64,000 bases of DNA, from contig CAIOKC010000027.1 in NCBI GenBank assembly GCA_903858755.1, forward strand, positions 2,192-66,191, in the 5' to 3' direction. Source of the stretch: an uncultured bacterium (GTDB taxonomy: Bacteria > Patescibacteriota > Minisyncoccia > Phycocordibacterales > UBA2100). Of this stretch, positions 1-64,000 are shown piece after piece; the stretch's first letter is position 1, and every line of letters starts with the position of its first letter. The position numbers and the translations under genes are program-made. The notes below the pieces were generated by a model that was given only the letters and a program-made list of their open reading frames with translations, searched no databases and was not told the origin of the DNA.

Positions 1-258
1 TCGCATACTCACGGCGCCTCCCCGGCGCGCAGCCCCGGGCGCGCGCCGCACCCGGGAAGACGACCTCCTCAGCGCGATGGCCGCCCTCGTCGCCGCTCGT
101 TTGGTCCGCGCTCGCATCCACCGCGACGCGGCAAGACCCGCGTCGAGCACCAGGCACCATCACGCGCACATGCACCGCACGCAGCATCCGTCCCGCCTAT
201 CGCGAGCGATGTCGTCCGCATTATCCCCCTCGGCGGCGTCGAGGAGATCGGTCGCAAC

Positions 259-1869
259 ATGACCGCGATCGAGATCGGCGACGACATATTCGTACTCGAC
301 TGCGGTTTCGCCTTCTCCGAAGACGACACGCCGGGTATCGACTACATCCTGCCCAATACCGGCTACCTCGAAGAGCGCCGCAACAAAATCCGCGGTCTCC
401 TCATATCGCACGGGCACCTCGATCACATCGGCGGCATCCCCTACATCATCGATCGCATCGGCAATCCGACGATCTACACCCGCAAGCTTACGGGCAAGAT
501 GATCCAAAAGCGCCAAGAGGAGTTCGCCGGCTCCGTGGTCACGATCCGCGAAGTGGAGCGCGACGAGGTTATCAAGCTCGGCAATCATACGATCCGCTTC
601 TTCGGCGTGACCCACACCGTGCCGGATTCGATGGGCATCATCATCGAGACCCCATGGGGCGACGTGGTGTTTACCGGCGACATCAAACTCAACCATCTCG
701 ACGGTGAGCCTTCCGACGAGGAGAAACGTGAATTCGGCATATTCAAAGACCGCAGTGTCTTAGCGCTCCTCATGGACTCGACGAATGTATGGCAGCCGGG
801 ATTCTCGATACCCGAGTCGACCGTCTACAAGACGCTCAACAACGTCATAAAGGACGCAAAAGGTCGCCTCATCATCGCGATGTTTGCTTCGCATCTCGAA
901 CGCCTCATCCGCGTCGTGCATTTCGCCGAAGAGTACGGCAAGAAGATCGTCATCGACGGCAGGAGTATGAGGACCAACATCGAGATCGCGCGCGAACTCG
1001 GTCTCATCAAGTACAAGGACGACACGGTGGTCGCGGTCGAAAACATGGGTCAGTACCCGAAAGAGCGCATCATCATCCTCGCCACTGGCGCGCAAGGCGA
1101 TGAATTCGCCTCGCTCGCGAGAATCGGCAACAAAACGCACAAGCATATCCGCCTTGAGCCGACAGACACCGTCGTGCTCTCATCGTCGGTCATCCCCGGC
1201 AACGAACGCGCGGTGCAGAAACTCAAAGACAACCTCTCGCGCCAAGGCGCGCACATCATCACCTACCACGCGAGCGATGTGCATGCATCCGGCCACGGCA
1301 ATCGCGAAGAAGCGGCGTGGATCCACCGGCAGATCAAGCCGAAGTTCTTCATCCCCGTGCACGGCTACCACTACATGCTCCGCGTGCATGCCGATCTCGC
1401 GGTCGAGATGGGCGTCGCACCGGATCACATCGCAATCGCCGACAACTCCACGATCGTGGAGATACGAGGCGGCGAGAAAATCTCCAAGCACGCGATAAAG
1501 GCACCCTCGGAATTGCGCGTGGTCGAAGGATCGACCGTCTCCGAACTCTCCGACGTCCTCATGCGCGATCGAAAAGCGCTCGGACAGGAAGGATTCTGCG
1601 TCGTCGTCGCGACGGTGGACCGCCGCACCGGCAAACTCCACAAATCCCCCGACATCATCTCCCGAGGATTCGTATATCTGCGCGACAACAAAGATCTGAT
1701 GGATCAGACGCGCCTCATCATCCGCAAATCAGTGGAAGGCTCAATGCGCAACCCGCGTGCAGCCGATCTCGACCACGCCCGCGACGACCTCGCAGAATCC
1801 GTCGCCCGCTTCCTCTTGCAGCGGACCATGAAACGACCGATCGTGATTCCGGTGATCGTGAGTATTTAG
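259..1869 (+). CDS. rnj: Ribonuclease J (metallo-beta-lactamase / beta-CASP RNase)
   Basis: HGHLDHIGG metallo-beta-lactamase motif, beta-CASP region and C-terminal domain. The conserved RNase J N-terminus (VRIIPLGGVEEIGRN) is encoded in-frame upstream of the ATG at 259 from at least nt 217, with no ATG/GTG/TTG in frame back to nt 1, so the true start is uncertain. Confidence 0.85.
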   Translation: MTAIEIGDDIFVLDCGFAFSEDDTPGIDYILPNTGYLEERRNKIRGLLISHGHLDHIGGIPYIIDRIGNPTIYTRKLTGKMIQKRQEEFAGSVVTIREVERDEVIKLGNHTIRFFGVTHTVPDSMGIIIETPWGDVVFTGDIKLNHLDGEPSDEEKREFGIFKDRSVLALLMDSTNVWQPGFSIPESTVYKTLNNVIKDAKGRLIIAMFASHLERLIRVVHFAEEYGKKIVIDGRSMRTNIEIARELGLIKYKDDTVVAVENMGQYPKERIIILATGAQGDEFASLARIGNKTHKHIRLEPTDTVVLSSSVIPGNERAVQKLKDNLSRQGAHIITYHASDVHASGHGNREEAAWIHRQIKPKFFIPVHGYHYMLRVHADLAVEMGVAPDHIAIADNSTIVEIRGGEKISKHAIKAPSELRVVEGSTVSELSDVLMRDRKALGQEGFCVVVATVDRRTGKLHKSPDIISRGFVYLRDNKDLMDQTRLIIRKSVEGSMRNPRAADLDHARDDLAESVARFLLQRTMKRPIVIPVIVSI

Positions 1870-1884
1870 GTCCCGTAGCGATTC

Positions 1885-2673
1885 TCATATAAGCCCATCG
1901 CGCTTAAGCGACACCAAGGCCGCACCGATGCGTCTTTTTGAAAAAGGGAGCGATTCCGGATCCTGACCCATATGCGCGGCTTTCAGTATGGCGCCGCGCA
2001 CTTCGCGTAAGCTTCCCTTGAATTTGGACTGCTTCGTGTAGACACGAGTGCGGCTGTTGATCTTGATCCCGTTACGTTTCAGGTACGAGCCGTAATCAAA
2101 CAGCGCAGAGTGCCACTTTCTAGGGTCCTGCCCCTTCGCCGCCATCTTTGCAATAGGCAGCACCTCACTATCGGAATATCGGGAGATCGTATCTCCCGAT
2201 ATTGGGAAGAAGTGGTGGATTAATGCAGTGCGGACATTGGTCTCGATGAGGACATCCGGCTCGTTGAAGGCAAAGACGCGGACGGCTGATGCGGTGTATG
2301 GTCCCATGCCGGATAAAGTTCGGAGTACCGCAAGATCCCTCGGTACCTTTCCCTTATGCGCTCGGACGATTTCTTTCGCCGCATCGTGCACATACTTCCC
2401 TCGCCTGTTGTAGCCAAGTCCACTCCAGACCTTGAGCACCATGCCAAGGGGTGCCCTTGCCAGTGAGCGGACATTCGGAAAAGCTTCCAGGAATTTTTTG
2501 TACTTTTCAATCACCCGCGGCACCTGTGTCTGCTGGAGCATTACTTCGGATACAAGAATCTTGTACGGATCCTTGGTCTTGCGCCACGGAAGGTCGTGCC
2601 GTCCGTTCTTTTTGTAGTGCTCCCAGACGATGCGTCTGAAATCCTCGACCTTAGCGGATGTCATACATGACAT
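1885..2673 (-). CDS. HhH-GPD family DNA glycosylase (MutY/Nth-like, no obvious Fe-S Cys cluster)
   Basis: DLPWRKTKDPYKILVSEVMLQQTQV helix-hairpin-helix signature; 262 aa. Confidence 0.6.
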   Translation of the reverse strand: MSCMTSAKVEDFRRIVWEHYKKNGRHDLPWRKTKDPYKILVSEVMLQQTQVPRVIEKYKKFLEAFPNVRSLARAPLGMVLKVWSGLGYNRRGKYVHDAAKEIVRAHKGKVPRDLAVLRTLSGMGPYTASAVRVFAFNEPDVLIETNVRTALIHHFFPISGDTISRYSDSEVLPIAKMAAKGQDPRKWHSALFDYGSYLKRNGIKINSRTRVYTKQSKFKGSLREVRGAILKAAHMGQDPESLPFSKRRIGAALVSLKRDGLI

Positions 2674-3343
2674 CTTTTCTCTCCACTTTTACACTCCACT
2701 TCATACGCTTCGCGTAGCGGTACAGCTTTGAATTCGGATTGAAGCAAATCGGCTTTGCGACCATTTCCAGGAATGGTACATCGGTCTCCGTATCGCCCAC
2801 CCCCACGGAGTGCGCGAGCGTGAGACCTTCTTTCTCGACCGCACGCTTCACGATATTTGCTTTGTTGAGAATGAGGTGCTCATCGATCACTTTGCCGGTG
2901 AAGCAATCTTGCGGACCGATCTCATAGACCATGCCGTATGTCTTATCAAATCCGAGCCGCGGGCAGAATTTATCGAGCACCGTCTTCGGCGAGTGCGACA
3001 CCGCGAGAAGAAAATACCCGCGCGACCGCAGATCCTTGAGCAGATCGCGCGTATAGCGGTAGGTGCGCTTCCACTGCTCATCGACCACCTCTTCCGCGGC
3101 ATCGGCAAGCGCAGAGTAGTGCACGCCCTTAAGGTGCCCGACGAATGCGCGTACGACCGCATCGATGTATTCCTGGTAGTCGCCCTCGCGATCGAGCCAG
3201 CGCACATGCTCGCGCTCATAGACCCTCCTCGTATCCGGAGGGAACACGCCTTTCTCGATGAGTCGATTGACGACCTGTATCAGAAGGCTGGAGCGGAATA
3301 TCGTACCGTCTACATCAAATATCGCCGCCCGCCGTTTCTCCAT
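2651..3343 (-). CDS. HAD-superfamily hydrolase/phosphatase
   Basis: DVDGT motif I near the N-terminus and GDTETD motif IV. Confidence 0.6.
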   Translation of the reverse strand: MEKRRAAIFDVDGTIFRSSLLIQVVNRLIEKGVFPPDTRRVYEREHVRWLDREGDYQEYIDAVVRAFVGHLKGVHYSALADAAEEVVDEQWKRTYRYTRDLLKDLRSRGYFLLAVSHSPKTVLDKFCPRLGFDKTYGMVYEIGPQDCFTGKVIDEHLILNKANIVKRAVEKEGLTLAHSVGVGDTETDVPFLEMVAKPICFNPNSKLYRYAKRMKWSVKVERKDVMYDIR

Positions 3344-3652
3344 GCCGCCATGGTACCAGAAGCATGGATTTGCGATACTCGTACAGCTGTGGCACGATGC
3401 ACCAGACCACTAGCACCAAGGAGATGATCGTGAAGACAGTTCTTTCCGATACGAAATGCCCGAAGCATAAGTGCAAATGCGTCCTCCGCGGCGGGCAGGT
3501 CGTCTGCCTCAAATGCGAGGATGAGAAAAATCAGAAGCAATTCTCAAATCAGCCCGGTCACGGTCCTGCCAAACAGCAGACGTAGCGGTGCGCGTGAAAA
3601 AGCAAAGGGTGCCCCGTGGTGCCCTTTTTGTTTTTTGGCGATAGGCTATTGT

Positions 3653-4726
3653 ATGGATATGAAGCGCAAGATACGCGTCGGCATTCTATTCGGAGGGAAA
3701 TCCGCCGAGCACGAAGTATCTATCCGCTCCGCGCGAAATGTCGCCGAAGCGATAGACAAAGAAAAATACGAGGTGCGACTTATCGGTATCGACAAAAAAG
3801 GTCATTGGCTGGCTCCGCAAAAATCAGCCGCACTTATAGGGGCGACGAGCATCCCTACATCCGATGTAAAAAGTATTGTCCTCGCACCTGAGAGCGACGG
3901 CGATATAACGAGCTCCGAAGGCGAGGAAAAAATCGACGTGGTCTTCCCTATTCTCCACGGACCGTTTGGCGAAGACGGAACAGTGCAAGGGTTGCTTCGA
4001 ATCGCCAATGTCCCTTTCGTCGGCGCGGGGGTGCTTGGCTCCGCGATCGGCATGGATAAGGACGTGATGAAGCGGCTCCTCCGGGATGCGGGCATCTCTA
4101 TTGCCAAATTCATTGTCGCAACGGAATCGGCTCCGGTTTCGTTCAAACAAGCGCACTCCGAGCTTGGTCTACCCCTCTTCATAAAACCCGCAAACCTCGG
4201 CTCGTCGGTCGGAGTCAGTAAAGTGACGACGGAGGAAGAGTACGCGCCGGCGATCAGAAAAGCGTTTCAATTCGATACCAAGATTCTCATCGAGGAGTAC
4301 ATCGAGGGTCGCGAAATCGAGTGTTCGGTCTTGGGCAACGAGAATCCGATTGCATCAATCCCCGGTGAAGTCATCGTTCACGACGAGTTCTATTCGTATG
4401 ACGCGAAATACATCGACGAGAGAGGCGCGTCGCTCCGTATACCTGCAGATATTCCGCCGGAGACGACACGGCTCGTGCAGGAAACCGCAATCAAGACGTA
4501 CCAAGCGCTCGCATGCGAAGGCATGGGTCGGGTCGATTCATTCCTTACACTAGACGGTCGCGTCGTCGTGAATGAGATCAACACCATCCCCGGATTTACC
4601 AATATCAGCATGTACCCGAAGATGTGGGAGGCATCTGGAATTTCGTACACGGATTTGATCGACAGATTGATCACCCTCGCGCTGGAACGATTCGAAAAGC
4701 AAAGTCGCCTCAAAACAGCCCGCTAG
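3653..4726 (+). CDS. ddl: D-alanine--D-alanine ligase
   Basis: Ddl N-terminal and ATP-grasp motifs (RVGILFGGKSAEHEVS; EIECSVLG; VNEINTIPGFT). Start placed at ATG 3653 (MDMKRKIRV); the longer upstream ORF extension looks non-coding. Confidence 0.85.
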   Translation: MDMKRKIRVGILFGGKSAEHEVSIRSARNVAEAIDKEKYEVRLIGIDKKGHWLAPQKSAALIGATSIPTSDVKSIVLAPESDGDITSSEGEEKIDVVFPILHGPFGEDGTVQGLLRIANVPFVGAGVLGSAIGMDKDVMKRLLRDAGISIAKFIVATESAPVSFKQAHSELGLPLFIKPANLGSSVGVSKVTTEEEYAPAIRKAFQFDTKILIEEYIEGREIECSVLGNENPIASIPGEVIVHDEFYSYDAKYIDERGASLRIPADIPPETTRLVQETAIKTYQALACEGMGRVDSFLTLDGRVVVNEINTIPGFTNISMYPKMWEASGISYTDLIDRLITLALERFEKQSRLKTAR

Positions 4727-4786
4727 ACCGCTATTGTTTATCAGTACCTATAGGACGAGATAAACAATAGCGGTGTATATCAGCAA

Positions 4787-5455
4787 TCACTTGATCCTTG
4801 GCCACCGTGTGGCGGCTTTGGGGTAGAGCTTCGTGAGCGGGTGCTTCGTGCAGTCATGCGGACGGGCGGGGCATACGTAGCGACCGTAGAGGACGAGTCC
4901 GTTGTTTACGTACTTCCAATCTTTCTTCGGGATGAGGCGTTCAAGGTCGTGTGAAATCTTTTTAAGGTCGTCGTGATCCGTAAGATCAAAACGCTTCGCA
5001 AACCGCTTCACATGCGTGTCGGTCGGGATGCCTCCCCACGTATCGTGAAGCTCGCCAAGGATTACGTGCGCCGTCTTGTAGCCGACGCCGGGGAGTTTCT
5101 GCAGGTCATTCTCGTCGCGCGGCACTTTTCCCCCGAAATCACGCGATACCATCTTCGCCGCGGCGATAATATGCTTTGCTTTGTTGCGAAAGAAGGTGAT
5201 GGAAGAAATCTCGCGTTCAAACGTCCGTGGATCCGCATCCGCGAAACACGACGGCTTCTTGTATTTCTTGAAAAGCGTTTCGTTCACCCTATTTACCGCC
5301 TTGTCGGTGCACTGCGCCGACATTACGACCGCGACAACAAGCTGGAATGGCGTCGAATACCGCAGCTCCGTCTTCGGCTTCGGATACGTCCGCTTAAGAT
5401 ACGCGACGATTTTCCGCGCGCGCGCTCTCCTCTCCTTGAGTCGTTCAGTCTTCAC
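4787..5455 (-). CDS. nth: Endonuclease III family DNA glycosylase/lyase
   Basis: HhH-GPD fold with the LPGVGYKTAHVIL motif and C-terminal Cys residues. Confidence 0.8.
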   Translation of the reverse strand: MKTERLKERRARARKIVAYLKRTYPKPKTELRYSTPFQLVVAVVMSAQCTDKAVNRVNETLFKKYKKPSCFADADPRTFEREISSITFFRNKAKHIIAAAKMVSRDFGGKVPRDENDLQKLPGVGYKTAHVILGELHDTWGGIPTDTHVKRFAKRFDLTDHDDLKKISHDLERLIPKKDWKYVNNGLVLYGRYVCPARPHDCTKHPLTKLYPKAATRWPRIK

Positions 5456-5459
5456 CCGG

Positions 5460-5915
5460 CTACTCTAGCACAATCGGTACGTCGAGATGGTCGTCGTTTT
5501 CCGGCAATCCGGAAGGGTTGTCTCTCTTGAGTACGAGCTTTGCCGCTCCAGCATAATTCCCGGTGAGCGCGACATCGGCGAGGAACGGCACGAGATCTGT
5601 CGTCATCCAATCCGATTGTGCCTGCGCGATCACCGTCGCGAGCACGATCCCGTTTGCATCCTGTACCTCTATCGGGAACGATGCTTCAAAATACCAGTTG
5701 CCCGGAGCCTGCCCCATAACGACAAAATCCTTCCCGACGGTCGCGTTGTTCTGCGGGCTCAAGACAGAAACCTTCGAGTGCAGAGGCTCTTCGCCATTCT
5801 GCATTCCGGTCGTCGGCGCAGTGACGGGTGCGGGGATCGCGAAGAGTACCCACGCAAGTCCGATGATGATAATCGAGAGGACGGTAATAACGCTCCACAT
5901 GATCTTTGCGTTCAT
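5460..5915 (-). CDS. Secreted/membrane-anchored Gmad2 (GerM-like immunoglobulin-like) domain protein
   Basis: N-terminal TM/signal sequence (MNAKIMWSVITVLSIIIIGLAWVLF) followed by a Gmad2-like beta-rich domain. The longer upstream ORF extension overlaps the yvcK-like gene and was trimmed to ATG 5915. Confidence 0.5.
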   Translation of the reverse strand: MNAKIMWSVITVLSIIIIGLAWVLFAIPAPVTAPTTGMQNGEEPLHSKVSVLSPQNNATVGKDFVVMGQAPGNWYFEASFPIEVQDANGIVLATVIAQAQSDWMTTDLVPFLADVALTGNYAGAAKLVLKRDNPSGLPENDDHLDVPIVLE

Positions 5916-5982
5916 TGCCCCAGTATACCAGGCTGACGCGCAGGTGCAGTAGCCGGGTATTTCTGCTACTATTGCCCGCATT

Positions 5983-6981
5983 ATGGCTACGCGCGCACAA
6001 CGCAAGAAAGTCGTGGTGATTGGCGGCGGCACGGGCACGTTCACCGTCCTGTCCGGTCTCAAAAAATATCCACTCGACCTCACCGCAATCGTTGCCATGT
6101 CCGACAACGGCGGCTCGACAGGGGTACTGCGCGACGAGCTCGGCGTCCTCCCACCGGGCGACGTACGCAATTGCCTCGTCGCACTCTCGACATCCGACAG
6201 GCTGATGCGCGCGCTCATGGGATACCGCTTCCAAGAGGGCAAGCTCAAAGGACACAGCTTCGGCAATCTGCTCCTCTCTGCGCTCGAGAAAGTGACGGGG
6301 AGCTTCGACCATGCGGTCGAAAAAGCGAGCGACATTCTCCGCACCAAGGGTCGCGTCATCCCGGCGACACTCGACAAGGTCACGCTCGTGGCGCAAGTCG
6401 GCAGCCGCACCGTTCGCGGCGAAGAGAAAATACAGACGACAAAGCTCAATGGCTCCCTCAAGGACCTCTGGCTTGAGCCTCACGGGCGCGCAAATCCGAA
6501 AGCGCTCGAGGCGATACGAGCAGCCGATCTGATCGTGATCGCGCCGGGCAATCTGTATGCAAGTCTTGTGCCAAATCTTCTCGTGCGCGGCATACCCGAA
6601 GCGATCAAACGAAGCCGGGCGAAAAAAGTATTTGTATGCAACCTCATGACCAAGGTCGAACACACAAAAGATTTCTCCGTCGCCGATTACACGGAAACGT
6701 TGGAAAAGTATCTCGGCTCGCCGCTCGACATCGTCATCTACAACAACGCAACCCCGGATGCGGAGCTTGTGAAGCGCTATGCGCGCGAGGGAGACACCCT
6801 CATCGCGTGGAATCATCTTCCAAAAAATCCGAAATTCCTCGGTGCAAATCTGCTCGCACGTCAGTACCACTCGCCAAACAAGGTCGGCACCGCGAGCAAA
6901 GAGAGTTCGCTCGTGCGCCACGACCCTGCGCGGCTTGCGCACACGATCGCAAAGATCATTGGAGTCCGGAAACAGATCTAG
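5983..6981 (+). CDS. YvcK/CofD family protein (gluconeogenesis factor-like, UPF0052)
   Basis: VVVIGGGTGTFTVLSGLKKY and AMSDNGGSTGVLRDELGVLPPGDVRNCL signatures. Confidence 0.8.
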   Translation: MATRAQRKKVVVIGGGTGTFTVLSGLKKYPLDLTAIVAMSDNGGSTGVLRDELGVLPPGDVRNCLVALSTSDRLMRALMGYRFQEGKLKGHSFGNLLLSALEKVTGSFDHAVEKASDILRTKGRVIPATLDKVTLVAQVGSRTVRGEEKIQTTKLNGSLKDLWLEPHGRANPKALEAIRAADLIVIAPGNLYASLVPNLLVRGIPEAIKRSRAKKVFVCNLMTKVEHTKDFSVADYTETLEKYLGSPLDIVIYNNATPDAELVKRYAREGDTLIAWNHLPKNPKFLGANLLARQYHSPNKVGTASKESSLVRHDPARLAHTIAKIIGVRKQI

Positions 6982-7009
6982 TTGCTTCCACAGAAGCGAC
7001 CTGGTACTA

Positions 7010-7165
7010 TTTCGATACAACTGAATATCGTATCAAGAGTGTGGGGAGAGTTCCGGCTCACCGATCCACCGGCAGCGTACTCGAAAGAGCAATGTGCCCC
7101 TTCCGGTCCTTCGGGAAGATACTTTTATTAGCTAATCTCCCGTCGGGGAGATATTTTCGTTGCAC
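7010..7165 (+). ncRNA. Candidate SAM-I-like riboswitch with intrinsic terminator, leader of metK
   Basis: TATCGTATCAAGAG...GGGGAGAG...GTGCCCCTTCC...GGGAAGATAC resembles the S-box consensus (UUAUCAAGAG, GGAGGGA, GGUGCCAAUUCC, AAGAUGAG). It is followed by the hairpin ATCTCCC-GTC-GGGGAGAT plus ATTTTCGTT directly before the metK ATG. Confidence 0.45.
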
Positions 7166-7167
7166 GC

Positions 7168-8220
7168 ATGTTCCATCTTTTAGAAAGATACACGACGGAA
7201 TCGGTCACCTCCGGTCATCCCGACAAAGTATGCGATCAGATATCAGATGCGATTCTTGATGCCTGCCTCGCACAGGACAGAGACGCGCGCGTCGCCGTCG
7301 AATCATTCGGCAGCCACGGCACCCTCATGCTCGGCGGTGAAGTGAAAACTTCAGCGTCAGTCGATTTCGAGAAAATAGCGCGGGATGTGTACACCGGTAT
7401 CGGCTACGACGACGAGTTGAAGATTTTAAACACTATCGCTCAGCAATCCCCCGACATCGCACAAGGCGTCGATACCGGCGGCGCCGGAGATCAGGGCATC
7501 ATGTACGGATACGCGACCGACGAGACGAAAGAAATGCTCCCCCTCGGGGTCGTCCTCGCACACGCGCTTGCCCGCAGGCTCGAGATACTCCGCCGCGACG
7601 GTACGCTCACATGGCTCAAGCCCGATGGCAAGACGCAGGTCACGATTGCACAGGGCAAAGTCATCACTGCGCTTACCTCTACGCAGCATGCGGAAGAAAT
7701 CTCCCAAGAGGATATTCGAGCGGCTTTGATCGAACATCTTTTCACTCCGATTCTTGGCTCGGTCGAGCATATCGAAATACTCGTGAATCCGACGGGCAAA
7801 TTCGTCCTTGGCGGATTCACTGCTGATGCAGGTCTCACCGGTCGTAAGATAATGGTCGACACCTACGGCGGCCTTATGCCGCACGGCGGCGGTGCCTTCT
7901 CCGGCAAAGACGCGACCAAGGTTGATCGCTCAGCTGCCTACATGTGCCGCTTCGCGGCTAAGAATCTCGTGGCAAACGGCTACGCGAAGAAAGCGCTCGT
8001 CTCGGTCGCTTACGCGATCGGTCGCGTCGAGCCCGTGATGATCGAAGCGTTTGACGATACTGGCAAGAATCTTACCGACGTCGTTGTCAAGAATTTCGAT
8101 TTCAAACCGCGTGCCATTATCGAGCGCCTCGGGCTCACCCGCCCCATCTTCCGCGATACAGCTGCCTACGGGCACTTCGGCGTCGACGGTCGTCCGTGGG
8201 AAGCAATTGAGAGAATCTAG
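7168..8220 (+). CDS. metK: S-adenosylmethionine synthetase
   Basis: ESVTSGHPDKVCDQISD and GGGAFSGKDATKVDRSAAY motifs. Confidence 0.9.
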   Translation: MFHLLERYTTESVTSGHPDKVCDQISDAILDACLAQDRDARVAVESFGSHGTLMLGGEVKTSASVDFEKIARDVYTGIGYDDELKILNTIAQQSPDIAQGVDTGGAGDQGIMYGYATDETKEMLPLGVVLAHALARRLEILRRDGTLTWLKPDGKTQVTIAQGKVITALTSTQHAEEISQEDIRAALIEHLFTPILGSVEHIEILVNPTGKFVLGGFTADAGLTGRKIMVDTYGGLMPHGGGAFSGKDATKVDRSAAYMCRFAAKNLVANGYAKKALVSVAYAIGRVEPVMIEAFDDTGKNLTDVVVKNFDFKPRAIIERLGLTRPIFRDTAAYGHFGVDGRPWEAIERI

Positions 8221-8511
8221 GTTGCGCCATCGCCAGTGTAATGTATCCTCAAGAGAGCCGTCAGAAATGGCGGTGGTTAGAAGTGGAGAGCGAATGTATT
8301 CTAATGAGCGTGTGGCCCCTTATCGGGGATACGAGGAGAGGGGTTGGGATATACCCAACAATCGGACATGCGAACTCGCATAGTATCTGCGGAAACCCTC
8401 CGGTAGTCTCCCTACCGTAACGTTTTTCGGAAAACCTGCCGGTAACGGCAGACGAAAATGGAAAACGGCAGGAGTCGCTTTTCGTTAATTGCGAGCAATC
8501 GCATATACCAT
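8221..8511 (+). ncRNA. Structured 5' leader of glmS; possible glmS-ribozyme-like element
   Basis: A 290-nt ORF-free leader with AGCCGUCAGAAAUGGCGG (compare the glmS ribozyme P1 AGCGCCAGAACUGGC), ACGAGGAGAGGGG (compare GACGAGGAUGGAGG) and GCGGAAACCCUCCGG (compare GCGGAUGCCUCCCGG) in the same order as the ribozyme core. Confidence 0.3.
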
Positions 8512-10278
8512 ATGTGTGGGATTTTCGGCTACGCAGGCTCCAAGCGGAGCGCAGCGGATGCGGTCTTAGAAGGACTGCAAAGACTTGATTATCGAGGATA
8601 CGACAGTTGGGGCATCGGTGTTGTCGAGAGAAATCTCCACGTGGAGAAAAAGGTCGGGACCGTTGGGCGTACGACTGCATTACCAAAGAGTCCAATTGGT
8701 ATCGGACACACTCGCTGGGCAACGCACGGAGCAGTAACCGCCACCAATGCACATCCGCACTATTCTTCGGACAGGTCGTTCATACTTGCGCACAACGGCA
8801 TCGCCGAGAACGCGGACGCTATCAAGACAACATTGCAATCTGAAGGATATCGCTTCTCAACGCAAACCGATACCGAATCAATAGTCCGCCTCATTGAAAA
8901 GAAGCGATCGAAAAAACTCGACCTTAGTGAAGCAGTGCGGAGTGCATTCAAAGAGCTGACTGGTCGCAACACCATTATCGTCCTCGCGACCGATGGCGAT
9001 ATTGTCGCGGCGCGCAATGGCTCCCCCCTCGTCATCGGCTTTGGATCGAAAAGTTCTGAAGTGTATTTCTCATCTGACATCTTCTCGTGCGCCCCTCATG
9101 TCGAAGAATACATCGTGCTCGACAACGGGCAGATGGCGACGTATCGCAAAGGAATCGTGTCGGTGTTCGATATACAGACAGGCAAGAAAATACGCGCCGT
9201 GCGGGAGAAAAACCTCCTGCGAGATGTCTCGGTCAACAAAGGCAAATACGCACACTTCATGCTCAAAGAAATTCACGAGGCACCATTCGTCGTCCAACAG
9301 GTCACAAAGGAGAATGCAAGAAAATACCGAGGACTCGCCTTGGCGGTCAAGCGTGCACCGAGAGTCTACTGCATAGGGTCAGGCACAGCTGGTGCTGCGG
9401 CAGCGCAAATCGCGTATTACCTCCGCGTATACGGCAATATCCCGGCGACAGCGCTTATCGGAGCGGAGGCGACTGACTACAGAAATCTCATAGGGCCAAA
9501 AGATGTCCTCATCGCACCGTCACAAAGCGGCGAAACAGCAGATGTCCTTGAGGTACTCGAACTGGCGAAAAAGCGCGGCGCGACAATAGCTTCGTTCGTA
9601 AATATGCCGGGAAGCATGATGACGCGCCTCTCCGATTATCCCTTTATGGCGCATGCCGGACCCGAGATATGCGTGATGTCGACGAAGATATTCGTCTCCC
9701 AAATCGCGTGGGGATACCTCGTCGCAAAAGCCGTGCAGGGCGCGCTACCCGAAGGTATCCGACGTCTTAAGAAGACTGCATCACACATCAATGTCCTCTT
9801 GAGCGACACCGCATACATGTCTGAAATCGCGCGTCACGGCAAACGCATGTCGCGCAATAAGCACATCTTCCTCCTGGGCAAAGCTCAGAACCTTCAAATT
9901 ATCAAAGAAGGTATGGTCAAGATGATTGAGGGTGCGTACATTCACGCACACGCAATCGCAGCCGGCGACCTCAAGCACTACGCGATCACTCTCATGGAAC
10001 CGGGCGTAAGCGTTATTGCCCTTGTTTCCGACGACGACGTAAAAAGCGACACACTGAACGCTATCCACGAGGTACGTGCGCGCGGAGCGGAGGTATTCGG
10101 CATCGCGCCGCAGAAAGAGAAGGGCTTCACGCACTATCTCCATGTACCCGACGGAGGCGAGACATCGGCAATCATCAATGTGGTTCCCCTGCAGCTCCTC
10201 GCCTACTCCATGGCGGTTGCGCTCAACAACAATGTCGACAAACCGCGAAATATCGCGAAGAGTGTGACGGTCAAATAG
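8512..10278 (+). CDS. glmS: Glutamine--fructose-6-phosphate aminotransferase
   Basis: Starts MCGIFGY (catalytic Cys2); two SIS domains. Start set at ATG 8512. Confidence 0.9.
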   Translation: MCGIFGYAGSKRSAADAVLEGLQRLDYRGYDSWGIGVVERNLHVEKKVGTVGRTTALPKSPIGIGHTRWATHGAVTATNAHPHYSSDRSFILAHNGIAENADAIKTTLQSEGYRFSTQTDTESIVRLIEKKRSKKLDLSEAVRSAFKELTGRNTIIVLATDGDIVAARNGSPLVIGFGSKSSEVYFSSDIFSCAPHVEEYIVLDNGQMATYRKGIVSVFDIQTGKKIRAVREKNLLRDVSVNKGKYAHFMLKEIHEAPFVVQQVTKENARKYRGLALAVKRAPRVYCIGSGTAGAAAAQIAYYLRVYGNIPATALIGAEATDYRNLIGPKDVLIAPSQSGETADVLEVLELAKKRGATIASFVNMPGSMMTRLSDYPFMAHAGPEICVMSTKIFVSQIAWGYLVAKAVQGALPEGIRRLKKTASHINVLLSDTAYMSEIARHGKRMSRNKHIFLLGKAQNLQIIKEGMVKMIEGAYIHAHAIAAGDLKHYAITLMEPGVSVIALVSDDDVKSDTLNAIHEVRARGAEVFGIAPQKEKGFTHYLHVPDGGETSAIINVVPLQLLAYSMAVALNNNVDKPRNIAKSVTVK

Positions 10279-11266
10279 ATTGGAATACTTGGTCGGCAAT
10301 ATCGGCGCGGAATCGGAAAATCGCCGAGTCGTCCTTGGGGCGCTTCGGGTATGTGCGGTTGGACAGGATCACAAACGCGATTCCGCGTTCGATATCACAC
10401 ACCGCACTTGTACCGGTAAATCCCGTTTTTCCGAAGGCATGAGCGCTTGCGTGCGTCCCCATGAAGCGCGAGTCGTTCACTTGCCACCCCAATCCTTTTT
10501 GCGCCCCATCGACGATACAGTCGTATTCGCCACGCAAGAGTGCTTCAAGAAAATGAAGCAGGTCGGGCGCATTTGAGAAAAGCCCTGCATGCCCCACTGC
10601 CCTCCCCGCTTTCGCGAAGGTATACGCGCTCTCATCATGCGGCATGCCGCGGACCTCGCCTCTCCACTCGCCAATCTCCGTCGGCGCAATAGTAGTGGTT
10701 TCGTAAACCACTACATGTGTGGAAAACGCCGTGCGCGTCATGCCGAGTGGTGTAAAAAGACGCTCCTGCGCGAGCATGCCCAGCGAGTCGCCCGCCGCAC
10801 GCTCAACAAGTATCCCAAGCAGCAGTGCTGGGAGGTTCGTATACTTCGGCTCGCCGGGAGCAAGGTCGAATCCATGCTCAAAGACGTACGCGAGTATTTC
10901 GTCGAGAGACCTGTCTTTGAGCGTCGAGAGCGGCGTGCCATGCACGCGATAGGTCAAGAGATCTTCTATCGTCGCTCCGTAGTCATTTTGCAATTCTGGA
11001 ATATGCTGTTTCACCGTATCTCCAAGTCGCAACCTGCCTTCGGAAATATATGCGAGCGCGAGCGATGCGGTCGGAATCGACTTCGTTATCGAAGCGAGAT
11101 CATAGATGGTGCGCGCACCGACGAGCGGCGAATCACTTTCGTACGTCAGCCGTCCGAATGGCAGCAATTCGCGCCGACCGCTTGCGCGAACGACTCCGAC
11201 GACACACCCCGGGAATACGTTCTCGCGGATCGCTTTATTCGCCAGTGCTTCAACAGCTTTAAGCAT
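10271..11266 (-). CDS. Serine hydrolase, beta-lactamase/transpeptidase-like family
   Basis: SITKS (S-x-x-K) active-site motif. Start trimmed to ATG 11264-11266 (MLKAVEALANKAI), 2 nt after the stop of the upstream gene. Confidence 0.7.
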   Translation of the reverse strand: MLKAVEALANKAIRENVFPGCVVGVVRASGRRELLPFGRLTYESDSPLVGARTIYDLASITKSIPTASLALAYISEGRLRLGDTVKQHIPELQNDYGATIEDLLTYRVHGTPLSTLKDRSLDEILAYVFEHGFDLAPGEPKYTNLPALLLGILVERAAGDSLGMLAQERLFTPLGMTRTAFSTHVVVYETTTIAPTEIGEWRGEVRGMPHDESAYTFAKAGRAVGHAGLFSNAPDLLHFLEALLRGEYDCIVDGAQKGLGWQVNDSRFMGTHASAHAFGKTGFTGTSAVCDIERGIAFVILSNRTYPKRPKDDSAIFRFRADIADQVFQSI

Positions 11267-12356
11267 CGGGATATGCTGCCAGTATCTCCTTCGCGAGGTA
11301 CGGATTCCACATCGCACCAGTCGCCGCCATGACGGTGTCGGCTCCCGCATCCCGGTAGTCTTTGAAATCCCTCGGGGTCATCACACCGCCGACCCCTTCG
11401 ATAGAAAAGGTGAAGCCGCGTCGCTCTTTGATCGCCTTAAGACGCCGCACGAAATCGAGCCCAGCCCACTTGATGCCGGCGCCGCACACGCCCGAGCGCA
11501 ATCGCGCGGGCGAACCGGGGAGCGCCTGTCCGCCTTCCACATCCCGCACTTCTCCCTGCAAAGTGTTGATGCCTGCGACACTATCTGCATATTCGTTCGC
11601 AATCTCTGCGAATTTCTCGAGCTCGGCGTCGTCTCGGTAGTAGCCGACCTTGAGGATAAGCGGCGTCGAACCGATGACACCCCTGATTCCTTTCGCCACT
11701 TTTTGAGTAGTGTCGAGGTTGTAGCAGACGAGTCCTTCATTGCCGATATTCGGGCACGAAAGATTCGTCTCCAAGACACGCGCGCCCGTCTCAGCGGAAA
11801 GCTTCGCGGCGAGGATATAATCATCTACAAACTCCCGCTCACTCTGCCCTGCGCGCACTGTCCCCATACAGCTCACGACGAGTACCTGACCTTCCCGCGC
11901 CGAAGCGACCGCCTTTTGCACGTCTTCTTGCCACACACCAGCGTCTTTCGACGGTACGCCGAAAGAATTTGTAATCGAAAGTGGCTCCGAATACTCCGCG
12001 TCAGCGATAAGCGGCTTCTTCAAGACCTCGAGCGTGAGATCTCCCTCGGGGTGAATCGCGAGTACGTTCGGAAATGGATGGCATGGAAAAGCGCCGCTCC
12101 GCACCGTCTTGTAGACGCAGATATCGAATCCTTTTTCAAATGCAGCTTTGCAAAATGCGCTGTTGAGCAACGGTCCCGCGGGTATGCCGAGCGGATAACT
12201 CACCGGAATACCGAGAAAATCAAACCGCGCCTCTCCCTCGGGGAAGATCACGTCATCGGAAAATCCGCCGAAAGGACCGTGATCGTAGTTGTCTTCGTAC
12301 GACTGTGTCGGGTCATAGAATGGCGCCTGCAGCATGCGGACAATACTACCACGCAC
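11259..12356 (-). CDS. Dihydroorotate dehydrogenase family flavoenzyme (class 1 PyrD / dihydropyrimidine dehydrogenase-like)
   Basis: NLSCPN motif; TIM-barrel FMN-binding signatures (GGVMTPRDF). Confidence 0.7.
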   Translation of the reverse strand: MRGSIVRMLQAPFYDPTQSYEDNYDHGPFGGFSDDVIFPEGEARFDFLGIPVSYPLGIPAGPLLNSAFCKAAFEKGFDICVYKTVRSGAFPCHPFPNVLAIHPEGDLTLEVLKKPLIADAEYSEPLSITNSFGVPSKDAGVWQEDVQKAVASAREGQVLVVSCMGTVRAGQSEREFVDDYILAAKLSAETGARVLETNLSCPNIGNEGLVCYNLDTTQKVAKGIRGVIGSTPLILKVGYYRDDAELEKFAEIANEYADSVAGINTLQGEVRDVEGGQALPGSPARLRSGVCGAGIKWAGLDFVRRLKAIKERRGFTFSIEGVGGVMTPRDFKDYRDAGADTVMAATGAMWNPYLAKEILAAYPDA

Positions 12357-12390
12357 GCTATTTCATCCGGGCGCCCCCCTTTTCATGCGG

Positions 12391-12945
12391 CTATCCGCCT
12401 CTCTGCCAGGCATCGATACTGGGAAATTGGTGAATGAGGTTGAGCGTATTCAGGATTAGATTATCGCGAATCGAATATCCCACGAAAATCTCAAGCCCCA
12501 CTGCACACGCAAGGACCACCACAAGAGGCAAACGCCACGCGAGAACGAATCCAAACACCATCGCGAGCGAATCGCTGAGAGAGTTTATGATGCTATCTCC
12601 GGTGTACCCTTGCGCAAGCGCCTGTTGCCGATAGTGATCGATGATCATCGGCGTATTCTCGAAGACTTCCCACCCTGCCTCAATACCGAGCGCGAAAAGA
12701 AATCGAAGAGGCATCGACAAACGCGGAAAGAGAAGACCGAGCACGTAAAAGAAGATAATGCCGTGCACAATGTGGGAGAAGACGTACCAGTCCGTGACAT
12801 GCTGCGAATTTCCCGGACTTAAGACCACTCCTTCCCACAGCTTCACGTACCCGCATGTGCAGATAAGGGGCTGCCCCATCGCGTAAAGGACGAGCATCTG
12901 CGCTCCAAGAATGGCGAGTGTGATTCCGATGACACGAGACGTCAT
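12391..12945 (-). CDS. Polytopic membrane protein (UPF0314/DUF2585-like)
   Basis: Several hydrophobic helices, 184 aa. Confidence 0.45.
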   Translation of the reverse strand: MTSRVIGITLAILGAQMLVLYAMGQPLICTCGYVKLWEGVVLSPGNSQHVTDWYVFSHIVHGIIFFYVLGLLFPRLSMPLRFLFALGIEAGWEVFENTPMIIDHYRQQALAQGYTGDSIINSLSDSLAMVFGFVLAWRLPLVVVLACAVGLEIFVGYSIRDNLILNTLNLIHQFPSIDAWQRGG

Positions 12946-12952
12946 AGATGCT

Positions 12953-14734
12953 CTAGCGGCGCGCTTTCGATCGGTCCGTTTCCGTGAGCTGCTGCTTGCG
13001 GAGTCGGACCGAAAGCGGAGTAATCTCCAAGTACTCGTCTTCCGCCATCACTTCGAGACCGCGCTCGATGGTGAGCTCGTACGGCGGAATAAGGACGAGC
13101 GCTTCATCCGTACCGGACGAACGGACATTGGTGAGATTCTTATTCTTGGTCGGATTCACCGTCATTTCCTCTCCCTTTGAGGTGTTGCCGATGACCATGC
13201 CCTCGTAGACTTCGGTCGCTGGATGTATGTAGAGGACGCCGCGTTCCTGCAGATTCCACAGCGAGTACCCGAGCGCTTTGCCGGTTGCCATCGATATCAT
13301 GGAGCCGACCGCCCGCTTCTTGATCTCGCCGACATACGGCGAGAAACCGATGACGCGCGAAGAGAGAATCCCCTCCCCTTTCGTATCAAGGACGAACTGG
13401 CTGCGGTAGCCGAGCAATCCGCGCGTCGGTCCCTCGAAGGTAAGGCGCACCTGATGTTCGTGTACTTTCAAGTCCTTCATCACGAATTTGCGACTCCCGA
13501 GGCGCTCAATGATGACGCCTTGGTACTGCTGCGGCGTATCGACGATTACTTCCTCAAAAGGCTCTTGCGTGCCGCCTGCGTCTTCGCGAACGATGACCTG
13601 CGGCTGCGATACCTGCATTTCGTATCCTTCGCGGCGCATATTTTCAAGGAGGATGGCGATGTGAAGTTCGCCGCGACCAGAGACCTTAAACGTATCCCCC
13701 TCGAAGTCGACTCGGAGACCGACGTTGATCTCGAGCTCGCGCAAAAGGCGCTCGCGTATCTGGCGCGATGTGACGAATTTCCCTTCGCGCCCGGCGAAGG
13801 GAGAATTGTTGACGAGAAAATTGAGCGTGATCGTGGGTTCATCGATCGCGATCGCCGGCAGCAGCTCCACCGACTGATCGGTCGTGATCGTCTCTCCGAT
13901 GAAGATATCGGGAAGACCGGCGATCATCGCGATGTCTCCCGCCGCGACTTCCCGCGACTCCACTTTCTGCAAACCCTTGAAGGTATACATCTTGGTGATT
14001 TTTCCCGTACGCGCCTCGCCGGTCGGCTTCTTGACGACGACCGCGTCGTTCACTCTGAGTACGCCATCGTACACGCGCACGATCGCGAGGCGCCCGAGGA
14101 AGTTGTCGTATCCGAGGTTGAAAGGCTGGAGCACGGCGGGTTTCGTCTCGGCATCGATCTTTGACGCAGTCGGTACATGCGCGAGGATGGTCTCGAGTAG
14201 CGGCGCGAGGTCAGACGATTCGTCGGCGACATTCCTTTTTGCGACGCCGGATTTTCCGATCGCGTAGACGATAGGAAAATCCGCCTGTTCATTGGAGGCG
14301 CCGAGCTCGAGGAACAGCTCGAAGACTTGATCTGCGCATCGAGCGGGATCCGCCGCCGGCTTATCGATTTTATTGATGACGACGATGGGTCGTATGCCGA
14401 GCTCGAGCGATTTCTTGAGGACGAAACGCGTCTGGGGCATGGGACCTTCTTGGGCATCGACGACGAGAAGTACGGAATCGATAGAGCGGAGGACGCGCTC
14501 TACTTCGCTGCCGAAGTCGGCATGACCGGGGGTATCGACGATGTTTATCTTCGTCCCCTTGTAAAAAATAGCGGCATTTTTCGAATAGATGGTGATACCG
14601 CGTTCGCGCTCAAGCGCGTTTGAATCCATCGAGACCCCTTCTTCCGCCGCGCCAGTCTGTCGCAAAAGAGCGTCGGTCAAGGTGGTTTTCCCATGATCCA
14701 CATGGGCTATGATCGCGATGTTTCTGATTTCCAT
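12953..14734 (-). CDS. typA: Translational GTPase TypA/BipA
   Basis: [14 protein letters not shown]1 motif, DTPGHADF; 593 aa. Confidence 0.9.
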
Positions 14735-14811
14735 ACGTGTTTAAACAAAAAGTGCCCAAACGAGGGCACCTCGTGCTTCCATTGTGCCCTATAGAGAGGA
14801 CAAGGTCAAAC

Positions 14812-15540
14812 TCAAAGCTGCTCGTCGATTGCCGTCTGGAATGCCGGGAATTCTACGGCTCCCGGAATAAGGGTCGTGCCCGTGATGAAGCCTGGCGTAC
14901 CGCTTACTCCGAGCGATGTCCCTTCTGCTTTGTCCGCATCATTCATTGCCTGATACGCAGCCATATTCGCCGCGACGTCGGCTTTCACTTTGTCTGCGTC
15001 GATGCCAGCGATACCTCGCGTAAGCTTCACGATGCTTGCCTCGTCGCCGAAGCCCGCATGCTCTTCATCTTGCGCGTGGAACATCGCTTCGTGCCATGCA
15101 TAAAACTTGTCTGGATACAGCTTCCAGATGGCGCGCAGATACAGCGCTGCTGTATCAGAATCCGGTCCCAAGAATGCGTAATTCTTGAACACGATCCTGA
15201 GTTTCCCGGTATCGACATACTGCTGTATGAGAAGCGGCATCGCAGGCTCTATCGGTATCTGCGGTATACCGCCGACATCCACCGCTTTGCAGTACGGACA
15301 CTGGTAATCAAACCAGTATGCGAGAACGACGGGCGCGTCTTCTTTGCCGATGAACGGAGAGCCGTCGAGCTTGACGTCGGCGATATCGACGTCGGTCGGT
15401 CCTTGCCCACCCGCTGGCGCCTGAGACGAGAGCGCGAGGTACAGACCAATACCAATAAGCGCGCCCGCGATCACGATCGCGGCGGGGGTGTAGAGATTTG
15501 AATAATCTTTTGCTGCTGCAGTTGTCTGTTGTTCGGGCAT
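14812..15540 (-). CDS. Membrane-anchored DsbA-like thiol:disulfide oxidoreductase
   Basis: N-terminal TM anchor; CPYC active site (YQCPYCK). Confidence 0.75.
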   Translation of the reverse strand: MPEQQTTAAAKDYSNLYTPAAIVIAGALIGIGLYLALSSQAPAGGQGPTDVDIADVKLDGSPFIGKEDAPVVLAYWFDYQCPYCKAVDVGGIPQIPIEPAMPLLIQQYVDTGKLRIVFKNYAFLGPDSDTAALYLRAIWKLYPDKFYAWHEAMFHAQDEEHAGFGDEASIVKLTRGIAGIDADKVKADVAANMAAYQAMNDADKAEGTSLGVSGTPGFITGTTLIPGAVEFPAFQTAIDEQL

Positions 15541-15580
15541 AGTCAGACCATTCTACACTATCTTTCCCACGCGCAAAGAC

Positions 15581-16774
15581 CTACTTCTTCACACCCGCGA
15601 GCGTCGCCCATATGTTCGGATCCTGCCCGCCGTCGAGCTTGAAGATCGAGACGCCGCGAACTCCGAGCTTCTTCGCGAGATCGATCTTGGTCTGCAATGA
15701 GTGCGCATCAGGCCACACCAACATGCGGAAATCGAGATGCGAGTTGTACGTATCCGCGTAGGCGACCGCCGCGAGCGCAGCGAGCGGGGCGGAATTCGGT
15801 CCAAGTGAAACGGGCGCACTTGAGGTAGCGGCGGGCACGTAGGTGAAATACATTTCCCCGGTGCCATTCCTCTGCGGCGTAATGCCGTACTGCTGCGCGA
15901 GCGGAAGCGCGTAGCCCGGATTGAAAGACCAGAGAATGTCGTACAAGTAGTCGCTCCCCGCGTACGCGGTCACGTCGTACTCATAGCCATAGGTGGGCAC
16001 GCCGATCATGATCTTCGACTTCTTGATGTCTTTCGCGACAAGATTGACGACCTTTTCCACCCACGCCGGATCGGCGACCGGCGCGTAGAGCTGCGAGGAT
16101 GAGGCAGCGACCTGCACGAGCTTTTGGTCGATTCCCTGCTGATCGTACGCCATGATCCGCACCCGATCGCAGTACTTGTTGATCTCTTTGAAGTCATTGG
16201 CATAGATACTTGCGTCTGCGGGAGCAGTGGCGCCGTAGTAGCGTGCTTCAAGCGGCGTACGCGATTCAATCGTGCACATCACCCACTTGTTGCCCATGCG
16301 TTGGTAGAGCCCCTTGAGAAAAGTCGAGAAATACTTCTTGTCTTCCGCCTTTTTCCCCTCGAAATCGATGTCGATACCGTCGAACCCCTTCTCCTTCACA
16401 AGATCGGCGATCGTGTCTTCAAGTGCGATGCGGGATTTCGTATTGCTGAGGAGCGTGTGGAGGAGCTCGGTATTGCTCGTCATGACTGTCGGAATAAAGC
16501 GGATGTTTTTCTTCTTTGCCTCGGCGCGCAGCGTACGCCACGGCTCTGTGTCGAGCGAGCCGTTGTCGACGAGCGTGCCGTCGGATTTTATCGTGTAGAC
16601 GAACGGATTTACTTCCGTGAGCTTGTCGAGATTCGGCAGCACATCGGCAGTCCCCGTCGCGGCGCGCCAGTACGGTATCCACCCCGAGACTTCGAATTTC
16701 CCGGATTGCGCGGCATCCGCCGAGAGCGGAGCGAGAAAAATGAGCACGCCAAATATCGCGAAAAGATATTTCAT
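15581..16774 (-). CDS. Secreted glycoside hydrolase family 18-like protein
   Basis: Signal peptide MKYLFAIFGVLIFLAPLSADA; FDGIDIDFEG resembles the GH18 DGxDxDWE catalytic motif. Start set at ATG 16774. Confidence 0.6.
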   Translation of the reverse strand: MKYLFAIFGVLIFLAPLSADAAQSGKFEVSGWIPYWRAATGTADVLPNLDKLTEVNPFVYTIKSDGTLVDNGSLDTEPWRTLRAEAKKKNIRFIPTVMTSNTELLHTLLSNTKSRIALEDTIADLVKEKGFDGIDIDFEGKKAEDKKYFSTFLKGLYQRMGNKWVMCTIESRTPLEARYYGATAPADASIYANDFKEINKYCDRVRIMAYDQQGIDQKLVQVAASSSQLYAPVADPAWVEKVVNLVAKDIKKSKIMIGVPTYGYEYDVTAYAGSDYLYDILWSFNPGYALPLAQQYGITPQRNGTGEMYFTYVPAATSSAPVSLGPNSAPLAALAAVAYADTYNSHLDFRMLVWPDAHSLQTKIDLAKKLGVRGVSIFKLDGGQDPNIWATLAGVKK

Positions 16775-16808
16775 ACCACGTAGACGAGTGAGTATACCAA
16801 ATCTTTCC

Positions 16809-17597
16809 TCACGATTCATTGCGAGCGAATTGCCCCGTATCACGAGATCGTGTGTAAAGGTACTGGAATACAAACATAGAGAGGATGCAGTAGAGAGACG
16901 CGAGTATAAGTCCCACTCCAAACACACCCCACGCGACATCGCCGTACAAAAGTCCGTAGCGCGCGCCCTCGAATCCGTACGTCGACGGAAAGAAGTATGC
17001 AACGAGCTGAAGAGCACGCGGCATATCCGCAATAGGAAAAAAGGCGGCGGAAAACGGCTGCACGATGGTAATGAGCGACCACGAGAGCGCCTGGATGCGC
17101 GTTCCGTACCGGAAGATGAGCCCGAGAACTACGATCGCGACGGCAAAAGCGAAAATACTGAAAACGAGGAAGGTAAGGAGAAGCGACATCAATCCGACCG
17201 CGAGCATATCGAAACGAAATACGATAGCCGAAAGAAATCCACCGACCGCAAGAAGCGCAACAGCTTTCACACACCCAGAGAGGAAGTGCGCCACGATGTA
17301 CTCCTCAAGCTCAAGCGGCGCGACAAACATGTTGCTCAAATTGCGTGACCAGATATTCCACATACTGCCCACGGCAACCGAGTAAGCGATAATCCAGATG
17401 ATCTGCCAGAGAAGCATGCCGAGGAGAATAAACGCGCCCGCTACGCTATTGTCGTTCCCCACAAGATAGAGCGAAATGAGACCGAAGACGACAATATTGA
17501 TGAGCGGGAAAATAAAGACATCGACAAAGATCTCAAGCGAATGAATGGTCATGTAGTATTCCTGCAGAAACACACCGTAGATTCGTCGGAGATTCAT
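16809..17597 (-). CDS. ABC-2 type transporter permease
   Basis: Six predicted TM helices; adjacent to the ABC ATPase. Confidence 0.6.
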   Translation of the reverse strand: MNLRRIYGVFLQEYYMTIHSLEIFVDVFIFPLINIVVFGLISLYLVGNDNSVAGAFILLGMLLWQIIWIIAYSVAVGSMWNIWSRNLSNMFVAPLELEEYIVAHFLSGCVKAVALLAVGGFLSAIVFRFDMLAVGLMSLLLTFLVFSIFAFAVAIVVLGLIFRYGTRIQALSWSLITIVQPFSAAFFPIADMPRALQLVAYFFPSTYGFEGARYGLLYGDVAWGVFGVGLILASLYCILSMFVFQYLYTRSRDTGQFARNES

Positions 17598-17598
17598 A

Positions 17599-18507
17599 CT
17601 AATTGCGTGCTATTTGCAGGAAGACATCTTCGAGCGTCGGCTTGCGTATCTCGATATCGACGATGGTCGCTCCTACATGGCTGATTGCGAAAAGCAGATT
17701 AGGAATGAGGTTTTCTTCGGAGTGGATTTCCACCACGTTTGGATGCGGTACATCGAATGTCTGACCCGTCTCGCGAAGATGCGCGTGGACTTTCTCAATA
17801 TCACTTAAGAAAACGAGACGAAGTGTAGCCGCTGAAACGCGCCTCGTGAGATTCTGCGGCGTGTCGTGGGCTACAATGCGTCCGCGATCAAGAAAGACGA
17901 CGGTGTCGCAAATACGCGTGATTTCCGCCATGTTATGACTTGTGTAGAGAATGCTGATAGCGCGCTCACTCTGGAGTTCTTCAATGTACGAAAGCGTTTT
18001 GTCTGCAATATCGGGATCGAGCGAAGCGGTCGGTTCGTCCATGAGAATGATCTCAGGATCATTCAGGAGAGACTTTACGAGATTGACACGCGTCCGCTGA
18101 CCGGATGAGAGCCCCCAGTAAAGAGATGACGCGAAGCCATTCATTTCAAATCGTTCGAGCAGTTCATCGATCTTTTTATTCGGATTGGGTATTTGATACA
18201 GCTCAGCAAAGACACGGAGATTCTCGCGGACAGTGATCCTGCCCAAGAGCGTATTGAACGCCGACGCGAAGTTGATCCGCTGCAGACACTCAAGGCGATG
18301 CGCGCGGAAGTCTTTCCCAAAATAGCTGATGGAGCCGCCATTCGCGAGCGTAATGCCAAGCAGCATTTGGATGGTCGTCGTCTTTCCTGCGCCGTTTGGA
18401 CCGAGAAGCCCGACTATCTTTCCCTTCTCCACGGAAAAAGAGATGCCATCGACAGCGACCGTGCCGCGATATTTCTTCCTGAGATTCTTGACTTCAAGGA
18501 CAGGCAT
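17599..18507 (-). CDS. ABC transporter ATP-binding protein
   Basis: Walker A GPNGAGKTT, signature LSSGQR, Walker B ILMDEP. Confidence 0.85.
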   Translation of the reverse strand: MPVLEVKNLRKKYRGTVAVDGISFSVEKGKIVGLLGPNGAGKTTTIQMLLGITLANGGSISYFGKDFRAHRLECLQRINFASAFNTLLGRITVRENLRVFAELYQIPNPNKKIDELLERFEMNGFASSLYWGLSSGQRTRVNLVKSLLNDPEIILMDEPTASLDPDIADKTLSYIEELQSERAISILYTSHNMAEITRICDTVVFLDRGRIVAHDTPQNLTRRVSAATLRLVFLSDIEKVHAHLRETGQTFDVPHPNVVEIHSEENLIPNLLFAISHVGATIVDIEIRKPTLEDVFLQIARN

Positions 18508-18512
18508 TCAGA

Positions 18513-18881
18513 CTACTGTATCACGATGGTTGCGGAGAAATTGTCGTTGGTGAGCGTGCAATTCCCCGCCGCAAGCGCTTCGAGTATGACCGCATACAGC
18601 GGTGGCTCAAGCATGGGCGCCGGCAGCGTCCCCAAAATACCACCGGGTGTGCAGCGCAAATTCGCCTGCGGATTCTTCGTCTCGTCGAAATATGCGGTAA
18701 AACGCGTGCCGACCGCATAGGTAAGCGTCTTTCCGGAATCGCTCTCCTGCAGACCGAGAGGGCACGTGCCGAGCAGACACTGCGGCATCTCGCGCTTCTG
18801 GAAGAAACTGAGCTTGTAGGCGCCGATGGCAAGCCCACCGATGAGGACGAGCGGAACGAGCGCGAGCGTCGAAGTCCGCAT
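18513..18881 (-). CDS. Small secreted hypothetical protein
   Basis: N-terminal signal/TM sequence MRTSTLALVPLVLIGGLAIGAYKL. Confidence 0.4.
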   Translation of the reverse strand: MRTSTLALVPLVLIGGLAIGAYKLSFFQKREMPQCLLGTCPLGLQESDSGKTLTYAVGTRFTAYFDETKNPQANLRCTPGGILGTLPAPMLEPPLYAVILEALAAGNCTLTNDNFSATIVIQ

Positions 18882-18903
18882 ATGCCGCCATTCTAGCACC
18901 GAC

Positions 18904-19524
18904 CTAGTACCAGGTGATCTCTCCGGTGCCCGAAAGTGGATACGGTGTCCCAAGGTATTTCGGCTCCCTTTTCGTCGTCACATCAAGGAGAGCCTTGAGG
19001 GACGCGGGTATTTCGCGCATATATAAAACGAGTGAGCTCTCCCCTCCGCCTGCGATGAGTCCGTCTGCCTTGATCCCGAGCTTCCGAGCGATCCATAGCG
19101 CACGCGGAAGGTGAAAATCTTGCGTCACGATCGTCGCCGAGCGAGCGCCGAATACATCGCGCGCGCGATACATGCTTGAGTATGTATCGAATCCCGCGTG
19201 GTCGAGAAATATATCTTCCGGAGCGACACCCGCATCGAGGAGGTACTTGCGCACGGGCGTCACCTCATCGTGAGAGAGGGCGCCGCTGTCGCCCGTCACG
19301 AGAACTTTCTCCACTTTTTTCGCTTTGTAGAGAAGGATGGCTGCATCGGCTCGCTTCGCAAGCACGGGCGACGGCTCGCCGCGCACGACCGAAGCGCCAA
19401 GTACTATCGCCACCTCCGCGGAAGGTACCTCATCGACCGATGCATGAATGAAGCGTGCAATCGAGATCCGCATCGCAATAGGGACAAGGAGAGAAAGAAC
19501 CGCGCAAGCAAGGAGCGCGAGCAT
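18904..19524 (-). CDS. SanA/YdcF (DUF218) family membrane-associated protein
   Basis: N-terminal TM anchor followed by a DUF218-like core (AIVLGASV...VLVTGDSG). Start trimmed to ATG 19524. Confidence 0.6.
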   Translation of the reverse strand: MLALLACAVLSLLVPIAMRISIARFIHASVDEVPSAEVAIVLGASVVRGEPSPVLAKRADAAILLYKAKKVEKVLVTGDSGALSHDEVTPVRKYLLDAGVAPEDIFLDHAGFDTYSSMYRARDVFGARSATIVTQDFHLPRALWIARKLGIKADGLIAGGGESSLVLYMREIPASLKALLDVTTKREPKYLGTPYPLSGTGEITWY

Positions 19525-19625
19525 GCTCCGATATATGAAACGACGCGACGTCCTCACCGCACCATTATGCACCAAAGCGGCACCCCGCCGTAGGCGGGGT
19601 GCCGCTTCCCCAGAGAATATCTCAC

Positions 19626-21314
19626 TTACTGAACCTGGAACGTAAGCGTGTTCGATGTTCCCGAAGCATTGCTGACCGATACCTGGATAGGACCCGGCAT
19701 CACCTGCTGGATGCTCTGCGTGCAAAGCGTGCCCGGAGCCGCAAGGTCGCATGGCGAGACATACCACGGAATAGTGTAGTAGATGGTCGTGCCGTTGACG
19801 CTCGGGACATGCTGCGTGCCGCCCATACCGAAACGCACGGTATTATCGTTGTTGAATCCTGATCCGGTGATGATGAGCTGCGTACCGCGCGCACCAGTCG
19901 ATGGTGAGAGATACGAAATGGTCACGGGATTGTACGTGCCCGAGCCAGAGACAACGACGCTCGCCGAAGCGGAGTTCTGTTGAGCCGAAGCATTGCTCAC
20001 GGTGAAGGTCGGTGAGTACGTGCCATTGGCGTAGTACGTGTGCGTGAAAGTGAGCGTCGTCTGACCCTGCGAATAGATGGTCTGTGGAGCGACCGCGCTT
20101 GCGCCATACACATATGCATCACCCCAATTCACGGACGCGGTAAGATACGAGCCGCCCGGATTATTGACGACCAGCGTCCACGTGCCCTGCACGCCGGATT
20201 GCAGCGTAGTCGGACCGTTCACGCTCGTGATCGACGGCGCAACGCCGCTCGAGATTGAAGTGATGGTAAACGGAAGTGCGTTGCTCGAAAGACCGGCGCT
20301 ATTGGAGACGGAGACATCGTAGGTCCCTGCGACAATCGCCTGCGAGCCGAAGCCGGTGAGCTGCGCGGGAATGACGAAGGACACCGAGCGACCGTCGGGA
20401 GAATTCAGGTTGCCGATGATGCCGTTGCCGAAGTGGACGCTGTTGCCGGTCGTAGAGAACCCGCTACCGAAGACGGTGACCCATGTGCCCACAGTGCCTG
20501 AATTCGGCGAAAGGTAGCTCGCGACCGGAATGCCGTTTGTCGCGCCGCAGCCGTATCCGCCAAACGAACATCCGCATCCGTACGAGCCGCCGTACGAGTA
20601 TGTGCTGCATGGATACTGATTGTATTGGTTGTACGGATAGTACGTGCCGTAGGGGTAGAGCGTGAAGGTCATCTTATTGCTCGTACCGCGCGAATTCGAG
20701 ACGTAGAGTTCCACGCTCTGATTCTGACCATAGGAATACGTGGCGGGAACGACGAACGTGAGCGAGGTGCCATTCGAAGAGACTCCGGAGACCGCTTGCG
20801 AGCCGAAGTAGACGATGTTGTTGATCGGATCAAAACCGATTCCGTAGAGCGTGACCGTGTTGCCCGGTACGCCGGTGTTCTGCGACATCGACGTGATCGA
20901 GAGAGTGCCGGTCGGATACGTGGAATACGCCGGGTAGACAGAAGTGTACGGATACGCATTGAAGTTGTAGCTGAACGGATTGTACGCGGAGGAAGATGCG
21001 CCGAGATATCCGCAGCTCGCGGCATTGATTGCCGCGCGCGTCGCGCTGTCTACCGAGCCGGTCATCGCGAGACCCTGCGCTTGCTGGAAATTACGCACCG
21101 CAGCCGCGGTCGCCTGACCATAGTAGCCGGTTACCATCCACGACCCACCGCCCGGATAATTCTGGGAGACGAGAAAATTTTGAAGATTCGTGACCTGTGA
21201 ACCGCGAGAGCCAGTCGAGAGATCGCTGGTGAGCGAAATGCAGGTCTGCGCAGAGGCGACACTCGCGCCGAAAAGAGCGACTATGAAAAGGGCAGAGGGA
21301 ATAATTTTGTTCAT
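19626..21314 (-). CDS. Secreted surface protein with peptidoglycan-binding domain and IPT/TIG-like S/T/G/Y-rich repeats
   Basis: Signal peptide; PG_binding_1-like segment (GSRGSQVTNLQNFL...VRNFQQAQGLAMTG); long low-complexity Ser/Thr/Gly/Tyr region with repeated beta-domain motifs. Confidence 0.65.
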   Translation of the reverse strand: MNKIIPSALFIVALFGASVASAQTCISLTSDLSTGSRGSQVTNLQNFLVSQNYPGGGSWMVTGYYGQATAAAVRNFQQAQGLAMTGSVDSATRAAINAASCGYLGASSSAYNPFSYNFNAYPYTSVYPAYSTYPTGTLSITSMSQNTGVPGNTVTLYGIGFDPINNIVYFGSQAVSGVSSNGTSLTFVVPATYSYGQNQSVELYVSNSRGTSNKMTFTLYPYGTYYPYNQYNQYPCSTYSYGGSYGCGCSFGGYGCGATNGIPVASYLSPNSGTVGTWVTVFGSGFSTTGNSVHFGNGIIGNLNSPDGRSVSFVIPAQLTGFGSQAIVAGTYDVSVSNSAGLSSNALPFTITSISSGVAPSITSVNGPTTLQSGVQGTWTLVVNNPGGSYLTASVNWGDAYVYGASAVAPQTIYSQGQTTLTFTHTYYANGTYSPTFTVSNASAQQNSASASVVVSGSGTYNPVTISYLSPSTGARGTQLIITGSGFNNDNTVRFGMGGTQHVPSVNGTTIYYTIPWYVSPCDLAAPGTLCTQSIQQVMPGPIQVSVSNASGTSNTLTFQVQ

Positions 21315-21383
21315 GGCTAATGTATGGCTCTACGTAAGGGTTTTAGCCCTGATGAGCGGTTAGTGATAAGGATTAATGTCGGT

Positions 21384-21412
21384 ATTATACACCGAAATCT
21401 CGCCTAACGCAA
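21384..21412 (-). promoter_or_regulatory. Sigma70-like promoter (TTGCGT, 17 bp, TGtATAAT) upstream of the surface-protein gene
   Basis: The minus strand reads TTGCGTtaggcgagatttcggTGTATAAT, about 75 nt upstream of the ATG at 21314. Confidence 0.45.
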
Positions 21413-21418
21413 GCCCCA

Positions 21419-21880
21419 TTATTCGACCGATAGATCCCCGCGAAACTCCTGCCGGATATGTTTCTGCAACCGTCTATTCCGCGAGTGAGACAGGATACCG
21501 AGATACGATTCTCTGCTCTGCGTAAGCGCCATTTCGTCGATGAGTCCTTGTCGCAGCGCCTCGCTTCGTTCATGCAGTTTCCGCATCATCCGTTTCTTCG
21601 TTCTCGTACGGACGACGCGATGGTGCGGGAAGTGGACAAAGCCGAGAAAGTCGATACCTTTGCCGATCGTACCGAATCGCACTTTGTGCGGGTGCAGGGT
21701 CATAGACAATCGCTGTTCCAAAAACTCGCGTATCAAAGGCAGCAATCGTTCGAGTTCCTTTTTGTCGCGACTCAAAATGACGAAATCGTCGTTGTACCGG
21801 AGATACTGCTTGCAGCCTAACGTGCGCTTTACGTATTGATCCAGCGGATCGAGATAGACATTCGCAAAAACCCGCGAGGA
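21419..21880 (-). pseudogene. 5'-truncated DGR-type reverse transcriptase remnant (only RT motif 5 YxDD onward plus thumb)
   Basis: The frame encodes VYLDPLDQYVKRTLGCKQYLRYNDDFVILSRDKKELERL...GIDFLGFVHFP.... An in-frame TAA stop lies immediately upstream, within the loop of a terminator hairpin. There is no room for the RT fingers/palm domains before the TR. Confidence 0.6.
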
Positions 21881-21889
21881 TTAGTCGCG
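21851..21889. terminator. Bidirectional hairpin (A5-CCCGCGA/TCGCGGG-T5) between the TR and the RT remnant
   Basis: Perfect 12-bp stem AAAAACCCGCGA-CTAATCC-TCGCGGGTTTTT. Confidence 0.5.
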
Positions 21890-21906
21890 GGTTTTTGCCA
21901 ACCGTT

Positions 21907-22021
21907 CGGGAGAGGCAGACGCCAATGAACTCGTTGGTGATCCTCGGGTTGTTCCTGTTCACGTTCGCGCCGTCTCGATCGAAGTTGCCGACATACACGA
22001 GGTTGCCGTCGGAATCACGCC
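21907..22021 (-). repeat. DGR template repeat (TR)
   Basis: A 115-nt repeat homologous to the C-terminal coding end of the gene at 22280..24253. Of 20 mismatches, 18 fall at adenines of this copy on the coding strand. AAC-rich: NFDRDGANVNRNNPRITNEF. Confidence 0.8.
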
Positions 22022-22212
22022 TGCCGTTTGGCTCGGAGCCATCTGTGTAAGACCGCTGCGGATCCGAAGACCAGGCTGCGGCCTTGTGGGGTATACGATG
22101 TGCGCGATCACCCCCGTATCAGACTTCCGCGCCAGTTCCAAGCCAAAGCATGGTTGTATGGCGACCGGCATCCGTAAACGCCGGTTCATGAGCCATGCCT
22201 ATCATAGCAAAA

Positions 22213-22242
22213 ATTTTTCGGATGCATCGGCTCTAACCGAGC
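22213..22242 (-). terminator. GC hairpin plus T-run about 40 nt downstream of the VR/target stop codon
   Basis: GCATCGGCTC-GGTTA-GAGCCGATGC followed by ATCCGAAAAATTTTT on the minus strand. Confidence 0.45.
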
Positions 22243-22279
22243 CGATGCGACTCAAAAGGCAAAACACAAGGCACAAAAA

Positions 22280-24253
22280 TCACATGCGGGAGAGACAGAC
22301 GCCAAGGAACTCGTCGGTGAGCCCCGGGCTGTGCCCGCGCACGAACGCGCCGTCCCGAGCGAAGCTGCCGACACACACGAGGCTGCCGCCGGAAGTACGC
22401 CCTGAAGTCCATGTATATATACTGGGCAACAATTTCTCCGATCGCGCCTGATCGTTGAGGACAAGGCGGTACATCGCTTCAACGGGCCGCTCGCGAGTCA
22501 GCTTCGTGATCGCAAGCTCGCTCAATCGCCTCGAACCCTCTTGCCACTCGGAAATAGTGCTCGACGTGGCAAGGCGTGCCAGTTCCGTTTTCTGTCGATT
22601 GAAGTCATCTATCGCCGTACCGAAGGTCGGAGGAAGGACACGCCCCTTGAACACGTCGTTTTTCAAATGTGCAATTACCGTCTCCGTTTGTTGCACGTAA
22701 TTCTGCGACAGAGAATTGGGCACCACTTCGTCAGAGGTAAGGTGCCAGCCCACGCGGGGCTTCTCGCTTTTGAAAAACTCCTCGTTGTTGTACCAGTCCT
22801 GATCGTAATACATCGGATTACCGTCGTGCGCTTTTGCAAACTTCTCTTTCATATTTTTGAGCGTCACATCGACAATCTCGGACGCACCTTTGCGTCCGGA
22901 CCGTCCCGGCTTCTCCATCACCATCTTGTCGGTGTAAAGAATCAATTTTTGACCAAGGCGCTTTGCGTTTTCCAGATCGGCTCGCGAGAACTGGATCGGA
23001 TCCGTGCGATCGACGCCGAAGACGCGCCTTACATCCGCATATCCGAACACTTTTTCTTGTCCCATGATGCGCTCGGCTTCTGCGATCGTCATACCTTCGA
23101 CCCCTGCCTCGGGTGCTGTCGGCGGAGCTTCGGCTGGTATCTCTTGCGCCCCCAACTCGCGGCGTTTCGTGTTCTGCGGAGGCGCGTAGACGACCGTGTT
23201 GATGAGCGCCTGAATCTTGTCGCGATCGGCCTGATCGCTCACGCGGTTGGTGTAGTAGTAGCGGAGCGCGTCTTGGAAGGTTTTGTTGATGTCGCCGCGA
23301 TAGAATCGTTGCACGAACTCGAATATGCGCTTGTCGTCGCGGGGAGTGGCAAACGCGACCGGTTGCGGCTGACCTCGTGCGATCGTCCGGTTCTCCACTT
23401 CATTCCGCAGCGCTTCCGATACTTCCACGTACCGCGCAAGCAACTCTTCGATGCCAGGAATCGTGGCGACCTCCGCTTCGGAGAGCATTTCGCCTTGCGC
23501 GAGATACTCCTCTTTCGGAATATTAATCCTATTGTCCTTGCCCAAACGTCCCAAAAGACGTGCCGTGCGTGTTTTCTCATCGAGACGATCCGGTTCTTTG
23601 ATATACACGAAGCGATCGATCTGCGCGGGGTCGAGCACTTCACGATCACCATATGAGCCGCCCGGAGGATTCTGCGCCGCGACGATGCGAAATTCGGGAT
23701 GTACTTTCACTATCTCGCTATTATTTTCGGTGAGTACGATCTCGCCTTTGCCGCGAAGGATCGAATCGAGGACTTCGTGCAGACGGCCACGGGTATCGCC
23801 GCGCATGAAATTGTATTCGTCGAGAAAGAGCACCCCGCCCTGGCGAGCCGCTTGCAATATCACGCCGTCTTTCCAGCCGAAGCCGCTTTTGGTGTCTTCG
23901 CGCACCGTCTGCGACCCGATCAGCGTGTCCGCATCATAGTCGTGGCAGTTGGCATAGTACGTTTCTCGGTTGAGTTCGGCGCACATACGATCCACCGTCT
24001 GCGATTTACCAAGACCGGAACCGCCTTCGACAAGCACGGGCTGATTGAGCGAGAGGCCGACCGCGATCTTTTGCGAGAGGCGCAGATCGTATTCGGTGAG
24101 CGTGTCGTTCTTGAAGCGATCGAGATTCGGGACATTCACGCCGCCTACGCCCTTCATCACTTCCGTGCCGAGATACGAGACAGATTTTTCTTTGTCCTCA
24201 AAAGGCGGAGGGGCATCTTTTCGCAACTGTTCCGGTTTGAATCGCTCGATCAT
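22280..24253 (-). CDS. MoxR-like AAA+ ATPase (AAA_5) fused to a C-terminal FGE/C-type-lectin-like domain carrying the DGR VR
   Basis: Walker A VLVEGGSGLGKSQ, Walker B VLFLDEYNF, sensor AAQNP. The C-terminus has an RTSGGS...GVCLSR FGE/CLec-like end containing the VR. Confidence 0.8.
   Translation of the reverse strand: MIERFKPEQLRKDAPPPFEDKEKSVSYLGTEVMKGVGGVNVPNLDRFKNDTLTEYDLRLSQKIAVGLSLNQPVLVEGGSGLGKSQTVDRMCAELNRETYYANCHDYDADTLIGSQTVREDTKSGFGWKDGVILQAARQGGVLFLDEYNFMRGDTRGRLHEVLDSILRGKGEIVLTENNSEIVKVHPEFRIVAAQNPPGGSYGDREVLDPAQIDRFVYIKEPDRLDEKTRTARLLGRLGKDNRINIPKEEYLAQGEMLSEAEVATIPGIEELLARYVEVSEALRNEVENRTIARGQPQPVAFATPRDDKRIFEFVQRFYRGDINKTFQDALRYYYTNRVSDQADRDKIQALINTVVYAPPQNTKRRELGAQEIPAEAPPTAPEAGVEGMTIAEAERIMGQEKVFGYADVRRVFGVDRTDPIQFSRADLENAKRLGQKLILYTDKMVMEKPGRSGRKGASEIVDVTLKNMKEKFAKAHDGNPMYYDQDWYNNEEFFKSEKPRVGWHLTSDEVVPNSLSQNYVQQTETVIAHLKNDVFKGRVLPPTFGTAIDDFNRQKTELARLATSSTISEWQEGSRRLSELAITKLTRERPVEAMYRLVLNDQARSEKLLPSIYTWTSGRTSGGSLVCVGSFARDGAFVRGHSPGLTDEFLGVCLSRM
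22287..22401 (-). repeat. DGR variable repeat (VR) at the 3' end of the AAA+ target gene
   Basis: Encodes SFARDGAFVRGHSPGLTDEFLGVCLSRM*. It differs from the TR almost only at TR-adenine positions (N to S, F, R, H, S, D). Confidence 0.8.
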
Positions 24254-24669
24254 ACTTGTTCGATGAGTCCCACCTTTTCCCGGACGGAGAAGCCGCTTGT
24301 TTCTATTTTCTCAAGATCACCAACGCTCACTAGAACAACAAAATGGGTGTGAAGAGGATCGAACTGTGCAGCCTTGTATTCCATTGTTTCTTTGTCCATC
24401 AGCTGCACCATGCCGCCCCGCTCGGTGTATTGCGCGATGAAATCGTACCACTGTTTCAAGAGCGGATGAGAAATCGTGGCGACCACGGACTTTCCGGCTT
24501 GCATAAGATCGAGAGCATCAACCGGTGAACTGGTTCGGGTAAAGCCCGCATCCACGAGTACTCGCCCCGCATCAATCAGGTCCGTGTATTCGTCGCAGAC
24601 GATGAGAGCCGCCTCTTTTTGCTTCTGCACATATCCGATAAATTCGGACAGACTGTTAGAATTCGTCAT
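24250..24669 (-). CDS. Small hypothetical protein coupled between the vWA and AAA+ genes
   Basis: Its stop overlaps the AAA+ start (ATGA). It shows no recognisable motifs and has a possible small alpha/beta fold. Start is ATG 24669 or TTG 24687. Confidence 0.45.
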   Translation of the reverse strand: MTNSNSLSEFIGYVQKQKEAALIVCDEYTDLIDAGRVLVDAGFTRTSSPVDALDLMQAGKSVVATISHPLLKQWYDFIAQYTERGGMVQLMDKETMEYKAAQFDPLHTHFVVLVSVGDLEKIETSGFSVREKVGLIEQV

Positions 24670-26812
24670 ACCGCTCGATTGCGTCAAGTATAAGGTCTGC
24701 CAGCTTTTCCGCCATCTCCTCTACGCTCACATTCGCTATGCTGTTTGGGTAGTATTGCCGGACGTGCTCGGTGCCGCGTCCTAGCCCGAGGCCGATGAGC
24801 TTTTGGTCGGTTTCCGCTTCAATGCGCTTCACGACTGATTCCAGGTCATATTGCGGTCCCCTGCGGTGAGGGGAAGGGACAGGAAGACCGTCTGATATTG
24901 GAATAAGGAACTTCTCACTTGCATCCGCCTGCGCAAGCCGTTTCGATGCCTCCGAGAGTGCCCACCCGTCGTCGTTCCATCTCGCATGGCCCGTCTTCAC
25001 TTCTTGCAGCATGCTGCCCATGTTCTCACGCACTGCGTCGGAAAGCGGAGCGCTGAATCTGCGGTATTCTCGCAGCTCATCGTGAAAACCCAGAATCTCG
25101 GTTTTTATCGAAAGCCGGTTGAGCGCTTCGGTGAGCGCTACCGCGCCTTGGAATGCGGCGCGAATCTTGTCTCCGCGAGACATGGAGCCGGAGAGGTCCA
25201 CAAGGAGCGTAAAGGCATGGTCTTTTTCGATCGGCTTGTCGCGCCTTTGCCACGCACGGCTTTTTGGCGCAGGAACGTCTTTGGCGATCTCTTGAATGCG
25301 TTTCTGTATGCGGATGCGGGGACCGGACTTCTTGCCGGGCTCCCATCCGCGAGCTTTGCGGGCACGGAATATGTTGCGCAAATCGTTTTCGAGGCGGTTG
25401 ACGACATCCGCGACTTCCCGCAATGCTTCGTCGTATGCGTCTCTTTTGCCTTCGAGAATATCCCGTATCTGGTCTTGCACGCTCGATCGGTCGAATCCTT
25501 CGAGCGGATCGCGGAGACTGGTCGTATCTGTATCTACTGGTTGTTTTCTTTCCGCCACTTGATCTGAAAGTTTACCCTTCAGTTTCTCACCGAGCTTGTC
25601 CTCGATATCCCGAATTGCTTGCCTCGCCTTTTCTTCGAGTTCGCGTCTCTTCTCTTCCGGCAACGATTCAACGTACTCTTTGATCTTTTCTTTCGTCTCG
25701 GGCGAAAGCAAATCCATATCGATCACAACATCGTTGCCGCCTTGCTTTTCGTCTTGATTTGATCGCTTGCCCTGAGCTTGTCGAAGGGCTTCGCGTATCG
25801 CACCCTCGATTTCCTTTTGCTGATCCGGCGTCAGGTTGTCTTTCAATTCCTGCGGCAAATTCGGTTGTCCTTGTCCGCCTTCGCCCTGCTGCATTTCCTG
25901 TATCGCTTTCTGCGTACGCTCGTCTTTCATATCCTCGTCGACGAGCCTCTTGTACTCCGGCCAGATATTGTCGCGGTTGATCTCGTATGAGCGTTTCGCG
26001 TACGCTTCAATCGTCGCTTCGCTTTGATCGGCCTCGTCTTTCGACGGATAGCGCCACCAGGAATCCTGCGCGGCTGAGAGCGTTTTCTGCACGACCGCTT
26101 TCACATCGTCGGGGAGCGTCTTGTCGATCTCAAACTCTTTTCCATGCACTTCGCGGAACCACTGTTTGATGTATTCGAGCCCTGCTCGCGCGAAGCGGGG
26201 CGTGAAACCCAATTTTTTCTTCGTTTTTTTCATTTCAGCCTCGAACTCCTGATCGAGCGTGTATGTCGCGTCGCGGTCGGCGGAGAGCGCAGGATACGCC
26301 TCGGTGATGAAATTGTTGTCGCGAGGATCTTCGATCGCGTTGGACATGAACGCAAACCCCGGTTGACGCCACACGTCGTCGGGAATAAAACTCGTGCGAC
26401 TAATGCGACGGTGCCCTCCTTCATGCGCCGTCACCCAGCGGGAGTACGAGAGCGGCTTTTTGAGCAAATCCTTCGGGTCGACCTTGATGTGGTTGTCCTT
26501 GAAGTTCCAGTGCCAACCCGCGCCCGGACGATTCAGAAGCACGGGAATCTCGAAGTCCTTGCCGATAAAGTACGCGATGGACGATAGAACGCGCTGCTTG
26601 TACCTGATCTCTTGTCGCTGCGACTCGTTGAATCCGGCAAGTATCTGTTCGTCCTCGTTGCGATTTGGTCCCTCCTGTCCTCGCGGTCTGCGCGGTCCCA
26701 TTGCTTCGAGACGGTTCAAGCCTTTCATGGGCGAATTGTGGCACATCAAAAGCCCCTCTGACAGCCGGTATGGGATAACCATCAACATTGCTCTTTGAAA
26801 CGGCTGTTGCAA
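24656..26812 (-). CDS. vWA (von Willebrand factor A) domain protein with N-terminal HEGGH zincin-like motif and Lys/Glu-rich coiled-coil
   Basis: C-terminal vWA domain with MIDAS DLSGSMS. N-terminal WVTAHEGGHRR (HExxH). Central charged low-complexity region. Start is TTG 26812 or ATG 26788. Confidence 0.75.
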   Translation of the reverse strand: MQQPFQRAMLMVIPYRLSEGLLMCHNSPMKGLNRLEAMGPRRPRGQEGPNRNEDEQILAGFNESQRQEIRYKQRVLSSIAYFIGKDFEIPVLLNRPGAGWHWNFKDNHIKVDPKDLLKKPLSYSRWVTAHEGGHRRISRTSFIPDDVWRQPGFAFMSNAIEDPRDNNFITEAYPALSADRDATYTLDQEFEAEMKKTKKKLGFTPRFARAGLEYIKQWFREVHGKEFEIDKTLPDDVKAVVQKTLSAAQDSWWRYPSKDEADQSEATIEAYAKRSYEINRDNIWPEYKRLVDEDMKDERTQKAIQEMQQGEGGQGQPNLPQELKDNLTPDQQKEIEGAIREALRQAQGKRSNQDEKQGGNDVVIDMDLLSPETKEKIKEYVESLPEEKRRELEEKARQAIRDIEDKLGEKLKGKLSDQVAERKQPVDTDTTSLRDPLEGFDRSSVQDQIRDILEGKRDAYDEALREVADVVNRLENDLRNIFRARKARGWEPGKKSGPRIRIQKRIQEIAKDVPAPKSRAWQRRDKPIEKDHAFTLLVDLSGSMSRGDKIRAAFQGAVALTEALNRLSIKTEILGFHDELREYRRFSAPLSDAVRENMGSMLQEVKTGHARWNDDGWALSEASKRLAQADASEKFLIPISDGLPVPSPHRRGPQYDLESVVKRIEAETDQKLIGLGLGRGTEHVRQYYPNSIANVSVEEMAEKLADLILDAIERYDEF

Positions 26813-26903
26813 AAAAGGTGTAAGAATGCACGCACATCCACCGTCTCCCTCTACGCGCGGAGCAACATCCGCGTCATTACCAAATTAGCAACAATAAAAT
26901 ACC

Positions 26904-27419
26904 ATGAACACTCTCAAAAAGATTCTCGGGACGACTACGCTCGCGGTGCTTGTGTGCATGCCAATCGCGGCTTCGGCTGATTCTATCGGCGCACGCGGGG
27001 GCACAGGCGTCTTCGTCGGAGAAAACGGCGTCGTTCACGTACTTGGCGCACAAGTATCTGCGATTTCAGGCAATGTCATCAGTGCATTCACCTCAATCGG
27101 CAACGTCGTGATGAATTGGACGATCAATGCATCGAGCGACACGAAGATAGCCGGCGGCGGCTCGAAAAGCGCGACCGTCGCTGACCTTCACGTCGGCGAT
27201 AAGATCGCTTTTTCCGGCACCAATAGCACGAGCTCGCCTCTCACGATCTCGGCTCGCAAGATTGTCGACATCACGACCACTCCGCCGCGTACGCATAAGA
27301 CCGACACCATGAGCGACGATGAAAACGGCGACAAAAAACGCGCTTGGGGGCGCGGCTCAGGGAAATTCTTCGGCGGTCTCCACTTCGGGCTTGGCGACAG
27401 GCACGGTAAAGACGACTAA
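26904..27419 (+). CDS. Secreted hypothetical protein
   Basis: Signal peptide MNTLKKILGTTTLAVLVCMPIAASA; Gly/Ser-rich. Confidence 0.5.
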   Translation: MNTLKKILGTTTLAVLVCMPIAASADSIGARGGTGVFVGENGVVHVLGAQVSAISGNVISAFTSIGNVVMNWTINASSDTKIAGGGSKSATVADLHVGDKIAFSGTNSTSSPLTISARKIVDITTTPPRTHKTDTMSDDENGDKKRAWGRGSGKFFGGLHFGLGDRHGKDD

Positions 27420-27435
27420 TCGCTCCGACCCACAC

Positions 27436-27460
27436 AAAAAGCCCCTCGAAGGGGCTTTTT
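27436..27460. terminator. Bidirectional rho-independent terminator
   Basis: AAAAAGCCCCT-CGAA-GGGGCTTTTT between convergent genes. Confidence 0.7.
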
Positions 27461-27535
27461 GTCCGTAATTCGCGTTCTCAGGCGATTCTTTTTCTCTGTC
27501 GACTACATAGCCTCTCGTACTCCAAGTGTGCCAAA

Positions 27536-27769
27536 TCAGCGTTCAAGCGAATTCCCCCGCACAAACGGCTCGCTGATCCAGCCGATATCGTCGAAAAAAG
27601 GAGCAAGGACGCCGAGCGCGATCGTCGCAAGTATCGCAGAGCCGACAAAAAACCCGATCCCATACACGATGCCAGCGACGAACATGCGTGAGAGCGAGTT
27701 CTGCCGCGCGACCTGCTTATTGAGCAAGTCCAGGTGCTCGATCACTTTCGCATCATTCGCTGGTTCCAT
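27536..27769 (-). CDS. Small membrane protein
   Basis: 77 aa with one or two hydrophobic helices. Confidence 0.4.
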   Translation of the reverse strand: MEPANDAKVIEHLDLLNKQVARQNSLSRMFVAGIVYGIGFFVGSAILATIALGVLAPFFDDIGWISEPFVRGNSLER

Positions 27770-27781
27770 ACGGGAAGTATA

Positions 27782-28258
27782 TCAGCCGACGACCGCGCGC
27801 TCGATACTCATCGGCTCTACGGGGCGATCATTCGCATCGGTCGGCGTGCTCTCTATCGCCTCCACTATCTCCATGCCGGAGACCACTCTGCCGAAGACGG
27901 TGTGCTTGGTGTCCAAAAAGTTGTTCGGAGCGACGTTGATGAAGAATTGGCTGCCGTTGGTATTTGGTCCTGCGTTTGCCATAGCGATAGTCCCCACTTC
28001 ATTCCGATTGTTCGCATGAATCTCATCGTCACATTGGTAGCCAGGTCCGCCCGTCCCCCAGCGCGCTTTCTGGGCATCATCTTTGCTCTGCGGATCGCCG
28101 CCCTGGATCATAAAATCCTTGATCACGCGGTGGAATTTGGTGCCGTCGTAAAACCCTTCGCGCGCGAGCTTCGCAAAATTCGCAACCGTATTCGGCGCAT
28201 CTTTCTCCATCATCTCGATCCCGATCTCCCCTTTGTTCGTATGCAATGTGATTTTCAT
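27782..28258 (-). CDS. ppiB: Peptidyl-prolyl cis-trans isomerase, cyclophilin type
   Basis: Cyclophilin signatures: FHRVIKDFMIQGGDP and MANAGPNTNGSQFFI. Confidence 0.9.
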   Translation of the reverse strand: MKITLHTNKGEIGIEMMEKDAPNTVANFAKLAREGFYDGTKFHRVIKDFMIQGGDPQSKDDAQKARWGTGGPGYQCDDEIHANNRNEVGTIAMANAGPNTNGSQFFINVAPNNFLDTKHTVFGRVVSGMEIVEAIESTPTDANDRPVEPMSIERAVVG

Positions 28259-28288
28259 ATGGAGAGCAGTGTACCAGGCTTTTTCTCT

Positions 28289-29296
28289 TTATTGCCCAGC
28301 ACTGGAAGATCCTCGCACGAAATCTTTCAGGTCGTCTCGTATTTTTAGTGCTATGTGCTTCGCGAAAGAGACCGGCACGGCATTGCCTATCATTTTGTAG
28401 CCGTCTGCCACGTTTTCGTATTTAAGTATAAACGTGTCGGGAAATGCCTGGATTCGCGCACACTCGCGGACCGAAAGCCGCCTGTATAGACGCTCCTTAC
28501 CGGGCACAAAAATCCGCTTGTTTTGTTCGACAAATTTCATCTTCGGAGCTTGCGGATGGATCGGGGCGTGTCGCCCTCCGGCTTGAATCGTGAACGAAGG
28601 CTCGTCCCACCCTCGAACACGGTTGCGGGACATGTAGATGGTGGAAAACCCGCCCGTCATATATTCGTGATTTGGTACCTTCAGCGACCTGTTTGCTTTG
28701 TTGGACGGTTTTGCGGGCACGGCATCTTTCAAATCGGAGATCGCATCGCCGAGGACAGGTCTTTCCGAAAGCGGTCGCGGGGGAATGAAATCTCTTCCGA
28801 CTTTCTTGTGATAGCCGACGATAATGACGCGCCACCGCTCTTGCGGCACTCCGTAGTCGTTGGCATTCAACAGGTTGTAAGTGACGCGGTACCCCACGTC
28901 GCTAAAACTCTTCAGGATATCCTCGAAAGCACTTTTATGACGCGGATGCAGAATGCCCGAGACATTCTCGGCTAGGAAAAACAGCGGCTGCTTGTCGCGA
29001 AGAACGCGGATGTACTCATAAAAAAGCTTGCCTCTGCTGTCGTGTATCCCCCTTCCCGCTCCCGCTTCGCTCCAACTCTGGCATGGCGGACCCCCTATGA
29101 TCCCGACTGCTGCGGGCACATCTTCAGATGGCACGTCGATAATACTGCGCTTGTCGAGATGCGTATGGGGGAAATTGTGCTCGAATGTCGACCATATAGA
29201 AGGATCGTATTCATTCGCCCAGTCCACATCAAAACCCGCCTGCTCGAAACCGAGGTCGAGACCGCCAGCTCCCGTAAAGAGTGAGACGAGTTTCAT
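28289..29296 (-). CDS. DNA (cytosine-5)-methyltransferase
   Basis: Motif I FTGAGG, motif IV GGPPCQSWS, ENV (LAENV), QERWRVIIVG. Start trimmed to ATG 29296, which overlaps the stop of the upstream gene (ATGA). Confidence 0.85.
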   Translation of the reverse strand: MKLVSLFTGAGGLDLGFEQAGFDVDWANEYDPSIWSTFEHNFPHTHLDKRSIIDVPSEDVPAAVGIIGGPPCQSWSEAGAGRGIHDSRGKLFYEYIRVLRDKQPLFFLAENVSGILHPRHKSAFEDILKSFSDVGYRVTYNLLNANDYGVPQERWRVIIVGYHKKVGRDFIPPRPLSERPVLGDAISDLKDAVPAKPSNKANRSLKVPNHEYMTGGFSTIYMSRNRVRGWDEPSFTIQAGGRHAPIHPQAPKMKFVEQNKRIFVPGKERLYRRLSVRECARIQAFPDTFILKYENVADGYKMIGNAVPVSFAKHIALKIRDDLKDFVRGSSSAGQ

Positions 29297-30147
29297 CGTG
29301 TATATCGTACCAGCTTCGCTCGGAGCGACTTCGCCGCGTTGTTCGGGGATTGTATCTCGATATCTTCGATACGAAGCCCTGGGATCTTGGAGTTCTCGAG
29401 TGTTTTTCGGCTTTCTTTCGGGAAAGATTCGTATTTTTCTTTGAGCATCACTGCCGTAAGAGCAAAGTCCGCTTCCGACGACACCTCCGGAATATGCCTG
29501 AAGACTCTCGAAGGGTGCTGTATTGACCACATGCCCCGTATACGTAAATCCGTTATCCCTAGAGGATCAACTCTGTTCACTCTCCCCAATTCGTTGGTCT
29601 CTCCAAATTCAATATCCGGCAAGGCATCAATGCCGCCAGCTATAGAGTCTCGTATCTTTTCATACGTATCTCGACTCGCTGCATAACAATCCCCATACAC
29701 GAACCATAGAGACTTTACCCTATTGTCCTCAATGCCTCCTATCGCATAGAGCATATCCTTCCTCGTCCACTCTTCGCACTCACGGCAACTTGCTGTAATC
29801 ATGGGACTGTCTGCGTACAGGTAGTCTTTTGGATACGAGCTGTTGAGAGCGATCCCATTCGAGCGTCTGCCGATGTACTTTTTCACTTCGATCGCATCGC
29901 CCTCTCGTATGATAGCGTCCGGAGGGTTGTTCTGATTTCCCAAGTACGAGAAAAACTGAGGGTAGATTTTCTCTTTCTCCGACAGCCTCTTTCCAGAAAG
30001 AGTGCCGCTGAACGCGTCTTTGACGTAAAACTCCAAAGCGGCGCCCATCGCATTTGCTCGATTGGGAGCGGTCTTTCGGGGTGATGCCAGACTAGGCGCT
30101 GGCTCCGATGCGATATTCCGTATAGCAATCAACAAATCGGTTTTCAT
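29293..30147 (-). CDS. Putative type II restriction endonuclease partnering the m5C methyltransferase
   Basis: Translationally coupled upstream of the methyltransferase. Contains a PD-(D/E)xK-like segment (GDAIEVKK). Family not assignable by eye. Confidence 0.45.
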   Translation of the reverse strand: MKTDLLIAIRNIASEPAPSLASPRKTAPNRANAMGAALEFYVKDAFSGTLSGKRLSEKEKIYPQFFSYLGNQNNPPDAIIREGDAIEVKKYIGRRSNGIALNSSYPKDYLYADSPMITASCRECEEWTRKDMLYAIGGIEDNRVKSLWFVYGDCYAASRDTYEKIRDSIAGGIDALPDIEFGETNELGRVNRVDPLGITDLRIRGMWSIQHPSRVFRHIPEVSSEADFALTAVMLKEKYESFPKESRKTLENSKIPGLRIEDIEIQSPNNAAKSLRAKLVRYTR

Positions 30148-30896
30148 GACTCAAGGTGATACCGAGAATCATCCCACAAATCCCTCGTTTGAGGAACGGC
30201 AAGGAAATCGGGCGGGAGAGGCGCGGAAAACGCGTACGGAGTACCCATATATTCTAGTGAGATGCTCGAGGCATGCAGGGCAGGGCGCGTGAAGCCGAGG
30301 ATCGGGCGCTTTTCCGGAGCGTATACATGGTCGGCGACGAGCGGATGCCCTATCGACGCACAGTGTACGCGTATCTGATGCGTACGCCCGGTCAGTGGTC
30401 GGGCTTCTATATATGCCGCATCCTCGTCGAGATTCATCAAAAGTTTCCACGCCGTAATCGCGGCGCGCACGTCTGATTCTCCACATGGTCGCGCGTACCA
30501 TCTTTTTGGCGGTATGCTGCTGCGCACTATTTCCGCTACGATTCTCCCTTCGCTTTCTGCCATGTGCCCATGCACATACGCGAGATAGATCTTTTGTATG
30601 TTCCTTTCTTTAAATAATGTCTTCAGTTGTGCAAACGCCTCGGGAGTTTTTGCGATAAGCATAGCGCCGCTCGTCGAGCGATCGAGTCGGTGGACGATTC
30701 CCGGACACGGCACGCGCTCGCCTTGCGGAGAGATCCATGACTCACCGACGCTTGCGAGCGCGGGGTAATTTCCCAGTATCCAATCCGCAAGCGACGGCTC
30801 TACCGTCCGCCCGTCGCTGTGTACAATCAGCCCGGCTGGCTTATCAACGACGAGGAAATCCTCAGTCTCTCCTATCACCCTCGGTGCATCCATCAT
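30144..30896 (-). CDS. RluA-family pseudouridine synthase
   Basis: VVDKPAGLIVH and HRLDRSTSGAMLIAK catalytic motif. Confidence 0.8.
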   Translation of the reverse strand: MMDAPRVIGETEDFLVVDKPAGLIVHSDGRTVEPSLADWILGNYPALASVGESWISPQGERVPCPGIVHRLDRSTSGAMLIAKTPEAFAQLKTLFKERNIQKIYLAYVHGHMAESEGRIVAEIVRSSIPPKRWYARPCGESDVRAAITAWKLLMNLDEDAAYIEARPLTGRTHQIRVHCASIGHPLVADHVYAPEKRPILGFTRPALHASSISLEYMGTPYAFSAPLPPDFLAVPQTRDLWDDSRYHLES

Positions 30897-30903
30897 GCTT
30901 TTC

Positions 30904-31185
30904 CTATTTCAGTCTTTTGCAAAACACTAGAATAGACTCCGCACGCGACGTAAGCTTGTGACGCACTGCGCTACCCACATTCCGCTTGAGGACGAGCCCC
31001 GCCACGGCGAGTTTGCGCATGTGGTCCGATGCATTTTGATATCCGATATTGAGACGCTCCGACACTTCTTCTACCGATAGCTCCGGATCACGCCTCAAGA
31101 GCTCCAATATTTGAATGCGCCGATGATTTGCGAATCCTTTGATGATTCGCTCCAGCTTCCGATATGGATTCCCCTCTGCCATACG
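30904..31185 (-). CDS. ArsR/SmtB-family transcriptional regulator
   Basis: HTH: RRIQILELLRRDPELSVEEVSERLNIGYQNASDHMRKLAVAGLV. Confidence 0.6.
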   Translation of the reverse strand, partial: RMAEGNPYRKLERIIKGFANHRRIQILELLRRDPELSVEEVSERLNIGYQNASDHMRKLAVAGLVLKRNVGSAVRHKLTSRAESILVFCKRLK

Positions 31186-31228
31186 ACAATGATACCTTAT
31201 GCCAGTGTTTTGCAAAAGATTGGCATAG

Positions 31229-31537
31229 TTAGGGAGCGAGGACGGTGAGGGTGAAAGTGATACTGTCGCCTGCGCCAATTCCTTCGGCACGGCGGACATG
31301 CGCTTTCAGCGGCAGAAGGTACGTCCCAGAGCGTTTGTCGGGGAATATCGAAGTCTTCCACGAAGTCTTGCCGAGGACCACTGCGACCGGAATCGATCCG
31401 AAACCCCGCTTCTGCTTGGTGTATTTTTCTTTCAGCTCGACCGACTGCTTCTTGTCAACATTGGCAAAATGCCAGGCAGCACTCTCTCCTGGATACAGCC
31501 ATACTTGTGATCGCACGAGATATTTCTTTTTCGCCAT
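31229..31537 (-). CDS. DUF1905 domain protein
   Basis: Typical DUF1905 length and MAKKKYLVRSQVWLYPG...ITFTLTV pattern. Confidence 0.5.
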   Translation of the reverse strand: MAKKKYLVRSQVWLYPGESAAWHFANVDKKQSVELKEKYTKQKRGFGSIPVAVVLGKTSWKTSIFPDKRSGTYLLPLKAHVRRAEGIGAGDSITFTLTVLAP

Positions 31538-31605
31538 ACGCTATCATCATCTCATGAAAAAACCGGCTTTGGCAGCCGGTTTTCTCTCGAGTACTGGAGT
31601 AGGCG

Positions 31606-32202
31606 TCAGCGTCCGTACCACGCAGCGCGCCACGCGCGCATCATCTCGATCTCGCGAGTCTGCGAGGTGTCGATATTGTCGGCAAGCACCCTCATCTCGC
31701 CACGCTCCGTCGATGCCCGCAGCATTTGCGCCATGACGACCGCCATCTCGTGATGCGGGATCATCTGATCGATGAATTCGCGGTCGAAATCCGCCGCGGC
31801 GATTGTCTTCAGGACGTCTGCATTTCCCTCCATCCCGTCCATGTGCATCATGCCCATACCGCCCGCAGGAGGAGCGGAGCCAAACCACGATTGGTGCCAG
31901 GATTGCATGTCGCGTATCTCTTTTTCCTGCGCCTCGATGATGCCTCGCGCAAGTGAGATAACCTCCGATCGCTTCGAGCGTTCAAGCGCAATCTTCGCCA
32001 TCGCGATCGCCCCCTCGTGGTGCGGGATCATCTGGGTGATGAAGTGCTGGTCGATATCTCCGCTCATCATCGAGCCATCTCCCATCATGTGCACACTTCC
32101 GCTCCTCTCGCCGCTCTGCTGGTATCCGAGGTAGTATCCCGCTCCCGCAAGAGCAATCATCAGCACCCCGATTGCCACTGTCTTTGTTTCCATAGATTTC
32201 AT
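31606..32202 (-). CDS. Secreted DUF305 (ferritin-like, copper-stress-associated) protein
   Basis: Signal/TM sequence followed by a duplicated MIPHHEGAIAMA / MIPHHEMAVVMA motif. Confidence 0.6.
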   Translation of the reverse strand: MKSMETKTVAIGVLMIALAGAGYYLGYQQSGERSGSVHMMGDGSMMSGDIDQHFITQMIPHHEGAIAMAKIALERSKRSEVISLARGIIEAQEKEIRDMQSWHQSWFGSAPPAGGMGMMHMDGMEGNADVLKTIAAADFDREFIDQMIPHHEMAVVMAQMLRASTERGEMRVLADNIDTSQTREIEMMRAWRAAWYGR

Positions 32203-32213
32203 CCTGTTATCTT

Positions 32214-32666
32214 CTAATTGAATCTCAACTCAATTCTATCCTTATCCTCCATGACGTAATTCTCGTACTCGGTGTTTTCAACACCGTTGACCGTCATGCG
32301 CATGTCTGCACCAAATCCGCGCATATCTCTGCCCCACACCCTGAAGAATTGACCGAGGGTGATGTCTCCCCTGCGCACTACTCCGCCCGCAAACTCAAGG
32401 TGTATGAGCGGAAGATCTTCGTGAGTGTGTATCGGCGCCATCTGCATGCTCTGGTCGAATCCGGAGATGCTCGAGTACTCGACCCCAATCCCGATATTCG
32501 CGGGGATTTCCTGCCGCACGCCTTTCACATAGATGGCAAGTTCCGGGTGCGCGTGCAAGCCGTTGCGAGCGACCACATCAGGATCACGCTCCGTCCGATC
32601 ACTCGACCACCAAATACCTCCAAGAAGAAGCGCGACCACAATCGCGATACCAAGTGATAGTTTCAT
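32214..32666 (-). CDS. Membrane-anchored hypothetical protein
   Basis: N-terminal TM helix; His-rich (HAHPE, HTHEDLPLIH). Confidence 0.4.
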   Translation of the reverse strand: MKLSLGIAIVVALLLGGIWWSSDRTERDPDVVARNGLHAHPELAIYVKGVRQEIPANIGIGVEYSSISGFDQSMQMAPIHTHEDLPLIHLEFAGGVVRRGDITLGQFFRVWGRDMRGFGADMRMTVNGVENTEYENYVMEDKDRIELRFN

Positions 32667-32707
32667 TGTTTTTAACTAACGCTGTGTAAGTACGCCACAA
32701 GCGCTCG

Positions 32708-33076
32708 TTAAAACACTTTTGTGTGAAGTATTCCTCTTGAAAAGAGCTCTTGCATGAACGTCGGCTTGTGAGGAGCCCGACCTTGCACGCGAATCCGCGC
32801 AGGAGCGTAGCCCGACAACGGTCTGCTCCCCCACTGCGAGATGCGCGCATACAAGAGAGCAGCGGCGATGAGTAGCTCGGCGAGAATGGTCGCAAACGCG
32901 ATCTGCCAATGCTTGACGTGCTCAAAGACGCTCGTCGCGCACAGCGCCGCTTGTCCGATCGCAAACGGGCAACCTGCCTCGTGATGCGTCGGACCAGCAA
33001 GCACGAGCGGCATGCCGAGAACGGCGACGAGAAGAAATCCCGTGAGAAGGAACGGCGCAAATACACGAATATTCAT
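32708..33076 (-). CDS. Small membrane protein with HHEAGCPF motif
   Basis: Two TM helices; possible metal-binding His/Cys residues. Confidence 0.4.
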   Translation of the reverse strand: MNIRVFAPFLLTGFLLVAVLGMPLVLAGPTHHEAGCPFAIGQAALCATSVFEHVKHWQIAFATILAELLIAAALLYARISQWGSRPLSGYAPARIRVQGRAPHKPTFMQELFSRGILHTKVF

Positions 33077-33126
33077 ACAGCAACTCTACACCGCGACTTT
33101 CTGAGCGCAAGGAGCGGACGGTCGTT

Positions 33127-33873
33127 TTACTGGATGTGCTTGTACGTGAGGGCTCCGCCGCGGGTCATGTAGATGAGTTCGAGGCTCTCAGGAGTTAATT
33201 TCGTAATCTTGAAGTCGAGCGTGTCTGCTTGCGTACCCTTCTCGGTAAGCTGGAGATACACGGAGCTTTCATCAATCGGGAACGCGACCATCTTCGGCGC
33301 ATTTGCCTTCGTGTACGCGACCCAAAGACCCGAGGAGACCTGCTTGTTGTCGTACCACTCGATGATCGTGCCGTCCGCCTTGAACTCGCGGACAGATTTC
33401 GCATCCGTCGTGCTCTGCCACTTGCCGACGATCGATTCGCTCACGATGAGCGACGTATCTTGTTTGACGCTTCCTCCGCCTTCGCCCGCGTCGCCCCAAT
33501 TCCATGGCGCCATGTCTGTACTTGGCTTCGGATTGCAGACCATGGTGCGACCGCCGGTCGTAAGCTGTACTTCCTCACCAGCGCCGACGAAGACGATGCC
33601 GCCACCTTCGAAGCGCGCACCTGCGGTCGACTGTGTCGAAGCAAGCGTCGTCTCGCCGAAGGTCGCGTTCGCGCCCGGCGTGACTTTCACTGTCGATACA
33701 TCCGACGAAGGACTCATCGAGAATTCGACGCCGCCTTCGCACGCATACGCATATGAACCCATGTCGCTCTCTTGCATTGTCGTCGAGTCGAGAGATTTCG
33801 ACTTCTCCACATACCAGTACCCTCCGATGATAATGACTGCTAAGACTACTACCCACATGAATGCGGTTTTCAT
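33127..33873 (-). CDS. Secreted protein with MliC-like (lysozyme-inhibitor/lipocalin-like) N-terminal domain
   Basis: TM/signal MKTAFMWVVVLAVIIIGGYW; the YACEGGVEF...VKV pattern resembles MliC. Confidence 0.45.
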   Translation of the reverse strand: MKTAFMWVVVLAVIIIGGYWYVEKSKSLDSTTMQESDMGSYAYACEGGVEFSMSPSSDVSTVKVTPGANATFGETTLASTQSTAGARFEGGGIVFVGAGEEVQLTTGGRTMVCNPKPSTDMAPWNWGDAGEGGGSVKQDTSLIVSESIVGKWQSTTDAKSVREFKADGTIIEWYDNKQVSSGLWVAYTKANAPKMVAFPIDESSVYLQLTEKGTQADTLDFKITKLTPESLELIYMTRGGALTYKHIQ

Positions 33874-33959
33874 ATTGAGCAAGTATCGCACTCCGTGTCT
33901 TCGTGTCAAATCGCCCGAGAGAGTGAAAAACGGTCGATTTCTGCTACAATGCCGACCAT

Positions 33960-34033
33960 TGCGGGATCGTCTAATGGTAGGACATCTGCCTCTGGAGCAG
34001 AGTATCTTGGTTCGAGTCCAAGTCCCGCAGCCA
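33960..34033 (+). tRNA. tRNA-Gln (CUG)
   Basis: Cloverleaf with U1-A72 acceptor pair, anticodon loop CUCUGGA, T-loop TTCGAGT, and encoded CCA. Confidence 0.85.
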
Positions 34034-34113
34034 ATCTGGACACCTGTACCCGTGACCTAGACGGATTAGGGGGTCTAAGGAACTTATGAAAGCAGGTACT
34101 GTATACTCGCCTC

Positions 34114-34698
34114 ATGAGTAAGCGGTTGATGGGCATTGTCGCAGCTATTGTCTTTCTTGTGGGGGGCTTCTTTGCGATTAATTCATACGTCCACCGACCA
34201 ACACAAGCAGTGGCGACAGCCGGCTACATGGACGCAGCATTCACTATCGACGGCGCGCGCGTAAAGCTTGAGAGTGGCACGGCAGAAACGGAAGCCGCTC
34301 CTGGTTCTGCGTCCAAGATCATTACACGATACTTCGGCAACGAGCTAAAGACCGACCTCGATGGCGACGGGCGAGAAGATATCGCGTTCATTCTCACCCA
34401 AGAGACCGGCGGCTCCGGCACTTTCTTCTATGCGGTTGCCGCACTCAATACAGATCGGGGGTATATCGGCTCCGACGGCTACCTTCTCGGCGACCGTATC
34501 GCACCGCAATCGACCACCCTGAGTCCGCATCCAAGGCATGTGCGCGTCGTGGTCTTCAATTACGCCGATCGCGGAGCAGGTGAACCCATGACCGCGCAGC
34601 CTTCAGAGGGCAAGAGCGTGTATCTCAAACTGGATCCAACGAGCGTACAGTGGGGTATCGTAGAGCCTGACTTCGAGGGCGAATCCCGAGGTCTATGA
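34114..34698 (+). CDS. Membrane-anchored hypothetical protein
   Basis: N-terminal TM helix; 194 aa. Confidence 0.45.
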   Translation: MSKRLMGIVAAIVFLVGGFFAINSYVHRPTQAVATAGYMDAAFTIDGARVKLESGTAETEAAPGSASKIITRYFGNELKTDLDGDGREDIAFILTQETGGSGTFFYAVAALNTDRGYIGSDGYLLGDRIAPQSTTLSPHPRHVRVVVFNYADRGAGEPMTAQPSEGKSVYLKLDPTSVQWGIVEPDFEGESRGL

Positions 34699-35846
34699 AA
34701 TCATTTTCATTCAAGGTATTGAAACAATCGAAAAAGAGTCGCGCGCGGCTTGGCGTGATATCCACTCCGCACGGCGAGATAGAGACACCCGCGTTCATCC
34801 CCGTCGCGACACGGGCGACAGTGCGTACGCTCGATACCGATGAAATCGCGGAAGTGGGCTCTCAGATGCTTATCGCAAATACCTATCACCTCCACCTCGC
34901 TCCGGGCGAGACTATCGTCAAGAAAGCGGGGGGTATCCACGGCTACATGCAGTGGGACAAACCGCTCATGACGGATTCCGGCGGCTTCCAAGTATTTTCT
35001 CTCGGCTTCGGTCGCGATCATGGAGTGGGGAAGATCCTGAAAGACGAGAAGGATCGCTCCATAGAGACAGGCACGCAGCCCGTCGCAGTGAAGATCACGG
35101 AAGATGGCGTGCATTTCCGCTCCCCCATCGACGGCAAAGAGCAGTATCTCTCCCCGAAGATTTCTATCGGCATTCAGGAAAAACTCGGTGCGGATATCAT
35201 ATTCGCATTTGATGAGTGCCCATCCCCTCTCGCGAACGAAGAGTACGTGCGCACCTCGCTCGAAAAAACTCACCGCTGGGCGAAAGAGTCGCTCGACGCG
35301 CGCAAGAATACGGGGAGGCAGGCGATGTATGGAATCGTACAGGGTGGAGCGTTCAAGGCACTCCGGCTCAAAAGCGCGGAAGTGATCGGTGCCATGGACG
35401 GATTCGAGGGCTTCGGCTTCGGTGGTGAATTCGGCTACAACAAAACGCAGCTCAAGAAAGGAATCGGCGAGGTTGTCGACACACTCCCCTCACACAAGCC
35501 TCGCCATGTGCTGGGTATCGGTCATCCCGAGGATTTCCCTATAATAGCAGAGAGCGGCGGCGATACATTTGATTGCATCGCTCCCACGCACTACGCGCGG
35601 CGCGGCATCATCTTCACTTCGAAAGGTCGCATCGACCTTCGGAAACCGCGATTCCTCAAAGAATTCAAGCCGCTCGATGCGCGCTGTGCCTGCATGATCT
35701 GCAAGACGTACACGCGCTCGTACATCTCCCACCTTCTGCGCGGACACGAGCTCTCCGGTCTCAAGCTCGCGACCTACCACAATCTTTTTTACTTCAACGC
35801 GCTCGCGGCGCAGATGCGGGAAAGAATACAGAACGACGAGCTCTAA
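34695..35846 (+). CDS. tgt: Queuine tRNA-ribosyltransferase
   Basis: TIM-barrel Tgt motifs (LMTDSGGFQVFSL) and C-terminal zinc site CACMICKTYTRSYISHL. Confidence 0.9.
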   Translation: MKSFSFKVLKQSKKSRARLGVISTPHGEIETPAFIPVATRATVRTLDTDEIAEVGSQMLIANTYHLHLAPGETIVKKAGGIHGYMQWDKPLMTDSGGFQVFSLGFGRDHGVGKILKDEKDRSIETGTQPVAVKITEDGVHFRSPIDGKEQYLSPKISIGIQEKLGADIIFAFDECPSPLANEEYVRTSLEKTHRWAKESLDARKNTGRQAMYGIVQGGAFKALRLKSAEVIGAMDGFEGFGFGGEFGYNKTQLKKGIGEVVDTLPSHKPRHVLGIGHPEDFPIIAESGGDTFDCIAPTHYARRGIIFTSKGRIDLRKPRFLKEFKPLDARCACMICKTYTRSYISHLLRGHELSGLKLATYHNLFYFNALAAQMRERIQNDEL

Positions 35847-36316
35847 TCGGCTGGCGCATCCACCACTTCCTGATAGGCGACGATCTTCCACTCCCCGCTC
35901 TCGCGGACGACCTGGATATACACGGGCGTAATACCGGCGCTCTCTTCACTGCCTTCTGCGAGAAATACAAGAGCTCCCTGCACGAGATAGCCCGCACCCT
36001 GCGGTACCATTTGCGTGATTTCTATACGGTCTGGCCACGGACTCGACGTAGTGCGCCCAGGCGCTTTCGAGGGATCACTCTGCCAGAGTGCGATGAGAGC
36101 GGGAGACACGAAGTCTCGATACTCGCTCGCGATTGAGTCGGGGGCATCCGGCGAAAGAAGCGATACTTTCTGCATACGCTCCCCGAAATCTTCCACCAGC
36201 GAGCGCACGCCGCGCTCATTGGCGCGGATCGAGATCTCATCCCAGAAGAAGTAGCCCACTGCCGCAATCGCAGCACATAAGAAGAGAAGAGCGGCGGTAG
36301 TGCGGATCGATAACAT
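35843..36316 (-). CDS. Membrane-anchored hypothetical protein
   Basis: TM helix MLSIRTTAALLFLCAAIAAVGYFFW; start trimmed. Confidence 0.4.
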   Translation of the reverse strand: MLSIRTTAALLFLCAAIAAVGYFFWDEISIRANERGVRSLVEDFGERMQKVSLLSPDAPDSIASEYRDFVSPALIALWQSDPSKAPGRTTSSPWPDRIEITQMVPQGAGYLVQGALVFLAEGSEESAGITPVYIQVVRESGEWKIVAYQEVVDAPAD

Positions 36317-36327
36317 GTCCAGATAGT

Positions 36328-37299
36328 CTACTGTGCGGATGAGGTCGCTGTGATGCCAGTCTGTGTGGATACGCATGTGCGCCGATCCCGCCCGAGCTCG
36401 ACCGGTATTTCCTGCACCCACTCGACGCCGTGCGGGGTAAACGCCACCTCAAGGAGAAGACCGCTCATCACCTTCTCGTCCCAATACTGGTCGAAAATGA
36501 AATTGCCGAGAGAGTAGTATATGTATCTGTCGTGGTAGTACTCCCGCTCTTGGACGATATGCGGATGCGAGCCGATCACCATATCCGCCCCCGCATCGAC
36601 GAATTGGCGCGCGAGGATCTTCACCCGCTCAGGGGGCGGCACGTATTCTTCTCCCCAGTGCGTATAGACGAAGACGATGCGCCCCGCATCGCGCTCTGCG
36701 CGCACCGCCCCGGTGATATGATATATCATATCACCGGCACTGGGAGCGAATTCGTTGTAGTTGATGAAGGAGACGGGGATTCCTTTCATCTCGAGGCGAG
36801 CGACGCGGTCGGATTCCGGCGCATCGGGATCGCCGAAATACCCGACACCTGCCGCATTCAGAAATGCTTTGGTCTGCACAAGACCATCCCGACCGAAATT
36901 CATGATGTGATTGTTGCCCAGGTGTACAAGCCGGATATTGTGCCGCGCGAGCAGAGATGCGGTCGAGGTGGCAAAAGTGAAGGTGAAATTATTCTCCCCT
37001 CCCGGCTTTGAGCCGATGCTCTTGGAGGCGAATTCCGTGATCGGACCTTCGAGATTCGCGACGACGAGATCGGCTTTCCCGAGCAGAGGCGTAATGCACG
37101 AAAAAACAAAGTCATCCCCTTTTTCCTCCATCGTCGTCCTCACCGACCTGTCAAACATCATATCGCCGCCGAAGACGATGTGCGCTTGCGGTATGGGAGC
37201 GAATATATGCGGGATGGGAGCTTCAGCGGCAAGCGGCGCTGCGCCGAGACTGAAAAACCCGACAAGCGCGGCGATAAAACTCGAGAGGAATTCGAGCAT
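36328..37299 (-). CDS. CapA-family metallophosphoesterase (poly-gamma-glutamate synthesis protein-like)
   Basis: Signal peptide; VANLEGPI, HWGEEY and IGSHPHIVQ motifs. Confidence 0.75.
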   Translation of the reverse strand: MLEFLSSFIAALVGFFSLGAAPLAAEAPIPHIFAPIPQAHIVFGGDMMFDRSVRTTMEEKGDDFVFSCITPLLGKADLVVANLEGPITEFASKSIGSKPGGENNFTFTFATSTASLLARHNIRLVHLGNNHIMNFGRDGLVQTKAFLNAAGVGYFGDPDAPESDRVARLEMKGIPVSFINYNEFAPSAGDMIYHITGAVRAERDAGRIVFVYTHWGEEYVPPPERVKILARQFVDAGADMVIGSHPHIVQEREYYHDRYIYYSLGNFIFDQYWDEKVMSGLLLEVAFTPHGVEWVQEIPVELGRDRRTCVSTQTGITATSSAQ

Positions 37300-37302
37300 G
37301 CG

Positions 37303-37650
37303 CTACTGCAACGAGCGCATGTACGCGCGGGAAAGAGCGAGACCGAACGCTGCGCGCTCGCGTTTCGTGTCAATCCAGTCGGGTAGCTCTATCTTGCGAT
37401 TCCGCAATGCATTGAAAAGCCTTTCTGTAAGCTCGTCCTGCTCCAGCCCTTCTCGTGCCACAGTGATATCCTTTGCGAAACGACTCAATTCATCTTTGAT
37501 GACCATTTGGTCTTCGCCACTCAGCATACCGTTGACATGCGCAGCGAACTCGTGAGAAATCTCATCGAGGGTCTTCTTCTGTCGACTCTGTTCCTGCTGC
37601 CGCCGCATGTGTCCTTCCGGAGTCTTTCCCATCTTTGCTTCAAATGTCAT
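37303..37650 (-). CDS. Hypothetical protein
   Basis: 115-aa charged helical ORF, co-directional and tightly spaced. Confidence 0.4.
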   Translation of the reverse strand: MTFEAKMGKTPEGHMRRQQEQSRQKKTLDEISHEFAAHVNGMLSGEDQMVIKDELSRFAKDITVAREGLEQDELTERLFNALRNRKIELPDWIDTKRERAAFGLALSRAYMRSLQ

Positions 37651-37654
37651 ACGA

Positions 37655-38416
37655 TCAGTATACCAGCTTGAGCTCCCCCCTCTTTTGCACAGTGGCGACT
37701 AGCGCGCAGTGATCAGAGACCCCCGGGACCATGCGCACATGAGACACGCGGTAGCCCGGAGTAGAAAACATGCCGTCGACCATCTTGTCGGCAAGTTCGT
37801 GGGGGCGATCCTTCCCCGCTCTATGCAGATCGAGATCAAGGCTCGTCGCATACTGAGGAGGCACGTTGTCGTGGTATGTCTCCAAAAGCATGGAAAAGAT
37901 CTCTCCCCCACGAGGCGCATTGAAATCACCGCAGAGCACAAGCTCTCCGAAAGGCTGGAGAATCTCGAGCAGCTTCCTCATGGAAATTCGCTGAAGGTCG
38001 GTCGCTTGCCCGCGCTCCGACCAGACGAAGTGCGTCGCAGCGATGCGAAATGCCTCTTCCTCGCCCACCTCGACGACGACCACCGCGTGATTCCCGCATG
38101 TATCGGGAAGCTCTTCTCTCGGGATAACCGCAGGATCTCCCACGTAGTAGTGGATATTCTGCGTGGCGATGGGAAGCTTCGAGAAGACCGCTTGCCCGAT
38201 GACCGCTTTGAAGCCATCCGAGCGATGCTTGATAGCGGGAGCAAATACATACGTATCCGAAAACAGCTTCGCAAATATCTGGACATCGGGCTCGCGCACT
38301 TCTTGCAGGCAGAGCACGTCTGGCTTCTCTGCGATCACGAAGGGCACCACTCGATCGAGGTGGAGATCCCGCTCGATATTGATAGACACCAGCTTGATCG
38401 AAGCGCGAGTATTCAT
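37655..38416 (-). CDS. Endonuclease/exonuclease/phosphatase (EEP) family protein
   Basis: DVLCLQEV N-terminal motif and C-terminal GVSDHCAL. Confidence 0.7.
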   Translation of the reverse strand: MNTRASIKLVSINIERDLHLDRVVPFVIAEKPDVLCLQEVREPDVQIFAKLFSDTYVFAPAIKHRSDGFKAVIGQAVFSKLPIATQNIHYYVGDPAVIPREELPDTCGNHAVVVVEVGEEEAFRIAATHFVWSERGQATDLQRISMRKLLEILQPFGELVLCGDFNAPRGGEIFSMLLETYHDNVPPQYATSLDLDLHRAGKDRPHELADKMVDGMFSTPGYRVSHVRMVPGVSDHCALVATVQKRGELKLVY

Positions 38417-40068
38417 TTCCCACTCCGGCTGATTGCAGCCCTGATGAATGCGGTGAAAAGCGGATGCGGTGAAAGCGGACGCGCTTTCAGCTCGGGATGG
38501 AATTGCGTCCCCACGTAGAAAGGATGCACCGATTTCGGGAGCTCGGCGATTTCCTTCAGGTCACCCTCCGTCCATCGACCGGAAAAAACGAGTCCTTTCT
38601 CCTCAAGCTCTTGTACGTACTTCGGATTGATCTCGTAGCGGTGGCGGTGGCGCTCGGACACCTCAGCTACGCCGTATGCATCGCGAACCACGCTTCCCTC
38701 CGAAAGCGCGCAGGGATACGCGCCGAGGCGCATCGAGCCGCCGTAATCCTTGCGCGCCAATCTCTCGCGCTGCTCGGGAAGGATATCGATGACGGGATAC
38801 GGAGTGTCTTGATTGATCTCGGTAGTATTCGCGCCCTCCATACCCGCGACATGGCGGGCATACTCGATGACGAGCATGTGGAGTCCGTAGCACAGACCGA
38901 AGTACGGTATCGCGTGCTCTCGCGCATACTGCGCCGCGCGGATCTTCCCTTCGATACCCGTCTCGCCGAAACCGCCCGGCACGATGATGCCGTCGTATGC
39001 GCCAAGCTCCTCGATGGGCAGCGCTCCGCTTTGGATATCTTTCGCATTGATCCAATCGATCTCCGCTTTCGCGTCTTCCGCGTATGCGGAGAATTTGATC
39101 GCCTCGATGACCGAGAGGTACGCATCGGAGAGTACAAAATCGCCCGTATCAAAATACTTGCCGACGATGCCGATCTTCACTTTTGTGCCGCCGTTGTGCG
39201 CGCGCTTCGCAAAATCTTTCCAGTCGGACAGATCGACCGGTTTCTTCGCTTCAAGGTCGAGGATTTCGAGGAATACGTCGGAGAGCTTATCGCGCTCGAA
39301 ATTGAGGGGCACGTCGTAGATCGAATCCACATCGGGAGCGGAGATGATGTGCTCCGGGCGCACGCTGCAGGATATCGCGAGCTTGTCCTTGCGCTTCTGA
39401 TCGAGCGAATGCGCCGAGCGCGCGATGATGATATCGGGCTGTACGCCATATGAATTCAATTCTCGCACCGCGCTTTGCGTCGGCTTGGTCTTCATTTCGC
39501 CGAGCGTGCCGGGGATCGGCAGGTAGGACACCATGACAAAAAGCACGTCATCGGGATACTCGAGCTTCATCACGCGCGCCGCGTCGAAATACAACGCATT
39601 CTGGAAATCGCCGACCGTGCCTCCCACTTCGACGACGGTGATGTCTGTCTTGCCGAGCTCTGCGGATTTCTTGATGCGCTCGATGATCTGGTCGCGCACG
39701 TGCGGAATCGCCTCCACGCATTTGCCTTCGTACCCGAGATTGCGCTCTCGCGCGATGACCGAAGCATACACCATGCCGCTCGTCATATAATCCTCGGGTC
39801 CGAGATCGCGGCCCAAGAAGCGTTCATAATTGCCCATATCCTGATCGGTCTCAAGACCGGAATCGAGCACGAACACTTCGCCATGCTCCGTCGGATTCAT
39901 GGTACCCGCATCTACATTGAGGTACGGATCGATCTTCATCAGATTCACGCTGAGCCCGCGCGCCGCGAGCACCTTGCCGATTGATGCCGAGGCGACGCCT
40001 TTGCCGACGCCCGACATGACGCCTCCCACAACAAAAATATACGTATGACCTGAGCGCGCACGTCTCAT
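38413..40068 (-). CDS. pyrG: CTP synthase
   Basis: GGVMSGVGKG and glutamine amidotransferase domain (GLCYGLH). Confidence 0.95.
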   Translation of the reverse strand: MRRARSGHTYIFVVGGVMSGVGKGVASASIGKVLAARGLSVNLMKIDPYLNVDAGTMNPTEHGEVFVLDSGLETDQDMGNYERFLGRDLGPEDYMTSGMVYASVIARERNLGYEGKCVEAIPHVRDQIIERIKKSAELGKTDITVVEVGGTVGDFQNALYFDAARVMKLEYPDDVLFVMVSYLPIPGTLGEMKTKPTQSAVRELNSYGVQPDIIIARSAHSLDQKRKDKLAISCSVRPEHIISAPDVDSIYDVPLNFERDKLSDVFLEILDLEAKKPVDLSDWKDFAKRAHNGGTKVKIGIVGKYFDTGDFVLSDAYLSVIEAIKFSAYAEDAKAEIDWINAKDIQSGALPIEELGAYDGIIVPGGFGETGIEGKIRAAQYAREHAIPYFGLCYGLHMLVIEYARHVAGMEGANTTEINQDTPYPVIDILPEQRERLARKDYGGSMRLGAYPCALSEGSVVRDAYGVAEVSERHRHRYEINPKYVQELEEKGLVFSGRWTEGDLKEIAELPKSVHPFYVGTQFHPELKARPLSPHPLFTAFIRAAISRSGK

Positions 40069-40080
40069 AAGCCTAGGATA

Positions 40081-41010
40081 TCACGTCCGCAGGTAGCGGC
40101 GGACGGCGAGATAGCTGGACAACGCGCCGAGAGCGATGCCAGAGCCCATGACGACGAGGAAAAAGAGCGGGAACGACCCGAGGTAGTAGCTTGCGACGTT
40201 GAATGTACCCAGGAAACGCTCTGAGCCCGGTCCGAGCCAGAGGGTCAATGGATAGAGTATGAGCAATACCACCGCTGCGGAGACCACCCCATAGAGGACG
40301 CCCGCGATCATAAAAGGACCGCGGACATACCAGTGGGAAGCCCCCACAAGATTCATCACGCCGATCTCGTCGCGCGTAGTGTAGATCGCGAGGCGGATGG
40401 TATTAAACGCGATAAGCAGGGTCGCGAGCCCGAATATGATGGCAAGACCGATGCCAAGGCTGCGAGCAGTCTCGATGATGGTGGTGAGCCGGTCGATCGC
40501 GGTCTTGTTCTGGTAGAAATTCACCTTGTCGATACCGGTCGAGGCGCTTGTGCCGGACTCTTGCTGCGTCTCCAGATACTTCGCGATCGCCTCGTATTGC
40601 GAAGTCTGCTTCGCGCGGATTTCGAGGGAAGCGCCGAGCGGATTCTCCCCCAATTCCTGCAGCGCCTGCATCGTGAGCTGATCGTTTTTGTGGCGCTCCT
40701 CGAAATCCGCGAGCGCTTCTTCCCGCGAGACGAACGAGACCGAAGCGACTTCGGGAAGCGCTTCGAGCGATGTCCTCACCTGCGCGATCTGCTCTTCGGT
40801 CGCACCTGTCGTGAAGTACACCGTGACGTCGACCTTGTCGGTCAATTGCTTGAGCACGGAATTGAGCGCGGCGCCGGAGATCAAGAGACTCGCAACGACA
40901 AAGAGTGTGATCGTCATGATAAGCACCGCCGCGAGTGAGACGAATCCATTGCGGATGAAACCGACAAGCCCGTACCTTGCCACCCTCTTCGTTGTTGTCC
41001 ACCATGTCAT
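40081..41010 (-). CDS. ftsX: Cell division permease FtsX
   Basis: Four TM helices; adjacent and coupled to ftsE. Confidence 0.8.
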   Translation of the reverse strand: MTWWTTTKRVARYGLVGFIRNGFVSLAAVLIMTITLFVVASLLISGAALNSVLKQLTDKVDVTVYFTTGATEEQIAQVRTSLEALPEVASVSFVSREEALADFEERHKNDQLTMQALQELGENPLGASLEIRAKQTSQYEAIAKYLETQQESGTSASTGIDKVNFYQNKTAIDRLTTIIETARSLGIGLAIIFGLATLLIAFNTIRLAIYTTRDEIGVMNLVGASHWYVRGPFMIAGVLYGVVSAAVVLLILYPLTLWLGPGSERFLGTFNVASYYLGSFPLFFLVVMGSGIALGALSSYLAVRRYLRT

Positions 41011-41019
41011 ATCCTCATT

Positions 41020-41703
41020 TTACAGTACGTATTTGCCCTGCTTGTCGTCGCGGACGATGCGGCCTTGATCCATGGTGACCACGCGTCGACCGATCGAATC
41101 CACCACCGATTTATTGTGCGTGGTAAGGAGGACGGTCGTACCGAGATCGTTGATCTTCTTCAGAATCTCGACGACGTCGTGGGCATTGATAGGATCAAGA
41201 TTGCCGGTAGGCTCGTCGGCGATCAAGACATCGGGCTGATTGACGATCGCGCGAGCGATCGCGACGCGCTGCTGCTCGCCGCCGGAGAGCTCGCGCGGGA
41301 AATTCCAGATCTTGTCGGCAAGACCGACCAAATCGAGCACGTGCGGGACGTCGCCGCGGATGTCTTCATCGGATTTCCCGGCGACTTCAAGCGCAAACGC
41401 GATGTTTTCATACACGTTCTTCGTCGGAATAAGCCGGAAATCCTGGAAGACTGTCCCGATATTGCGACGAAGCTCGAGCAGATCCTTGCTTTTGAGCTGG
41501 GGTATCTCGCGAGAGCCGAAATACACCGTGCCTTCCGTCGGGAGGACTTCGGCAAATAGCATTTTGAGAAGCGTGGTCTTGCCCGCGCCCGAATGACCGA
41601 CAATGGAGACGAATTCGCCCGGATCGATGCCGAGCGTTATATCTTGCACCGCGGGCGAGACGCCCTCGAAATACACCTTGGTCACCTTGTCGAAATAAAT
41701 CAC
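41020..41703 (-). CDS. ftsE: Cell division ATP-binding protein FtsE
   Basis: Walker A GHSGAGKTT, LSGGEQQRVAIARA, Walker B LIADEPTGNLD. Confidence 0.9.
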   Translation of the reverse strand: MIYFDKVTKVYFEGVSPAVQDITLGIDPGEFVSIVGHSGAGKTTLLKMLFAEVLPTEGTVYFGSREIPQLKSKDLLELRRNIGTVFQDFRLIPTKNVYENIAFALEVAGKSDEDIRGDVPHVLDLVGLADKIWNFPRELSGGEQQRVAIARAIVNQPDVLIADEPTGNLDPINAHDVVEILKKINDLGTTVLLTTHNKSVVDSIGRRVVTMDQGRIVRDDKQGKYVL

Positions 41704-41711
41704 GAGCTCAA

Positions 41712-42608
41712 TTATACCCGATTCGCGGAGGCATCCAAATCCTTTTCCGCATCGACGAACGACTGTATGTCTCCGCCGAGCACCTTTTCGATATCGCGGC
41801 GCTCATGATCGGTGCGATGATCTTTCACCAGCTGGTATGGGTGGAGGACATAGGAACGTATCTGGCTCCCCCATTCGATCTTGGTCGACGCACCACTTGA
41901 AAGACCCCGCGACTCTTGCGCCTGCGCCGCTTCCTTCATCTGGAAGAGCTTGCCGCGTATCATTTCGAGCGCTTTTTCCTTGTTTTGCGCTTGGGAGCGC
42001 TCCGATGTGACGTGCACACTGATTCCGGTCGGCGTATGCGTCATGCGCACCGCCGTGTCGCGCTTGTTGACGTTCTGACCGCCGGGACCGCCGCTCCTCG
42101 CCACCGTTATCTCAAGATCGCTCTCCGGGATGTGCGTCTCCCCGACATCGGGCAACCTCGGCAAGACCTCGACAAGGGAGAACGACGTCTGGCGCTTCCC
42201 CGCCGAATTAAAAGGCGACATGCGGACGAGGCGGTGCACGCCGCTTTCTTTTTTCAATGCACCGTACGCGCCGCTCCCGACGACGTCGAACGAAATGCTC
42301 CGATACCCGCCCATTGAATTCTGATTGGAGGAAAGCAGAGCTATGTTCCATCCCCGACCAGTCGCGTATTTTCCATACATCTCAAAAAGCATGCGCGAAA
42401 AATCCTCCGCATCATCTCCCCCCGCGCCGGACACAATGGAAATAATCGCATCGCTCGCGTCGTGCCCGCCCCCGCCCGCAAGCCGGGCTTTGAGACTCTG
42501 GTACTCTCGGAGAGTAGCCTGTGCCTTCTCTTTGTCGCTCCAAAAGTCGGCAGATGTCATTGCTGCTTCTATTTCGAGTATGCGCTTTTCAGCGTTTGCC
42601 TTGTCCAT
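41712..42608 (-). CDS. prfB: Peptide chain release factor 2
   Basis: SPF motif ([14 protein letters not shown]) and GGQ motif ([11 protein letters not shown]). The N-terminus is short and there is no room for the usual +1 frameshift leader, because tRNA-Thr ends 2 nt upstream. Confidence 0.8.
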
Positions 42609-42610
42609 GA

Positions 42611-42682
42611 GCCGCCTCGGAGATTCGAACTCCGGACCTACCCCTTACGAAGGGGTTGCTCTACCAGCTGAGCTAAGGCGGC
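42611..42682 (-). tRNA. tRNA-Thr (CGU)
   Basis: Cloverleaf GCCGCCT...anticodon loop TTCGTAA...T-loop TTCGAAT...AGGCGGC. Confidence 0.85.
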
Positions 42683-42751
42683 GATGCGCTAAGAATATAC
42701 CACAGGATTGCTGGCTTTGGGTGGAGCCGCGCCGCCCGCGCATTCGCCTGC

Positions 42752-43018
42752 CTACCGGCTCATACTATCGCCCTTCATCATCTTGTCTCCTTCGTTTGTC
42801 ATCACCCCATCTTTCTCCATCATCGCGCCATCTTTCATCATATTCTCTCCTTCGTTCGCCATCGTCCCGTCTTTCTCCATCATCGTGTCGCCCTTCATCA
42901 TCTTGTCCTCTTTTGTATTCATAGCAAAGGAAAGTATTCCTACTGCCAATACTGTGAGCATTGCCAAGAGCGCCACCCACCACACAGAACCCTTTTTGTC
43001 CTCCATGATTGTTTCCAT
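42752..43018 (-). CDS. Small membrane-anchored Met-rich tandem-repeat protein
   Basis: TM helix followed by repeats MMEKDG(T/V)M(A/T)NEG(E/D)xMMK(G/D). The DNA shows imperfect tandem repeats of about 21 and 36 nt. Confidence 0.45.
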   Translation of the reverse strand: METIMEDKKGSVWWVALLAMLTVLAVGILSFAMNTKEDKMMKGDTMMEKDGTMANEGENMMKDGAMMEKDGVMTNEGDKMMKGDSMSR

Positions 43019-43072
43019 ACTTTTTACGAGTTTGATTAGTACTGTTAGTAATATGTAAAGTCTACTTTACAT

Positions 43073-44140
43073 TTACCCAAACGTAAAGGCATACGCCTCA
43101 AGACCGGGGCTGTGGATACGCACTTCGAGCGTATGCGCGCCCGCCGCCGCCCCGGATACAAGCGTGTACAGCGTATTCGGTCGTATCGTCTGTGTATTCG
43201 CGTATTTTCCGTCGACAAACACGCTGATTTCGACCGGTTTTTCCGCCCCAGCGACGAAATACACGTCCGCAGCGTCAAATCGGTATACGATCCTTGCGTC
43301 TACCCCGACGTTTTTTGCGTACTCGCTCGTGATCTCCCACGTCCCTTCGAGGTACAGCGTGTCCATCTGCGCCGTTTGCGGAGCGGTGAGCACCTGTGTT
43401 CCGCGCGACCCTCTCGTGCCGTTGCCGAGATACTCGTTCCGGTCGGAGCCGAAATAGGTCTCTGGACTGCGCGCACTGACCCGTACCCGCGCGACCGCAT
43501 CCACGGCGAGTCCGTCGTGCACTCCCATTTCTTCGCCCAACACTTGCGCGCGCTCGGCCAACAGCTCGCGGATGTTCGCCTCGGTTTCCTCGTATGCGCC
43601 TTCGCCGATGTGGTCGTAGACGACATTGCCATGGATATCTATCAAGTATTTCCTCGGCCAGTAGCGATTGCCGTACGCGTTCCATGTCGCATAGTCATTG
43701 TCCAAGACGATCGGATGGGTGATGCCAAACTTCTGCATCGCCTCGCGCACAGTATTGATATCTTTCTCAAACGCGAACTCGGGCGTGTGGATGCCGATAA
43801 TGAGGAGCCCCTGGTCGCGGTATTTCTCGTCCCACGCGTTCAGGTACGGGAATGTCCGCTGGCAATTTATACAGCTGTAGGTCAGAAAATCGAGAAGGAT
43901 TACTTTCTTTCCGATAAACTGCCCGATGGTTATTGGATCGGTGTTGACGAAGCCGGACGGATCGACGATTTCTTTGTATGGTTCGCCGCTCCGTTTCATC
44001 ACGTCCATCGTTTGCGGAGGGCACGACCCGCTCGCTTCGCATATCGCCACCTTGCCTCCCGGCAACAACAAGAACGCAAGTCCTGCTCCGACGAGGACCA
44101 CCAACACTGCGCCGATTGTGTATACCTCTTTCATACTCAT
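43073..44140 (-). CDS. TlpA/ResA-like thiol-disulfide oxidoreductase (thioredoxin fold) with extra C-terminal domain
   Basis: TM anchor; CxxC active site SCINCQ. Confidence 0.7.
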   Translation of the reverse strand: MSMKEVYTIGAVLVVLVGAGLAFLLLPGGKVAICEASGSCPPQTMDVMKRSGEPYKEIVDPSGFVNTDPITIGQFIGKKVILLDFLTYSCINCQRTFPYLNAWDEKYRDQGLLIIGIHTPEFAFEKDINTVREAMQKFGITHPIVLDNDYATWNAYGNRYWPRKYLIDIHGNVVYDHIGEGAYEETEANIRELLAERAQVLGEEMGVHDGLAVDAVARVRVSARSPETYFGSDRNEYLGNGTRGSRGTQVLTAPQTAQMDTLYLEGTWEITSEYAKNVGVDARIVYRFDAADVYFVAGAEKPVEISVFVDGKYANTQTIRPNTLYTLVSGAAAGAHTLEVRIHSPGLEAYAFTFG

Positions 44141-44859
44141 TGGACTTTTTGCAAGAGCGCCTGTTCGACCTCGGTACTGTCAAAGCCGCTGTCGAGAAGT
44201 CGCGCTTCCAGTTTCTTTTCGTACCCTGTCGCTACCAGCAAACCCAAAACGACAAACGCGACGCCGATGGTGCGCTTCACCGTACCGCGCGAATCAGCCA
44301 CCGAGGACAGCCGATCGGCAAAACGCTGACCGAGAAGTGCGATGAGGAGCAGGATGAGGGAGAGACCGAATACATACGCGAGAAGGTACAGCGTGCCAAG
44401 CGCAAACGATACCGGGAGCACGGAAGCGAGAATGACGAAATAGGTCGGCGAACAGGTGGAAAAGACCGGACCAAGCGCCGCGCCGATAATCACATCGCCG
44501 AGAGGGCTCTTGTTCTTATACCCTGCCCCCACCAGCGTATGCGAACCCACCGAGAGCTTGGCAATTCCCGGCATCTTTTCCCAGAGTACGGGAAAGACGA
44601 GCGAGAGACCGAACAGCATGAGAATGCCGCCTGAAAGATACGCCCACAATTCCGGCGGCATCATCACGAACGCCGTAGATACTTTAAGGAGGTAGGTGAA
44701 TAGTACGACGGAGACGGCAAGGGAGCCGACGACGATGTACGGTGTACATGTGCTTCTTCCCGAAGCCGACGAACCGACAACGACTGGCAAGATCGGCAAG
44801 ACGCACGGCGCAAGAACCGTGAGTACCCCCGCAATGAACGAAACAATAAGAAATGCCAT
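44137..44859 (-). CDS. ccdA: Cytochrome c biogenesis/thiol-disulfide transporter CcdA (DsbD core)
   Basis: VLAPCVLPILPVV and a second conserved Cys in the TM domain. Confidence 0.8.
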   Translation of the reverse strand: MAFLIVSFIAGVLTVLAPCVLPILPVVVGSSASGRSTCTPYIVVGSLAVSVVLFTYLLKVSTAFVMMPPELWAYLSGGILMLFGLSLVFPVLWEKMPGIAKLSVGSHTLVGAGYKNKSPLGDVIIGAALGPVFSTCSPTYFVILASVLPVSFALGTLYLLAYVFGLSLILLLIALLGQRFADRLSSVADSRGTVKRTIGVAFVVLGLLVATGYEKKLEARLLDSGFDSTEVEQALLQKVQ

Positions 44860-44916
44860 GCCTCCAGTGTAGAGGATATCGCGGACAATGTAAAGCCGGT
44901 TTTACACAGCGCTGCG

Positions 44917-45288
44917 CTACTGATAGCGGTCGGAGTAGAAATGCGCGACGACTTTTGCAACGACCATGGCACCGAGCGTTATCAAAATCCACGGATCTAT
45001 CGCATGAGCGAGACCTTGTACGATAAGCGCAAGGGTGAGGGCGGCAATACCCGCGAGATACGAGATGCGCCCGGCATTGAGGCGATGCAGGAGGTCGCGC
45101 TCATCGCCGCCGTTCTCTTGCATAACGAACCCGGCAAACATAATGAGAAGCACTGTCGCGGCAAGCAACGCTACCATAGCGCCCATCGGCGGCATCCAGC
45201 CAAGCGGATCGGCGAGGAGCACGAGCAGCACCGCGAGCGACAGCGTGATGAAGTACGGACTGACTGTATCAAATAGTTTATTTCTCAT
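44917..45288 (-). CDS. Membrane protein (partner of the XRE regulator)
   Basis: Three or four TM helices; start trimmed to MRNKLFD. Confidence 0.4.
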   Translation of the reverse strand: MRNKLFDTVSPYFITLSLAVLLVLLADPLGWMPPMGAMVALLAATVLLIMFAGFVMQENGGDERDLLHRLNAGRISYLAGIAALTLALIVQGLAHAIDPWILITLGAMVVAKVVAHFYSDRYQ

Positions 45289-45490
45289 GGCGGATTTTGA
45301 ATGCGTCCTCGACGCCGACCTTAAACACATTGGCAATCTTAAGCGCCAGCAGAACGGACGGCGTGTAATTCCCTCGCTCGATCGAGATGATCGTCTGCCG
45401 CGAGACGCCGACGCGCTCCGCCAACCCTTCCTGCGTCATTCCCCTATTTGTGCGAAGCGTGTGCACGGTACTTGAAATATATTCTGCCAT
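45278..45490 (-). CDS. XRE-family HTH transcriptional regulator
   Basis: RTNRGMTQEGLAERVGVSRQTIISIERG. Confidence 0.7.
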   Translation of the reverse strand: MAEYISSTVHTLRTNRGMTQEGLAERVGVSRQTIISIERGNYTPSVLLALKIANVFKVGVEDAFKIRHEK

Positions 45491-45499
45491 GGGAGCATC

Positions 45500-45886
45500 T
45501 TACTTTTTACTCTCATCAGACGCTAAGTCAAGGCATACGGAGTTGAGGCAGTAGCGTTTGCCGGTGTCCGTCGGACCGTCATCAAAGACGTGCCCAAGAT
45601 GCGAGTCGCAGGTCGCGCAAATAATCTCAGTGCGGCGCATTCCGTGGCTCGTGTCCGCGAGCTCGCGGACGCTCCCCGGGAGCGCCTGATCGAAAGACGG
45701 CCAGCCCGTCCCTGAATCAAACTTCGCGTCCGAGCCGAAAAGCGGAGCGCCGCACACCTTGCAGTTGTAGGTACCGCTCCTTTTTTCATGCAGAAGTTTC
45801 CCCGAGAATGGCGCTTCGGTACCTTTTTCACGCAAGACGCGATATTCCTCCGCCGTCAGTGTATGTTTGAGCTCCTCTTCGTCCAT
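45500..45886 (-). CDS. msrB: Peptide-methionine (R)-S-oxide reductase
   Basis: Two CxxC zinc motifs and catalytic RYCLNS. Confidence 0.9.
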
Positions 45887-46039
45887 GAGACTATGTTACC
45901 AGCTGCGCGGAAGCCCTGCCTACCGGCAGGCAGGCGTAGCCGCCGCGACTCTGGCACATTGCATTCCAGGATTCGGTTGCTCTAAGCCGTAGCCGCCGCA
46001 TCGCCAAAGATTTCAGAACTATCATATCAAAACGAAAGA

Positions 46040-46085
46040 CCCCTTGGATTCCGGCATAGTGCCAGAGTGTCCAAGGGGACAATGC
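46040..46085 (-). terminator. Rho-independent terminator downstream of the methyltransferase gene
   Basis: On the minus strand: GTCCCCTTGG-loop-CCAAGGGGTC followed by TTTCGTTTTG. Confidence 0.5.
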
Positions 46086-46288
46086 GCCCGCCGAGGGCGG
46101 GCGCACAAAGTTGCAATCGGTCAGTTGCGGGAGCCAAGCCGGACGCCATCGCGCCAATCGTCGTCGAGTGGCCACGTGTAGACGTTCCACTCACCGCAAA
46201 TATTTGATTGCTTCTTGGTGCTTGCCAGCGTTCCGCAAGTCGTCGGCAATATTCATCATCCCCTGAGCTTCGATGTCTCGCATATCGA

Positions 46289-49200
46289 TTACAGGGCAGT
46301 TTCAACAATCCTAACCTCCTCGTCTGTAAGGTCGTAAAGCTTATACACGAGCTGATCAATTTGCTTTTCATAAACTTTAACCTCTTCTTGTTTCTTGAAA
46401 TTCTCCAAATAATCGCCGGATGTGGTAATTGCCAAGATTTTATCAACGATTTCAATAAAGGGCTTTTGTTCAGTTTCTGAAACTCTTTTAATTGGGACTT
46501 CTGATAGTGGTTGCTGATAAAGCTCCAACATTTCTCCCTTTCTTTTGCCTCGCTGATACAACCAAAAATAATAGAGCCTAGAATTGAGCAGTGCCAACAC
46601 ATATTTAAGCGAAAATGACTTATCTTTCTCTGTAATAAAATATACATCCGCGCTCGCATACCAGTCGCTCGCGTTATATCCAAACGTATTGCTCGTACTG
46701 CGTTGGGGCGCGACTATTTTTGCGCCTTCAAATATGTCTTGTTGTCTAGATCTATGAAGGTCAAACCAGCGATACGCATATTGGGAAACAATCGCCTCAA
46801 ATTTGGAAAGGTGTTTGAGAATATTCGGGTATGTTTCTATATTCTTAATTGTTTCGCCGTTTGAGTAAATAACGGCAGAGCCTGTTTTATCTTGGGTATA
46901 CCACTTGTGCACGTCAGAGTTCTTAAACCATGGCTTCAAAATTGTTTTCTCGTCATCAGTTAAATTGATATTTTGCATTTCTTCCTCACTTAGAATAAAG
47001 ATACCGTCTCCAATGCGTGCGCTCACTTTATGTTTTTCAAGGTGTTTCCTGGATACTTTATCAGCGCCGGTAACAATTCCTTGGTTTGCATTGCAAATCG
47101 TCCCCAAGGCCTCACCCTGGCTCTTTAGCTTATTTAATGTCGTTTGTATTGGATTGCGACTTTCTATTGAGGTTCCCGATAGCCGAATATTGTAATTATC
47201 GCCATCGTATAAATCGTCTTGAGCTACTCTAAAGTATTCGGTTTTTTCGTCTTGGCCACCAACAATTCTTTCCAAGATAATCGAAGTGGCATCACCAGTG
47301 CGTTTGGTAATACAAGTTTCGGCTATAACCTCTTTATAGTGCCCTTTACTCAAAATACTCACCATGTTGTGCTGGCCTAGGGCAGATTTGAAAACCTTGA
47401 GTTCGTTAAAGTTAACTAGCTTTTTGACTGTCGCCCTATTTTTAAAATCCTCTCGAAGCTTTCGTGCACCCAATGCTGTTGGATAGTAATTCGTCGTTAT
47501 ATACGCCATCACGCCGCCGTTGCATAAGTAATCCAGAGCTGTGTGAAAGAAAAAGTAAAAAAGGTCCATCTTGCCTTGATAATATCTCTTCCCTAAGGGA
47601 GAATTCTTGATTTTCCTAAACATGTCCTTGTGTCCCTTCTCCCCAATATACGGGGGGTTCCCGATAACAATATCGAATCCCCCCTTTCTATAGACTGCGG
47701 GAAAGAAATACCTGGTGTCGAAAAAACCAACCGGCTTGTTTTGGAAAATATTTTCGTAACTTCCCCATAGCTCGTTTATTCGCATGCGTTCATCGGTCTC
47801 CGCTTCATTCTTCTTCGCCAACAATCGTTTATGATTTCTATCTTTGATTCCGCTAAATGACTGTACGATACTCTCCAGCTCTTTCTTAGTTTTTTCACTA
47901 ATAAGCTGTTGCAATTTTCTTGCGGTGTCCAATTTGTGCACTTGGTCGACCGGCGCGAAGTACTCGTCAATAAGCTCCCCAAGAGCCGCAGCGAATTCAT
48001 CACCGAACAACGGACCTTCGTGCACCGGTGGCTTTATGAGCGTATTGGCGCAAACAAATTTGAAATCTAGATTCGGTAGCGGCTCAATTCCTCTGTTCGG
48101 AGCACTATCATCGACTTGTTGATCCACAACGAGTGTCAAAAAGCATCGTAGCCGCGATATATCAGTTGCGACGGGTTGAATATCTATACCGTGAATACAT
48201 TCCCTGATGACCCCGAGTTTTCGAACATATGTAAGGTTATGTTTTTGAAGTTGCCTGCGAGCCTCCGCAGGAAATTTGTTGAGATAGATTGAACAATCGG
48301 GGTCAAGAATCCCTAGCATATGTACCATGCGCTGAAGCACGCCTATTGGAAATGCGCCGGAACCACAGGCTGGGTCTAAGACAGCAGCATTATGAATAGC
48401 GTCAACGAGTACTTTCCTGTCATTGATAGAAAAGGGATACTGAACATCATCCTCCAAATCGTACGATGAAAGCACGCGTAATTTCTCTTCAGGTATTCCG
48501 GTCTTTGTCTTTAGGTGAGCAACGAGCGACTCTTCAACCATGAAGTCCACAATTTCTCTGGGTGTGTAAAAACTTCCTGTCGCTTTTCGCGCACTTGCGC
48601 CTGTTTCCGGGTTTACTTCTGCCAAAAGGTTTTCAAAGATACGACCGAGCATCTCAGGGTCGATTGAAAGCTCGGTATCGATTGACGTATTTTCGTCAAT
48701 TGTGAAGTTATATTCCTCAAAAATACCGAGCATCTCCATAAACCACCCATCCGGAACAGCCACAACGCCGCGTCGCTCACTCAACCCGGTAGTGCGGTTA
48801 AATTTGTGATTATCCTCGGCGTGGTCCTGAAACAATCCTCCATTGAGAAACGGGACCTTGTTGAACAATTCTGAATGCGCGAAAAATGCGGGCCGAGAAC
48901 TTGGAGGCTTATTGAGCACCTCAAAAAAGAGAGGTGCGCACAGGGAGTGGTAATAATCCGAATTCTTTGAGACGGCGGCAACAGAAAGAAGCTCGTCAGG
49001 GATTAATGGAACACCCTGACTACCTTTCTTCTGTTTAAGAAACCAGCAAAAAACTAACCGGCCGATGAGCCGAATTGCAAAATTTGCATACACTGTGTCA
49101 TCCGCGCTTCCAAGTTCAAGGGTCCTCTCGTAAGTTTCTGCGCGCCTGCCTTCTCCTCTTGTGCCCCCAACGAGTTTTGAATATTGAGCGGCTATTCGCG

Positions 49201-49702
49201 TATAAAACTCCTTACTCACAACCGCCAAAGAGAACTTGTTTTCGAGGTCCTTAGTTGTAGTGATGATACCAGTTAGCATCATGCTCGGCGTTAACACTTT
49301 TACGTCTGGTCCAAGAAGATAGGAGAACCTGCGCGGATTTGAAATGGTCTCCCTGACACCCTCTTTCGTCCTAGTTACCTTTGTTGTAATTAGTGAAAGC
49401 CGCCATTCTTTGGAATCATCCGAGACATAGGCTACCAGAGCATTGGACCGCGCATGACTTTTGAGCACCCCGTAAGTACTCTTTGTAATTTCTACGCGAG
49501 CACTTAGTGATGAGTCAGGCTTAGCAATAAACACGACCAAATCTAAATCGCTGCCACTAGCCTCAGCGACTTGTTGAATTGACTTGAATCCAGACCTAGG
49601 CTCCTCCCGTTTTTTGCTCACGGCTACACTCGGAATGAGCTGCTCAACAAACGCAAGAAAAGCTTCCTCGTTAAATGCGCCAGCAAAAAGCGGGTTTATC
49701 AT
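46289..49702 (-). CDS. Large N6-adenine DNA methyltransferase (NPPY; Eco57I/PglX-like) with N- and C-terminal extensions
   Basis: Motif I LDPACGSGAF and motif IV VIGNPPYIG; 1137 aa; AT-rich codon usage unlike the flanking DNA. Confidence 0.8.
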   Translation of the reverse strand: MINPLFAGAFNEEAFLAFVEQLIPSVAVSKKREEPRSGFKSIQQVAEASGSDLDLVVFIAKPDSSLSARVEITKSTYGVLKSHARSNALVAYVSDDSKEWRLSLITTKVTRTKEGVRETISNPRRFSYLLGPDVKVLTPSMMLTGIITTTKDLENKFSLAVVSKEFYTRIAAQYSKLVGGTRGEGRRAETYERTLELGSADDTVYANFAIRLIGRLVFCWFLKQKKGSQGVPLIPDELLSVAAVSKNSDYYHSLCAPLFFEVLNKPPSSRPAFFAHSELFNKVPFLNGGLFQDHAEDNHKFNRTTGLSERRGVVAVPDGWFMEMLGIFEEYNFTIDENTSIDTELSIDPEMLGRIFENLLAEVNPETGASARKATGSFYTPREIVDFMVEESLVAHLKTKTGIPEEKLRVLSSYDLEDDVQYPFSINDRKVLVDAIHNAAVLDPACGSGAFPIGVLQRMVHMLGILDPDCSIYLNKFPAEARRQLQKHNLTYVRKLGVIRECIHGIDIQPVATDISRLRCFLTLVVDQQVDDSAPNRGIEPLPNLDFKFVCANTLIKPPVHEGPLFGDEFAAALGELIDEYFAPVDQVHKLDTARKLQQLISEKTKKELESIVQSFSGIKDRNHKRLLAKKNEAETDERMRINELWGSYENIFQNKPVGFFDTRYFFPAVYRKGGFDIVIGNPPYIGEKGHKDMFRKIKNSPLGKRYYQGKMDLFYFFFHTALDYLCNGGVMAYITTNYYPTALGARKLREDFKNRATVKKLVNFNELKVFKSALGQHNMVSILSKGHYKEVIAETCITKRTGDATSIILERIVGGQDEKTEYFRVAQDDLYDGDNYNIRLSGTSIESRNPIQTTLNKLKSQGEALGTICNANQGIVTGADKVSRKHLEKHKVSARIGDGIFILSEEEMQNINLTDDEKTILKPWFKNSDVHKWYTQDKTGSAVIYSNGETIKNIETYPNILKHLSKFEAIVSQYAYRWFDLHRSRQQDIFEGAKIVAPQRSTSNTFGYNASDWYASADVYFITEKDKSFSLKYVLALLNSRLYYFWLYQRGKRKGEMLELYQQPLSEVPIKRVSETEQKPFIEIVDKILAITTSGDYLENFKKQEEVKVYEKQIDQLVYKLYDLTDEEVRIVETAL

Positions 49703-52700
49703 AGACGATGCTCTTGTGTAAATAGAAGGAGGTTCGCAGCCTTTGATTCGATATTTTGCTTGTCCAGACTTACTTTCACCTGGTGCTCCGGTGCTATTTC
49801 CATGACTTGTTCGACAACTTGATCAGGAGTGAGAGTCGTATCCTTCGCGACTTTTATTACAGCTTTAAGCTGCCCATCCGAAAGGTCATCAAGATCACTA
49901 ACAACCTTTATTAAGTCGTCACAATAATTTGAGTATTGTGATTCTCGAACACTTCTTAATATGTGCACAACGTCGGTGCGATTTCTCGACATCTGTCCCA
50001 TTGCAGGTTTTTCGAATAACTTTTCCTTTAGCGTATTGAAGACGATGCCAAATTGATCGTCAGCCTTTTCTCCCACCTCCTCACGACCTGCTGCAAAGTG
50101 ATTCAAGACATTTTCCGCATCCACCAATTTGGCCTCCCCGTTGTTTTCAAGAGCATATATTTTATTCTCTCCCCGAATTCCTACTCCGACCCCCAATTGA
50201 GCACTGCGATTTTTTCTTACTATGCGAGCCCGCATGGGTATTTTCCTTGCCAATTCAACAATCTCACTATCGTGCTGTGCTTGCTCGTATGCCTCTCGAT
50301 GTGGAGTATCCCAACTCTGTTCTTCTGTCGTCGCTCTCTTAAATTCGTCCACAAAAAACGATTCTGGGTTCTCGTCTTCCGTGAGCGTTCGAGTGTCATT
50401 ACCGACTACAGAATTAAATATCTTCATTTTGAGCGTGGCCACACCTCTGATGTTTGTCTCTGTTTCACCGAGTTCAGTGGGAAAATAGTTGTCAATAAAA
50501 AGCTCATCGAACATTTTCATGTTTATACGATTAATGCGACCCACGCGTTGTATGACGCGGGTTGGGTTATACGGAATATCATAATTAATCACGCGGCCCG
50601 CCCTATGCAAGCTAATTCCCTCACTCAAAGCATCGGTAGCAACAAGTACCTTGAAATCATCGGCCTGTCTCTCCGGGGGTAGCCCGGCATCGAAGTTTTT
50701 TCTCACAATTTGACGCTCCGTCCGACCATTTTGAGAAGTATAGAAAATTGTTGCGATTCCCGCGCGCTTTAATGCCTCACCGACATAATTGACGGTATCT
50801 GCATACATACTAAAGACCACGATTTTTCTTTTCGGATCCCTTTCAAGGTGGTGCTGTATATCAGAAATAAGTTGATGGAGTTTCGGATCTGGCAGAGACG
50901 CAAAAGGTGAATGCGCACCGAACCACTTATCGTAGATATCTTGGAGAACGGACAAGTCGCGTCTAACTTCTGATACGAACTTCTCGTTGAGATCGTCAAC
51001 GCTAACATAAGCGATCTTTCGACTATTCGGAACGGCCGTGATATCAATTGCAATTTGCTCTGTCATTTCTGCGTCCTCTGCATCTTCTTCCGGTATCTCA
51101 TCGGGTGCCGGAATATATGCCTTCTTTGATATTGGAACGAGGTGGCGTTGCTCCACCCATTCAATGATTTTCTTATGCGAATCAATTACAGTCTGGAGGG
51201 TGCTCTTAAACGCGGCTCTGGAACTCTCAAACCGCATTACTAAAAGCTTTCGCATAAATGATGCGACGTTCTCCTGGGCTGTTCGAATATCCTCCAATTC
51301 GGGGTACTTTTCAGTAAAATTTCCTATATCGCGAGCATAAGTTGTTGGCCTGTATCGGGCACCGGTTAGCCCACCTTCAGTTCTTGAGTCCGGCACTATC
51401 CGCCCTACCGTTTCGAGGTAGATTTCGGTGAATTCGCCCAATTCGTATTCTCGAATCTTTGGGTCGCTCATCTTGGCAAATTCAATCCCTTGCGCATTCA
51501 AATCCTCCCGATATCGTGTAATATTTTCTAGGTCAATTCTTGAGCGCCTGATGATGATTGGTTCGATTAGCCTTCGTAATTCGCTGGCTATAGCATCACG
51601 CCTCATATCCAACTCTTGCCGCTGCTCTGGTGTCATTGTCGTGACTGCGTTAGAGCGTCGAAGTTCTTTATATGCCTTCGCAAGTTCGGTAAATTTTAAA
51701 GACAGGTTATCTACTGTTCGCAGGGTGGCAGCGCCAGGGGTTTGAAAGAGTTTGATAAGGGCAAAAATATCCTTTGGATCATTGTTGAATGGTGTGGCAG
51801 AAAGTACCAATACTTTATTTCCAACGTGACTGCGGGTTAACTGGTGGAGCAACTGATAGTCTTGCGTACTTTCATTTCTATATCTGTGCGCTTCATCTAG
51901 AATAAATAGAAGGGGCTCTGCGGTACTTTTGTATCTATCGTACGCCTCTTCAATCTTTCCTGAGCTAAAGATTCGCACACCCGGTAGCCGAAATTCCTCG
52001 GCGTAGTCCTCCCACATTGGAATAAGGTGGGGCGGGGCAATAATAACTGGCTTCAAGTCGGAGCAATTCGCTGCGACTGTACTTGCGATAATACTTTTTC
52101 CTAGCCCGACCACATCTGCGATAATAGCGCCATCGTAATTTTTTATTCGTGCAATTGCCATTTTTACGGCATCGATCTGATATGAAAGGTCAATATATTG
52201 GCCGCGAGTTGCTCGCGATGCACCAATCACATCGAGCTTATATTCAGCACCAAATATCTCATGTAGTAGTCGGACGTACATAAGGTACGGCGTCGGGACT
52301 ACGTTCATCCAAAGTTCGTCCCGAATCTTATTTAAAAACATGTCTGATTTGCCTTTTTCCTGAATGACAATGTTACGGGCGTCTGACCATCGAATTGAAA
52401 ATTTCTCGCAATACTCTTTGTACTTTTCCTGGGAGTCGAACGCCTCGTCGATCTCTTGCTGTCCAATGAGGCCATTATAGGTAAAATTGCTTGAGCCCAT
52501 AAAAACTTTGCCCGAATTGCCATTGTGAATTACGTAGTATTTGCCGTGCGCCTGTTCTTCAGTCATTTTAATCTCAAGCGATCCATCTTCGAGCTTCTTT
52601 TCTAGAATTGAATACGCTTCTTGTGCCTCCGGCGCGTCGAATATTGATGTTTGATTTGCGAGCTTCTTTATACCCTCGCCGAATGCGCTAACTCTTTCCT

Positions 52701-53004
52701 GCTTTGATTGCGGAACGCTTCTAGGCTGATACGGATCGAGATTTACAGAGGACTTTTTGGTTGTTTCAATTATTAAGGTCGGTATGGCATCTGGATCAAT
52801 ATACGACCCGACCAAGATACGGACCTTGAGTTTGTCGAGTTTCTTAGCCAATAGCTCAAACCCACAAAGGTAAAAATATCCAACCTCAATATCAAGTCCG
52901 GTTGTATTGTCTCCAATCGCGTCAGATATGGCTCGGTAAAGATTGTTTTGCTTGCTATTATCGATGATTTTATTTCCCGAAACCATTGCAGTAAATAATC
53001 CCAC
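49699..53004 (-). CDS. PLD-like (HKD) nuclease domain fused to SNF2-family helicase
   Basis: N-terminal HGKYYVIHN...GSSNFT HKD motif. SNF2 ATPase with GLGKS Walker A and DEAH (ILDEAHRYRN). C-terminal helicase lobe (VLVATDALSEGISLH...QRVGRINR). Overlaps the methyltransferase gene by 4 bp. Confidence 0.8.
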   Translation of the reverse strand: MGLFTAMVSGNKIIDNSKQNNLYRAISDAIGDNTTGLDIEVGYFYLCGFELLAKKLDKLKVRILVGSYIDPDAIPTLIIETTKKSSVNLDPYQPRSVPQSKQERVSAFGEGIKKLANQTSIFDAPEAQEAYSILEKKLEDGSLEIKMTEEQAHGKYYVIHNGNSGKVFMGSSNFTYNGLIGQQEIDEAFDSQEKYKEYCEKFSIRWSDARNIVIQEKGKSDMFLNKIRDELWMNVVPTPYLMYVRLLHEIFGAEYKLDVIGASRATRGQYIDLSYQIDAVKMAIARIKNYDGAIIADVVGLGKSIIASTVAANCSDLKPVIIAPPHLIPMWEDYAEEFRLPGVRIFSSGKIEEAYDRYKSTAEPLLFILDEAHRYRNESTQDYQLLHQLTRSHVGNKVLVLSATPFNNDPKDIFALIKLFQTPGAATLRTVDNLSLKFTELAKAYKELRRSNAVTTMTPEQRQELDMRRDAIASELRRLIEPIIIRRSRIDLENITRYREDLNAQGIEFAKMSDPKIREYELGEFTEIYLETVGRIVPDSRTEGGLTGARYRPTTYARDIGNFTEKYPELEDIRTAQENVASFMRKLLVMRFESSRAAFKSTLQTVIDSHKKIIEWVEQRHLVPISKKAYIPAPDEIPEEDAEDAEMTEQIAIDITAVPNSRKIAYVSVDDLNEKFVSEVRRDLSVLQDIYDKWFGAHSPFASLPDPKLHQLISDIQHHLERDPKRKIVVFSMYADTVNYVGEALKRAGIATIFYTSQNGRTERQIVRKNFDAGLPPERQADDFKVLVATDALSEGISLHRAGRVINYDIPYNPTRVIQRVGRINRINMKMFDELFIDNYFPTELGETETNIRGVATLKMKIFNSVVGNDTRTLTEDENPESFFVDEFKRATTEEQSWDTPHREAYEQAQHDSEIVELARKIPMRARIVRKNRSAQLGVGVGIRGENKIYALENNGEAKLVDAENVLNHFAAGREEVGEKADDQFGIVFNTLKEKLFEKPAMGQMSRNRTDVVHILRSVRESQYSNYCDDLIKVVSDLDDLSDGQLKAVIKVAKDTTLTPDQVVEQVMEIAPEHQVKVSLDKQNIESKAANLLLFTQEHRL

Positions 53005-53047
53005 AAATCTTCATGTTTGGGAATCACGGCACAAAACCCGCCTACGG

Positions 53048-53079
53048 GCGGGTTTTGTGCGACGGGCGTGTCCGTTCGG
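53048..53079. terminator. Perfect 14-bp bidirectional hairpin
   Basis: GCACAAAACCCGCC-TACG-GGCGGGTTTTGTGC. Confidence 0.5.
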
Positions 53080-53179
53080 GCGCTATCTCGGCGTCGCAGT
53101 TCGAATCTTACTGAACCTCAATCGTACCTCCTGCCAATCAAGCTCTACCTACTAGGACACTTTGTCAGTTAGCCACTTT

Positions 53180-53503
53180 TTACTGCTCGTTGCAGACTGT
53201 ATTGAATCTGTTTCTCAAGTCAGTCTCTTCTTGCAGCCTTGCGTCTCGGTTTTCAGAAGAAATATGAGCAAATATGTGTGTCGCCCCATTTTGCCTGGTG
53301 CAGTTCCATTTGTGATGAGAAGGCGTGCATCGTGTGCTCAAGTCCTCACATTCACCGATATATACTGGTGTCCAGCTGTTCTGTTGCAGACTCTTGGCAA
53401 AAATATAATTACCGGGCTTAGCGACAAATGGTTCATTTATCGGATACCCCCAGTAACGGTAACTTTTGCCAGATTTGCCGTGCCAATCCATTTCTACTGC
53501 CAT
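53180..53503 (-). CDS. Small GIY-YIG-like nuclease domain protein (tentative)
   Basis: PGNYIFAK...WTPVYIGECEDLSTR resembles the GIY...YIG...R/E core; 107 aa; low GC. Confidence 0.35.
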   Translation of the reverse strand: MAVEMDWHGKSGKSYRYWGYPINEPFVAKPGNYIFAKSLQQNSWTPVYIGECEDLSTRCTPSHHKWNCTRQNGATHIFAHISSENRDARLQEETDLRNRFNTVCNEQ

Positions 53504-53540
53504 AATCTGTATTCATTTCTCAATTAGTAATTCGACCGAA

Positions 53541-53582
53541 GCAAAAACCCAAAGCCGCATCGGTTGCGTCTTTGGGTTTTTG
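53541..53582. terminator. 14-bp-stem hairpin (GCAAAAACCCAAAG / CTTTGGGTTTTTGC)
   Basis: Inverted repeat with a 14-nt loop. Confidence 0.4.
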
Positions 53583-53978
53583 CTCAAACTCTCGCTTGGG
53601 TAATTACCGGGGGCGCAGGTTACTCGTGTCCGTAGGCATTCGTAACCCCCGATTTTCAGAAACAGATTCTCACTTCTGCTTTCATTTTACCAAGCGCAGA
53701 GAAAATCAAAAAGTGGATAAGTGCCCCGTCCCGCCGCCCATCCCTTTTTGGAACCCACCCCCGCGAAATGGATGAGGATGCCTGTCCGCCTTTGGCGGAG
53801 AGGATTGGCGGCGGGGCGGGGGTCGAGGGCGCGGCGTACTCGCGCGCCCGAGAGAGTCAGCACGGAGTCGAATCGTGACACAGAGTACAAAGCCACCACG
53901 CGCGCGGAGCGCGCGAGATTAGGATTCACTCTGGTAATAGGTTCGAGCGGAGTATAATAGGGACTCAAACTTCGTTTG

Positions 53979-54051
53979 AGCCGATGTCCGGGATTGAACC
54001 GGAGACCTCGTCCTTACCAAGGACGTGCTCTACCAACTGAGCTACATCGGC
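53979..54051 (-). tRNA. tRNA-Thr (GGU)
   Basis: Cloverleaf GCCGATG...anticodon loop TTGGTAA...T-loop TTCAATC...CATCGGC. Confidence 0.85.
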
Positions 54052-54085
54052 GCTTTCTCTGGCACTGCAGAGCGTACCATGTGAA

Positions 54086-54349
54086 GTGTGGATTTTGAAG
54101 TTTCGAAGCATGGTAGACTGTATCTTCATGGGCAAAGAACTTCGCGACTCTCTCAGCTACTTCGCGCAAAATCTTTTCGTCGTCGTCGGTCTCGTCCTCA
54201 TCTGGCGCGGCGTGTGGTACACACTCGACGGCATCGACAACATCTTTTTCGGCGGCGCGCACTGGCTCTCCGCGCTCGCGGGCATCGCTGTCGGTCTCTT
54301 CATCCTCTACTTGCCCGACCACGATCTCAAAGAGATACAGAAACTCTGA
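54086..54349 (+). CDS. Small two-helix membrane protein
   Basis: Hydrophobic stretches FVVVGLVLIW and LSALAGIAVGLFILYL; start ambiguous between 54086 and 54128. Confidence 0.35.
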   Translation: MWILKFRSMVDCIFMGKELRDSLSYFAQNLFVVVGLVLIWRGVWYTLDGIDNIFFGGAHWLSALAGIAVGLFILYLPDHDLKEIQKL

Positions 54350-55132
54350 TCAGACCTGATACCGCTTGAGGTCTGCCACGATGGGGGCGATTTTCTCGTC
54401 TGTTATTTCCTCTGGTCGTATCGAGCACTGCGCGAATAGCTGCGACTCTATATCTCGCGCCGCGTCAGCGAGCCGCGCGAAATCATCTTTGCCGCCCTCG
54501 TCTGCCCACGAACGCCTGCCTCTATAGCGTGCACGACTCTCCGCCAGACGCTCTTCCATGGGAAGAATGCCATGCGGACCGGCGCGCAAGTCGCTGTACT
54601 CGACCACTTTCTGCTCAAACGACGAAGTGTCTCGCACGAATGCGAGCCGCGAAAACCCGACGCCGTCCGCAAGCGCGATGGCGTCATCCGGAAGGCGCAT
54701 CTCTCTCATGATGCTGATCGTCGCCTCGTGAGCCGCATCGCCATATCGCTCGATATACTCGCGCTGTACCTCTTCCCAATACGACCGAGGATGCGGCGCG
54801 AGAAATTCGGGAAATACCGCAAGATCGGATTTGATAATGTTGCCCATGTCGTGGAAGAGACACGCAAGGATCACCGAGCGCGCATCGATCGGCTCCCTGA
54901 AGTGTTCGCAGATCAATTTCCCGACCGCCGCGACACGCAGCTGGTGGATCTGGAGCCCCGGCATGGTGCGGTACTCCGCGTATACATCGGGGGGCGTCCT
55001 CATGAGAGGACATCGTAGCATGTCCGTACAGTGCGCGACCTCGTGGACGCTATTGGAACCAGCATCCGAGGGTACAAAGGGCATATTTACATACCCGATC
55101 TCAAAGGGAAAGTGCCGTGTGCATAGCTTCAT
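54350..55132 (-). CDS. HD-domain phosphohydrolase
   Basis: H...HD motif (LACLFHDMGNI) and additional His/Asp ligands. Confidence 0.7.
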   Translation of the reverse strand: MKLCTRHFPFEIGYVNMPFVPSDAGSNSVHEVAHCTDMLRCPLMRTPPDVYAEYRTMPGLQIHQLRVAAVGKLICEHFREPIDARSVILACLFHDMGNIIKSDLAVFPEFLAPHPRSYWEEVQREYIERYGDAAHEATISIMREMRLPDDAIALADGVGFSRLAFVRDTSSFEQKVVEYSDLRAGPHGILPMEERLAESRARYRGRRSWADEGGKDDFARLADAARDIESQLFAQCSIRPEEITDEKIAPIVADLKRYQV

Positions 55133-55233
55133 TGACTATCCATCTGGGGGGGCATATAGTGCGCCCATACACGCCCCAGCCGACCGCAAGGTTCGCTGGG
55201 GTTTTTCGTTGCCTGTTGCTACAATGTCGAGCG

Positions 55234-55851
55234 ATGCAAACGATACTGCTTATAGACGGCGAAAACATAAAAGGCAAGATCCGCTCCGTGTTCAAGGATG
55301 CCAGTAAGGCGCGACCCGTTTGGCACGAGTACGATTTTCGAGGGCTTTTAGATAAGGTCTTGGACGGCATCAAAATAGACCGGAAGGTATTTTATTTCGC
55401 TCGCATCAAAGAACACGATGATAGCAAGACAAAATCGAAGCAGCTCATCGAGGATCAGCGCCAGCTCAAAACGCACTTGGAAAAACAGGGTTTCGAGGTG
55501 ATTTTGAGCGGACGCGTGCGCGGGCAATTTGAGGACGGACAGGGAGGCAAGAAAATCCTCGTGTTCAAAGAGAAGGGCGTGGACGTGAAGATCGCGGTTG
55601 ATATGGTCAGCTTATCGTGCGACAAGAAGGTCAAAGAGATAATCCTCGGCAGTTCCGACAGCGACCTTCAACCGGCAATCAAGGAAGTGCGCGACCGGCA
55701 GGTCAGCTGCGTGTATCTTGGGTTTGAGGCGCAGCCGAATAAGGGAATGACGTTTACGACGAACAGGACTATTTTGATACGGAATGCTGAACTTTTTGAG
55801 TTTGAGAACATCCAACCAACACTCATCAAATCTGATCCGCCCCGTTATTAG
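55234..55851 (+). CDS. NYN-domain (LabA-like, PIN-fold) protein
   Basis: MQTILLIDGENIKG at the N-terminus and ILGSSDSDLQPAI. Start trimmed to ATG 55234, preceded by a TACAAT -10-like box. Confidence 0.65.
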   Translation: MQTILLIDGENIKGKIRSVFKDASKARPVWHEYDFRGLLDKVLDGIKIDRKVFYFARIKEHDDSKTKSKQLIEDQRQLKTHLEKQGFEVILSGRVRGQFEDGQGGKKILVFKEKGVDVKIAVDMVSLSCDKKVKEIILGSSDSDLQPAIKEVRDRQVSCVYLGFEAQPNKGMTFTTNRTILIRNAELFEFENIQPTLIKSDPPRY

Positions 55852-56102
55852 TGCTCTTTAACACTTTTTCAAGAGCGTTTCCCTACAAGGACGAAAAGAG
55901 AACCTTGACTCTCTTCGTCCCGACTTGCGCGAGTGACGGGACTCGGCTAAGCGCTCACTCGTCGCCGTCGCTCCTCGTTCCGCTTAGCCATGCTCGCCCC
56001 GCTCCATCTGCTGATGGAGCCTCCGGCGCTCGCCTTCGAGTCCCGTCTCGCTGTAAAACAGTAAGACCCCGATGCTTCGCATCGAGGCCTAACTGTTTTA
56101 AG

Positions 56103-56176
56103 CGCGAGTGACGGGACTCGAACCCGCAGCCTCTCCCGTGACAGGGGAGTGCTCTAACCAATTGAGCTACACCCGC
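56103..56176 (-). tRNA. tRNA-Asp (GUC)
   Basis: GCGGGTG...anticodon loop CTGTCAC...T-loop TTCGAGT...CACTCGC with G73 discriminator. Confidence 0.85.
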
Positions 56177-56217
56177 ATGAGCGAACGAGCGAAGAATACC
56201 GCGTCTGAGAGCTTTTT

Positions 56218-56490
56218 TCAATTGCGGCGGCGCTTCCTGTGTCCCCTACCGACACAGTATCGAAGCGTATCGATACCGGAGACGAGCGCCCAGACGCTGT
56301 TGGTGATCACAAACGGCCACACATGATTCGACGCCGCATACCAGAGCAATCCGAGACTCGCGACGAAATTCACTCCATCATACCACACACTCTCGCTCGA
56401 GAGCTTGCCGTACTCGTTGAGGACGAATGCCGAGAGGACAAGAAGCGCCGATCCGATACCCAACAATTCAAGAGGTTCCATAACCGCCAT
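56218..56490 (-). CDS. Small membrane protein (tentative)
   Basis: Two hydrophobic helices; lies between two tRNA genes. Confidence 0.3.
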   Translation of the reverse strand: MAVMEPLELLGIGSALLVLSAFVLNEYGKLSSESVWYDGVNFVASLGLLWYAASNHVWPFVITNSVWALVSGIDTLRYCVGRGHRKRRRN

Positions 56491-56500
56491 TTTAGCACTG

Positions 56501-56573
56501 TGCCGGCGGCAGGGATCGAACCTGCGACCTAGCCCTTATGAAAGGCTCGCTACTACCACTGAGCTACGCCGGC
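56501..56573 (-). tRNA. tRNA-Met (CAU), elongator type (or tRNA-Ile2 if lysidinylated)
   Basis: GCCGGCG...anticodon loop TTCATAA...T-loop TTCGATC...CGCCGGC with G1-C72 paired. Confidence 0.8.
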
Positions 56574-56637
56574 TTACCTTGGAAAACTACTATATTTCAG
56601 TCCTTCAATCAATTCGTGGATACGGTACACTACTCTC

Positions 56638-56814
56638 ATGTGGGACACGATCCTCAATATCAATTCGATCCTGACCATCATCGCGAGTGTCTACGGCATC
56701 TACGCGATCGGCTCCGGGATTCTCGCGTGGGACTGGAAGCAAATCGCGCTCGGCGTGTTCGTCGCCGCGTTCTTTCTGACAGCGCAGATCGTCATCGGAG
56801 CATTCGCGGATTGA
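56638..56814 (+). CDS. Very small hydrophobic ORF (58 aa; not in the supplied track)
   Basis: ATG 56638; MWDTILNINSILTIIASVYGIYAIGSGILAWDWKQIALGVFVAAFFL... Confidence 0.25.
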   Translation: MWDTILNINSILTIIASVYGIYAIGSGILAWDWKQIALGVFVAAFFLTAQIVIGAFAD

Positions 56815-56861
56815 TGTAATTTGCGCGTGCATTCCTTCCATAGTAGAGTAAACGCCTTGCT

Positions 56862-56933
56862 AGCGGGGTGGAGCAGGAGTAGCTCGCAAGGCTCATAACC
56901 TTGAGGTCGCGGGTGCAATTCCCGCCCCCGCAA
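56862..56933 (+). tRNA. Initiator-like tRNA-Met (CAU)
   Basis: aGCGGGG...CTCATAA...CCCCGCA with unpaired positions 1-72; resembles E. coli tRNA-fMet. The T-loop (TGCAATT) is atypical. Confidence 0.6.
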
Positions 56934-57077
56934 CAAATACAGAAAGGGCTCCCGCTTGGGAGTCTTTTCTGTATTCGATGCCGCGGGGAGCGAGGCAACT
57001 GCTTGCCTCGCGTGCGGAATTGCACGGCAGTGCGCTGTGCACGCACCGCACTGCCGCGGTCCCGGAGGGAAATTCCC

Positions 57078-57200
57078 GCCCCCGCAACACGATTGTGATA
57101 GCCGGAACCAGTACCGCCTCCCGTCAAAGGTAGTACGGTATCGACCGGCGTCACAGGCAGAAACAACGCAAAAGCCGCGACTTTCATCGTGGCTTTTGCG
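57078..57200 (+). repeat. About 125-bp direct repeat, copy A, beginning with a copy of the tRNA-fMet 3' end
   Basis: CCCGCCCCCGCAACAcgATTGTGA...GGTACGGTATCGAC...GAAACAaCgcAAAGCCGCGACTT; about 75% identical to copy B. Confidence 0.6.
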
Positions 57201-57226
57201 TTGGATCTACTCCAGAGATAGCATAC

Positions 57227-58306
57227 CTATATTTTCCGATATCGTGTTGCCCGACCAAGTCCGATTCGCTTGATCAAGCCTCGCTTCAGCAGCGTTTCGA
57301 GCGCTTTCCCGACGGTGGGGAGAAGCAGCCCTGTCGCGGCGGCTATCTCAGCCCTGCTTCCTTCGTTTGCTTTTGCGAGGTATTCGAATACCGCCTTTTG
57401 CTTCGGAGAGAGCGCATCTTCTTGTGCCTCTTTGTCGACAAACGCGAGCGCTTTCTCGGCCTGTTCTTTGACGACCGACAAAAAGAAATTGAGCCACGGG
57501 GCTATCGACTCTCCCTCGCCGACTGGATTCTTTTGCGATCGGAATGTTTCTTGCGAGGCGCGCAGAGCGAAATAGTACTCCTCCTTTCGCGACTCAACGA
57601 TTTGTTCGTGAGAGACGTACTCGATAAACAAGTACCCAGATCGCAACAAGAGCAGGTTTGTGAGTACGCGGGAAAGGCGTCCGTTGCCGTCCTCAAACGG
57701 GTGTATTTTTAGAAACTCAATGATAAAGTTTGCGATGATGAGGAGCGGATGGAAACGTTCTTTCTCCAAGGCCTCGTGCGCCCACTCGATAAGCTCAGTC
57801 ATTTCTTTGCTGGTAAGATACGCGGGCGTCGTCTCAAACATGATGTGCGCCACTTTTCCGTCCTCTCTCAGCACACCGACGATATTCTCCTTTCGTTTCC
57901 AGTCGCCGCGATGCAGGTCATCTTTCGTGGAGTACTTGAGAAGTTCCTTGTGCAATGATTTTATCAGCCCTTCTCGAAGCGGCATGGTTTTGTAATTTTC
58001 GAAGACGTGTTGAAGCGTTTCGAGGTATCCCTGCACCTCTTGCGAATCGCGGTCGGCAAACCGTTGTATTTTCATTCCTTGCATGATCTTTTTGACCTCC
58101 TCGTCGGAAAGTCTTGACCCCTCGATACGGGTGGAGGCGCCTGCCGATGTTATGAGTACTGATTTTCGGAGCGTCGTTATGGCTTCAGGTGTCATGCGCA
58201 GTCCCGCTCGAAAAACTCCGCGCATTTCATCGATTGCCGCAAGGAGTGCGACAATGCGAGGGCTTGGGTGTTCGATCCTGTGGTCAAATGTACCGTGAGC
58301 GGGCAT
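57227..58306 (-). CDS. Fic-family protein (AMPylase-type, class II with N-terminal inhibitory SxxxEG helix, C-terminal wHTH)
   Basis: HPFEDGNGRLSR Fic motif; STRIEGS inhibitory motif; C-terminal winged helix. Confidence 0.85.
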   Translation of the reverse strand: MPAHGTFDHRIEHPSPRIVALLAAIDEMRGVFRAGLRMTPEAITTLRKSVLITSAGASTRIEGSRLSDEEVKKIMQGMKIQRFADRDSQEVQGYLETLQHVFENYKTMPLREGLIKSLHKELLKYSTKDDLHRGDWKRKENIVGVLREDGKVAHIMFETTPAYLTSKEMTELIEWAHEALEKERFHPLLIIANFIIEFLKIHPFEDGNGRLSRVLTNLLLLRSGYLFIEYVSHEQIVESRKEEYYFALRASQETFRSQKNPVGEGESIAPWLNFFLSVVKEQAEKALAFVDKEAQEDALSPKQKAVFEYLAKANEGSRAEIAAATGLLLPTVGKALETLLKRGLIKRIGLGRATRYRKI

Positions 58307-58403
58307 AATTTCCTGCTACTTTATGTGTATTAGATATTATTAGATCTTATGAGAAAGGTCAAGTGGCTCTATTTCAGGCCATTTACGGGGCACAAGACTT
58401 GCA

Positions 58404-58547
58404 CCAGCGTAATGCGCGCCCCCCGCAACAGCATTGTGACGCTCGGAACTCGTTCCGTCAGGCATTAAAGGGTGTCGAGAAGCCGGTACGGTATCGACTG
58501 GCATCAGGCCGCCTAGAAACACCAAAGCCGCGACTTGGGACTCACCC
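58404..58547 (+). repeat. About 125-bp direct repeat, copy B
   Basis: GCGCCCCCCGCAACAgcATTGTGAcgctCGGAAC...GGTACGGTATCGACtGGC...GAAACAcCAAAGCCGCGACTT. Confidence 0.6.
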
Positions 58548-58665
58548 TCGCCGGTGGGTTTCCCGTTTATCATCTTCGAGTAAGTGGACTAACTCCGTCC
58601 TTCCTTCGTACTTCACCTTTGTGCTGGGGTTAGTTATAGTAGCAACAGAAAAACCTCAGGAGAAG

Positions 58666-59016
58666 ATGCCGATGAGTCCTTTTGAAGAGCTCTCGAACGA
58701 AATCGACCAAATCTCCAAGCTGCACTCAAAAAGCAGGCTCGTCAGAGTCTTGCGCCGCATCGAATATTGGAGGCGTCGGTACTGGACCAACGAAACGATC
58801 CCCTTCGAGTGGGTTGGCGAGGGTGGTGCGCCCGTTGGAGAACCCATCGAGGTCGTTCACATGACACTCTACGACATGATGGAACACCAAGTCGGGGGGA
58901 TACTTACACGCAAGATTTTGCTCGAAGGGTTGCGCGTCAATGCGGTGCAGAAGCTTGGTTTCGAGCGTCTGGACCAGTGGCATGGTAAGACTACTGTCCA
59001 GCCTCGCTGGGTCTAG
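58666..59016 (+). CDS. Hypothetical protein
   Basis: AGGAG RBS 5 nt upstream of ATG 58666; 116 aa. Confidence 0.4.
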   Translation: MPMSPFEELSNEIDQISKLHSKSRLVRVLRRIEYWRRRYWTNETIPFEWVGEGGAPVGEPIEVVHMTLYDMMEHQVGGILTRKILLEGLRVNAVQKLGFERLDQWHGKTTVQPRWV

Positions 59017-59116
59017 CACACATTTCCCCTCTTTCGATTTCAGCCGCATGGTTCGCCCAGCGGCTTTTTCGCTTGAAACAATGATGGTATCTTCAACGCG
59101 GACAATCGAGGATACA

Positions 59117-59707
59117 ATGGGACACATGTACGACTACCACGCAGTTCTCGGCGCCGTCGCGCTCGCTGTCGGCGTAGCAGGATACATTCCTTACATCTCC
59201 AATACGCTGAAAGGGACTACAAAACCGCACCCGTTCACGTACCTTATCTGGGCACTGATCGGCGCGATCTCGTTTGCAGCCCAGCTTGCGGAAAACGGTG
59301 GTCCGGGCGCATGGGCGATGGGAATTCCCGTCCTATTCGGCATCGTGATCGCAGCGCTCTCGCTCACAAAAGGCGAGAAATCTATCACAAAAAGCGATTG
59401 GCTCTGCCTGATCACGGCGCTTGGAGCAATAGCGATCTGGCAGCTCACCGACGACGCGCTCTACGCAGTCATCATCGTGATCGGGATCAACACCCTCGCA
59501 TTCGTTCCGACATTCCGGAAAGCGTACTCCAAACCCGACGAGGAAACCGCTCTATCATACGCGCTTGGCGTATTGAGAAGCGTCATCTCGATTCCGGCAC
59601 TCCTTTCGTTCAATGTGGTGACCGTCTTACCTCTCGCATACCACATCCTTTCGAACCTGGCGCTTGTGGTGATGCTCATTGTACGAAGAAAAAACCTCGG
59701 AAGATGA
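59117..59707 (+). CDS. Polytopic membrane protein
   Basis: Five or six hydrophobic helices; GAGGA RBS upstream of ATG 59117. Confidence 0.45.
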   Translation: MGHMYDYHAVLGAVALAVGVAGYIPYISNTLKGTTKPHPFTYLIWALIGAISFAAQLAENGGPGAWAMGIPVLFGIVIAALSLTKGEKSITKSDWLCLITALGAIAIWQLTDDALYAVIIVIGINTLAFVPTFRKAYSKPDEETALSYALGVLRSVISIPALLSFNVVTVLPLAYHILSNLALVVMLIVRRKNLGR

Positions 59708-59757
59708 TATTCCTCCTCACGCGAATAATCCCGCTCTCTGCGGGATTATTTCTTGTA

Positions 59758-60468
59758 TCACTCGATGAAGCGAAATTCACGGAATACCTTTTCGTAGAGC
59801 GACATGATGCGGCGGACTTCGCGTGAATTCAATTCGTGCGCGGTCCCCGAATGTGCGATTTTATTGCGGATCTTGTGCGCCTCCCATGCAAGATCAATGG
59901 TGTTGAATGTCGCGCGGTCGACCGATTTCATTTTGTCTGCCATGGTCTCGCCTCTGTAGCCAAGCGTGTCGAGCAATTCGTTGAGCATGATATCCGCTTC
60001 GAGAATCGCGAGGCGCCAGCTTTGATCGTTCTCGGAATGGGCTTGATCCAGGACGCGATGCCATCGCAGGTGCGTCTTCGGGACATCGTGCGAAGCGACG
60101 GTGCGCTGCATCGCCGCGAATCGTTTGCGCTCCATCTGGCGCACTTGGAAAATACGGATCGAGCAGTAGATGATGAGCGCCGCCAGCAGTAGCGAGATGA
60201 AGAGCGAGAAAGCGACAAAAACGCTCCAGCGATGGAACAGCGCATCGTACACACCCGGGCTCGAAGCGTACTGAAGGTACTCGACGACCTGAGGGGCGGT
60301 CACCGGCTCCGTGATAGGGCGCAGTAGCACCGACGACTGCGTAGAGTCGCCCGGCACGCCTGTCTGAACGAACGTGACGACGGTACCAGGCACCCACTTG
60401 AAAGCGAGCTCGCCCAAGAACCAAAATACCCACGCAAAGGCGCTGCCGAGACCGGGTTCGGGAGTCAT
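59758..60468 (-). CDS. Membrane protein with C-terminal HEPN-like (Rx4H; DUF4145/Abi-like) domain
   Basis: TM helices followed by LAWEAHKIRNKIAHSG (R-x4-H). Confidence 0.4.
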   Translation of the reverse strand: MTPEPGLGSAFAWVFWFLGELAFKWVPGTVVTFVQTGVPGDSTQSSVLLRPITEPVTAPQVVEYLQYASSPGVYDALFHRWSVFVAFSLFISLLLAALIIYCSIRIFQVRQMERKRFAAMQRTVASHDVPKTHLRWHRVLDQAHSENDQSWRLAILEADIMLNELLDTLGYRGETMADKMKSVDRATFNTIDLAWEAHKIRNKIAHSGTAHELNSREVRRIMSLYEKVFREFRFIE

Positions 60469-60481
60469 GCAGAAAAGTATA

Positions 60482-61891
60482 CTACGCCTTCTCTACCTGC
60501 TCGCCGATTTTAAACAATGTCTCTTCGCTTCCGTGCGCGCCGATGAGCTGGAAACCTACCGGAAGCTTCTTCCCCTCCCTCTCTACGGTGCCGCTCGGTA
60601 CCGAAATAGCGGGCACTCCCGCAAGATTCGCCGGGACAGAGAAGATATCCTCGGCATACATGGCGAGAGGATCCGATTTCTCGCCGAATTTGAATGCGGG
60701 AGAGGCGGTCGTGGGAAGCGCGATCGCATCGACCGATTCAAAAGCGCGCGCGAAATCATTTCGTATGACATCACGCACGGCGCGCGCTTTTCGATAGTAT
60801 GCATCGGCGTAGCCAGATGAAAGCACGAAGGTGCCGAGCAAGATTCTGCGCCGCACCTCCGGTCCGAATCCCGCACCGCGCGTCTTTGTATACACTTCTC
60901 CGATCGAGTCCGCCGGTACGGAGAGACCGTAGCGGATGCCGTCGTACCGCGCAAGATTCGTCGATACCTCAGCCGGGCAGACGATGTAGTACACCGCGAG
61001 CGAATGCGGAAGGTGCGGCATGCTGATGTCGCGCACCGCATATCCCGCCGCACGGAGCGTATCGAGAGCGGCTTCGAACATCTGGAGCACATCCGCATCT
61101 ACTCCTTCCGCAAGGAAATCTCGCGGCACGCCGACGGTCTTCGGAGTGGGACTTTGGGCTTCCGTGTCCGGCAGTGAAGTGCTGTCTTTCGGGTCGTTGC
61201 CCTTCAGTACGTCGAAGAGGATCCTCGCATCTCCGACCGTGCGCGCGAGAGGGCCTATCTGATCGAGCGACGAACCCATCGGCATAAGTCCGAAACGCGA
61301 TACGGCGCCATAGGTAGGCTTGAGCCCCACGAGCCCCGTATGCGCTGCGGGCTGCCGTATTGAGCCGCCCGTGTCAGACCCGAGCGCGGCGAGCGCCATG
61401 CATGCGGCGACAGCCGCGGCAGAGCCGCCCGAAGATCCTCCCGGGATGCGCGCAGTGTCGTGGGGATTTTTCGTCGGACCAAACGCGGAATTCTCCGTGG
61501 AACTTCCCATCGCGAATTCATCCATATTGGTGCGACCGAGGAATACAGCGCCTTGTGCCTTCAGCTTCGCGATAGCGGTCGCATCGTAGGAAGCGGTGTA
61601 GTGCTCAAGTATGTGCGAGGCGGAGCTCGCGACGCGCCCTTCGATAAGGATGTTGTCCTTGATCGCAATCGGTATGCCTGTCAGCGGCTGCGATGTCCCC
61701 GCCGCGATCATTGCGTCTGCTGCGCGCGCCTCTGCGCGCGCAGCATCTGCCCACACCTCCAGATAGGCGTGAATGTCGATATCTTTTTCCGCGATACTCT
61801 CCAGATACGCGTTCGTGAGATCGAGTGCCGAGTACTCTCTCGCATCGAGCGCGCGGCGTGCTTCCGCAATCGTAAGATTGGAGAGATCCAT
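60482..61891 (-). CDS. gatA: Glutamyl/aspartyl-tRNA amidotransferase subunit A
   Basis: Amidase signature GGSSGGSAAAVAA. Confidence 0.9.
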   Translation of the reverse strand: MDLSNLTIAEARRALDAREYSALDLTNAYLESIAEKDIDIHAYLEVWADAARAEARAADAMIAAGTSQPLTGIPIAIKDNILIEGRVASSASHILEHYTASYDATAIAKLKAQGAVFLGRTNMDEFAMGSSTENSAFGPTKNPHDTARIPGGSSGGSAAAVAACMALAALGSDTGGSIRQPAAHTGLVGLKPTYGAVSRFGLMPMGSSLDQIGPLARTVGDARILFDVLKGNDPKDSTSLPDTEAQSPTPKTVGVPRDFLAEGVDADVLQMFEAALDTLRAAGYAVRDISMPHLPHSLAVYYIVCPAEVSTNLARYDGIRYGLSVPADSIGEVYTKTRGAGFGPEVRRRILLGTFVLSSGYADAYYRKARAVRDVIRNDFARAFESVDAIALPTTASPAFKFGEKSDPLAMYAEDIFSVPANLAGVPAISVPSGTVEREGKKLPVGFQLIGAHGSEETLFKIGEQVEKA

Positions 61892-61892
61892 A

Positions 61893-62189
61893 CTACTTCT
61901 TTTTTCGAGAGATGACCTGCTTCACCGCAATGCGGTCGCCCTCGCGCATCGGCGCGGCACTCAAGAGCTTCTCTGTGTGTGCGCCGCTTTCATGCGGCGC
62001 CTCATCTGCACGCATCACATTGCGCAGCCCCTTCGGCATAGAGGTCGACGACGTATCGACGCTCTGGATCGTCTCTATAAAACGAAGAATGCCGGGTATC
62101 TCCTTTTCGAGCCGCGCAAGCTCCTCGGGCGCAACCTCGATGCGCGCCAGTCTCGCAAGTGCCCCGATATCGACTTTTCCATCGCTCAT
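61893..62189 (-). CDS. gatC: Glu/Asp-tRNA amidotransferase subunit C
   Basis: Small GatC-like protein immediately upstream of gatA; start trimmed to MSDGKVDIGALARLARIEV. Confidence 0.75.
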   Translation of the reverse strand: MSDGKVDIGALARLARIEVAPEELARLEKEIPGILRFIETIQSVDTSSTSMPKGLRNVMRADEAPHESGAHTEKLLSAAPMREGDRIAVKQVISRKKK

Positions 62190-62245
62190 CCAGACACTAT
62201 ACCCCAAAGTCGGATTGCATTCGACGAGAAACGCGAGAACACGCC

Positions 62246-64000
<1,755 letters not shown>

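Follow-up and report, generated by a model that had tools for sequence, protein, structure and literature searches.

Does a repeat pair with a near-perfect adenine signature, lying beside a reverse transcriptase (RT) reading frame that has lost its front half, belong to a diversity-generating retroelement (DGR) that still varies its target, or is it what remains of one that no longer can? A preliminary description of the locus had named it a DGR, either a fossil or one served in trans by an RT elsewhere. We addressed this question in the 64-kb stretch of DNA that holds the locus (hereafter, the window) and in related loci, chief among them an orthologue, L006, whose target protein is 83% identical to that of the window. 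The features of the locus and the evidence that places them are as follows.

21419..21864, minus strand: RT remnant, C-terminal ~148 codons plus stop (Pfam RVT_1, structure match, comparison with L006)
21864..21865, no strand: deletion junction (BLASTN colinearity with L006; also present in L003 and L004)
21865..21897, minus strand: 13-bp hairpin CAAAAACCCGCGA-ctaatcc-TCGCGGGTTTTTG, directly 3' of the TR (match in L006)
21903..22022, minus strand: template repeat (TR), non-coding; 115-nt repeat pair at 21907-22021 (ungapped local alignment and repeat search)
22023..22223, minus strand: VR-TR spacer with several predicted stem-loops (74% nucleotide identity to L006)
22224..22248, minus strand: GC-rich hairpin (10-bp stem, then an A/T run), 32 nt past the target stop codon (fold)
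22283..22402, minus strand: variable repeat (VR), which forms the final 40 codons of the target; 115-nt repeat pair at 22287-22401
22280..24253, minus strand: DGR target gene, 657 aa, intact (AAA_5 Pfam match, predicted fold)
24250..24687, minus strand: small conserved protein, 137-145 aa, between the VWA and ATPase genes (conserved position)
24656..26812, minus strand: VWA-domain (CobT_C / NorD-like) partner, first gene of a three-gene unit (Pfam CobT_C, E = 3e-18)

Repeat search and ungapped local alignment recovered the same repeat pair, 115 nt long at 83% identity with a spacing of 380. Read on the minus strand, which is the coding strand, TR and VR differ at 20 positions; in 18 of them the TR base is A, changed to G in 10 cases, to C in 6, and to T in 2, and the VR carries A at only one mismatch. 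For 26 adenines in 115 nt, a share of at least 18 in 20 has a hypergeometric P of 5.3e-13. Within the core at 22015-21926, all 18 mismatches fall on adenines, with 18 of the 26 TR adenines altered. The two non-adenine mismatches are G>A at 22016 and C>T at 21915, the latter synonymous. The similarity can be extended to 21903-22022, which adds an A>G at 22022; the 3' end of the extended repeat (GAACG/GCATG) differs in L006 as well. Differences thus fall almost exclusively on adenines of the non-coding copy, as the preliminary description had claimed for this pair with the same boundaries and counts. The enrichment persisted on re-alignment, and the repeat translations quoted there were correct, including an AAC-rich TR (seven AAC codons in the VR frame). 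No second VR-like copy of the TR was found within the 64-kb window.

The VR lies at the C-terminus of the target protein, which comprises an N-terminal MoxR-class AAA+ ATPase domain (AAA_5), a helical middle region, and a C-type-lectin/FGE-like variable domain predicted with high confidence to adopt the fold of DGR variable proteins. Foldseek's top matches for the AAA domain were CbbQ2 (1.7e-13) and NorQ of the NorQ-NorD VWA complex. By their AAA_5 and CobT_C matches, the adjacent ATPase and VWA genes resemble the MoxR-vWA pairs of the CbbQ/CbbO, NorQ/NorD, and CobS/CobT type. The VWA gene and the small protein occupy the same places in L003, L004, L006, and L007, and the VWA-small-ATPase order is conserved in both L006 and L007. 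The small protein has no Pfam, NCBIfam, or PADLOC match, and PADLOC assigned none of the three proteins to a defence system. The cassette is surrounded by tRNA and housekeeping genes.

The RT reading frame retains the end of motif 4 (FANVYL), motif 5 (YNDD), motifs 6-7, and the thumb, and lacks motifs 1-3, including the catalytic aspartate of motif 3. It matches Pfam RVT_1 at positions 129-203 of 205 (E = 2.3e-9, above the gathering score) and aligns to residues 186-284 of the 328-residue chain 8ub7_A, deposited as 'Reverse transcriptase', which from the aligned sequence we take to be the Bordetella phage DGR bRT. Relative to both 8ub7_A and the L006 RT, ~190 N-terminal residues are absent, and tblastn with full-length homologues did not find the missing half anywhere in the 64-kb window. 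Upstream, the frame is closed by a TAA at 21883-21881 in the loop of the 13-bp hairpin, and its first in-frame ATG, GTG, or TTG is the TTG at 21775, downstream of YNDD. The locus therefore has no complete, translatable RT with motifs 1-7 and all catalytic aspartates, and the earlier picture of a 5'-truncated RT that starts just before YxDD, without fingers and palm or a usable start, holds. What survives is well preserved: the remnant shares 58% amino acid identity with the L006 RT and of 30 residues that never vary among 13 relatives it keeps 28, the other two being changed.

Pfam, NCBIfam, and PADLOC have no dedicated DGR-RT profile; RT class was judged by structure matches and gene neighbours. 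Among solved structures 8ub7_A was the best match both for the remnant (1.2e-12 versus 9e-10 for group II/retron-type RTs) and for the intact L006 RT (1.1e-44 versus 1e-23). Orthologous loci carry bAvd and their own A-specific TR/VR pairs; by the 8ub7_A match and these neighbours of its homologues, the RT adjoining the TR belongs to the DGR clade. The preliminary description had offered kinship with group II maturases as the result that would speak against a DGR. The NCBIfam model group_II_RT_mat (TIGR04416) gave 60 bits for the remnant and 142 bits for the L006 RT against a cut-off of 300, and Rfam scans of the region and of the window found no group II intron or retron RNA. Hence, neither an above-threshold match to the group II family nor a surrounding ribozyme accompanies the remnant.

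How the front half was lost can be read from L006, which is colinear and intact: a VWA protein, a small protein, an AAA-ATPase target with VR, TR, hairpin, a reversed avd encoding an intact 123-aa Avd, and a 345-aa RT. BLASTN aligned window 26749-21865 with L006 3484-8388, and window 21864-21596 with L006 9324-9592. Exactly 935 bp (L006:8389-9323) are therefore missing from the window, comprising avd except its last ~6 codons and RT codons 1 to ~190/191; the left end of the deletion falls directly after the TR-proximal hairpin and the right end within RT motif 4. A single deletion of ~935 bp thus took both avd and the first ~190 residues of the RT. The sequence TTTTTG is common to both ends, and the deletion probably arose by slippage of the microhomology type. 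The mapped deletion, together with a tblastn search of the 64-kb window using the Avd proteins of L001 and L007 that found none, bears out the earlier statement that no avd gene is present, and leaves the locus without the Avd expected of architecture B.

The same junction, TR, and VR occur in the window, L003, and L004, three independent assemblies of one strain that come from different samples, are 99.95-99.99% identical, and differ by 1 and 5 SNPs, all outside the TR, VR, and RT; a fourth contig encodes an identical target protein. Because junction and repeats are shared in full by assemblies that carry SNPs elsewhere, the deletion is real and the VR seemingly static. The preliminary description had looked to strain variants for VR heterogeneity limited to TR-adenine positions. 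That expectation failed: the VR is identical in all three, with 1-5 SNPs elsewhere, in a comparison of assembled consensus sequences from few samples at 0.01-0.05% divergence. To the extent that the assembled consensus of a few samples reveals it, the VR looks static.

The hairpin that now abuts the RT remnant had been described as a terminator hairpin enclosing the stop that precedes the RT. The TAA does lie in its loop, but the hairpin is an ancestral part of the cassette and not a product of the break, judging from its distribution among relatives. A nearly identical copy stands at the TR/avd boundary of L006 (L006:8356-8388), where the convergent avd ends within it, the overlap taking in the final codons and the stop, and most of 75 related loci have a strong hairpin at the avd stop in some form. 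We considered whether the residues SSRV ahead of FANVYL could be diverged RT sequence (TSQL) and rejected this; they belong to the hairpin's 3' arm, and the hairpin also stands beside avd in L006. On the other side of the TR, the 10-bp hairpin is likely a terminator and/or a VR-flanking hairpin. Its position is kept in relatives, with the same sequence in L005 and L006 and a different sequence of the same structure in L007. The spacer presumably holds the TR promoter and 5' leader, and the segment 21860-22280 has a fold z-score of -3.1. No Rfam family was found in the spacer, TR, or hairpin beyond sub-threshold chance matches (Thr_leader, veev_FSE). A simple scan of 21300-22400 likewise gave no sigma-70-like promoter or terminator, the hairpins failing its T-run spacing rule.

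Despite its present state, the element has been active in the past. At all 13 non-adenine sites that differ between the TRs of the window and L006, each VR follows its own TR, a pattern of concerted evolution by TR-to-VR transfer. Because each lineage's VR mirrors the changes of its own TR, homing must have worked after the two lineages split, and the loss of RT and avd is therefore fairly recent in evolutionary terms; TR, VR, and RT remnant are still almost undecayed. Slight decay is visible in the two non-adenine TR/VR mismatches and the two changed RT positions, and L006 has no non-adenine mismatch in the homogenised interval. The two mismatches are weak evidence for drift, since CPR DGRs are reported often to make non-A substitutions (PMC5758913).

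The ancestral order would have been VWA, small gene, AAA-ATPase target ending in VR, terminator hairpin, spacer, TR, hairpin, opposite-strand avd, and RT. By analogy with the Bordetella paradigm, TR RNA would have been copied by an RT-Avd complex with misincorporation opposite adenines, and the cDNA would have replaced the VR, varying ~15 codons on the ligand-binding face of the C-type-lectin-like domain. The deletion left a locus without fingers, palm motifs 1-3, start codon, or Avd; because such a locus cannot make cDNA, the VR would be fixed as it last stood, and the MoxR-VWA system would go on working with a single specificity. We therefore regard the locus, very probably, as an inactivated chromosomal DGR of the Patescibacteria type, a fossil with an AAA/Midasin target. 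The deletion and the VR identity in three assemblies favour this over the trans-served half of the original choice, and the DGR identity itself is supported. The verdict covers 64 kb of the genome.

Comparison with further relatives, which for both RT and target are almost only Patescibacteria MAGs, places the window in a series of decay. L006 is intact; the window has the 935-bp deletion; L007 (target 59% identical) keeps the gene order, has bAvd, and carries a 3'-truncated RT; and L005 (target 84% identical) retains a VR only, without TR, avd, or RT. L001, L002, L006, and L007 all encode Avd, as do 75 of 88 related loci overall. That the RT family might be naturally 'split', or the TR lie inside the RT gene, was rejected, as most loci have one continuous RT of ~340 aa. 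RT homologues in protein databases are nearly all short (140-270 aa), which reflects truncation at contig ends, start codons called too far downstream, and changes of frame at simple-sequence tracts. Such tracts, length-variable (GA)n, (CA)n, or poly-G, sit in a single, fixed linker of related RT genes, and 15 of 84 such genes are out of frame at one. From sequence, this suggests phase-variable hypermutation, which, if true, would amount to a reversible on/off switch on targeted hypermutation.

The TR and hairpin of the window are perfectly intact, as would also be expected if they were still used. This raises the alternative that the locus is an active satellite DGR, its TR-hairpin RNA reverse-transcribed in trans by an RT-Avd elsewhere in the genome or in a co-resident phage or DGR, with the VR still diversifying. 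The 3' hairpin, TR, VR, and target ORF are all preserved, the 90-nt core has 18 of 18 mismatches at A, and the left end of the deletion spares the hairpin by exactly one base. Some scanned genomes do have two RT loci (L038 and L049 belong to one MAG; L017 and L027 have two RT matches each), and the arrangement would agree with a tendency of the family to have its RT switched off, given the 15 of 84 related RT genes that are out of frame. Against this stand the VR identity in at least three assemblies with SNPs elsewhere, the two non-A mismatches inside the homing interval versus none in intact L006, and the finding of no second RT, Avd, or TR within 64 kb. GTDB genomes searched for a second RT of the source genome gave a best RT match of 51% identity, and neither the VR flank nor the hairpin, used as exact patterns, matched anything in the JGI metagenomes scanned. 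According to published work on the Bordetella element, the RT-Avd complex of a DGR recognises the TR-spacer RNA of its own element, and cross-service would accordingly need a closely related partner. We consider service in trans improbable. If true, it would mean that hypermutation of a MoxR-type sensor is controlled by the presence of a separate 'driver', such as another DGR or an infecting or co-resident element.

Less probable still, by a wide step, is that the truncation is an artefact of assembly or binning, a collapsed or chimeric join at the hairpin that conceals an intact avd-RT. Mis-joins are possible at hairpins and T-runs, and three other assemblies do end 410-450 bp further downstream, two contigs at window 21453 and one at 21416. 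However, the identical junction comes from different pipelines and samples (the window contig, the MEGAHIT k141 contig L003, and L004, a scaffold from another project), and none of these three breaks at the junction itself. Finally, a non-DGR origin, with the repeat pair a plain duplication and the RT piece left over from a retron, a defence RT, or a group II intron, is effectively refuted, as the matches to group II, Drt, and UG RT models in NCBIfam and PADLOC are weak and all far below curated cut-offs (60 bits versus 300), the best structural relative is the presumed DGR bRT 8ub7_A, orthologous loci have bAvd and A-specific TR/VR pairs of their own, Rfam scans lack group II intron or retron RNA, and the A-bias has P = 5e-13.

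As an inactivated DGR the case is ordinary, decayed DGRs being common in this sub-family and generally. It matters little in itself beyond presenting a clean, datable DGR death by one deletion, probably of the microhomology type, in which a working gene would keep a frozen variable region, and it marks one point in a decay series of the AAA-ATPase/VWA target (intact, RT-broken, TR-less). It also cautions that a perfect adenine signature in a TR/VR pair is not equivalent to current activity. Two by-products, the fold of the AAA/Midasin target and the simple-sequence tracts of the RT, may matter more than the fossil; the former extends the predicted C-type-lectin/FGE scaffold of Mtd and TvpA, with high confidence, to AAA/Midasin-class CPR targets.

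The locus resembles the DGR of Bordetella phage BPP-1 (mtd-avd-TR-brt) in its A-specific differences, in a VR at the 3' end of a target ORF with a C-type-lectin fold (predicted here), in its closest solved RT relative (8ub7_A, taken as bRT), and in the Avd of its orthologues. Unlike the phage-borne BPP-1 element, it is cellular, targets a cytoplasmic-type AAA+ ATPase instead of a tail fibre, and has a non-functional RT. In the orthologues, avd points the opposite way and is placed between the TR and the RT, and where BPP-1 has a 140-nt spacer after its TR they have only a hairpin of ~35 nt.

Closer parallels are the CPR DGRs of 'architecture B3' with UVR4 (Midasin/AAA-ATPase) targets, as characterised by Wu et al. 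(2018, NAR, PMC5758913); CPR/Patescibacteria DGRs of this B3/UVR4 type correspond to clade 2 of Roux et al. (2021, PMC8144416). Shared features are the Patescibacteria hosts of the homologues, an AAA (AAA_5/Midasin-like) target with a short C-terminal VR, and a chromosomal location. The orthologues' avd, on the strand opposite to the RT and just after the TR, is taken to be the B3 subtype. The window copy differs in lacking avd and the N-terminal half of the RT, and would therefore have been dropped from curated 'putatively functional' sets; Wu et al. rejected over half of their candidate DGRs because the repeats matched poorly or because of truncations or premature stops (PMC5758913). Whereas Wu et al. 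left the UVR4 target fold open (PMC5758913), the target here is predicted to have a C-type-lectin/FGE fold.

The gene unit is also similar to the MoxR-vWA ternary conflict systems of Kaur, Burroughs, Iyer, and Aravind (2020, eLife, PMC7159879), in which a single operon encodes a MoxR AAA+ protein, its vWA partner, and a small third component, and a domain of FGE/C-type-lectin type is diversified by a DGR. In contrast to those systems, the variable domain here forms part of the ATPase polypeptide, the genome is Patescibacteria-like, and no VMAP or iSTAND component was recognised at the locus. Lastly, like inactivated or remnant DGRs in general, the locus has a truncated RT, has lost accessory genes, and keeps a recognisable TR/VR pair; here, in contrast, comparison with an intact orthologue pinpoints the lesion, and the close relatives form a decay series.

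The template repeat (TR, 22022-21903) and variable repeat (VR, 22402-22283) of the diversity-generating retroelement (DGR) align without gaps on the minus strand. Within the 115 nt compared in the preliminary description, 18 of the 20 mismatches fall where the TR has A, a bias with a chance probability of 5e-13 given 26 A in 115 nt (hypergeometric), which bears out the claim of an adenine-specific repeat pair. Between 22015 and 21926 all 18 mismatches lie at A, so that 18 of 26 TR adenines are altered; outside adenines the copies differ at two positions of the 115 nt, 22016 (G>A) and 21915 (C>T). The elements are arranged as follows.

22402-22283, minus strand: VR, forming the final 40 codons of an ORF of 657 aa (22280-24253)
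22022-21903, minus strand: TR, non-coding, with seven AAC codons in the VR frame
21897-21865, minus strand: hairpin directly after the TR, near-identical in the intact orthologous locus L006 and there overlapping the stop codon of avd

The reverse transcriptase (RT) frame 3' of the TR matches Pfam RVT_1 over its final third alone (positions 129-203 of 205). It aligns with a chain of 328 aa, 8ub7_A (deposited title 'Reverse transcriptase'), at residues 186-284; we take the aligned sequence to be the Bordetella DGR bRT. It is closed upstream by a TAA in the hairpin loop, and no start codon was found ahead of YNDD, in agreement with the earlier view of a 5'-truncated RT lacking a usable start. 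Furthermore, tblastn with full-length relatives as queries detected neither the RT N-terminal half nor the accessory protein Avd anywhere in the 64-kb window, so the reported lack of avd also stands. The possibility raised there that the RT groups with group II intron maturases finds no support: the intact RT of L006 matches 8ub7_A at 1.1e-44 versus 1e-23 for RTs of the group II and retron types, 8ub7_A is likewise the best-scoring chain for the remnant, the NCBIfam group II model scores far under its cut-off, and Rfam scans of the region and the window were negative for intron and retron RNA. In L003 (a MEGAHIT k141 contig) and L004 (a scaffold from another project), both assemblies of the window's strain, the public gene calls give, in place of the RT frame, an ORF of 120-121 aa that runs antisense to the remnant (21458-21820, plus strand). 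This call is probably spurious, and it is because of it that the exact 118-aa RT-frame ORF is missing from the protein collection.

A protein search with the VR-carrying target retrieved close homologues, whose contigs share a conserved unit comprising a VWA (CobT_C) protein, a protein of ~138 aa and the AAA_5 target with its VR, followed by the TR, bAvd in reverse orientation and the RT. L006, with a target 83% identical to that of the window, has every element of this unit, including Avd (123 aa) and RT (~345 aa), both intact, and 22 of 23 mismatches in its TR/VR pair are at A. By BLASTN the two loci are colinear (window 26749-21865 with L006 3484-8388; window 21864-21596 with L006 9324-9592) save for 935 bp (L006:8389-9323) that have no window counterpart. 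The lost segment comprises avd, apart from the final six codons, and RT codons 1-~191. At the junction, GGGTTTTTG|CGAATGTC, the spanning TTT-GCG codes for F-A, the family consensus in 'SQLFANVYL'; from this we infer that TTTTTG probably served as the deletion microhomology.

L003 and L004, from other samples and 99.99% and 99.95% identical to the window, both carry its junction, TR, VR and RT remnant, with 1 and 5 SNPs (at 28604, 27818, 27807, 27796 and 23574) and none in 21416-22402, and a fourth contig encodes an identical target protein. The deletion is therefore real, and the VR is invariant at the consensus level. Pattern scans of JGI metagenomes gave no match. The preliminary description had offered a choice between a fossil and an element served in trans. 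The TR-hairpin, still intact in the window, could in principle be used by an RT-Avd pair encoded at another place in the genome; given the real deletion and the constant consensus VR, we consider such service improbable and favor a decayed element.

Homing operated in the window lineage after its split from L006: at 13 non-A sites the TR of the window departs from that of L006, and in both lineages the VR matches its own TR at 13 of 13. Decay since then is slight: the homogenised interval holds two non-A mismatches in the window and none in L006, and the RT remnant has two changes at positions invariant in 13 relatives. Taken alone, the non-A mismatches argue weakly for decay, because non-A substitutions are reported for CPR DGRs (PMC5758913).

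Most of 75 related loci (L001-L088) have a strong, GC-rich hairpin at the same place. It separates the TR from the convergent avd, as a rule lying across or next to the stop codon of avd, and its structure recurs although the sequence varies. Given this recurrence and the near-identity with L006, the hairpin belongs to the cassette, where it probably terminates transcription from both sides and may also form part of the DGR RNA.

AlphaFold models the target with a pLDDT of 90 overall and 97.6 for residues 387-657, and the VR is predicted to lie on the usual C-type-lectin scaffold. Structure comparison places the N-terminal domain nearest the MoxR-class ATPases CbbQ and NorQ, whose partners are VWA proteins, a likeness that fits the neighboring CobT_C/VWA gene. 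A restriction-modification pair (~28289-30147, minus strand; NgoPII-type endonuclease and C5 DNA methylase, from Pfam marks on L003 and L004) shares the strand of the VWA-ATPase unit and lies some 1.5 kb upstream of it, beyond a PPIase gene and small ORFs. Directly downstream of the remnant, a gene without synteny in L006 (19626-21314, minus strand) encodes a protein of 562 aa that looks secreted and carries a peptidoglycan-binding domain plus three IPT/TIG repeats. The window contig continues past the 3' terminus of the remnant, where three independent same-strain assemblies stop: L003 and a contig of ERZ1426820 at position 21453, and L004 at 21416. L006 synteny likewise stops nearby (~21596). 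The stretch 21416-21453, of which no repeat was found in the window, may be a strain-variable boundary. Elsewhere, a glmS ribozyme/riboswitch lies at 8296-8477 (plus strand; 49.2 bits, Rfam gathering score 37).

Further stages of DGR decay are seen in two relatives. L007 (L007:8695-9510; target 59% identical) has a TR and avd, with the RT cut by a convergent peptidase gene ~20 residues past YADD; L005 (L005:2101-3600; target 84% identical) retains a VR-like C-terminus, and no TR, avd or RT was found in the 6 kb downstream of its target.

Homologous RTs are mostly short entries in the protein listing. In 15 of 84 related Patescibacteria loci (L001:5947-5978, L002:5898-5931, L009, L013, L016, L018, L031, L032, L035, L041, L047, L063, L068, L080 and L087) the RT reading is broken into two frames, always at the motif 3-4 linker and always at a simple-sequence tract: (GA)8-17 in 11, (CA)16 in one and poly-G of 10-12 in three. 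A change of one unit, plus or minus, restores a single 337-365-aa ORF in all dinucleotide cases, and two more loci carry in-frame (GA)10 or (AG)10 tracts (L060:5954-5973, L078:1658-1677). Five assemblies of one population, with contigs 99.9% identical, all have the RT out of frame.

L093:4887-4932, (AG)23
L094:4881-4932, (AG)26
L095:4887-4932, (AG)23
L096:1493-1528, (AG)18
L097:4947-4956, N gap

L093 and L094 differ by four SNPs. One of them (L093:2557) falls on a TR-adenine site within a VR, a hint of ongoing diversification despite an OFF consensus RT. These patterns suggest slipped-strand ON/OFF phase variation of the RT, and hence of hypermutation; alternatively, the frame breaks are errors at repeats or are overcome by translational by-pass. 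We found no report joining DGRs with such repeats in the searchable literature. The window lesion is not such a case: the L006 linker has no tract, and the break lies ~13 codons downstream of it.

Architecture B3 accounts for 90% of CPR DGRs, inactivated elements make up more than half of DGR candidates, and targets of the UVR4 VR class match a Midasin AAA domain, their fold undecided (Wu et al. 2018, PMC5758913). A cell-encoded clade restricted to Patescibacteria has been defined (Roux et al. 2021, PMC8144416), and in DGR-linked MoxR-vWA ternary systems the variable domain sits on the vWA protein (Kaur et al. 2020, PMC7159879). The window element lacks a complete RT, Avd and, across consensus assemblies, current diversification; with its TR/VR pair, RT clade and predicted C-type-lectin fold, it is a decayed member of the known Patescibacteria/CPR class of DGRs.

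Follow-up and report, generated by a model that had tools for sequence, protein, structure and literature searches.

A CPR gene cassette for a zincin-like vWA protein, a small protein and an AAA_5 ATPase with a predicted lectin-fold variable domain, beside a decayed DGR

Introduction

What would a hypervariable lectin-fold domain do on a MoxR-class ATPase, and which partners would it work with? The question is raised by a locus in an ultrasmall (CPR) bacterium. It lies within a 64-kb stretch of DNA (the window) in which three overlapping genes, all on the minus strand, are followed by the repeats and the remnant of a DGR.

Organization of the locus

The three genes are as follows.

24656-26788, minus strand: gene for a zincin-like (HEGGH)/charged-linker/vWA-MIDAS protein (open reading frame)
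24250-24669, minus strand: small-protein gene, 139 aa (read from sequence)
22280-24253, minus strand: gene for an AAA_5 (MoxR-class) ATPase with a C-terminal C-type-lectin-fold (CLec) domain, 657 aa, the DGR target (open reading frame, Pfam)

The vWA/MIDAS partner gene shares an operon with the AAA_5 ATPase gene, and the genes overlap. Direct reading of the sequence showed that the small gene shares 14 nt with the vWA gene and, at its other end, an ATGA (24250-24253) with the ATPase gene, the same junction that an earlier note on this DNA had described. The open reading frames were found where that note had placed them, apart from corrections of the starts. The small protein has 139 residues from the ATG at 24669, not 140. 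The start of the vWA gene is ambiguous: it may be a TTG at 26812, an ATG at 26788, or a Met, conserved in homologues, at 26728. The protein is 710 aa long from the ATG and 718 aa long, as in the earlier note, from the TTG. An NgoPII restriction-modification system is located directly upstream of the cassette in the window.

The ATPase and its C-terminal domain

23159-24181, minus strand: conserved module of the ATPase (aa 25-365; Walker A, Walker B, sensor-1)
23609-24040, minus strand: AAA_5 core, aa 72-215 (Pfam match)
22283-23101, minus strand: FGE-type CLec domain, aa 385-657

The AAA_5/MoxR assignment made in the earlier note is borne out by a Pfam AAA_5 match over residues 72-215, which scored 63.3 bits (cutoff 22), and by conserved motifs. 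The Walker A (GGSGLGKS, aa 77), Walker B (LFLDEYNF, aa 142), and sensor-1 (AAQNP, aa 192) motifs were invariant among 20 homologues (alignment A3). The ATPase has 106 homologues, and the family is modest (327 clusters at 50% identity) and not universal. The closest solved structures in a PDB profile search were the AAA domains of Midasin, followed by CbbQ, NorQ, and CobS. The NCBIfam CobS model (TIGR01650) reached 37.5 bits, far short of the 558.55 that it requires.

The predicted structure of the C-terminal domain shows a CLec fold that is nearest to TvpA and Mtd. Across the family, CLec subtypes have been swapped repeatedly on one ATPase scaffold, and some members carry helical-repeat C-termini instead or have no C-terminal domain at all.

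Does the protein work at the cell surface? One alternative holds that the locus encodes an adhesin-like variable protein, surface-exposed or secreted, for the attachment of an episymbiont to its host in the manner of Mtd and TvpA, with the ATPase and the vWA protein serving export or assembly. The closeness of the fold to TvpA and Mtd is consistent with it, and DGRs in CPR have reportedly been proposed to help host attachment. However, a sequence scan of the three proteins found no TM segment and no signal-like N-terminus, AAA+ domains require cytoplasmic ATP, and no conserved secretion genes were seen near the cassette in the neighborhoods of relatives. A role as a surface adhesin is thus highly improbable.

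The TR/VR pair and the decay of the DGR

22287-22401, minus strand: variable region (VR), final ~38 codons of the ATPase (TR/VR repeat)
22224-22248, minus strand: 10-bp hairpin, GCATCGGCTC ggtta GAGCCGATGC, about 32 nt past the ATPase stop
21907-22021, minus strand: template repeat (TR), AAC-codon-rich (repeat search)
21866-21891, minus strand: hairpin and T-run right after the TR, CCCGCGA ctaatcc TCGCGGG TTTTT (sequence)
21419-21868, minus strand: DGR reverse transcriptase (RT) remnant, C-terminal ~150 aa (alignment to the RT of the related locus L005)

The earlier note had placed a VR in the ATPase C-terminus, and a TR/VR pair was indeed found. The VR takes up the final 115 nt of the ATPase gene and falls within the predicted CLec fold; the TR lies 380 nt downstream. 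The two repeats are 83% identical over 115 nt, and 18/20 mismatches fall at TR adenines; for a TR of about 23% A, a binomial calculation puts the probability of such a bias at about 5e-10. There are 27 TR adenines in the span homologous to the VR. When the VRs of three close relatives were compared, 21/27 of these positions were variable versus 23/88 of the other positions. In 10 loci, an adenine-biased TR/VR pair was found where the ATPase gene ends. Besides the VR, no further TR-like copies were found in the 64-kb window.

The 10-bp hairpin past the ATPase stop also aligned in L005 and in a second relative, L003. It sits where a DGR target-site hairpin would, and by analogy with known DGR biology it may function as one. 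A candidate IMH is the GC-rich end GGCGTCTGyCTCTCCCG at the 3' end of the VR, which is conserved in relatives.

Can the DGR still diversify its target? The hairpin and T-run after the TR are conserved in L005 and L003, and the window diverges beyond that hairpin. In relatives, avd lies between the TR and the RT on the opposite strand; L003 and L005 carry an intact avd, and the RT is intact in L003, L005, L006, and other relatives. The window instead passes from the post-TR hairpin directly to RT motif 4 (alignment A2), with the deletion junction at the 3' edge of the hairpin. The RT remnant begins at FANVYLDPLD...RYNDDF, has no native start codon, and lacks RT motifs 1-3. In the RT reading frame of L005, residues 228-374 are the part to which it aligns (E 2e-57); about 190 N-terminal residues are missing, and the 5' ~57% of the RT is deleted. 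Neither an Avd homologue nor a second RT is present within the 64-kb window. The spacing here is equal in three assemblies, and the VR is identical across samples, in P0001 (3 contigs) as in P0228. Judged from the sequence, the DGR is decayed and non-functional as encoded, a deletion having taken avd and the 5' part of the RT. The earlier note's reading of a DGR-diversified domain needs correcting on this point for the window, as the RT is truncated, avd is deleted, and the VR does not differ across independent assemblies. Because of this deletion, the VR would be frozen unless another DGR acts in trans.

The partner proteins

24659-25231, minus strand: C-terminal vWA domain (Pfam CobT_C; MIDAS and SDG)
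25181-25198, minus strand: MIDAS motif DLSGSM (sequence motif)
25349-25921, minus strand: Lys/Glu-rich charged linker joining the zincin-like and vWA domains (composition)
25883-26668, minus strand: N-terminal zincin-like domain (motif, predicted structure)
26411-26425, minus strand: HEGGH motif (sequence motif)
26309-26332, minus strand: candidate third-ligand motif EDPRDNNF (sequence motif)

A vWA domain with an intact MIDAS, as read in the earlier note, was confirmed by the Pfam CobT_C/vWA match (E 3e-18) and the DLSGSM motif. Further support comes from PDB profile matches to the CobT vWA (E 9e-18), the Midasin MIDAS (1e-7), and NorD (6e-5); NCBIfam gave no match to the protein. The DxSxS of the MIDAS was found in 94/103 representatives. 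The protein has homologues in >500 clusters, at about 50-55% identity across >92% of its length. With about this identity across CPR lineages, the protein is unusually well conserved.

The charged linker contains 19% K+R and 23% D+E over aa 290-480. It is poorly conserved in sequence in the conservation map and is likely to be helical or coiled. The N-terminal domain appears to be zincin-like, and gluzincin-like by its motif. The metallopeptidase-like HEGGH reported earlier is present; among representatives that reach down to about 30% identity, 98/104 retain both it and the E-D 26 residues downstream. In the predicted model, the HExxH lies within a helix (73-89) that is preceded by a three-stranded sheet. 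The small 139-aa protein had no match in Pfam, NCBIfam, PADLOC, PHROGs, or the PDB.

Conservation of the cassette

Synteny was assessed in 38 non-redundant related loci, mostly from CPR bacteria and of many lineages. A homologue of the small gene was immediately upstream of the ATPase gene in 35/37 loci, the zincin-vWA gene was upstream of it in 24/27, and DGR genes were found in the flank of the cassette in 19/24. The neighborhood of vWA, small, ATPase-CLec, and DGR genes pointed out in the earlier note is conserved by these counts. The DGR was missing from the flank in 5/24 loci, among them L002, an 84%-identical relative. The existence of DGR-less loci and of CLec-less family members indicates that the core machine needs no ongoing diversification.

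Conservation of the cassette over 38 non-redundant loci means that the juxtaposition is not due to chance. Metagenome assemblies carry a general risk of joining unrelated genes, and just this risk speaks for the idea that chance adjacency or an assembly error brought the three genes and the DGR together. The idea is refuted by synteny over the 38 loci and by three agreeing, independent assemblies of the strain; with the 14-nt and 4-nt gene overlaps also against it, its probability is negligible.

In another alternative, the cassette encodes a MoxR-vWA chaperone with a housekeeping task, either the insertion of a metal cofactor or a midasin-like release of ribonucleoproteins or assembly factors. 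The client would be endogenous, the CLec domain would be no more than an adaptor for it, and the cassette would take no part in conflict or sensing. The cassette's closest characterized relatives (CobS/CobT, NorQ/NorD, CbbQ, and Midasin), the unusual conservation of the vWA protein across CPR lineages, and the DGR-less variants all fit this explanation. However, a constant client would give no reason for the DGR linkage in 19/24 loci and would leave the repeated swapping of CLec subtypes unexplained. The CobS score is far under the equivalog cutoff, no CobN, NOR, or Rubisco genes were found among the scanned neighbors in the window or the called genes of L001-L005, and the modest size and non-universal occurrence of the family also count against such a role. 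Altogether, a housekeeping chaperone is quite unlikely.

Genes that neighbor the cassette showed no consistent defense content, and the flanks vary by locus and are often housekeeping. Recombinase and methylase genes are located near L003. PADLOC returned no match to a defense system. These observations bear on the possibility of an abortive-infection or immune sensor, in which an invader molecule bound by the CLec domain would activate the ATPase and the zincin domain would attack proteins of its own cell rather than the ligand. Parallels with DGR-diversified putative antigen sensors in vWA-MoxR and STAND systems (PMC7159879, PMC10907252) argue for it, as do the NgoPII system and the genes near L003. 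The PADLOC result and the variable flanks argue against it, and the zincin-like domain is the only recognized domain of a toxin/effector kind. Such a sensor is possible, and we regard it as unlikely.

Proposed working

The best explanation, toward which we lean slightly, is a conserved cassette, occurring mainly in CPR/Patescibacteria, in which genes for a zincin-vWA protein, a small protein, and an AAA_5 ATPase-CLec protein are followed by a TR, avd, and RT, and which would work as a sensor and effector. All components would work in the cytoplasm. The ATPase may assemble into a hexamer of the MoxR type with six CLec domains on display, and a DGR could alter their binding surface at the roughly 27 positions that are templated by adenines. 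The partner would dock onto the ATPase ring through its vWA/MIDAS domain, in the manner of NorD on NorQ and of CobT on CobS. Pulling or twisting driven by ATP would then reach the zincin-like domain at the N-terminus of the partner by way of its long charged linker. This putative peptidase could act on the ligand captured by the CLec domain, or capture could switch it on; in either case the coupling would depend on ligand. The small protein would be an obligatory third subunit, possibly an assembly factor, regulator, or inhibitor. The role of the cassette may lie in defense, conflict, or host interaction.

Comparison with known systems

The cassette is a member of an already reported class of CPR DGR targets. 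The ATPase-CLec fusion is thus not an uncharted architecture: PMC10907252, citing Paul 2017, gives AAA ATPase-CLec proteins as the most frequent target of DGRs in CPR and proposes the ATPase as a transducer, and UVR4/Midasin-like DGR targets matching the Midasin AAA domain were described by Wu 2018 (PMC5758913). The present copy resembles these targets in host group and in the fusion of an AAA_5 ATPase to a C-terminal diversified domain, but differs in its truncated RT and lack of avd. The CLec fold was left undecided for the UVR4 domain in PMC5758913, whereas here it is supported by structure prediction. No description of the upstream zincin-vWA and small genes was found in the literature on CPR ATPase-CLec DGR targets, and these conserved partners appear to be undescribed.

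The vWA-MoxR ternary conflict systems (Kaur 2020, PMC7159879; Doré 2024, PMC10907252), with which the earlier note drew a parallel, also combine a MoxR ATPase, a vWA protein, and a third gene, likewise have a DGR diversifying an FGE-type CLec, and often include a peptidase. In them, however, the CLec/FGS is on the vWA component, whereas here it is on the ATPase and the vWA is a C-terminal domain. As third component they have a large protein of the VMAP, iSTAND, or FtsH type that bears a trypsin, caspase, or similar domain, in contrast to a 139-aa protein here, and the peptidase-like (zincin) domain of the cassette is on the vWA protein. No VMAP, iSTAND, or FtsH component was present among the neighbors scanned. 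The hosts also differ, being multicellular cyanobacteria, actinobacteria, and Chromatiales rather than CPR bacteria; CPR were left out of the multicellularity statistics in the survey of Doré 2024 (PMC10907252). By its components and CLec placement, the cassette is not one of the published ternary types.

TvpA (Treponema denticola), Mtd (Bordetella phage), and TaqVP (Thermus) are DGR variable proteins of solved structure. They serve as lipoproteins of the cell surface or as receptor-binding proteins of phages and have no ATPase, and the CLec domain shares only 10-13% identity with them. The strongest summed match to the ATPase was to the AAA_5 domains of Midasin/Rea1 (E 1e-57 over 3-4 domains), a score inflated because Midasin has six repeats. 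The Midasin MIDAS matches the vWA profile (E 1e-7), and a long charged linker from motor to MIDAS is common to both. Midasin/Rea1, which functions in 60S ribosome maturation, holds its six AAA domains in one chain of ~4,900 aa, whereas the cassette has one AAA module per chain, a MIDAS on a separate protein, and extra lectin and zincin-like domains.

Identity as an aerobic cobaltochelatase CobS/CobT was rejected on the TIGR01650 score (37.5 versus 558.55 bits), the lack of an NCBIfam match for the vWA protein, and the absence of CobN among scanned neighbors. NorQ-NorD and the metal-insertion machine CobS-CobT(-CobN) nevertheless share the same plan: beside the gene for an AAA_5 ATPase lies a second one, whose product has a functional domain at the N-terminus, a long linker, and a MIDAS vWA at the C-terminus. 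They differ in having client genes (NOR or CobN), while the cassette has no cognate client gene; here the vWA protein has a zincin-like domain at its N-terminus, and a hypervariable lectin-fold domain is added to the ATPase. In NorQD, a vWA finger inserts into the AAA+ pore and the linker is remodeled (PMC13036017), and in CobST an adaptor shaft is inserted into the ring (bioRxiv 10.64898/2026.07.21.739949). Components of NorQD and CobST are among the closest solved relatives of the ATPase and the vWA protein, and by analogy with them a sensor-to-protease mechanism is plausible.

Composition of the cassette

The cassette consists of three overlapping ORFs, all of which are present on the minus strand at the coordinates that the earlier note had given:

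24656-26788 or 24656-26812, minus strand: zincin-vWA protein, upstream ORF
ATG at 24669, minus strand: small protein of 139 aa, middle ORF
22280-24253, minus strand: ATPase-CLec protein of 657 aa, most downstream ORF

The small gene starts within the 3' end of the upstream gene (14-nt overlap), and its stop codon overlaps the ATPase start as ATGA. This is the ATGA from which the earlier note had read translational coupling; the proposed length of 140 aa is replaced by 139 aa, counted from the ATG at 24669.

The ATPase was previously assigned to the MoxR/AAA_5 type of AAA+ ATPases on the basis of the motifs GGSGLGKS, DEYNF and AAQNP. Pfam bears this out: an AAA_5 domain at aa 72-215 reaches 63.3 bits, where the cutoff is 22. 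In an alignment of 20 relatives, no variation was seen in GGSGLGKS (Walker A, aa 77), LFLDEYNF (Walker B, aa 142) or AAQNP (sensor 1, aa 192). Among solved proteins, the ATPase module best matches the AAA domains of Midasin, with a summed E of 1e-57 across several repeats, and then CbbQ, NorQ, and CobS. A cobaltochelatase identity was ruled out because the score fell far below the CobS equivalog cutoff. The C-terminus of the family is modular: it consists of one of several unrelated subtypes of the FGE-type C-type-lectin fold (CLec) with tails typical of diversity-generating retroelement (DGR) targets, of helical repeats, or of no additional domain at all. Some family members (P0005-P0009, about 1045-1094 aa; P0052, P0063, and P0099) have a second ATPase module in tandem with the first and/or, in place of the CLec, a C-terminal helical-repeat array with a motif like GLDSxEAWxxRExL. 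Short members of 373-414 aa end without a C-terminal domain, and at times they share a contig with a long member.

The zincin-vWA protein ends in a vWA domain (Pfam CobT_C, E 3e-18) with the MIDAS motif DLSGSM. Ahead of this domain come a linker rich in charged residues (19% K+R, 23% D+E) and, in the N-terminal part, HEGGH. In other words, the C-terminal vWA with an intact MIDAS, the charged Lys/Glu region and the HEGGH described from the sequence at first reading were all recovered. For the vWA profile, the nearest matches are CobT, the MIDAS domain of Midasin, and NorD. Of 104 representatives, some with as little as about 30% identity, 98 retain HExxH together with a Glu-Asp 26 residues downstream; DxSxS is retained in 94 of 103. 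A zincin-like metal site in the N-domain is well supported, and the domain is a putative peptidase. The protein has >500 homologue clusters at about 50-55% identity and nearly full length, mostly with Patescibacteria labels. High conservation of this kind raised the idea of a universal CPR core gene. The N-domain, however, is almost confined to this architecture (typically proteins of 650-860 aa), and the idea was rejected because its family comprises only 327 clusters at 50% identity.

The small protein had no match in Pfam, NCBIfam, PHROGs, PADLOC, or a PDB profile search. None of the three proteins displayed a transmembrane segment or a signal-like N-terminus, and for this reason we take them to be cytoplasmic.

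A template repeat and a variable region

The 3' end of the ATPase gene and the DNA downstream of it contain the following elements:

22287-22401: last 115 nt of the ATPase gene
22224-22248: 10-bp hairpin after the ATPase stop codon
21907-22021: copy of the 115 nt, 380 nt downstream, 83% identity
21866-21891: second hairpin, with a T-run, after the downstream copy

Eighteen of the 20 mismatches between the two copies fall at adenines of the downstream copy (chance about 5e-10 by a binomial estimate). This identifies the downstream copy as the template repeat (TR) and the end of the ATPase gene as the variable region (VR). When the window gene was compared with relatives of 84% and 83% identity, 21 of 27 TR-adenine positions differed, as against 23 of 88 other positions, a pattern that reads as the footprint of past diversification. 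Both hairpins are conserved in relatives. The scan for promoters and terminators found no sigma-70-like site and only a chance level of terminator-like sites; the post-TR hairpin was not flagged by it and was identified by direct reading of the sequence.

Decay of the retroelement

In two relatives with an intact retroelement (L003 and L005), the post-TR hairpin is followed by the accessory gene avd on the opposite strand and then by the reverse transcriptase (RT) gene. In the window, the hairpin runs straight into RT motif 4 (FANVYLDPLD...RYNDDF). What is left corresponds to residues 228-374 of the L005 RT reading frame (E 2e-57) and has no start codon of its own, and no other RT, Avd, or TR copy was found in the 64-kb window. 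Could the truncation be an assembly artefact? An independent assembly of the same strain (L001) is identical across the deletion junction and in a third the genes across it are spaced in the same way, so this explanation was rejected. At least three contigs encode exactly the window ATPase protein, and the sole variant in its 90% cluster, K227I, lies outside the VR. As a result, the VR, and with it the receptor sequence, appears fixed in the window lineage. The DGR of the window is a dead remnant.

Directly downstream of the remnant, a gene at 19626-21314 (minus strand) encodes a secreted protein that combines a peptidoglycan-binding domain with IPT/TIG repeats. Relatives have other genes at that position, indicating a deletion or rearrangement boundary nearby. 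An ORF of 120/121 aa antisense to the remnant (21458-21820, plus strand), annotated by gene callers in all assemblies, is most likely a spurious call.

Loss of the retroelement is not confined to the window. In L002, an 84%-identical ATPase-CLec gene (131-3309) is followed by an unrelated secreted protein, and TR, avd, and RT are all absent downstream; here the DGR is gone altogether while the target has been kept. Four further loci have an RT gene with an in-frame stop (L035 6960-7553, L036 6146-6739, L039 9062-10036, and L058 7775-8629), and the copy in L037 is near-identical yet intact (325 aa). The split genes point to recurrent RT decay or, possibly, to recoding. Taken together with L002, they make DGR loss seem recurrent across related loci.

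Conservation and spread of the cassette

The earlier note proposed looking for the same neighbourhood in related genomes. Loci around ATPase relatives (16 genomic and 46 metagenomic), together with 5 found via close homologues and the window, gave 38 non-redundant loci, in which the neighbourhood proved to be conserved.

Genes accompanying the ATPase gene, among loci whose flanking DNA reaches far enough
small gene immediately upstream: 35/37
zincin-vWA gene on the upstream side: 24/27
flanking RT and/or avd: 19/24

In ten loci, a TR/VR pair with adenine bias places the VR at the 3' end of the ATPase gene. Six related loci (L006, L007, L015, L016, L019, and L020) have an extra stand-alone CLec copy of about 325-350 aa, for example at L006 6194-7171, L007 10076-11122, and L015 6492-7493. 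Except in L007, where no TR/VR pair was detected for it, this copy serves the same TR as a second target, again with adenine bias. The conserved synteny and the recurrent TR/VR targets mean that the three genes and the DGR are a system and not a chance juxtaposition.

Cassettes were also seen in MAGs labelled Bdellovibrionales/Bdellovibrionota, Gammaproteobacteria, and Dadabacteria (L009, L012, L014, and L017). Either the cassette has spread horizontally beyond CPR or the bins are contaminated.

Restriction and defence genes in the window

Just upstream of the cassette, also on the minus strand, are genes for a C-5 cytosine methylase (28289-29530) and a restriction endonuclease of the NgoPII type (29293-30147), separated from it by two unknown ORFs and the gene for a cyclophilin-type PPIase. 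Further away, a low-GC island (~46000-54000; 43-47% GC against about 55% elsewhere) contains two large genes, encoding an Eco57I/MmeI/TaqI_C-type methylase-endonuclease (46289-49702, 1137 aa) and a PLD-SNF2 helicase fusion (49699-53004, 1101 aa). The island looks like a horizontally acquired defence module.

A possible mechanism

How might the three proteins work together? In NorQD, the vWA domain extends a finger into the MoxR hexamer pore, and the client is acted on by the twisting of a linker, powered by ATP hydrolysis (PMC13036017). In CobST, the adaptor pushes a shaft into the ring and holds the client on the opposite side (bioRxiv 10.64898/2026.07.21.739949). On the pattern of these two systems, the ATPase would form a hexamer displaying six variable lectin-fold domains that capture ligand, the MIDAS-vWA domain would dock on the ring, and force passing through the charged linker would position or activate the zincin-like domain. 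The small protein may be a third subunit of this machine. Our evidence shows a parts list, synteny, and motif conservation; how the components are coupled is inferred. Candidate roles for the machine are defence, conflict with hosts or phages, and regulation.

A bolder reading, which we consider unlikely, is that the cassette works as an ATP-driven targeting machine, programmable by a retroelement, in which a zincin protease destroys or processes whatever cytoplasmic molecule is caught by DGR-rewritable receptors. The MoxR hexamer would carry six such lectin-fold receptors, the protease would be MIDAS-docked and linker-tethered, and the small subunit would restrain or assemble it. If true, the bacteria with the smallest known genomes would possess an antibody-like recognition module coupled straight to proteolysis. 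The earlier note's picture of a DGR-diversified ATPase sensor triggering a vWA, possibly protease, effector survives in its domains and its conserved DGR linkage; a working retroelement in the window does not. For the window genome itself the message is more modest, namely a dead retroelement and an apparently fixed receptor.

Comparison with known systems

DGRs are unusually abundant in CPR bacteria. To our knowledge, no function is known for their commonest target there, a cytoplasmic AAA ATPase-CLec protein.

That the ATPase-CLec fusion is the commonest CPR target is stated in the passage of PMC10907252 that cites Paul 2017. The target has been reported as a Midasin-like match (PMC5758913), and Doré et al. 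suggested that its ATPase transduces signals sensed by the C-terminal region (PMC10907252). A literature search whose reach stopped short of Paul 2017 found no description of the zincin-vWA or small partner. In PHROGs, similarity was limited to phage CobS-like and CobT-like proteins; the phage collection contained the vWA part only (CobT-like vWA domains), without the zincin-vWA architecture. PADLOC returned only weak generic AAA matches.

In published vWA-MoxR ternary systems, DGRs are coupled to FGS domains; that survey excluded CPR from its multicellularity statistics and described no CPR system (PMC7159879). DGR coupling to an FGS/CLec domain is common to those systems and the cassette, whereas the topology and the third component differ. 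The ATPase-CLec fusion was already known; the zincin-vWA and small partners appear to be new within the literature searched. The target is almost always co-encoded, in overlapping genes, with a MIDAS-vWA/HExxH zincin-like protein and a putative small third subunit, and this near-constant association gives what was an "unknown variable protein" a place in a defined machine of three proteins. Should the coupling prove real, the cassette would represent a new topology of DGR-diversified sensing, in which the motor carries the receptor and the adaptor carries the protease, and a possible scaffold for programmable protein recognition.

Follow-up and report, generated by a model that had tools for sequence, protein, structure and literature searches.

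A foreign low-GC segment encodes two overlapping genes

The window, i.e. the whole 64,000-nt stretch of DNA that was analyzed, belongs to a Patescibacteria (candidate phyla radiation) chromosome. It contains one AT-rich segment of ~7 kb (46250..53600) with a GC content of 0.444, compared with 0.556 in the rest of the window. The first-pass annotation had described such an island between flanks of roughly 60% GC; the island is there, but its flanks are at about 56% GC. As assessed by a composition profile, the edges are sharp, near 46250-46290 and 53560-53700. The GC anomaly check that had been suggested shows a non-uniform composition: 1-kb windows outside the segment have a standard deviation of 0.023 and a minimum of 0.495, and the maximum inside is 0.476, so the two ranges do not overlap. 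GC3 is 0.44-0.47 in the genes of the segment versus 0.61-0.71 in host genes. By its GC, GC3, and sharp edges, the segment is a foreign insert. The features of the locus are as follows.

46250-53600, no strand: low-GC (44%) foreign segment in a 56% GC chromosome
46289-49702, minus strand: gene 2, methyltransferase/specificity subunit (M), 1137 aa, ATG start
49699-53004, minus strand: gene 1, PLD(HKD)-SNF2 nuclease-translocase (R), ORF of 1101 aa from GTG
53180-53503, minus strand: 107-aa ORF, small GIY-YIG-like protein, inside the low-GC segment
53978-54051, minus strand: tRNA-Thr(ggt), neighboring host gene, ~970 bp from the gene 1 start

Both large genes lie on the minus strand within the 44% GC segment and, as previously noted, they overlap by 4 bp (ATGA). 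In the overlap sequence ...CTATGATAA..., the TGA stop of gene 1 falls within the ATG of gene 2, which predicts translational coupling of the methyltransferase gene to the helicase gene. The two ORFs are separated by a stop codon, here and in 76 related loci, and do not form one four-function polypeptide. Because the database copy and the relatives of gene 1 begin at Met7 (ATG at 52986, 1095 aa), this is the likelier start; database protein P0001 is 100% identical to the gene 1 product from that residue.

The tRNA-Thr reported next to the island was recovered, but there is no evidence that it served as an integration site. Neither an att-like repeat of the tRNA nor an integrase gene was found. 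The 107-aa ORF has 1128 representative relatives, and Pfam GIY-YIG is weakly matched by 6 of 31 family members. It is not conserved beside the gene pair in related loci, and hence is not a conserved module partner. Besides the pair, the ORFs of at least 300 aa from 41 to 60 kb comprise a thioredoxin-like gene, an ORF that overlaps it on the opposite strand, and a Fic-family gene. None of these corresponds to DrmA/B, PglZ, BrxC, or DUF499-sized genes, the first three of which had already been listed as missing.

R combines a single PLD nuclease domain with a complete SNF2 motor

Pfam analysis of the gene 1 product identifies PLDc_2 (aa 50-206, 1.5e-8), SNF2-rel_dom (366-493), and Helicase_C (714-828, 9.9e-18), together with a marginal ResIII match (24 bits). 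This agrees with the HKD/PLD nuclease and full SNF2 ATPase recognized at first pass. The motifs are HGKYYVIH (153-160), GSSNFT (170-175), GLGKS (300-304), and DEAH (370-373), distributed over the following domains.

52360-52893, minus strand: single PLD/HKD nuclease domain, aa 38-215 (Pfam PLDc_2); HxK motif 52525-52548, GSSNFT 52480-52497
51505-52197, minus strand: SNF2 ATPase N-lobe, aa 270-500; GLGKS 52093-52107, DEAH 51886-51897, SATPFNN 51781-51801
50365-50904, minus strand: helicase C-lobe, aa 701-880 (Helicase_C); motif VI QRVGRINR 50527-50550, with invariant residues
49702-50364, minus strand: C-terminal domain, aa 881-1101; small beta-sheet and helical bundle (model)

The PLD residues His153, Lys155, Gly170, Ser171, and Asn173 are invariant in 27 relatives, as are GLGKS, DEAH, and motif VI across the PLD-SNF2 relatives. 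The modeled C-terminal domain has neither a fold nor a function that can be assigned, and no SRA-like or other reader fold was matched. The best curated matches of R are the DrmD, BrxHI/II, DpdE, and HmaA helicases, and sequence searches connected R with neither SauUSI nor any PLD-helicase of solved structure. In the PADLOC check proposed earlier, the top hit of R, at 117 bits, is the generic "HKD+Snf2" model, whereas Type IIG models are the best for M.

M looks like a Type IIG/IIL enzyme whose nuclease residues are not conserved

The gene 2 product displays Pfam matches to N6_Mtase (aa 350-390), Eco57I methylase (501-771), and TaqI_C (971-1071, 1.9e-12). It carries the motifs LDPACGSGAF (442-451) and NPPY (682-685), both invariant among relatives, in line with its original reading as a gamma-like N6-adenine methyltransferase. 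Its domains are as follows.

49298-49702, minus strand: N-terminal domain, aa 1-135, at the nuclease position of Type IIG/IIL enzymes; catalytic residues not conserved
48653-49297, minus strand: MmeI-like helical spacer, aa 136-350, with LNGGLF at 48830-48847; MmeI profile match, strongly conserved
47333-48652, minus strand: gamma-class N6-adenine methyltransferase core, aa 351-790; motif I 48350-48379, motif IV NPPY 47648-47659
46292-47332, minus strand: C-terminal target-recognition domain (TRD), aa 791-1137, TaqI_C type (Pfam TaqI_C); hypervariable

The core includes a variable insert (aa 561-670). Both terminal extensions had been presumed to represent a TRD, which holds for the C-terminal one only; the N-terminal one is a Type IIG/MmeI-like spacer preceded by the domain lacking conserved nuclease residues. 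When a family profile was compared with solved structures, the closest relatives were CamA (6e-51) and BseCI (1e-40). The profile also matches PglX/BrxX (E 6e-13) and, over the spacer, residues 120-264 of MmeI (5hr4, E 7e-9); the Type ISP structure was unmatched at E ≤ 0.001. PADLOC Type IIG models score 2e-66 on M, extending back to aa 84. On these sequence grounds, M resembles a Type IIG/IIL enzyme of MmeI/Eco57I-like lineage. Nevertheless, its N-terminal domain matches REase domain folds weakly, and alignment of 67-116 methyltransferase relatives showed that none of the Asp, Glu, or Lys positions within aa 1-135 is conserved. At aa 59-61, Glu is present in about half of the wider family, and an E-x-K-like triplet in some members, whereas the window protein has I-A-K (F-I-A-K at the sole candidate ExK position). 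Some relatives may thus retain a residual nuclease.

The two ends of M have evolved differently. The N-terminal two-thirds co-vary with the helicase (r = 0.92 to 0.74), for which co-inheritance, rather than contact, may be the cause. The TRD, with a mean identity of 17% between relatives, is uncoupled from helicase identity (r = -0.05 and 0.15 for the NPPY and TRD end). An uncoupled specificity end beside a co-varying remainder is the signature of specificity swapping.

The two genes are an obligatory pair in a widespread family

Relatives are encoded in at least 537 species-level genomes. We analyzed 80 loci from >10 phyla, including Patescibacteria, Bacillota, Bacteroidota, Elusimicrobia, Planctomycetota, Spirochaetes, and Proteobacteria. 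The methyltransferase gene lies immediately downstream of the helicase gene on the same strand in 76 loci, and the other four end at a contig edge. The same order is found in loci L001 and L004 and on a Parabacteroides distasonis plasmid, and the stop and start codons of the pair often overlap. Pairing is therefore strict, which strongly reinforces the first-pass suggestion of a compact nuclease-helicase/methyltransferase system. Neighbor clustering of the 80 loci revealed no third conserved gene, the commonest neighbors being serine recombinases (9 loci). DrmA/DrmB, YprA, PglZ, BrxC, DUF499, and DUF3780 are absent from the window and from these loci.

The module proteins are 75-82% identical across different phyla; in some loci, RhuM, Bro-N, DUF559, or KilA-N genes separate the members of the pair, and on the P. 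distasonis plasmid TIR and AAA genes neighbor the module. Together with the foreign GC, these features mark the module as mobile, mosaic, and in a defense-type context, and the invariant motifs indicate purifying selection on the catalytic activities of both proteins. Far from being a one-off, the pair belongs to a large and widespread family, and its architecture has already been noted in comparative-genomics papers. HKD fused to SWI2/SNF2 has been assigned to bacterial restriction-modification (R-M) systems (PMC3417536), and Milman et al. 2023 (PMC9881135) list, without characterization, Cj0031-like genes that have a PLD plus SNF CDS beside them. We found no name or experimental characterization for this pair architecture in the literature.

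Predicted function and alternative explanations

We propose, with a probability of roughly 60%, that the pair is a two-subunit ATP-dependent R-M system working like a split Type ISP enzyme. M, probably Type IIG/IIL-derived, would read a short DNA sequence with its single TRD and mark host DNA at adenine with its gamma-class NPPY methyltransferase, its ancestral N-terminal nuclease position having apparently lost the catalytic residues. R would provide what M lacks, namely a PLD/HKD nuclease and an SNF2 motor that translocates on double-stranded DNA. In brief, (i) M at an unmethylated site would recruit or license R, (ii) R would move along DNA by ATP hydrolysis, (iii) its single PLD domain would supply half an active site (cf. 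Nuc, BfiI, SauUSI, and MANTIS MtsD), so two R protomers would be needed for cutting, in a standing dimer or in two converging complexes, and (iv) if M resembles its monomeric relatives in methylating a single strand of asymmetric sites, the number and orientation of sites should influence restriction, as they do in Type III, Type ISP, and MANTIS. This reading predicts that M and R associate physically, that cleavage requires ATP and depends on site orientation, that sites become hemimethylated, and that the pair acts against phages. Restriction effectors with dimeric PLD and SF2 motors include SauUSI and MANTIS, although in-vitro cutting by the analogous MANTIS nuclease is yet to be demonstrated (bioRxiv 10.64898/2026.09.23.753747).

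Some of the evidence could be read as BREX/DISARM-style exclusion, in which the methyltransferase marks self, the PLD domain is a back-up or acts on other substrates, and the SNF2 motor, instead of driving site-linked cleavage of the classical kind, halts the replication of phages or remodels DNA. The curated helicases closest to R, the PglX/BrxX match of M, and the presence within DISARM class 1 and ARMADA II of a sub-module made of SNF2 and a PglX-like methyltransferase all fit. We nevertheless consider it unlikely, since DrmA/DrmB, YprA, PglZ, BrxC, and DUF499 are missing here and in the 80 related loci, scores fall at least 4-fold short of every curated cut-off, and the invariant PLD residues argue for a primary catalytic role.

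Slightly less credible still is that two independent systems travel together, with M a self-sufficient Type IIG enzyme and R a PLD-SNF2 nuclease that is either accessory or, like SauUSI (Type IV), autonomous. The first would have to cut without a conserved catalytic residue in aa 1-135 (and with I-A-K at the candidate E-x-K), and the second to act without an SRA-like or other reader fold at its C terminus. Same-strand adjacency in every assessable locus across >10 phyla, often with stop/start overlap, and the co-variation of the helicase with the N-terminal two-thirds of M also speak against independence. A role outside defense, either epigenetic regulation by a phase-variable or mobile methyltransferase accompanied by a DNA-repair/remodeling helicase or that of a mainly selfish addiction module, would suit the mobility and mosaicism of the module and the presence of an orphan regulatory methyltransferase among the closest solved relatives of M, CamA and BseCI. 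It is very improbable, because an invariant nuclease site fused to a motor, hypervariable specificity domains, and a defense-island R-M-type context are signatures of restriction, with which addiction behavior would be compatible rather than opposed.

If the split R-M proposal is true, the pair would be the simplest known coupling of a SauUSI/MANTIS-type PLD motor to methylation-based self-recognition, two proteins sufficing without an AAA+ loader, DrmAB, or PglZ. So simple a pair would be convenient for studying how a site occupied by the methyltransferase licenses a nuclease that translocates, a question also posed by MANTIS, DISARM, and BREX. The swapping of the NPPY and TRD end hints at a natural cassette through which specificity could be retargeted. 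The pair is relevant to annotation as well. This predicted R-M design looks widespread, the family occurring in at least several hundred species, with cultivable Bacteroidota, a Parabacteroides plasmid, and many candidate-phyla-radiation genomes among its carriers. Of its two proteins, automated annotation names just the methyltransferase, calling it Type IIG or "N-6 DNA methylase." More tentatively, and at somewhat less than even odds, the pair could be a distinct self-sufficient ATP-dependent R-M class miscalled "Type IIG" and "SNF2-related protein," a major innate defense of CRISPR-poor Patescibacteria, gut Bacteroidota, and Clostridia, and an evolutionary bridge from single-chain Type IIG/ISP enzymes to multi-gene DISARM, BREX-related, and MANTIS systems, with the degenerate N terminus of M reused as a dock or license for the nuclease-motor.

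Comparison with known systems

The likeness to split Type ISP/IIG enzymes, DISARM, and BREX without an exact match, as originally remarked, is upheld by detailed comparison. Type III systems (EcoP15I Mod/Res) similarly divide the work between two subunits, one for methylation and specificity and the other an SF2 ATPase with a nuclease, and hemimethylation of asymmetric sites is expected in both. However, their Mod is beta-class with an internal TRD, Res has a C-terminal PD-(D/E)xK nuclease, and the order is mod then res, whereas M has gamma-class motif order and a C-terminal TRD, and the nuclease of R is an N-terminal PLD. SauUSI (Type IV; PLD, SF2, and reader) shares with R an N-terminal single PLD followed by an SF2 motor, and needs a dimer for one PLD active site, as expected of R. 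Unlike R, it is autonomous, lacks a methyltransferase partner, and reads 5mC through its own C-terminal domain; R has an obligatory methyltransferase partner, no reader-like fold match for its C-terminal model, and no sequence-level match to it.

DISARM class 1 (DrmD, DrmMI, DrmA, DrmB, and DrmC) and ARMADA II also bring together a PLD nuclease, an SNF2 helicase, and an N6-adenine methyltransferase of the large PglX/Eco57I-like type, but in the pair PLD is fused to SNF2 and the DrmA/DrmB (YprA/DUF1998) core is missing. R reaches 137 bits with the NCBIfam DrmD model, whose cut-off is 610. Membership in BREX fails likewise, with PglX at 59 bits against 500 and PglZ and BrxC absent nearby and in related loci. 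In MANTIS/Gao_RL/Type-2 BREX-related systems (MtsABCD; definitions from PMC12839542 and bioRxiv 10.64898/2026.09.23.753747), a PLD plus SF2 helicase-nuclease effector works with an adenine methyltransferase that determines the specificity of methylation and restriction alike, and R shows this type of fusion, with an HKD nuclease N-terminal to an SF2/SNF2 helicase. MANTIS requires the DUF499 AAA+ ATPase (MtsA) and MtsB/DUF3780, genes that the window and related loci lack, and its methyltransferase has a nested TRD.

Type IIG/IIL enzymes (MmeI, DrdV, the Eco57I family, and Campylobacter jejuni Cj0031) share with M the helical spacer, the gamma-class NPPY methyltransferase (motif I before NPPY), and a single C-terminal TRD. 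They differ in that M has no conserved PD-(D/E)xK endonuclease residues at its N terminus and always has an ATP-dependent nuclease-motor partner upstream. Type ISP enzymes (LlaGI and LlaBIII) are single polypeptides with an Mrr/PD-(D/E)xK nuclease N-terminal to the motor, and the pair is not a member, being split over two ORFs with a PLD/HKD nuclease, an SNF2-type motor, and an extra N-terminal domain and MmeI-like spacer ahead of the methyltransferase. Both nonetheless share the order of nuclease, ATP-driven double-stranded-DNA motor, gamma-class methyltransferase, and single TRD, and, as in Type ISP, one specificity unit would be expected to serve methylation and restriction, with cutting coupled to translocation.

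A low-GC chromosomal insert encodes two coupled genes

The window is chromosomal and contains the housekeeping genes for RNase J, GlmS, TypA, CTP synthase, a GatA-like amidase, and LigA. Its TypA shares 83-84% identity with the closest relatives that have names (Candidatus Kaiserbacteria and Paceibacterota), which identifies the host as a Patescibacteria (candidate phyla radiation) bacterium. Within it, the segment 46250-53600 has a computed GC content of 44.4%, compared to 55.6% in the remaining window. The composition is therefore not uniform, and the 1-kb windows do not overlap, with every window outside the segment lying above all those inside. GC3 is 0.44-0.47 in the insert vs. 0.61-0.71 in host genes. 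The AT-rich island described in the first-pass annotation is thus real, but its flanks are at about 56% GC rather than ∼60%. The main features are the following.

46289..49702, minus strand: M gene (methyltransferase), ORF of 1137 aa
49699..53004, minus strand: R gene (helicase), ORF of 1101 aa from GTG
53180-53503, minus strand: 107-aa ORF, inside the low-GC segment, of a family without a Pfam model
53978-54051: tRNA-Thr(ggt)

Both large ORFs are present as first proposed, coupled by a 4-bp ATGA stop/start overlap. Pfam identifies PLDc_2, SNF2-rel_dom, and Helicase_C in R, in agreement with the PLD nuclease and SNF2 ATPase originally recognized, and Eco57I methylase, TaqI_C, and N6_Mtase in M. 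The 1101-aa length of R needs correction. Translation probably begins at ATG 52986, yielding 1095 aa, because the seventh codon is the start in all relatives and in an identical protein from the database (P0001).

The insert is flanked by MsrB at one end, and by tRNA-Thr and an HD-domain gene at the other. Although the tRNA does lie beside the insert as had been noted, neither a direct repeat of its 3' end, or other att-like repeat, nor an integrase was found in the window. Integration targeted to the tRNA was therefore rejected, and we consider this mere adjacency. Apart from the pair, no ORF between 41 and 60 kb is big enough to encode DrmA, BrxC, PglZ, or a DUF499 ATPase. The same insert occurs at 98-100% identity in several further metagenome assemblies. 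When the flanking MsrB and HD genes were looked up by exact protein, every contig recovered carried the island too (98-100% identity), and a metagenome scan with MsrB yielded relatives 54-80% identical, none with shared synteny; no empty-site relative was found by either route.

Promoter and terminator scans showed no excess over shuffled sequences. Strong GC-rich hairpins flank the insert's units at three positions: 53030-53062 (after the 107-aa ORF and ahead of the helicase gene), 53540-53584 (upstream of the 107-aa ORF), and 46084-46104 (downstream of the methyltransferase). These are probably terminators, which the consensus scan missed because the T run is absent on the scanned side. Where the GC content changes, directly past the M stop codon, two short ORFs (30 and 42 aa; 46121-46283, minus strand) look like remnants of one disrupted small gene.

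The 107-aa ORF belongs to a genuine family, with 1128 cluster representatives at E ≤ 0.001 and a conserved G-x-Y...Y-I-G...R...H...E...N pattern. Weak matches to GIY-YIG (6/31 members) and T5orf172 (2/31) suggest a stand-alone GIY-YIG-like nuclease. It was rejected as a third component of the module since it is not kept beside the pair in related loci. Elsewhere in the window, genes for an AAA_5 (MoxR/dynein-like) ATPase and a CobT-type VWA-domain protein lie ∼400 bp apart, both on the minus strand (22280-26812). A cluster of tRNA-Asp, Met, and Met is found at 56102-56934, and 3 kb past it is a Fic/DOC-family gene (57227-58306, minus strand).

R combines a single HKD motif with an SNF2 motor

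In alignments of R with 27-115 relatives, the PLD residues His153, Lys155, Gly170, Ser171, and Asn173 are invariant or nearly so, as are the motor motifs GLGKS (Walker A), DEAH, SATPFNN (motif III), and QRxGRxxR (motif VI). In most members, a His replaces the usual Asp of the PLD signature. Each chain has only one HKD motif. In Nuc, BfiI, and SauUSI, which likewise have a single HKD, a dimer builds one active site. The structure of MANTIS MtsD also shows a single-HKD chain whose dimer forms one active site (bioRxiv 10.64898/2026.09.23.753747). By analogy with these four proteins, two R protomers are predicted per PLD active site. The last 220 residues have a confidently predicted fold (pLDDT 81), for which structure matches were uninformative. 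Sequence and profile searches revealed no link at E ≤ 0.001 between R and SauUSI or another solved PLD-helicase. No close relatives were found in deposited phage genomes, which returned only distant helicase matches (best 25% identical). Residues 12-886 match PHROG phrog_26785, a phage/prophage family of unknown function (E 1e-89), and the R family may also be carried on prophages or satellites.

M is a gamma-class methyltransferase with a putatively degenerate nuclease

In M, LDPACGSGAF (motif I) precedes NPPY and a TaqI-like target-recognition domain is C-terminal, which defines the gamma-class order. The family profile best matches the monomeric methyltransferases CamA (6e-51) and BseCI (1e-40), followed by BrxX/PglX of BREX (6e-13), the MmeI helical spacer (7e-9), and TaqI and DrdV; the comparison with PglX and MmeI had been suggested in the first-pass annotation. 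Likewise, the proposed PADLOC search retrieved no dedicated system model. Its best hits were Type IIG REase-MTases for M (2e-66), one of which aligns back to residue 84, and a generic "HKD+Snf2" model whose source is a CRISPR-accessory survey. M had been credited with large terminal extensions, presumably for target recognition. This holds for the C terminus (TaqI_C), whereas the N-terminal part comprises a nuclease position and an MmeI-like spacer. Indeed, aa 1-135 occupy the position of the PD-(D/E)xK nuclease in Type IIG/IIL enzymes. Because Arg101, Ser103, and Arg125 are the sole invariant residues among aligned relatives, and the only possible ExK site is I-A-K in the window protein, this region lacks conserved catalytic residues and is probably a degenerate nuclease of tentative fold. 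The window M is present in the protein collection, where a 180-aa fragment represents its 90% cluster (P0248/P0247), which explains why the homologue search gave no self-hit and a best listed match of 72% identity.

The pair is widespread and its two genes stay together

A scan using one genome per species showed that at least 537 species-level genomes encode an R relative. The best 80 of these loci come from Patescibacteria (16), Bacillota (∼21), Bacteroidota (∼21), and from Elusimicrobia, Planctomycetota, Spirochaetes, Gammaproteobacteria, Actinomycetota, Dehalococcoidia, Zixibacteria, and Thermotogota. An M-family methyltransferase lies directly downstream on the same strand in 76/80, mostly with overlapping or abutting codons; the other four reach the contig end. 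Clustering of all other neighboring ORFs in these 80 loci revealed no third conserved gene. The commonest neighbors are serine recombinases (nine loci) and a Cas4/DUF2779 gene (five). The former are large enzymes (e.g. L015:1582-3261), and their presence fits with mobility. The Cas4/DUF2779 nuclease gene recurs downstream of the pair, at a distance of a few kb (L001:21535-23016, L004:17783-19297, L034, L035, and L062), perhaps by chance or through a loose association. A few loci in Bacteroidota have an extra gene between R and M, of the RhuM, Bro-N, DUF559, DUF2442, or KilA-N type (L063:11279-12271, L080:3300-4304, L055:11187-12023, L056:4075-4914, L081:4134-4499, L060:11569-11895, and L073:4817-5074). 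Genes of these types are common inside Type I restriction-modification and defense operons.

Module proteins 75-82% identical to those of the window occur in Magasanikbacteria, Saccharibacteria, and Zixibacteria, which, together with the GC anomaly, shows recent horizontal spread. The 63-kb Parabacteroides distasonis plasmid NZ_OY725763.1 has a complete pair (21864-28527), whose annotation goes no further than "SNF2-related protein" and "N-6 DNA methylase". Its neighbors are HTH, "RNA-binding domain-containing protein", TIR-domain, and AAA genes, surroundings that look like a defense island. Since P. distasonis is a cultivable gut bacterium, this copy is a practical source for experiments. Hoylesella loescheii An865 and Phocaeicola paurosaccharolyticus JCM 15092 are further cultivable carriers of the pair.

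The specificity end of M is exchanged independently of R

Across 57 complete pairs, we compared identities to the window proteins. Helicase identity correlates with that of the M N-terminal domain (r = 0.92), helical spacer (0.78), and motif-I half (0.74), but not with the NPPY region (r = -0.05) or the target-recognition domain (r = 0.15). In loci L001 and L007, the motif-I half is 83-85% identical and the C-terminal third only 22-31%, whereas L021 and L044 show the opposite pattern. Recombination therefore replaces the specificity end, whereas the N-terminal two thirds of M stay linked to the helicase. Switching of the target-recognition domain by programmed inversion, described by Milman et al. 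2023 (PMC9881135), was rejected because the methyltransferase gene shares no inverted repeats with the DNA around it.

In further assemblies from this population, contigs break within the methyltransferase gene at two recurring sites. Two contigs (L085 and L086) end at window 49362-49367 (M residue ∼113). A third begins with 51 nt of unrelated in-frame sequence (L087:1-51) joined exactly at window 47838 (M residue ∼621, in the variable insert), consistent with a mosaic allele, although the fragment is too short for certainty. Mosaic alleles in which either the front or the back part is swapped may thus co-exist.

Proposed mechanism and relationship to known systems

The sequence evidence best supports the pair being a two-subunit ATP-dependent restriction-modification system. 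M would read the site and methylate adenine, while an unmethylated site would recruit or license R, which would translocate by its SNF2 motor and cut with a PLD site made by two protomers. The closest solved relatives of M are monomeric and carry one target-recognition domain each. It is therefore plausible that an asymmetric site becomes hemimethylated and that the orientation of sites matters, by analogy with Type III, Type ISP, and MANTIS.

The architecture is already known and, in principle, would not surprise a specialist; the window copy is a typical representative of a large uncharacterized family. HKD domains fused to SWI2/SNF2 ATPases were placed in bacterial R-M systems by Aravind and colleagues (PMC3417536), and Milman et al. 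2023 reported Cj0031-like Type II restriction-modification genes with a neighboring PLD plus SNF CDS (PMC9881135). A literature search outside most subscription journals and REBASE turned up neither a name nor a dedicated model nor any experiment for a system of these two genes. Being minimal and widespread, the pair would allow methyltransferase licensing of PLD motors to be tested directly.

As first suspected, the pair matches none of the split Type ISP/IIG, DISARM, or BREX systems exactly. It lacks the DrmA/B of DISARM (DrmD match of 137 bits, cut-off 610) and the PglZ or BrxC of BREX (PglX match of 59 bits, cut-off 500), as well as the DUF499 and DUF3780 of MANTIS/Gao_RL/Type-2 BREX-related systems. 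It is not a canonical Type III Res/Mod either, since methyltransferase class, nuclease type, and nuclease position all differ. Unlike in Type IIG enzymes, M has no active nuclease, as judged by conserved residues. Unlike SauUSI, R has an obligatory methyltransferase partner and no reader domain. Along the operon, the order of functions (nuclease, motor, methyltransferase, target-recognition domain) is that of single-chain Type ISP enzymes, from which the pair differs by comprising two chains and by having PLD in place of Mrr. In its mode of action, the pair would come closest to a split Type ISP enzyme whose effector is of the MANTIS/SauUSI type.
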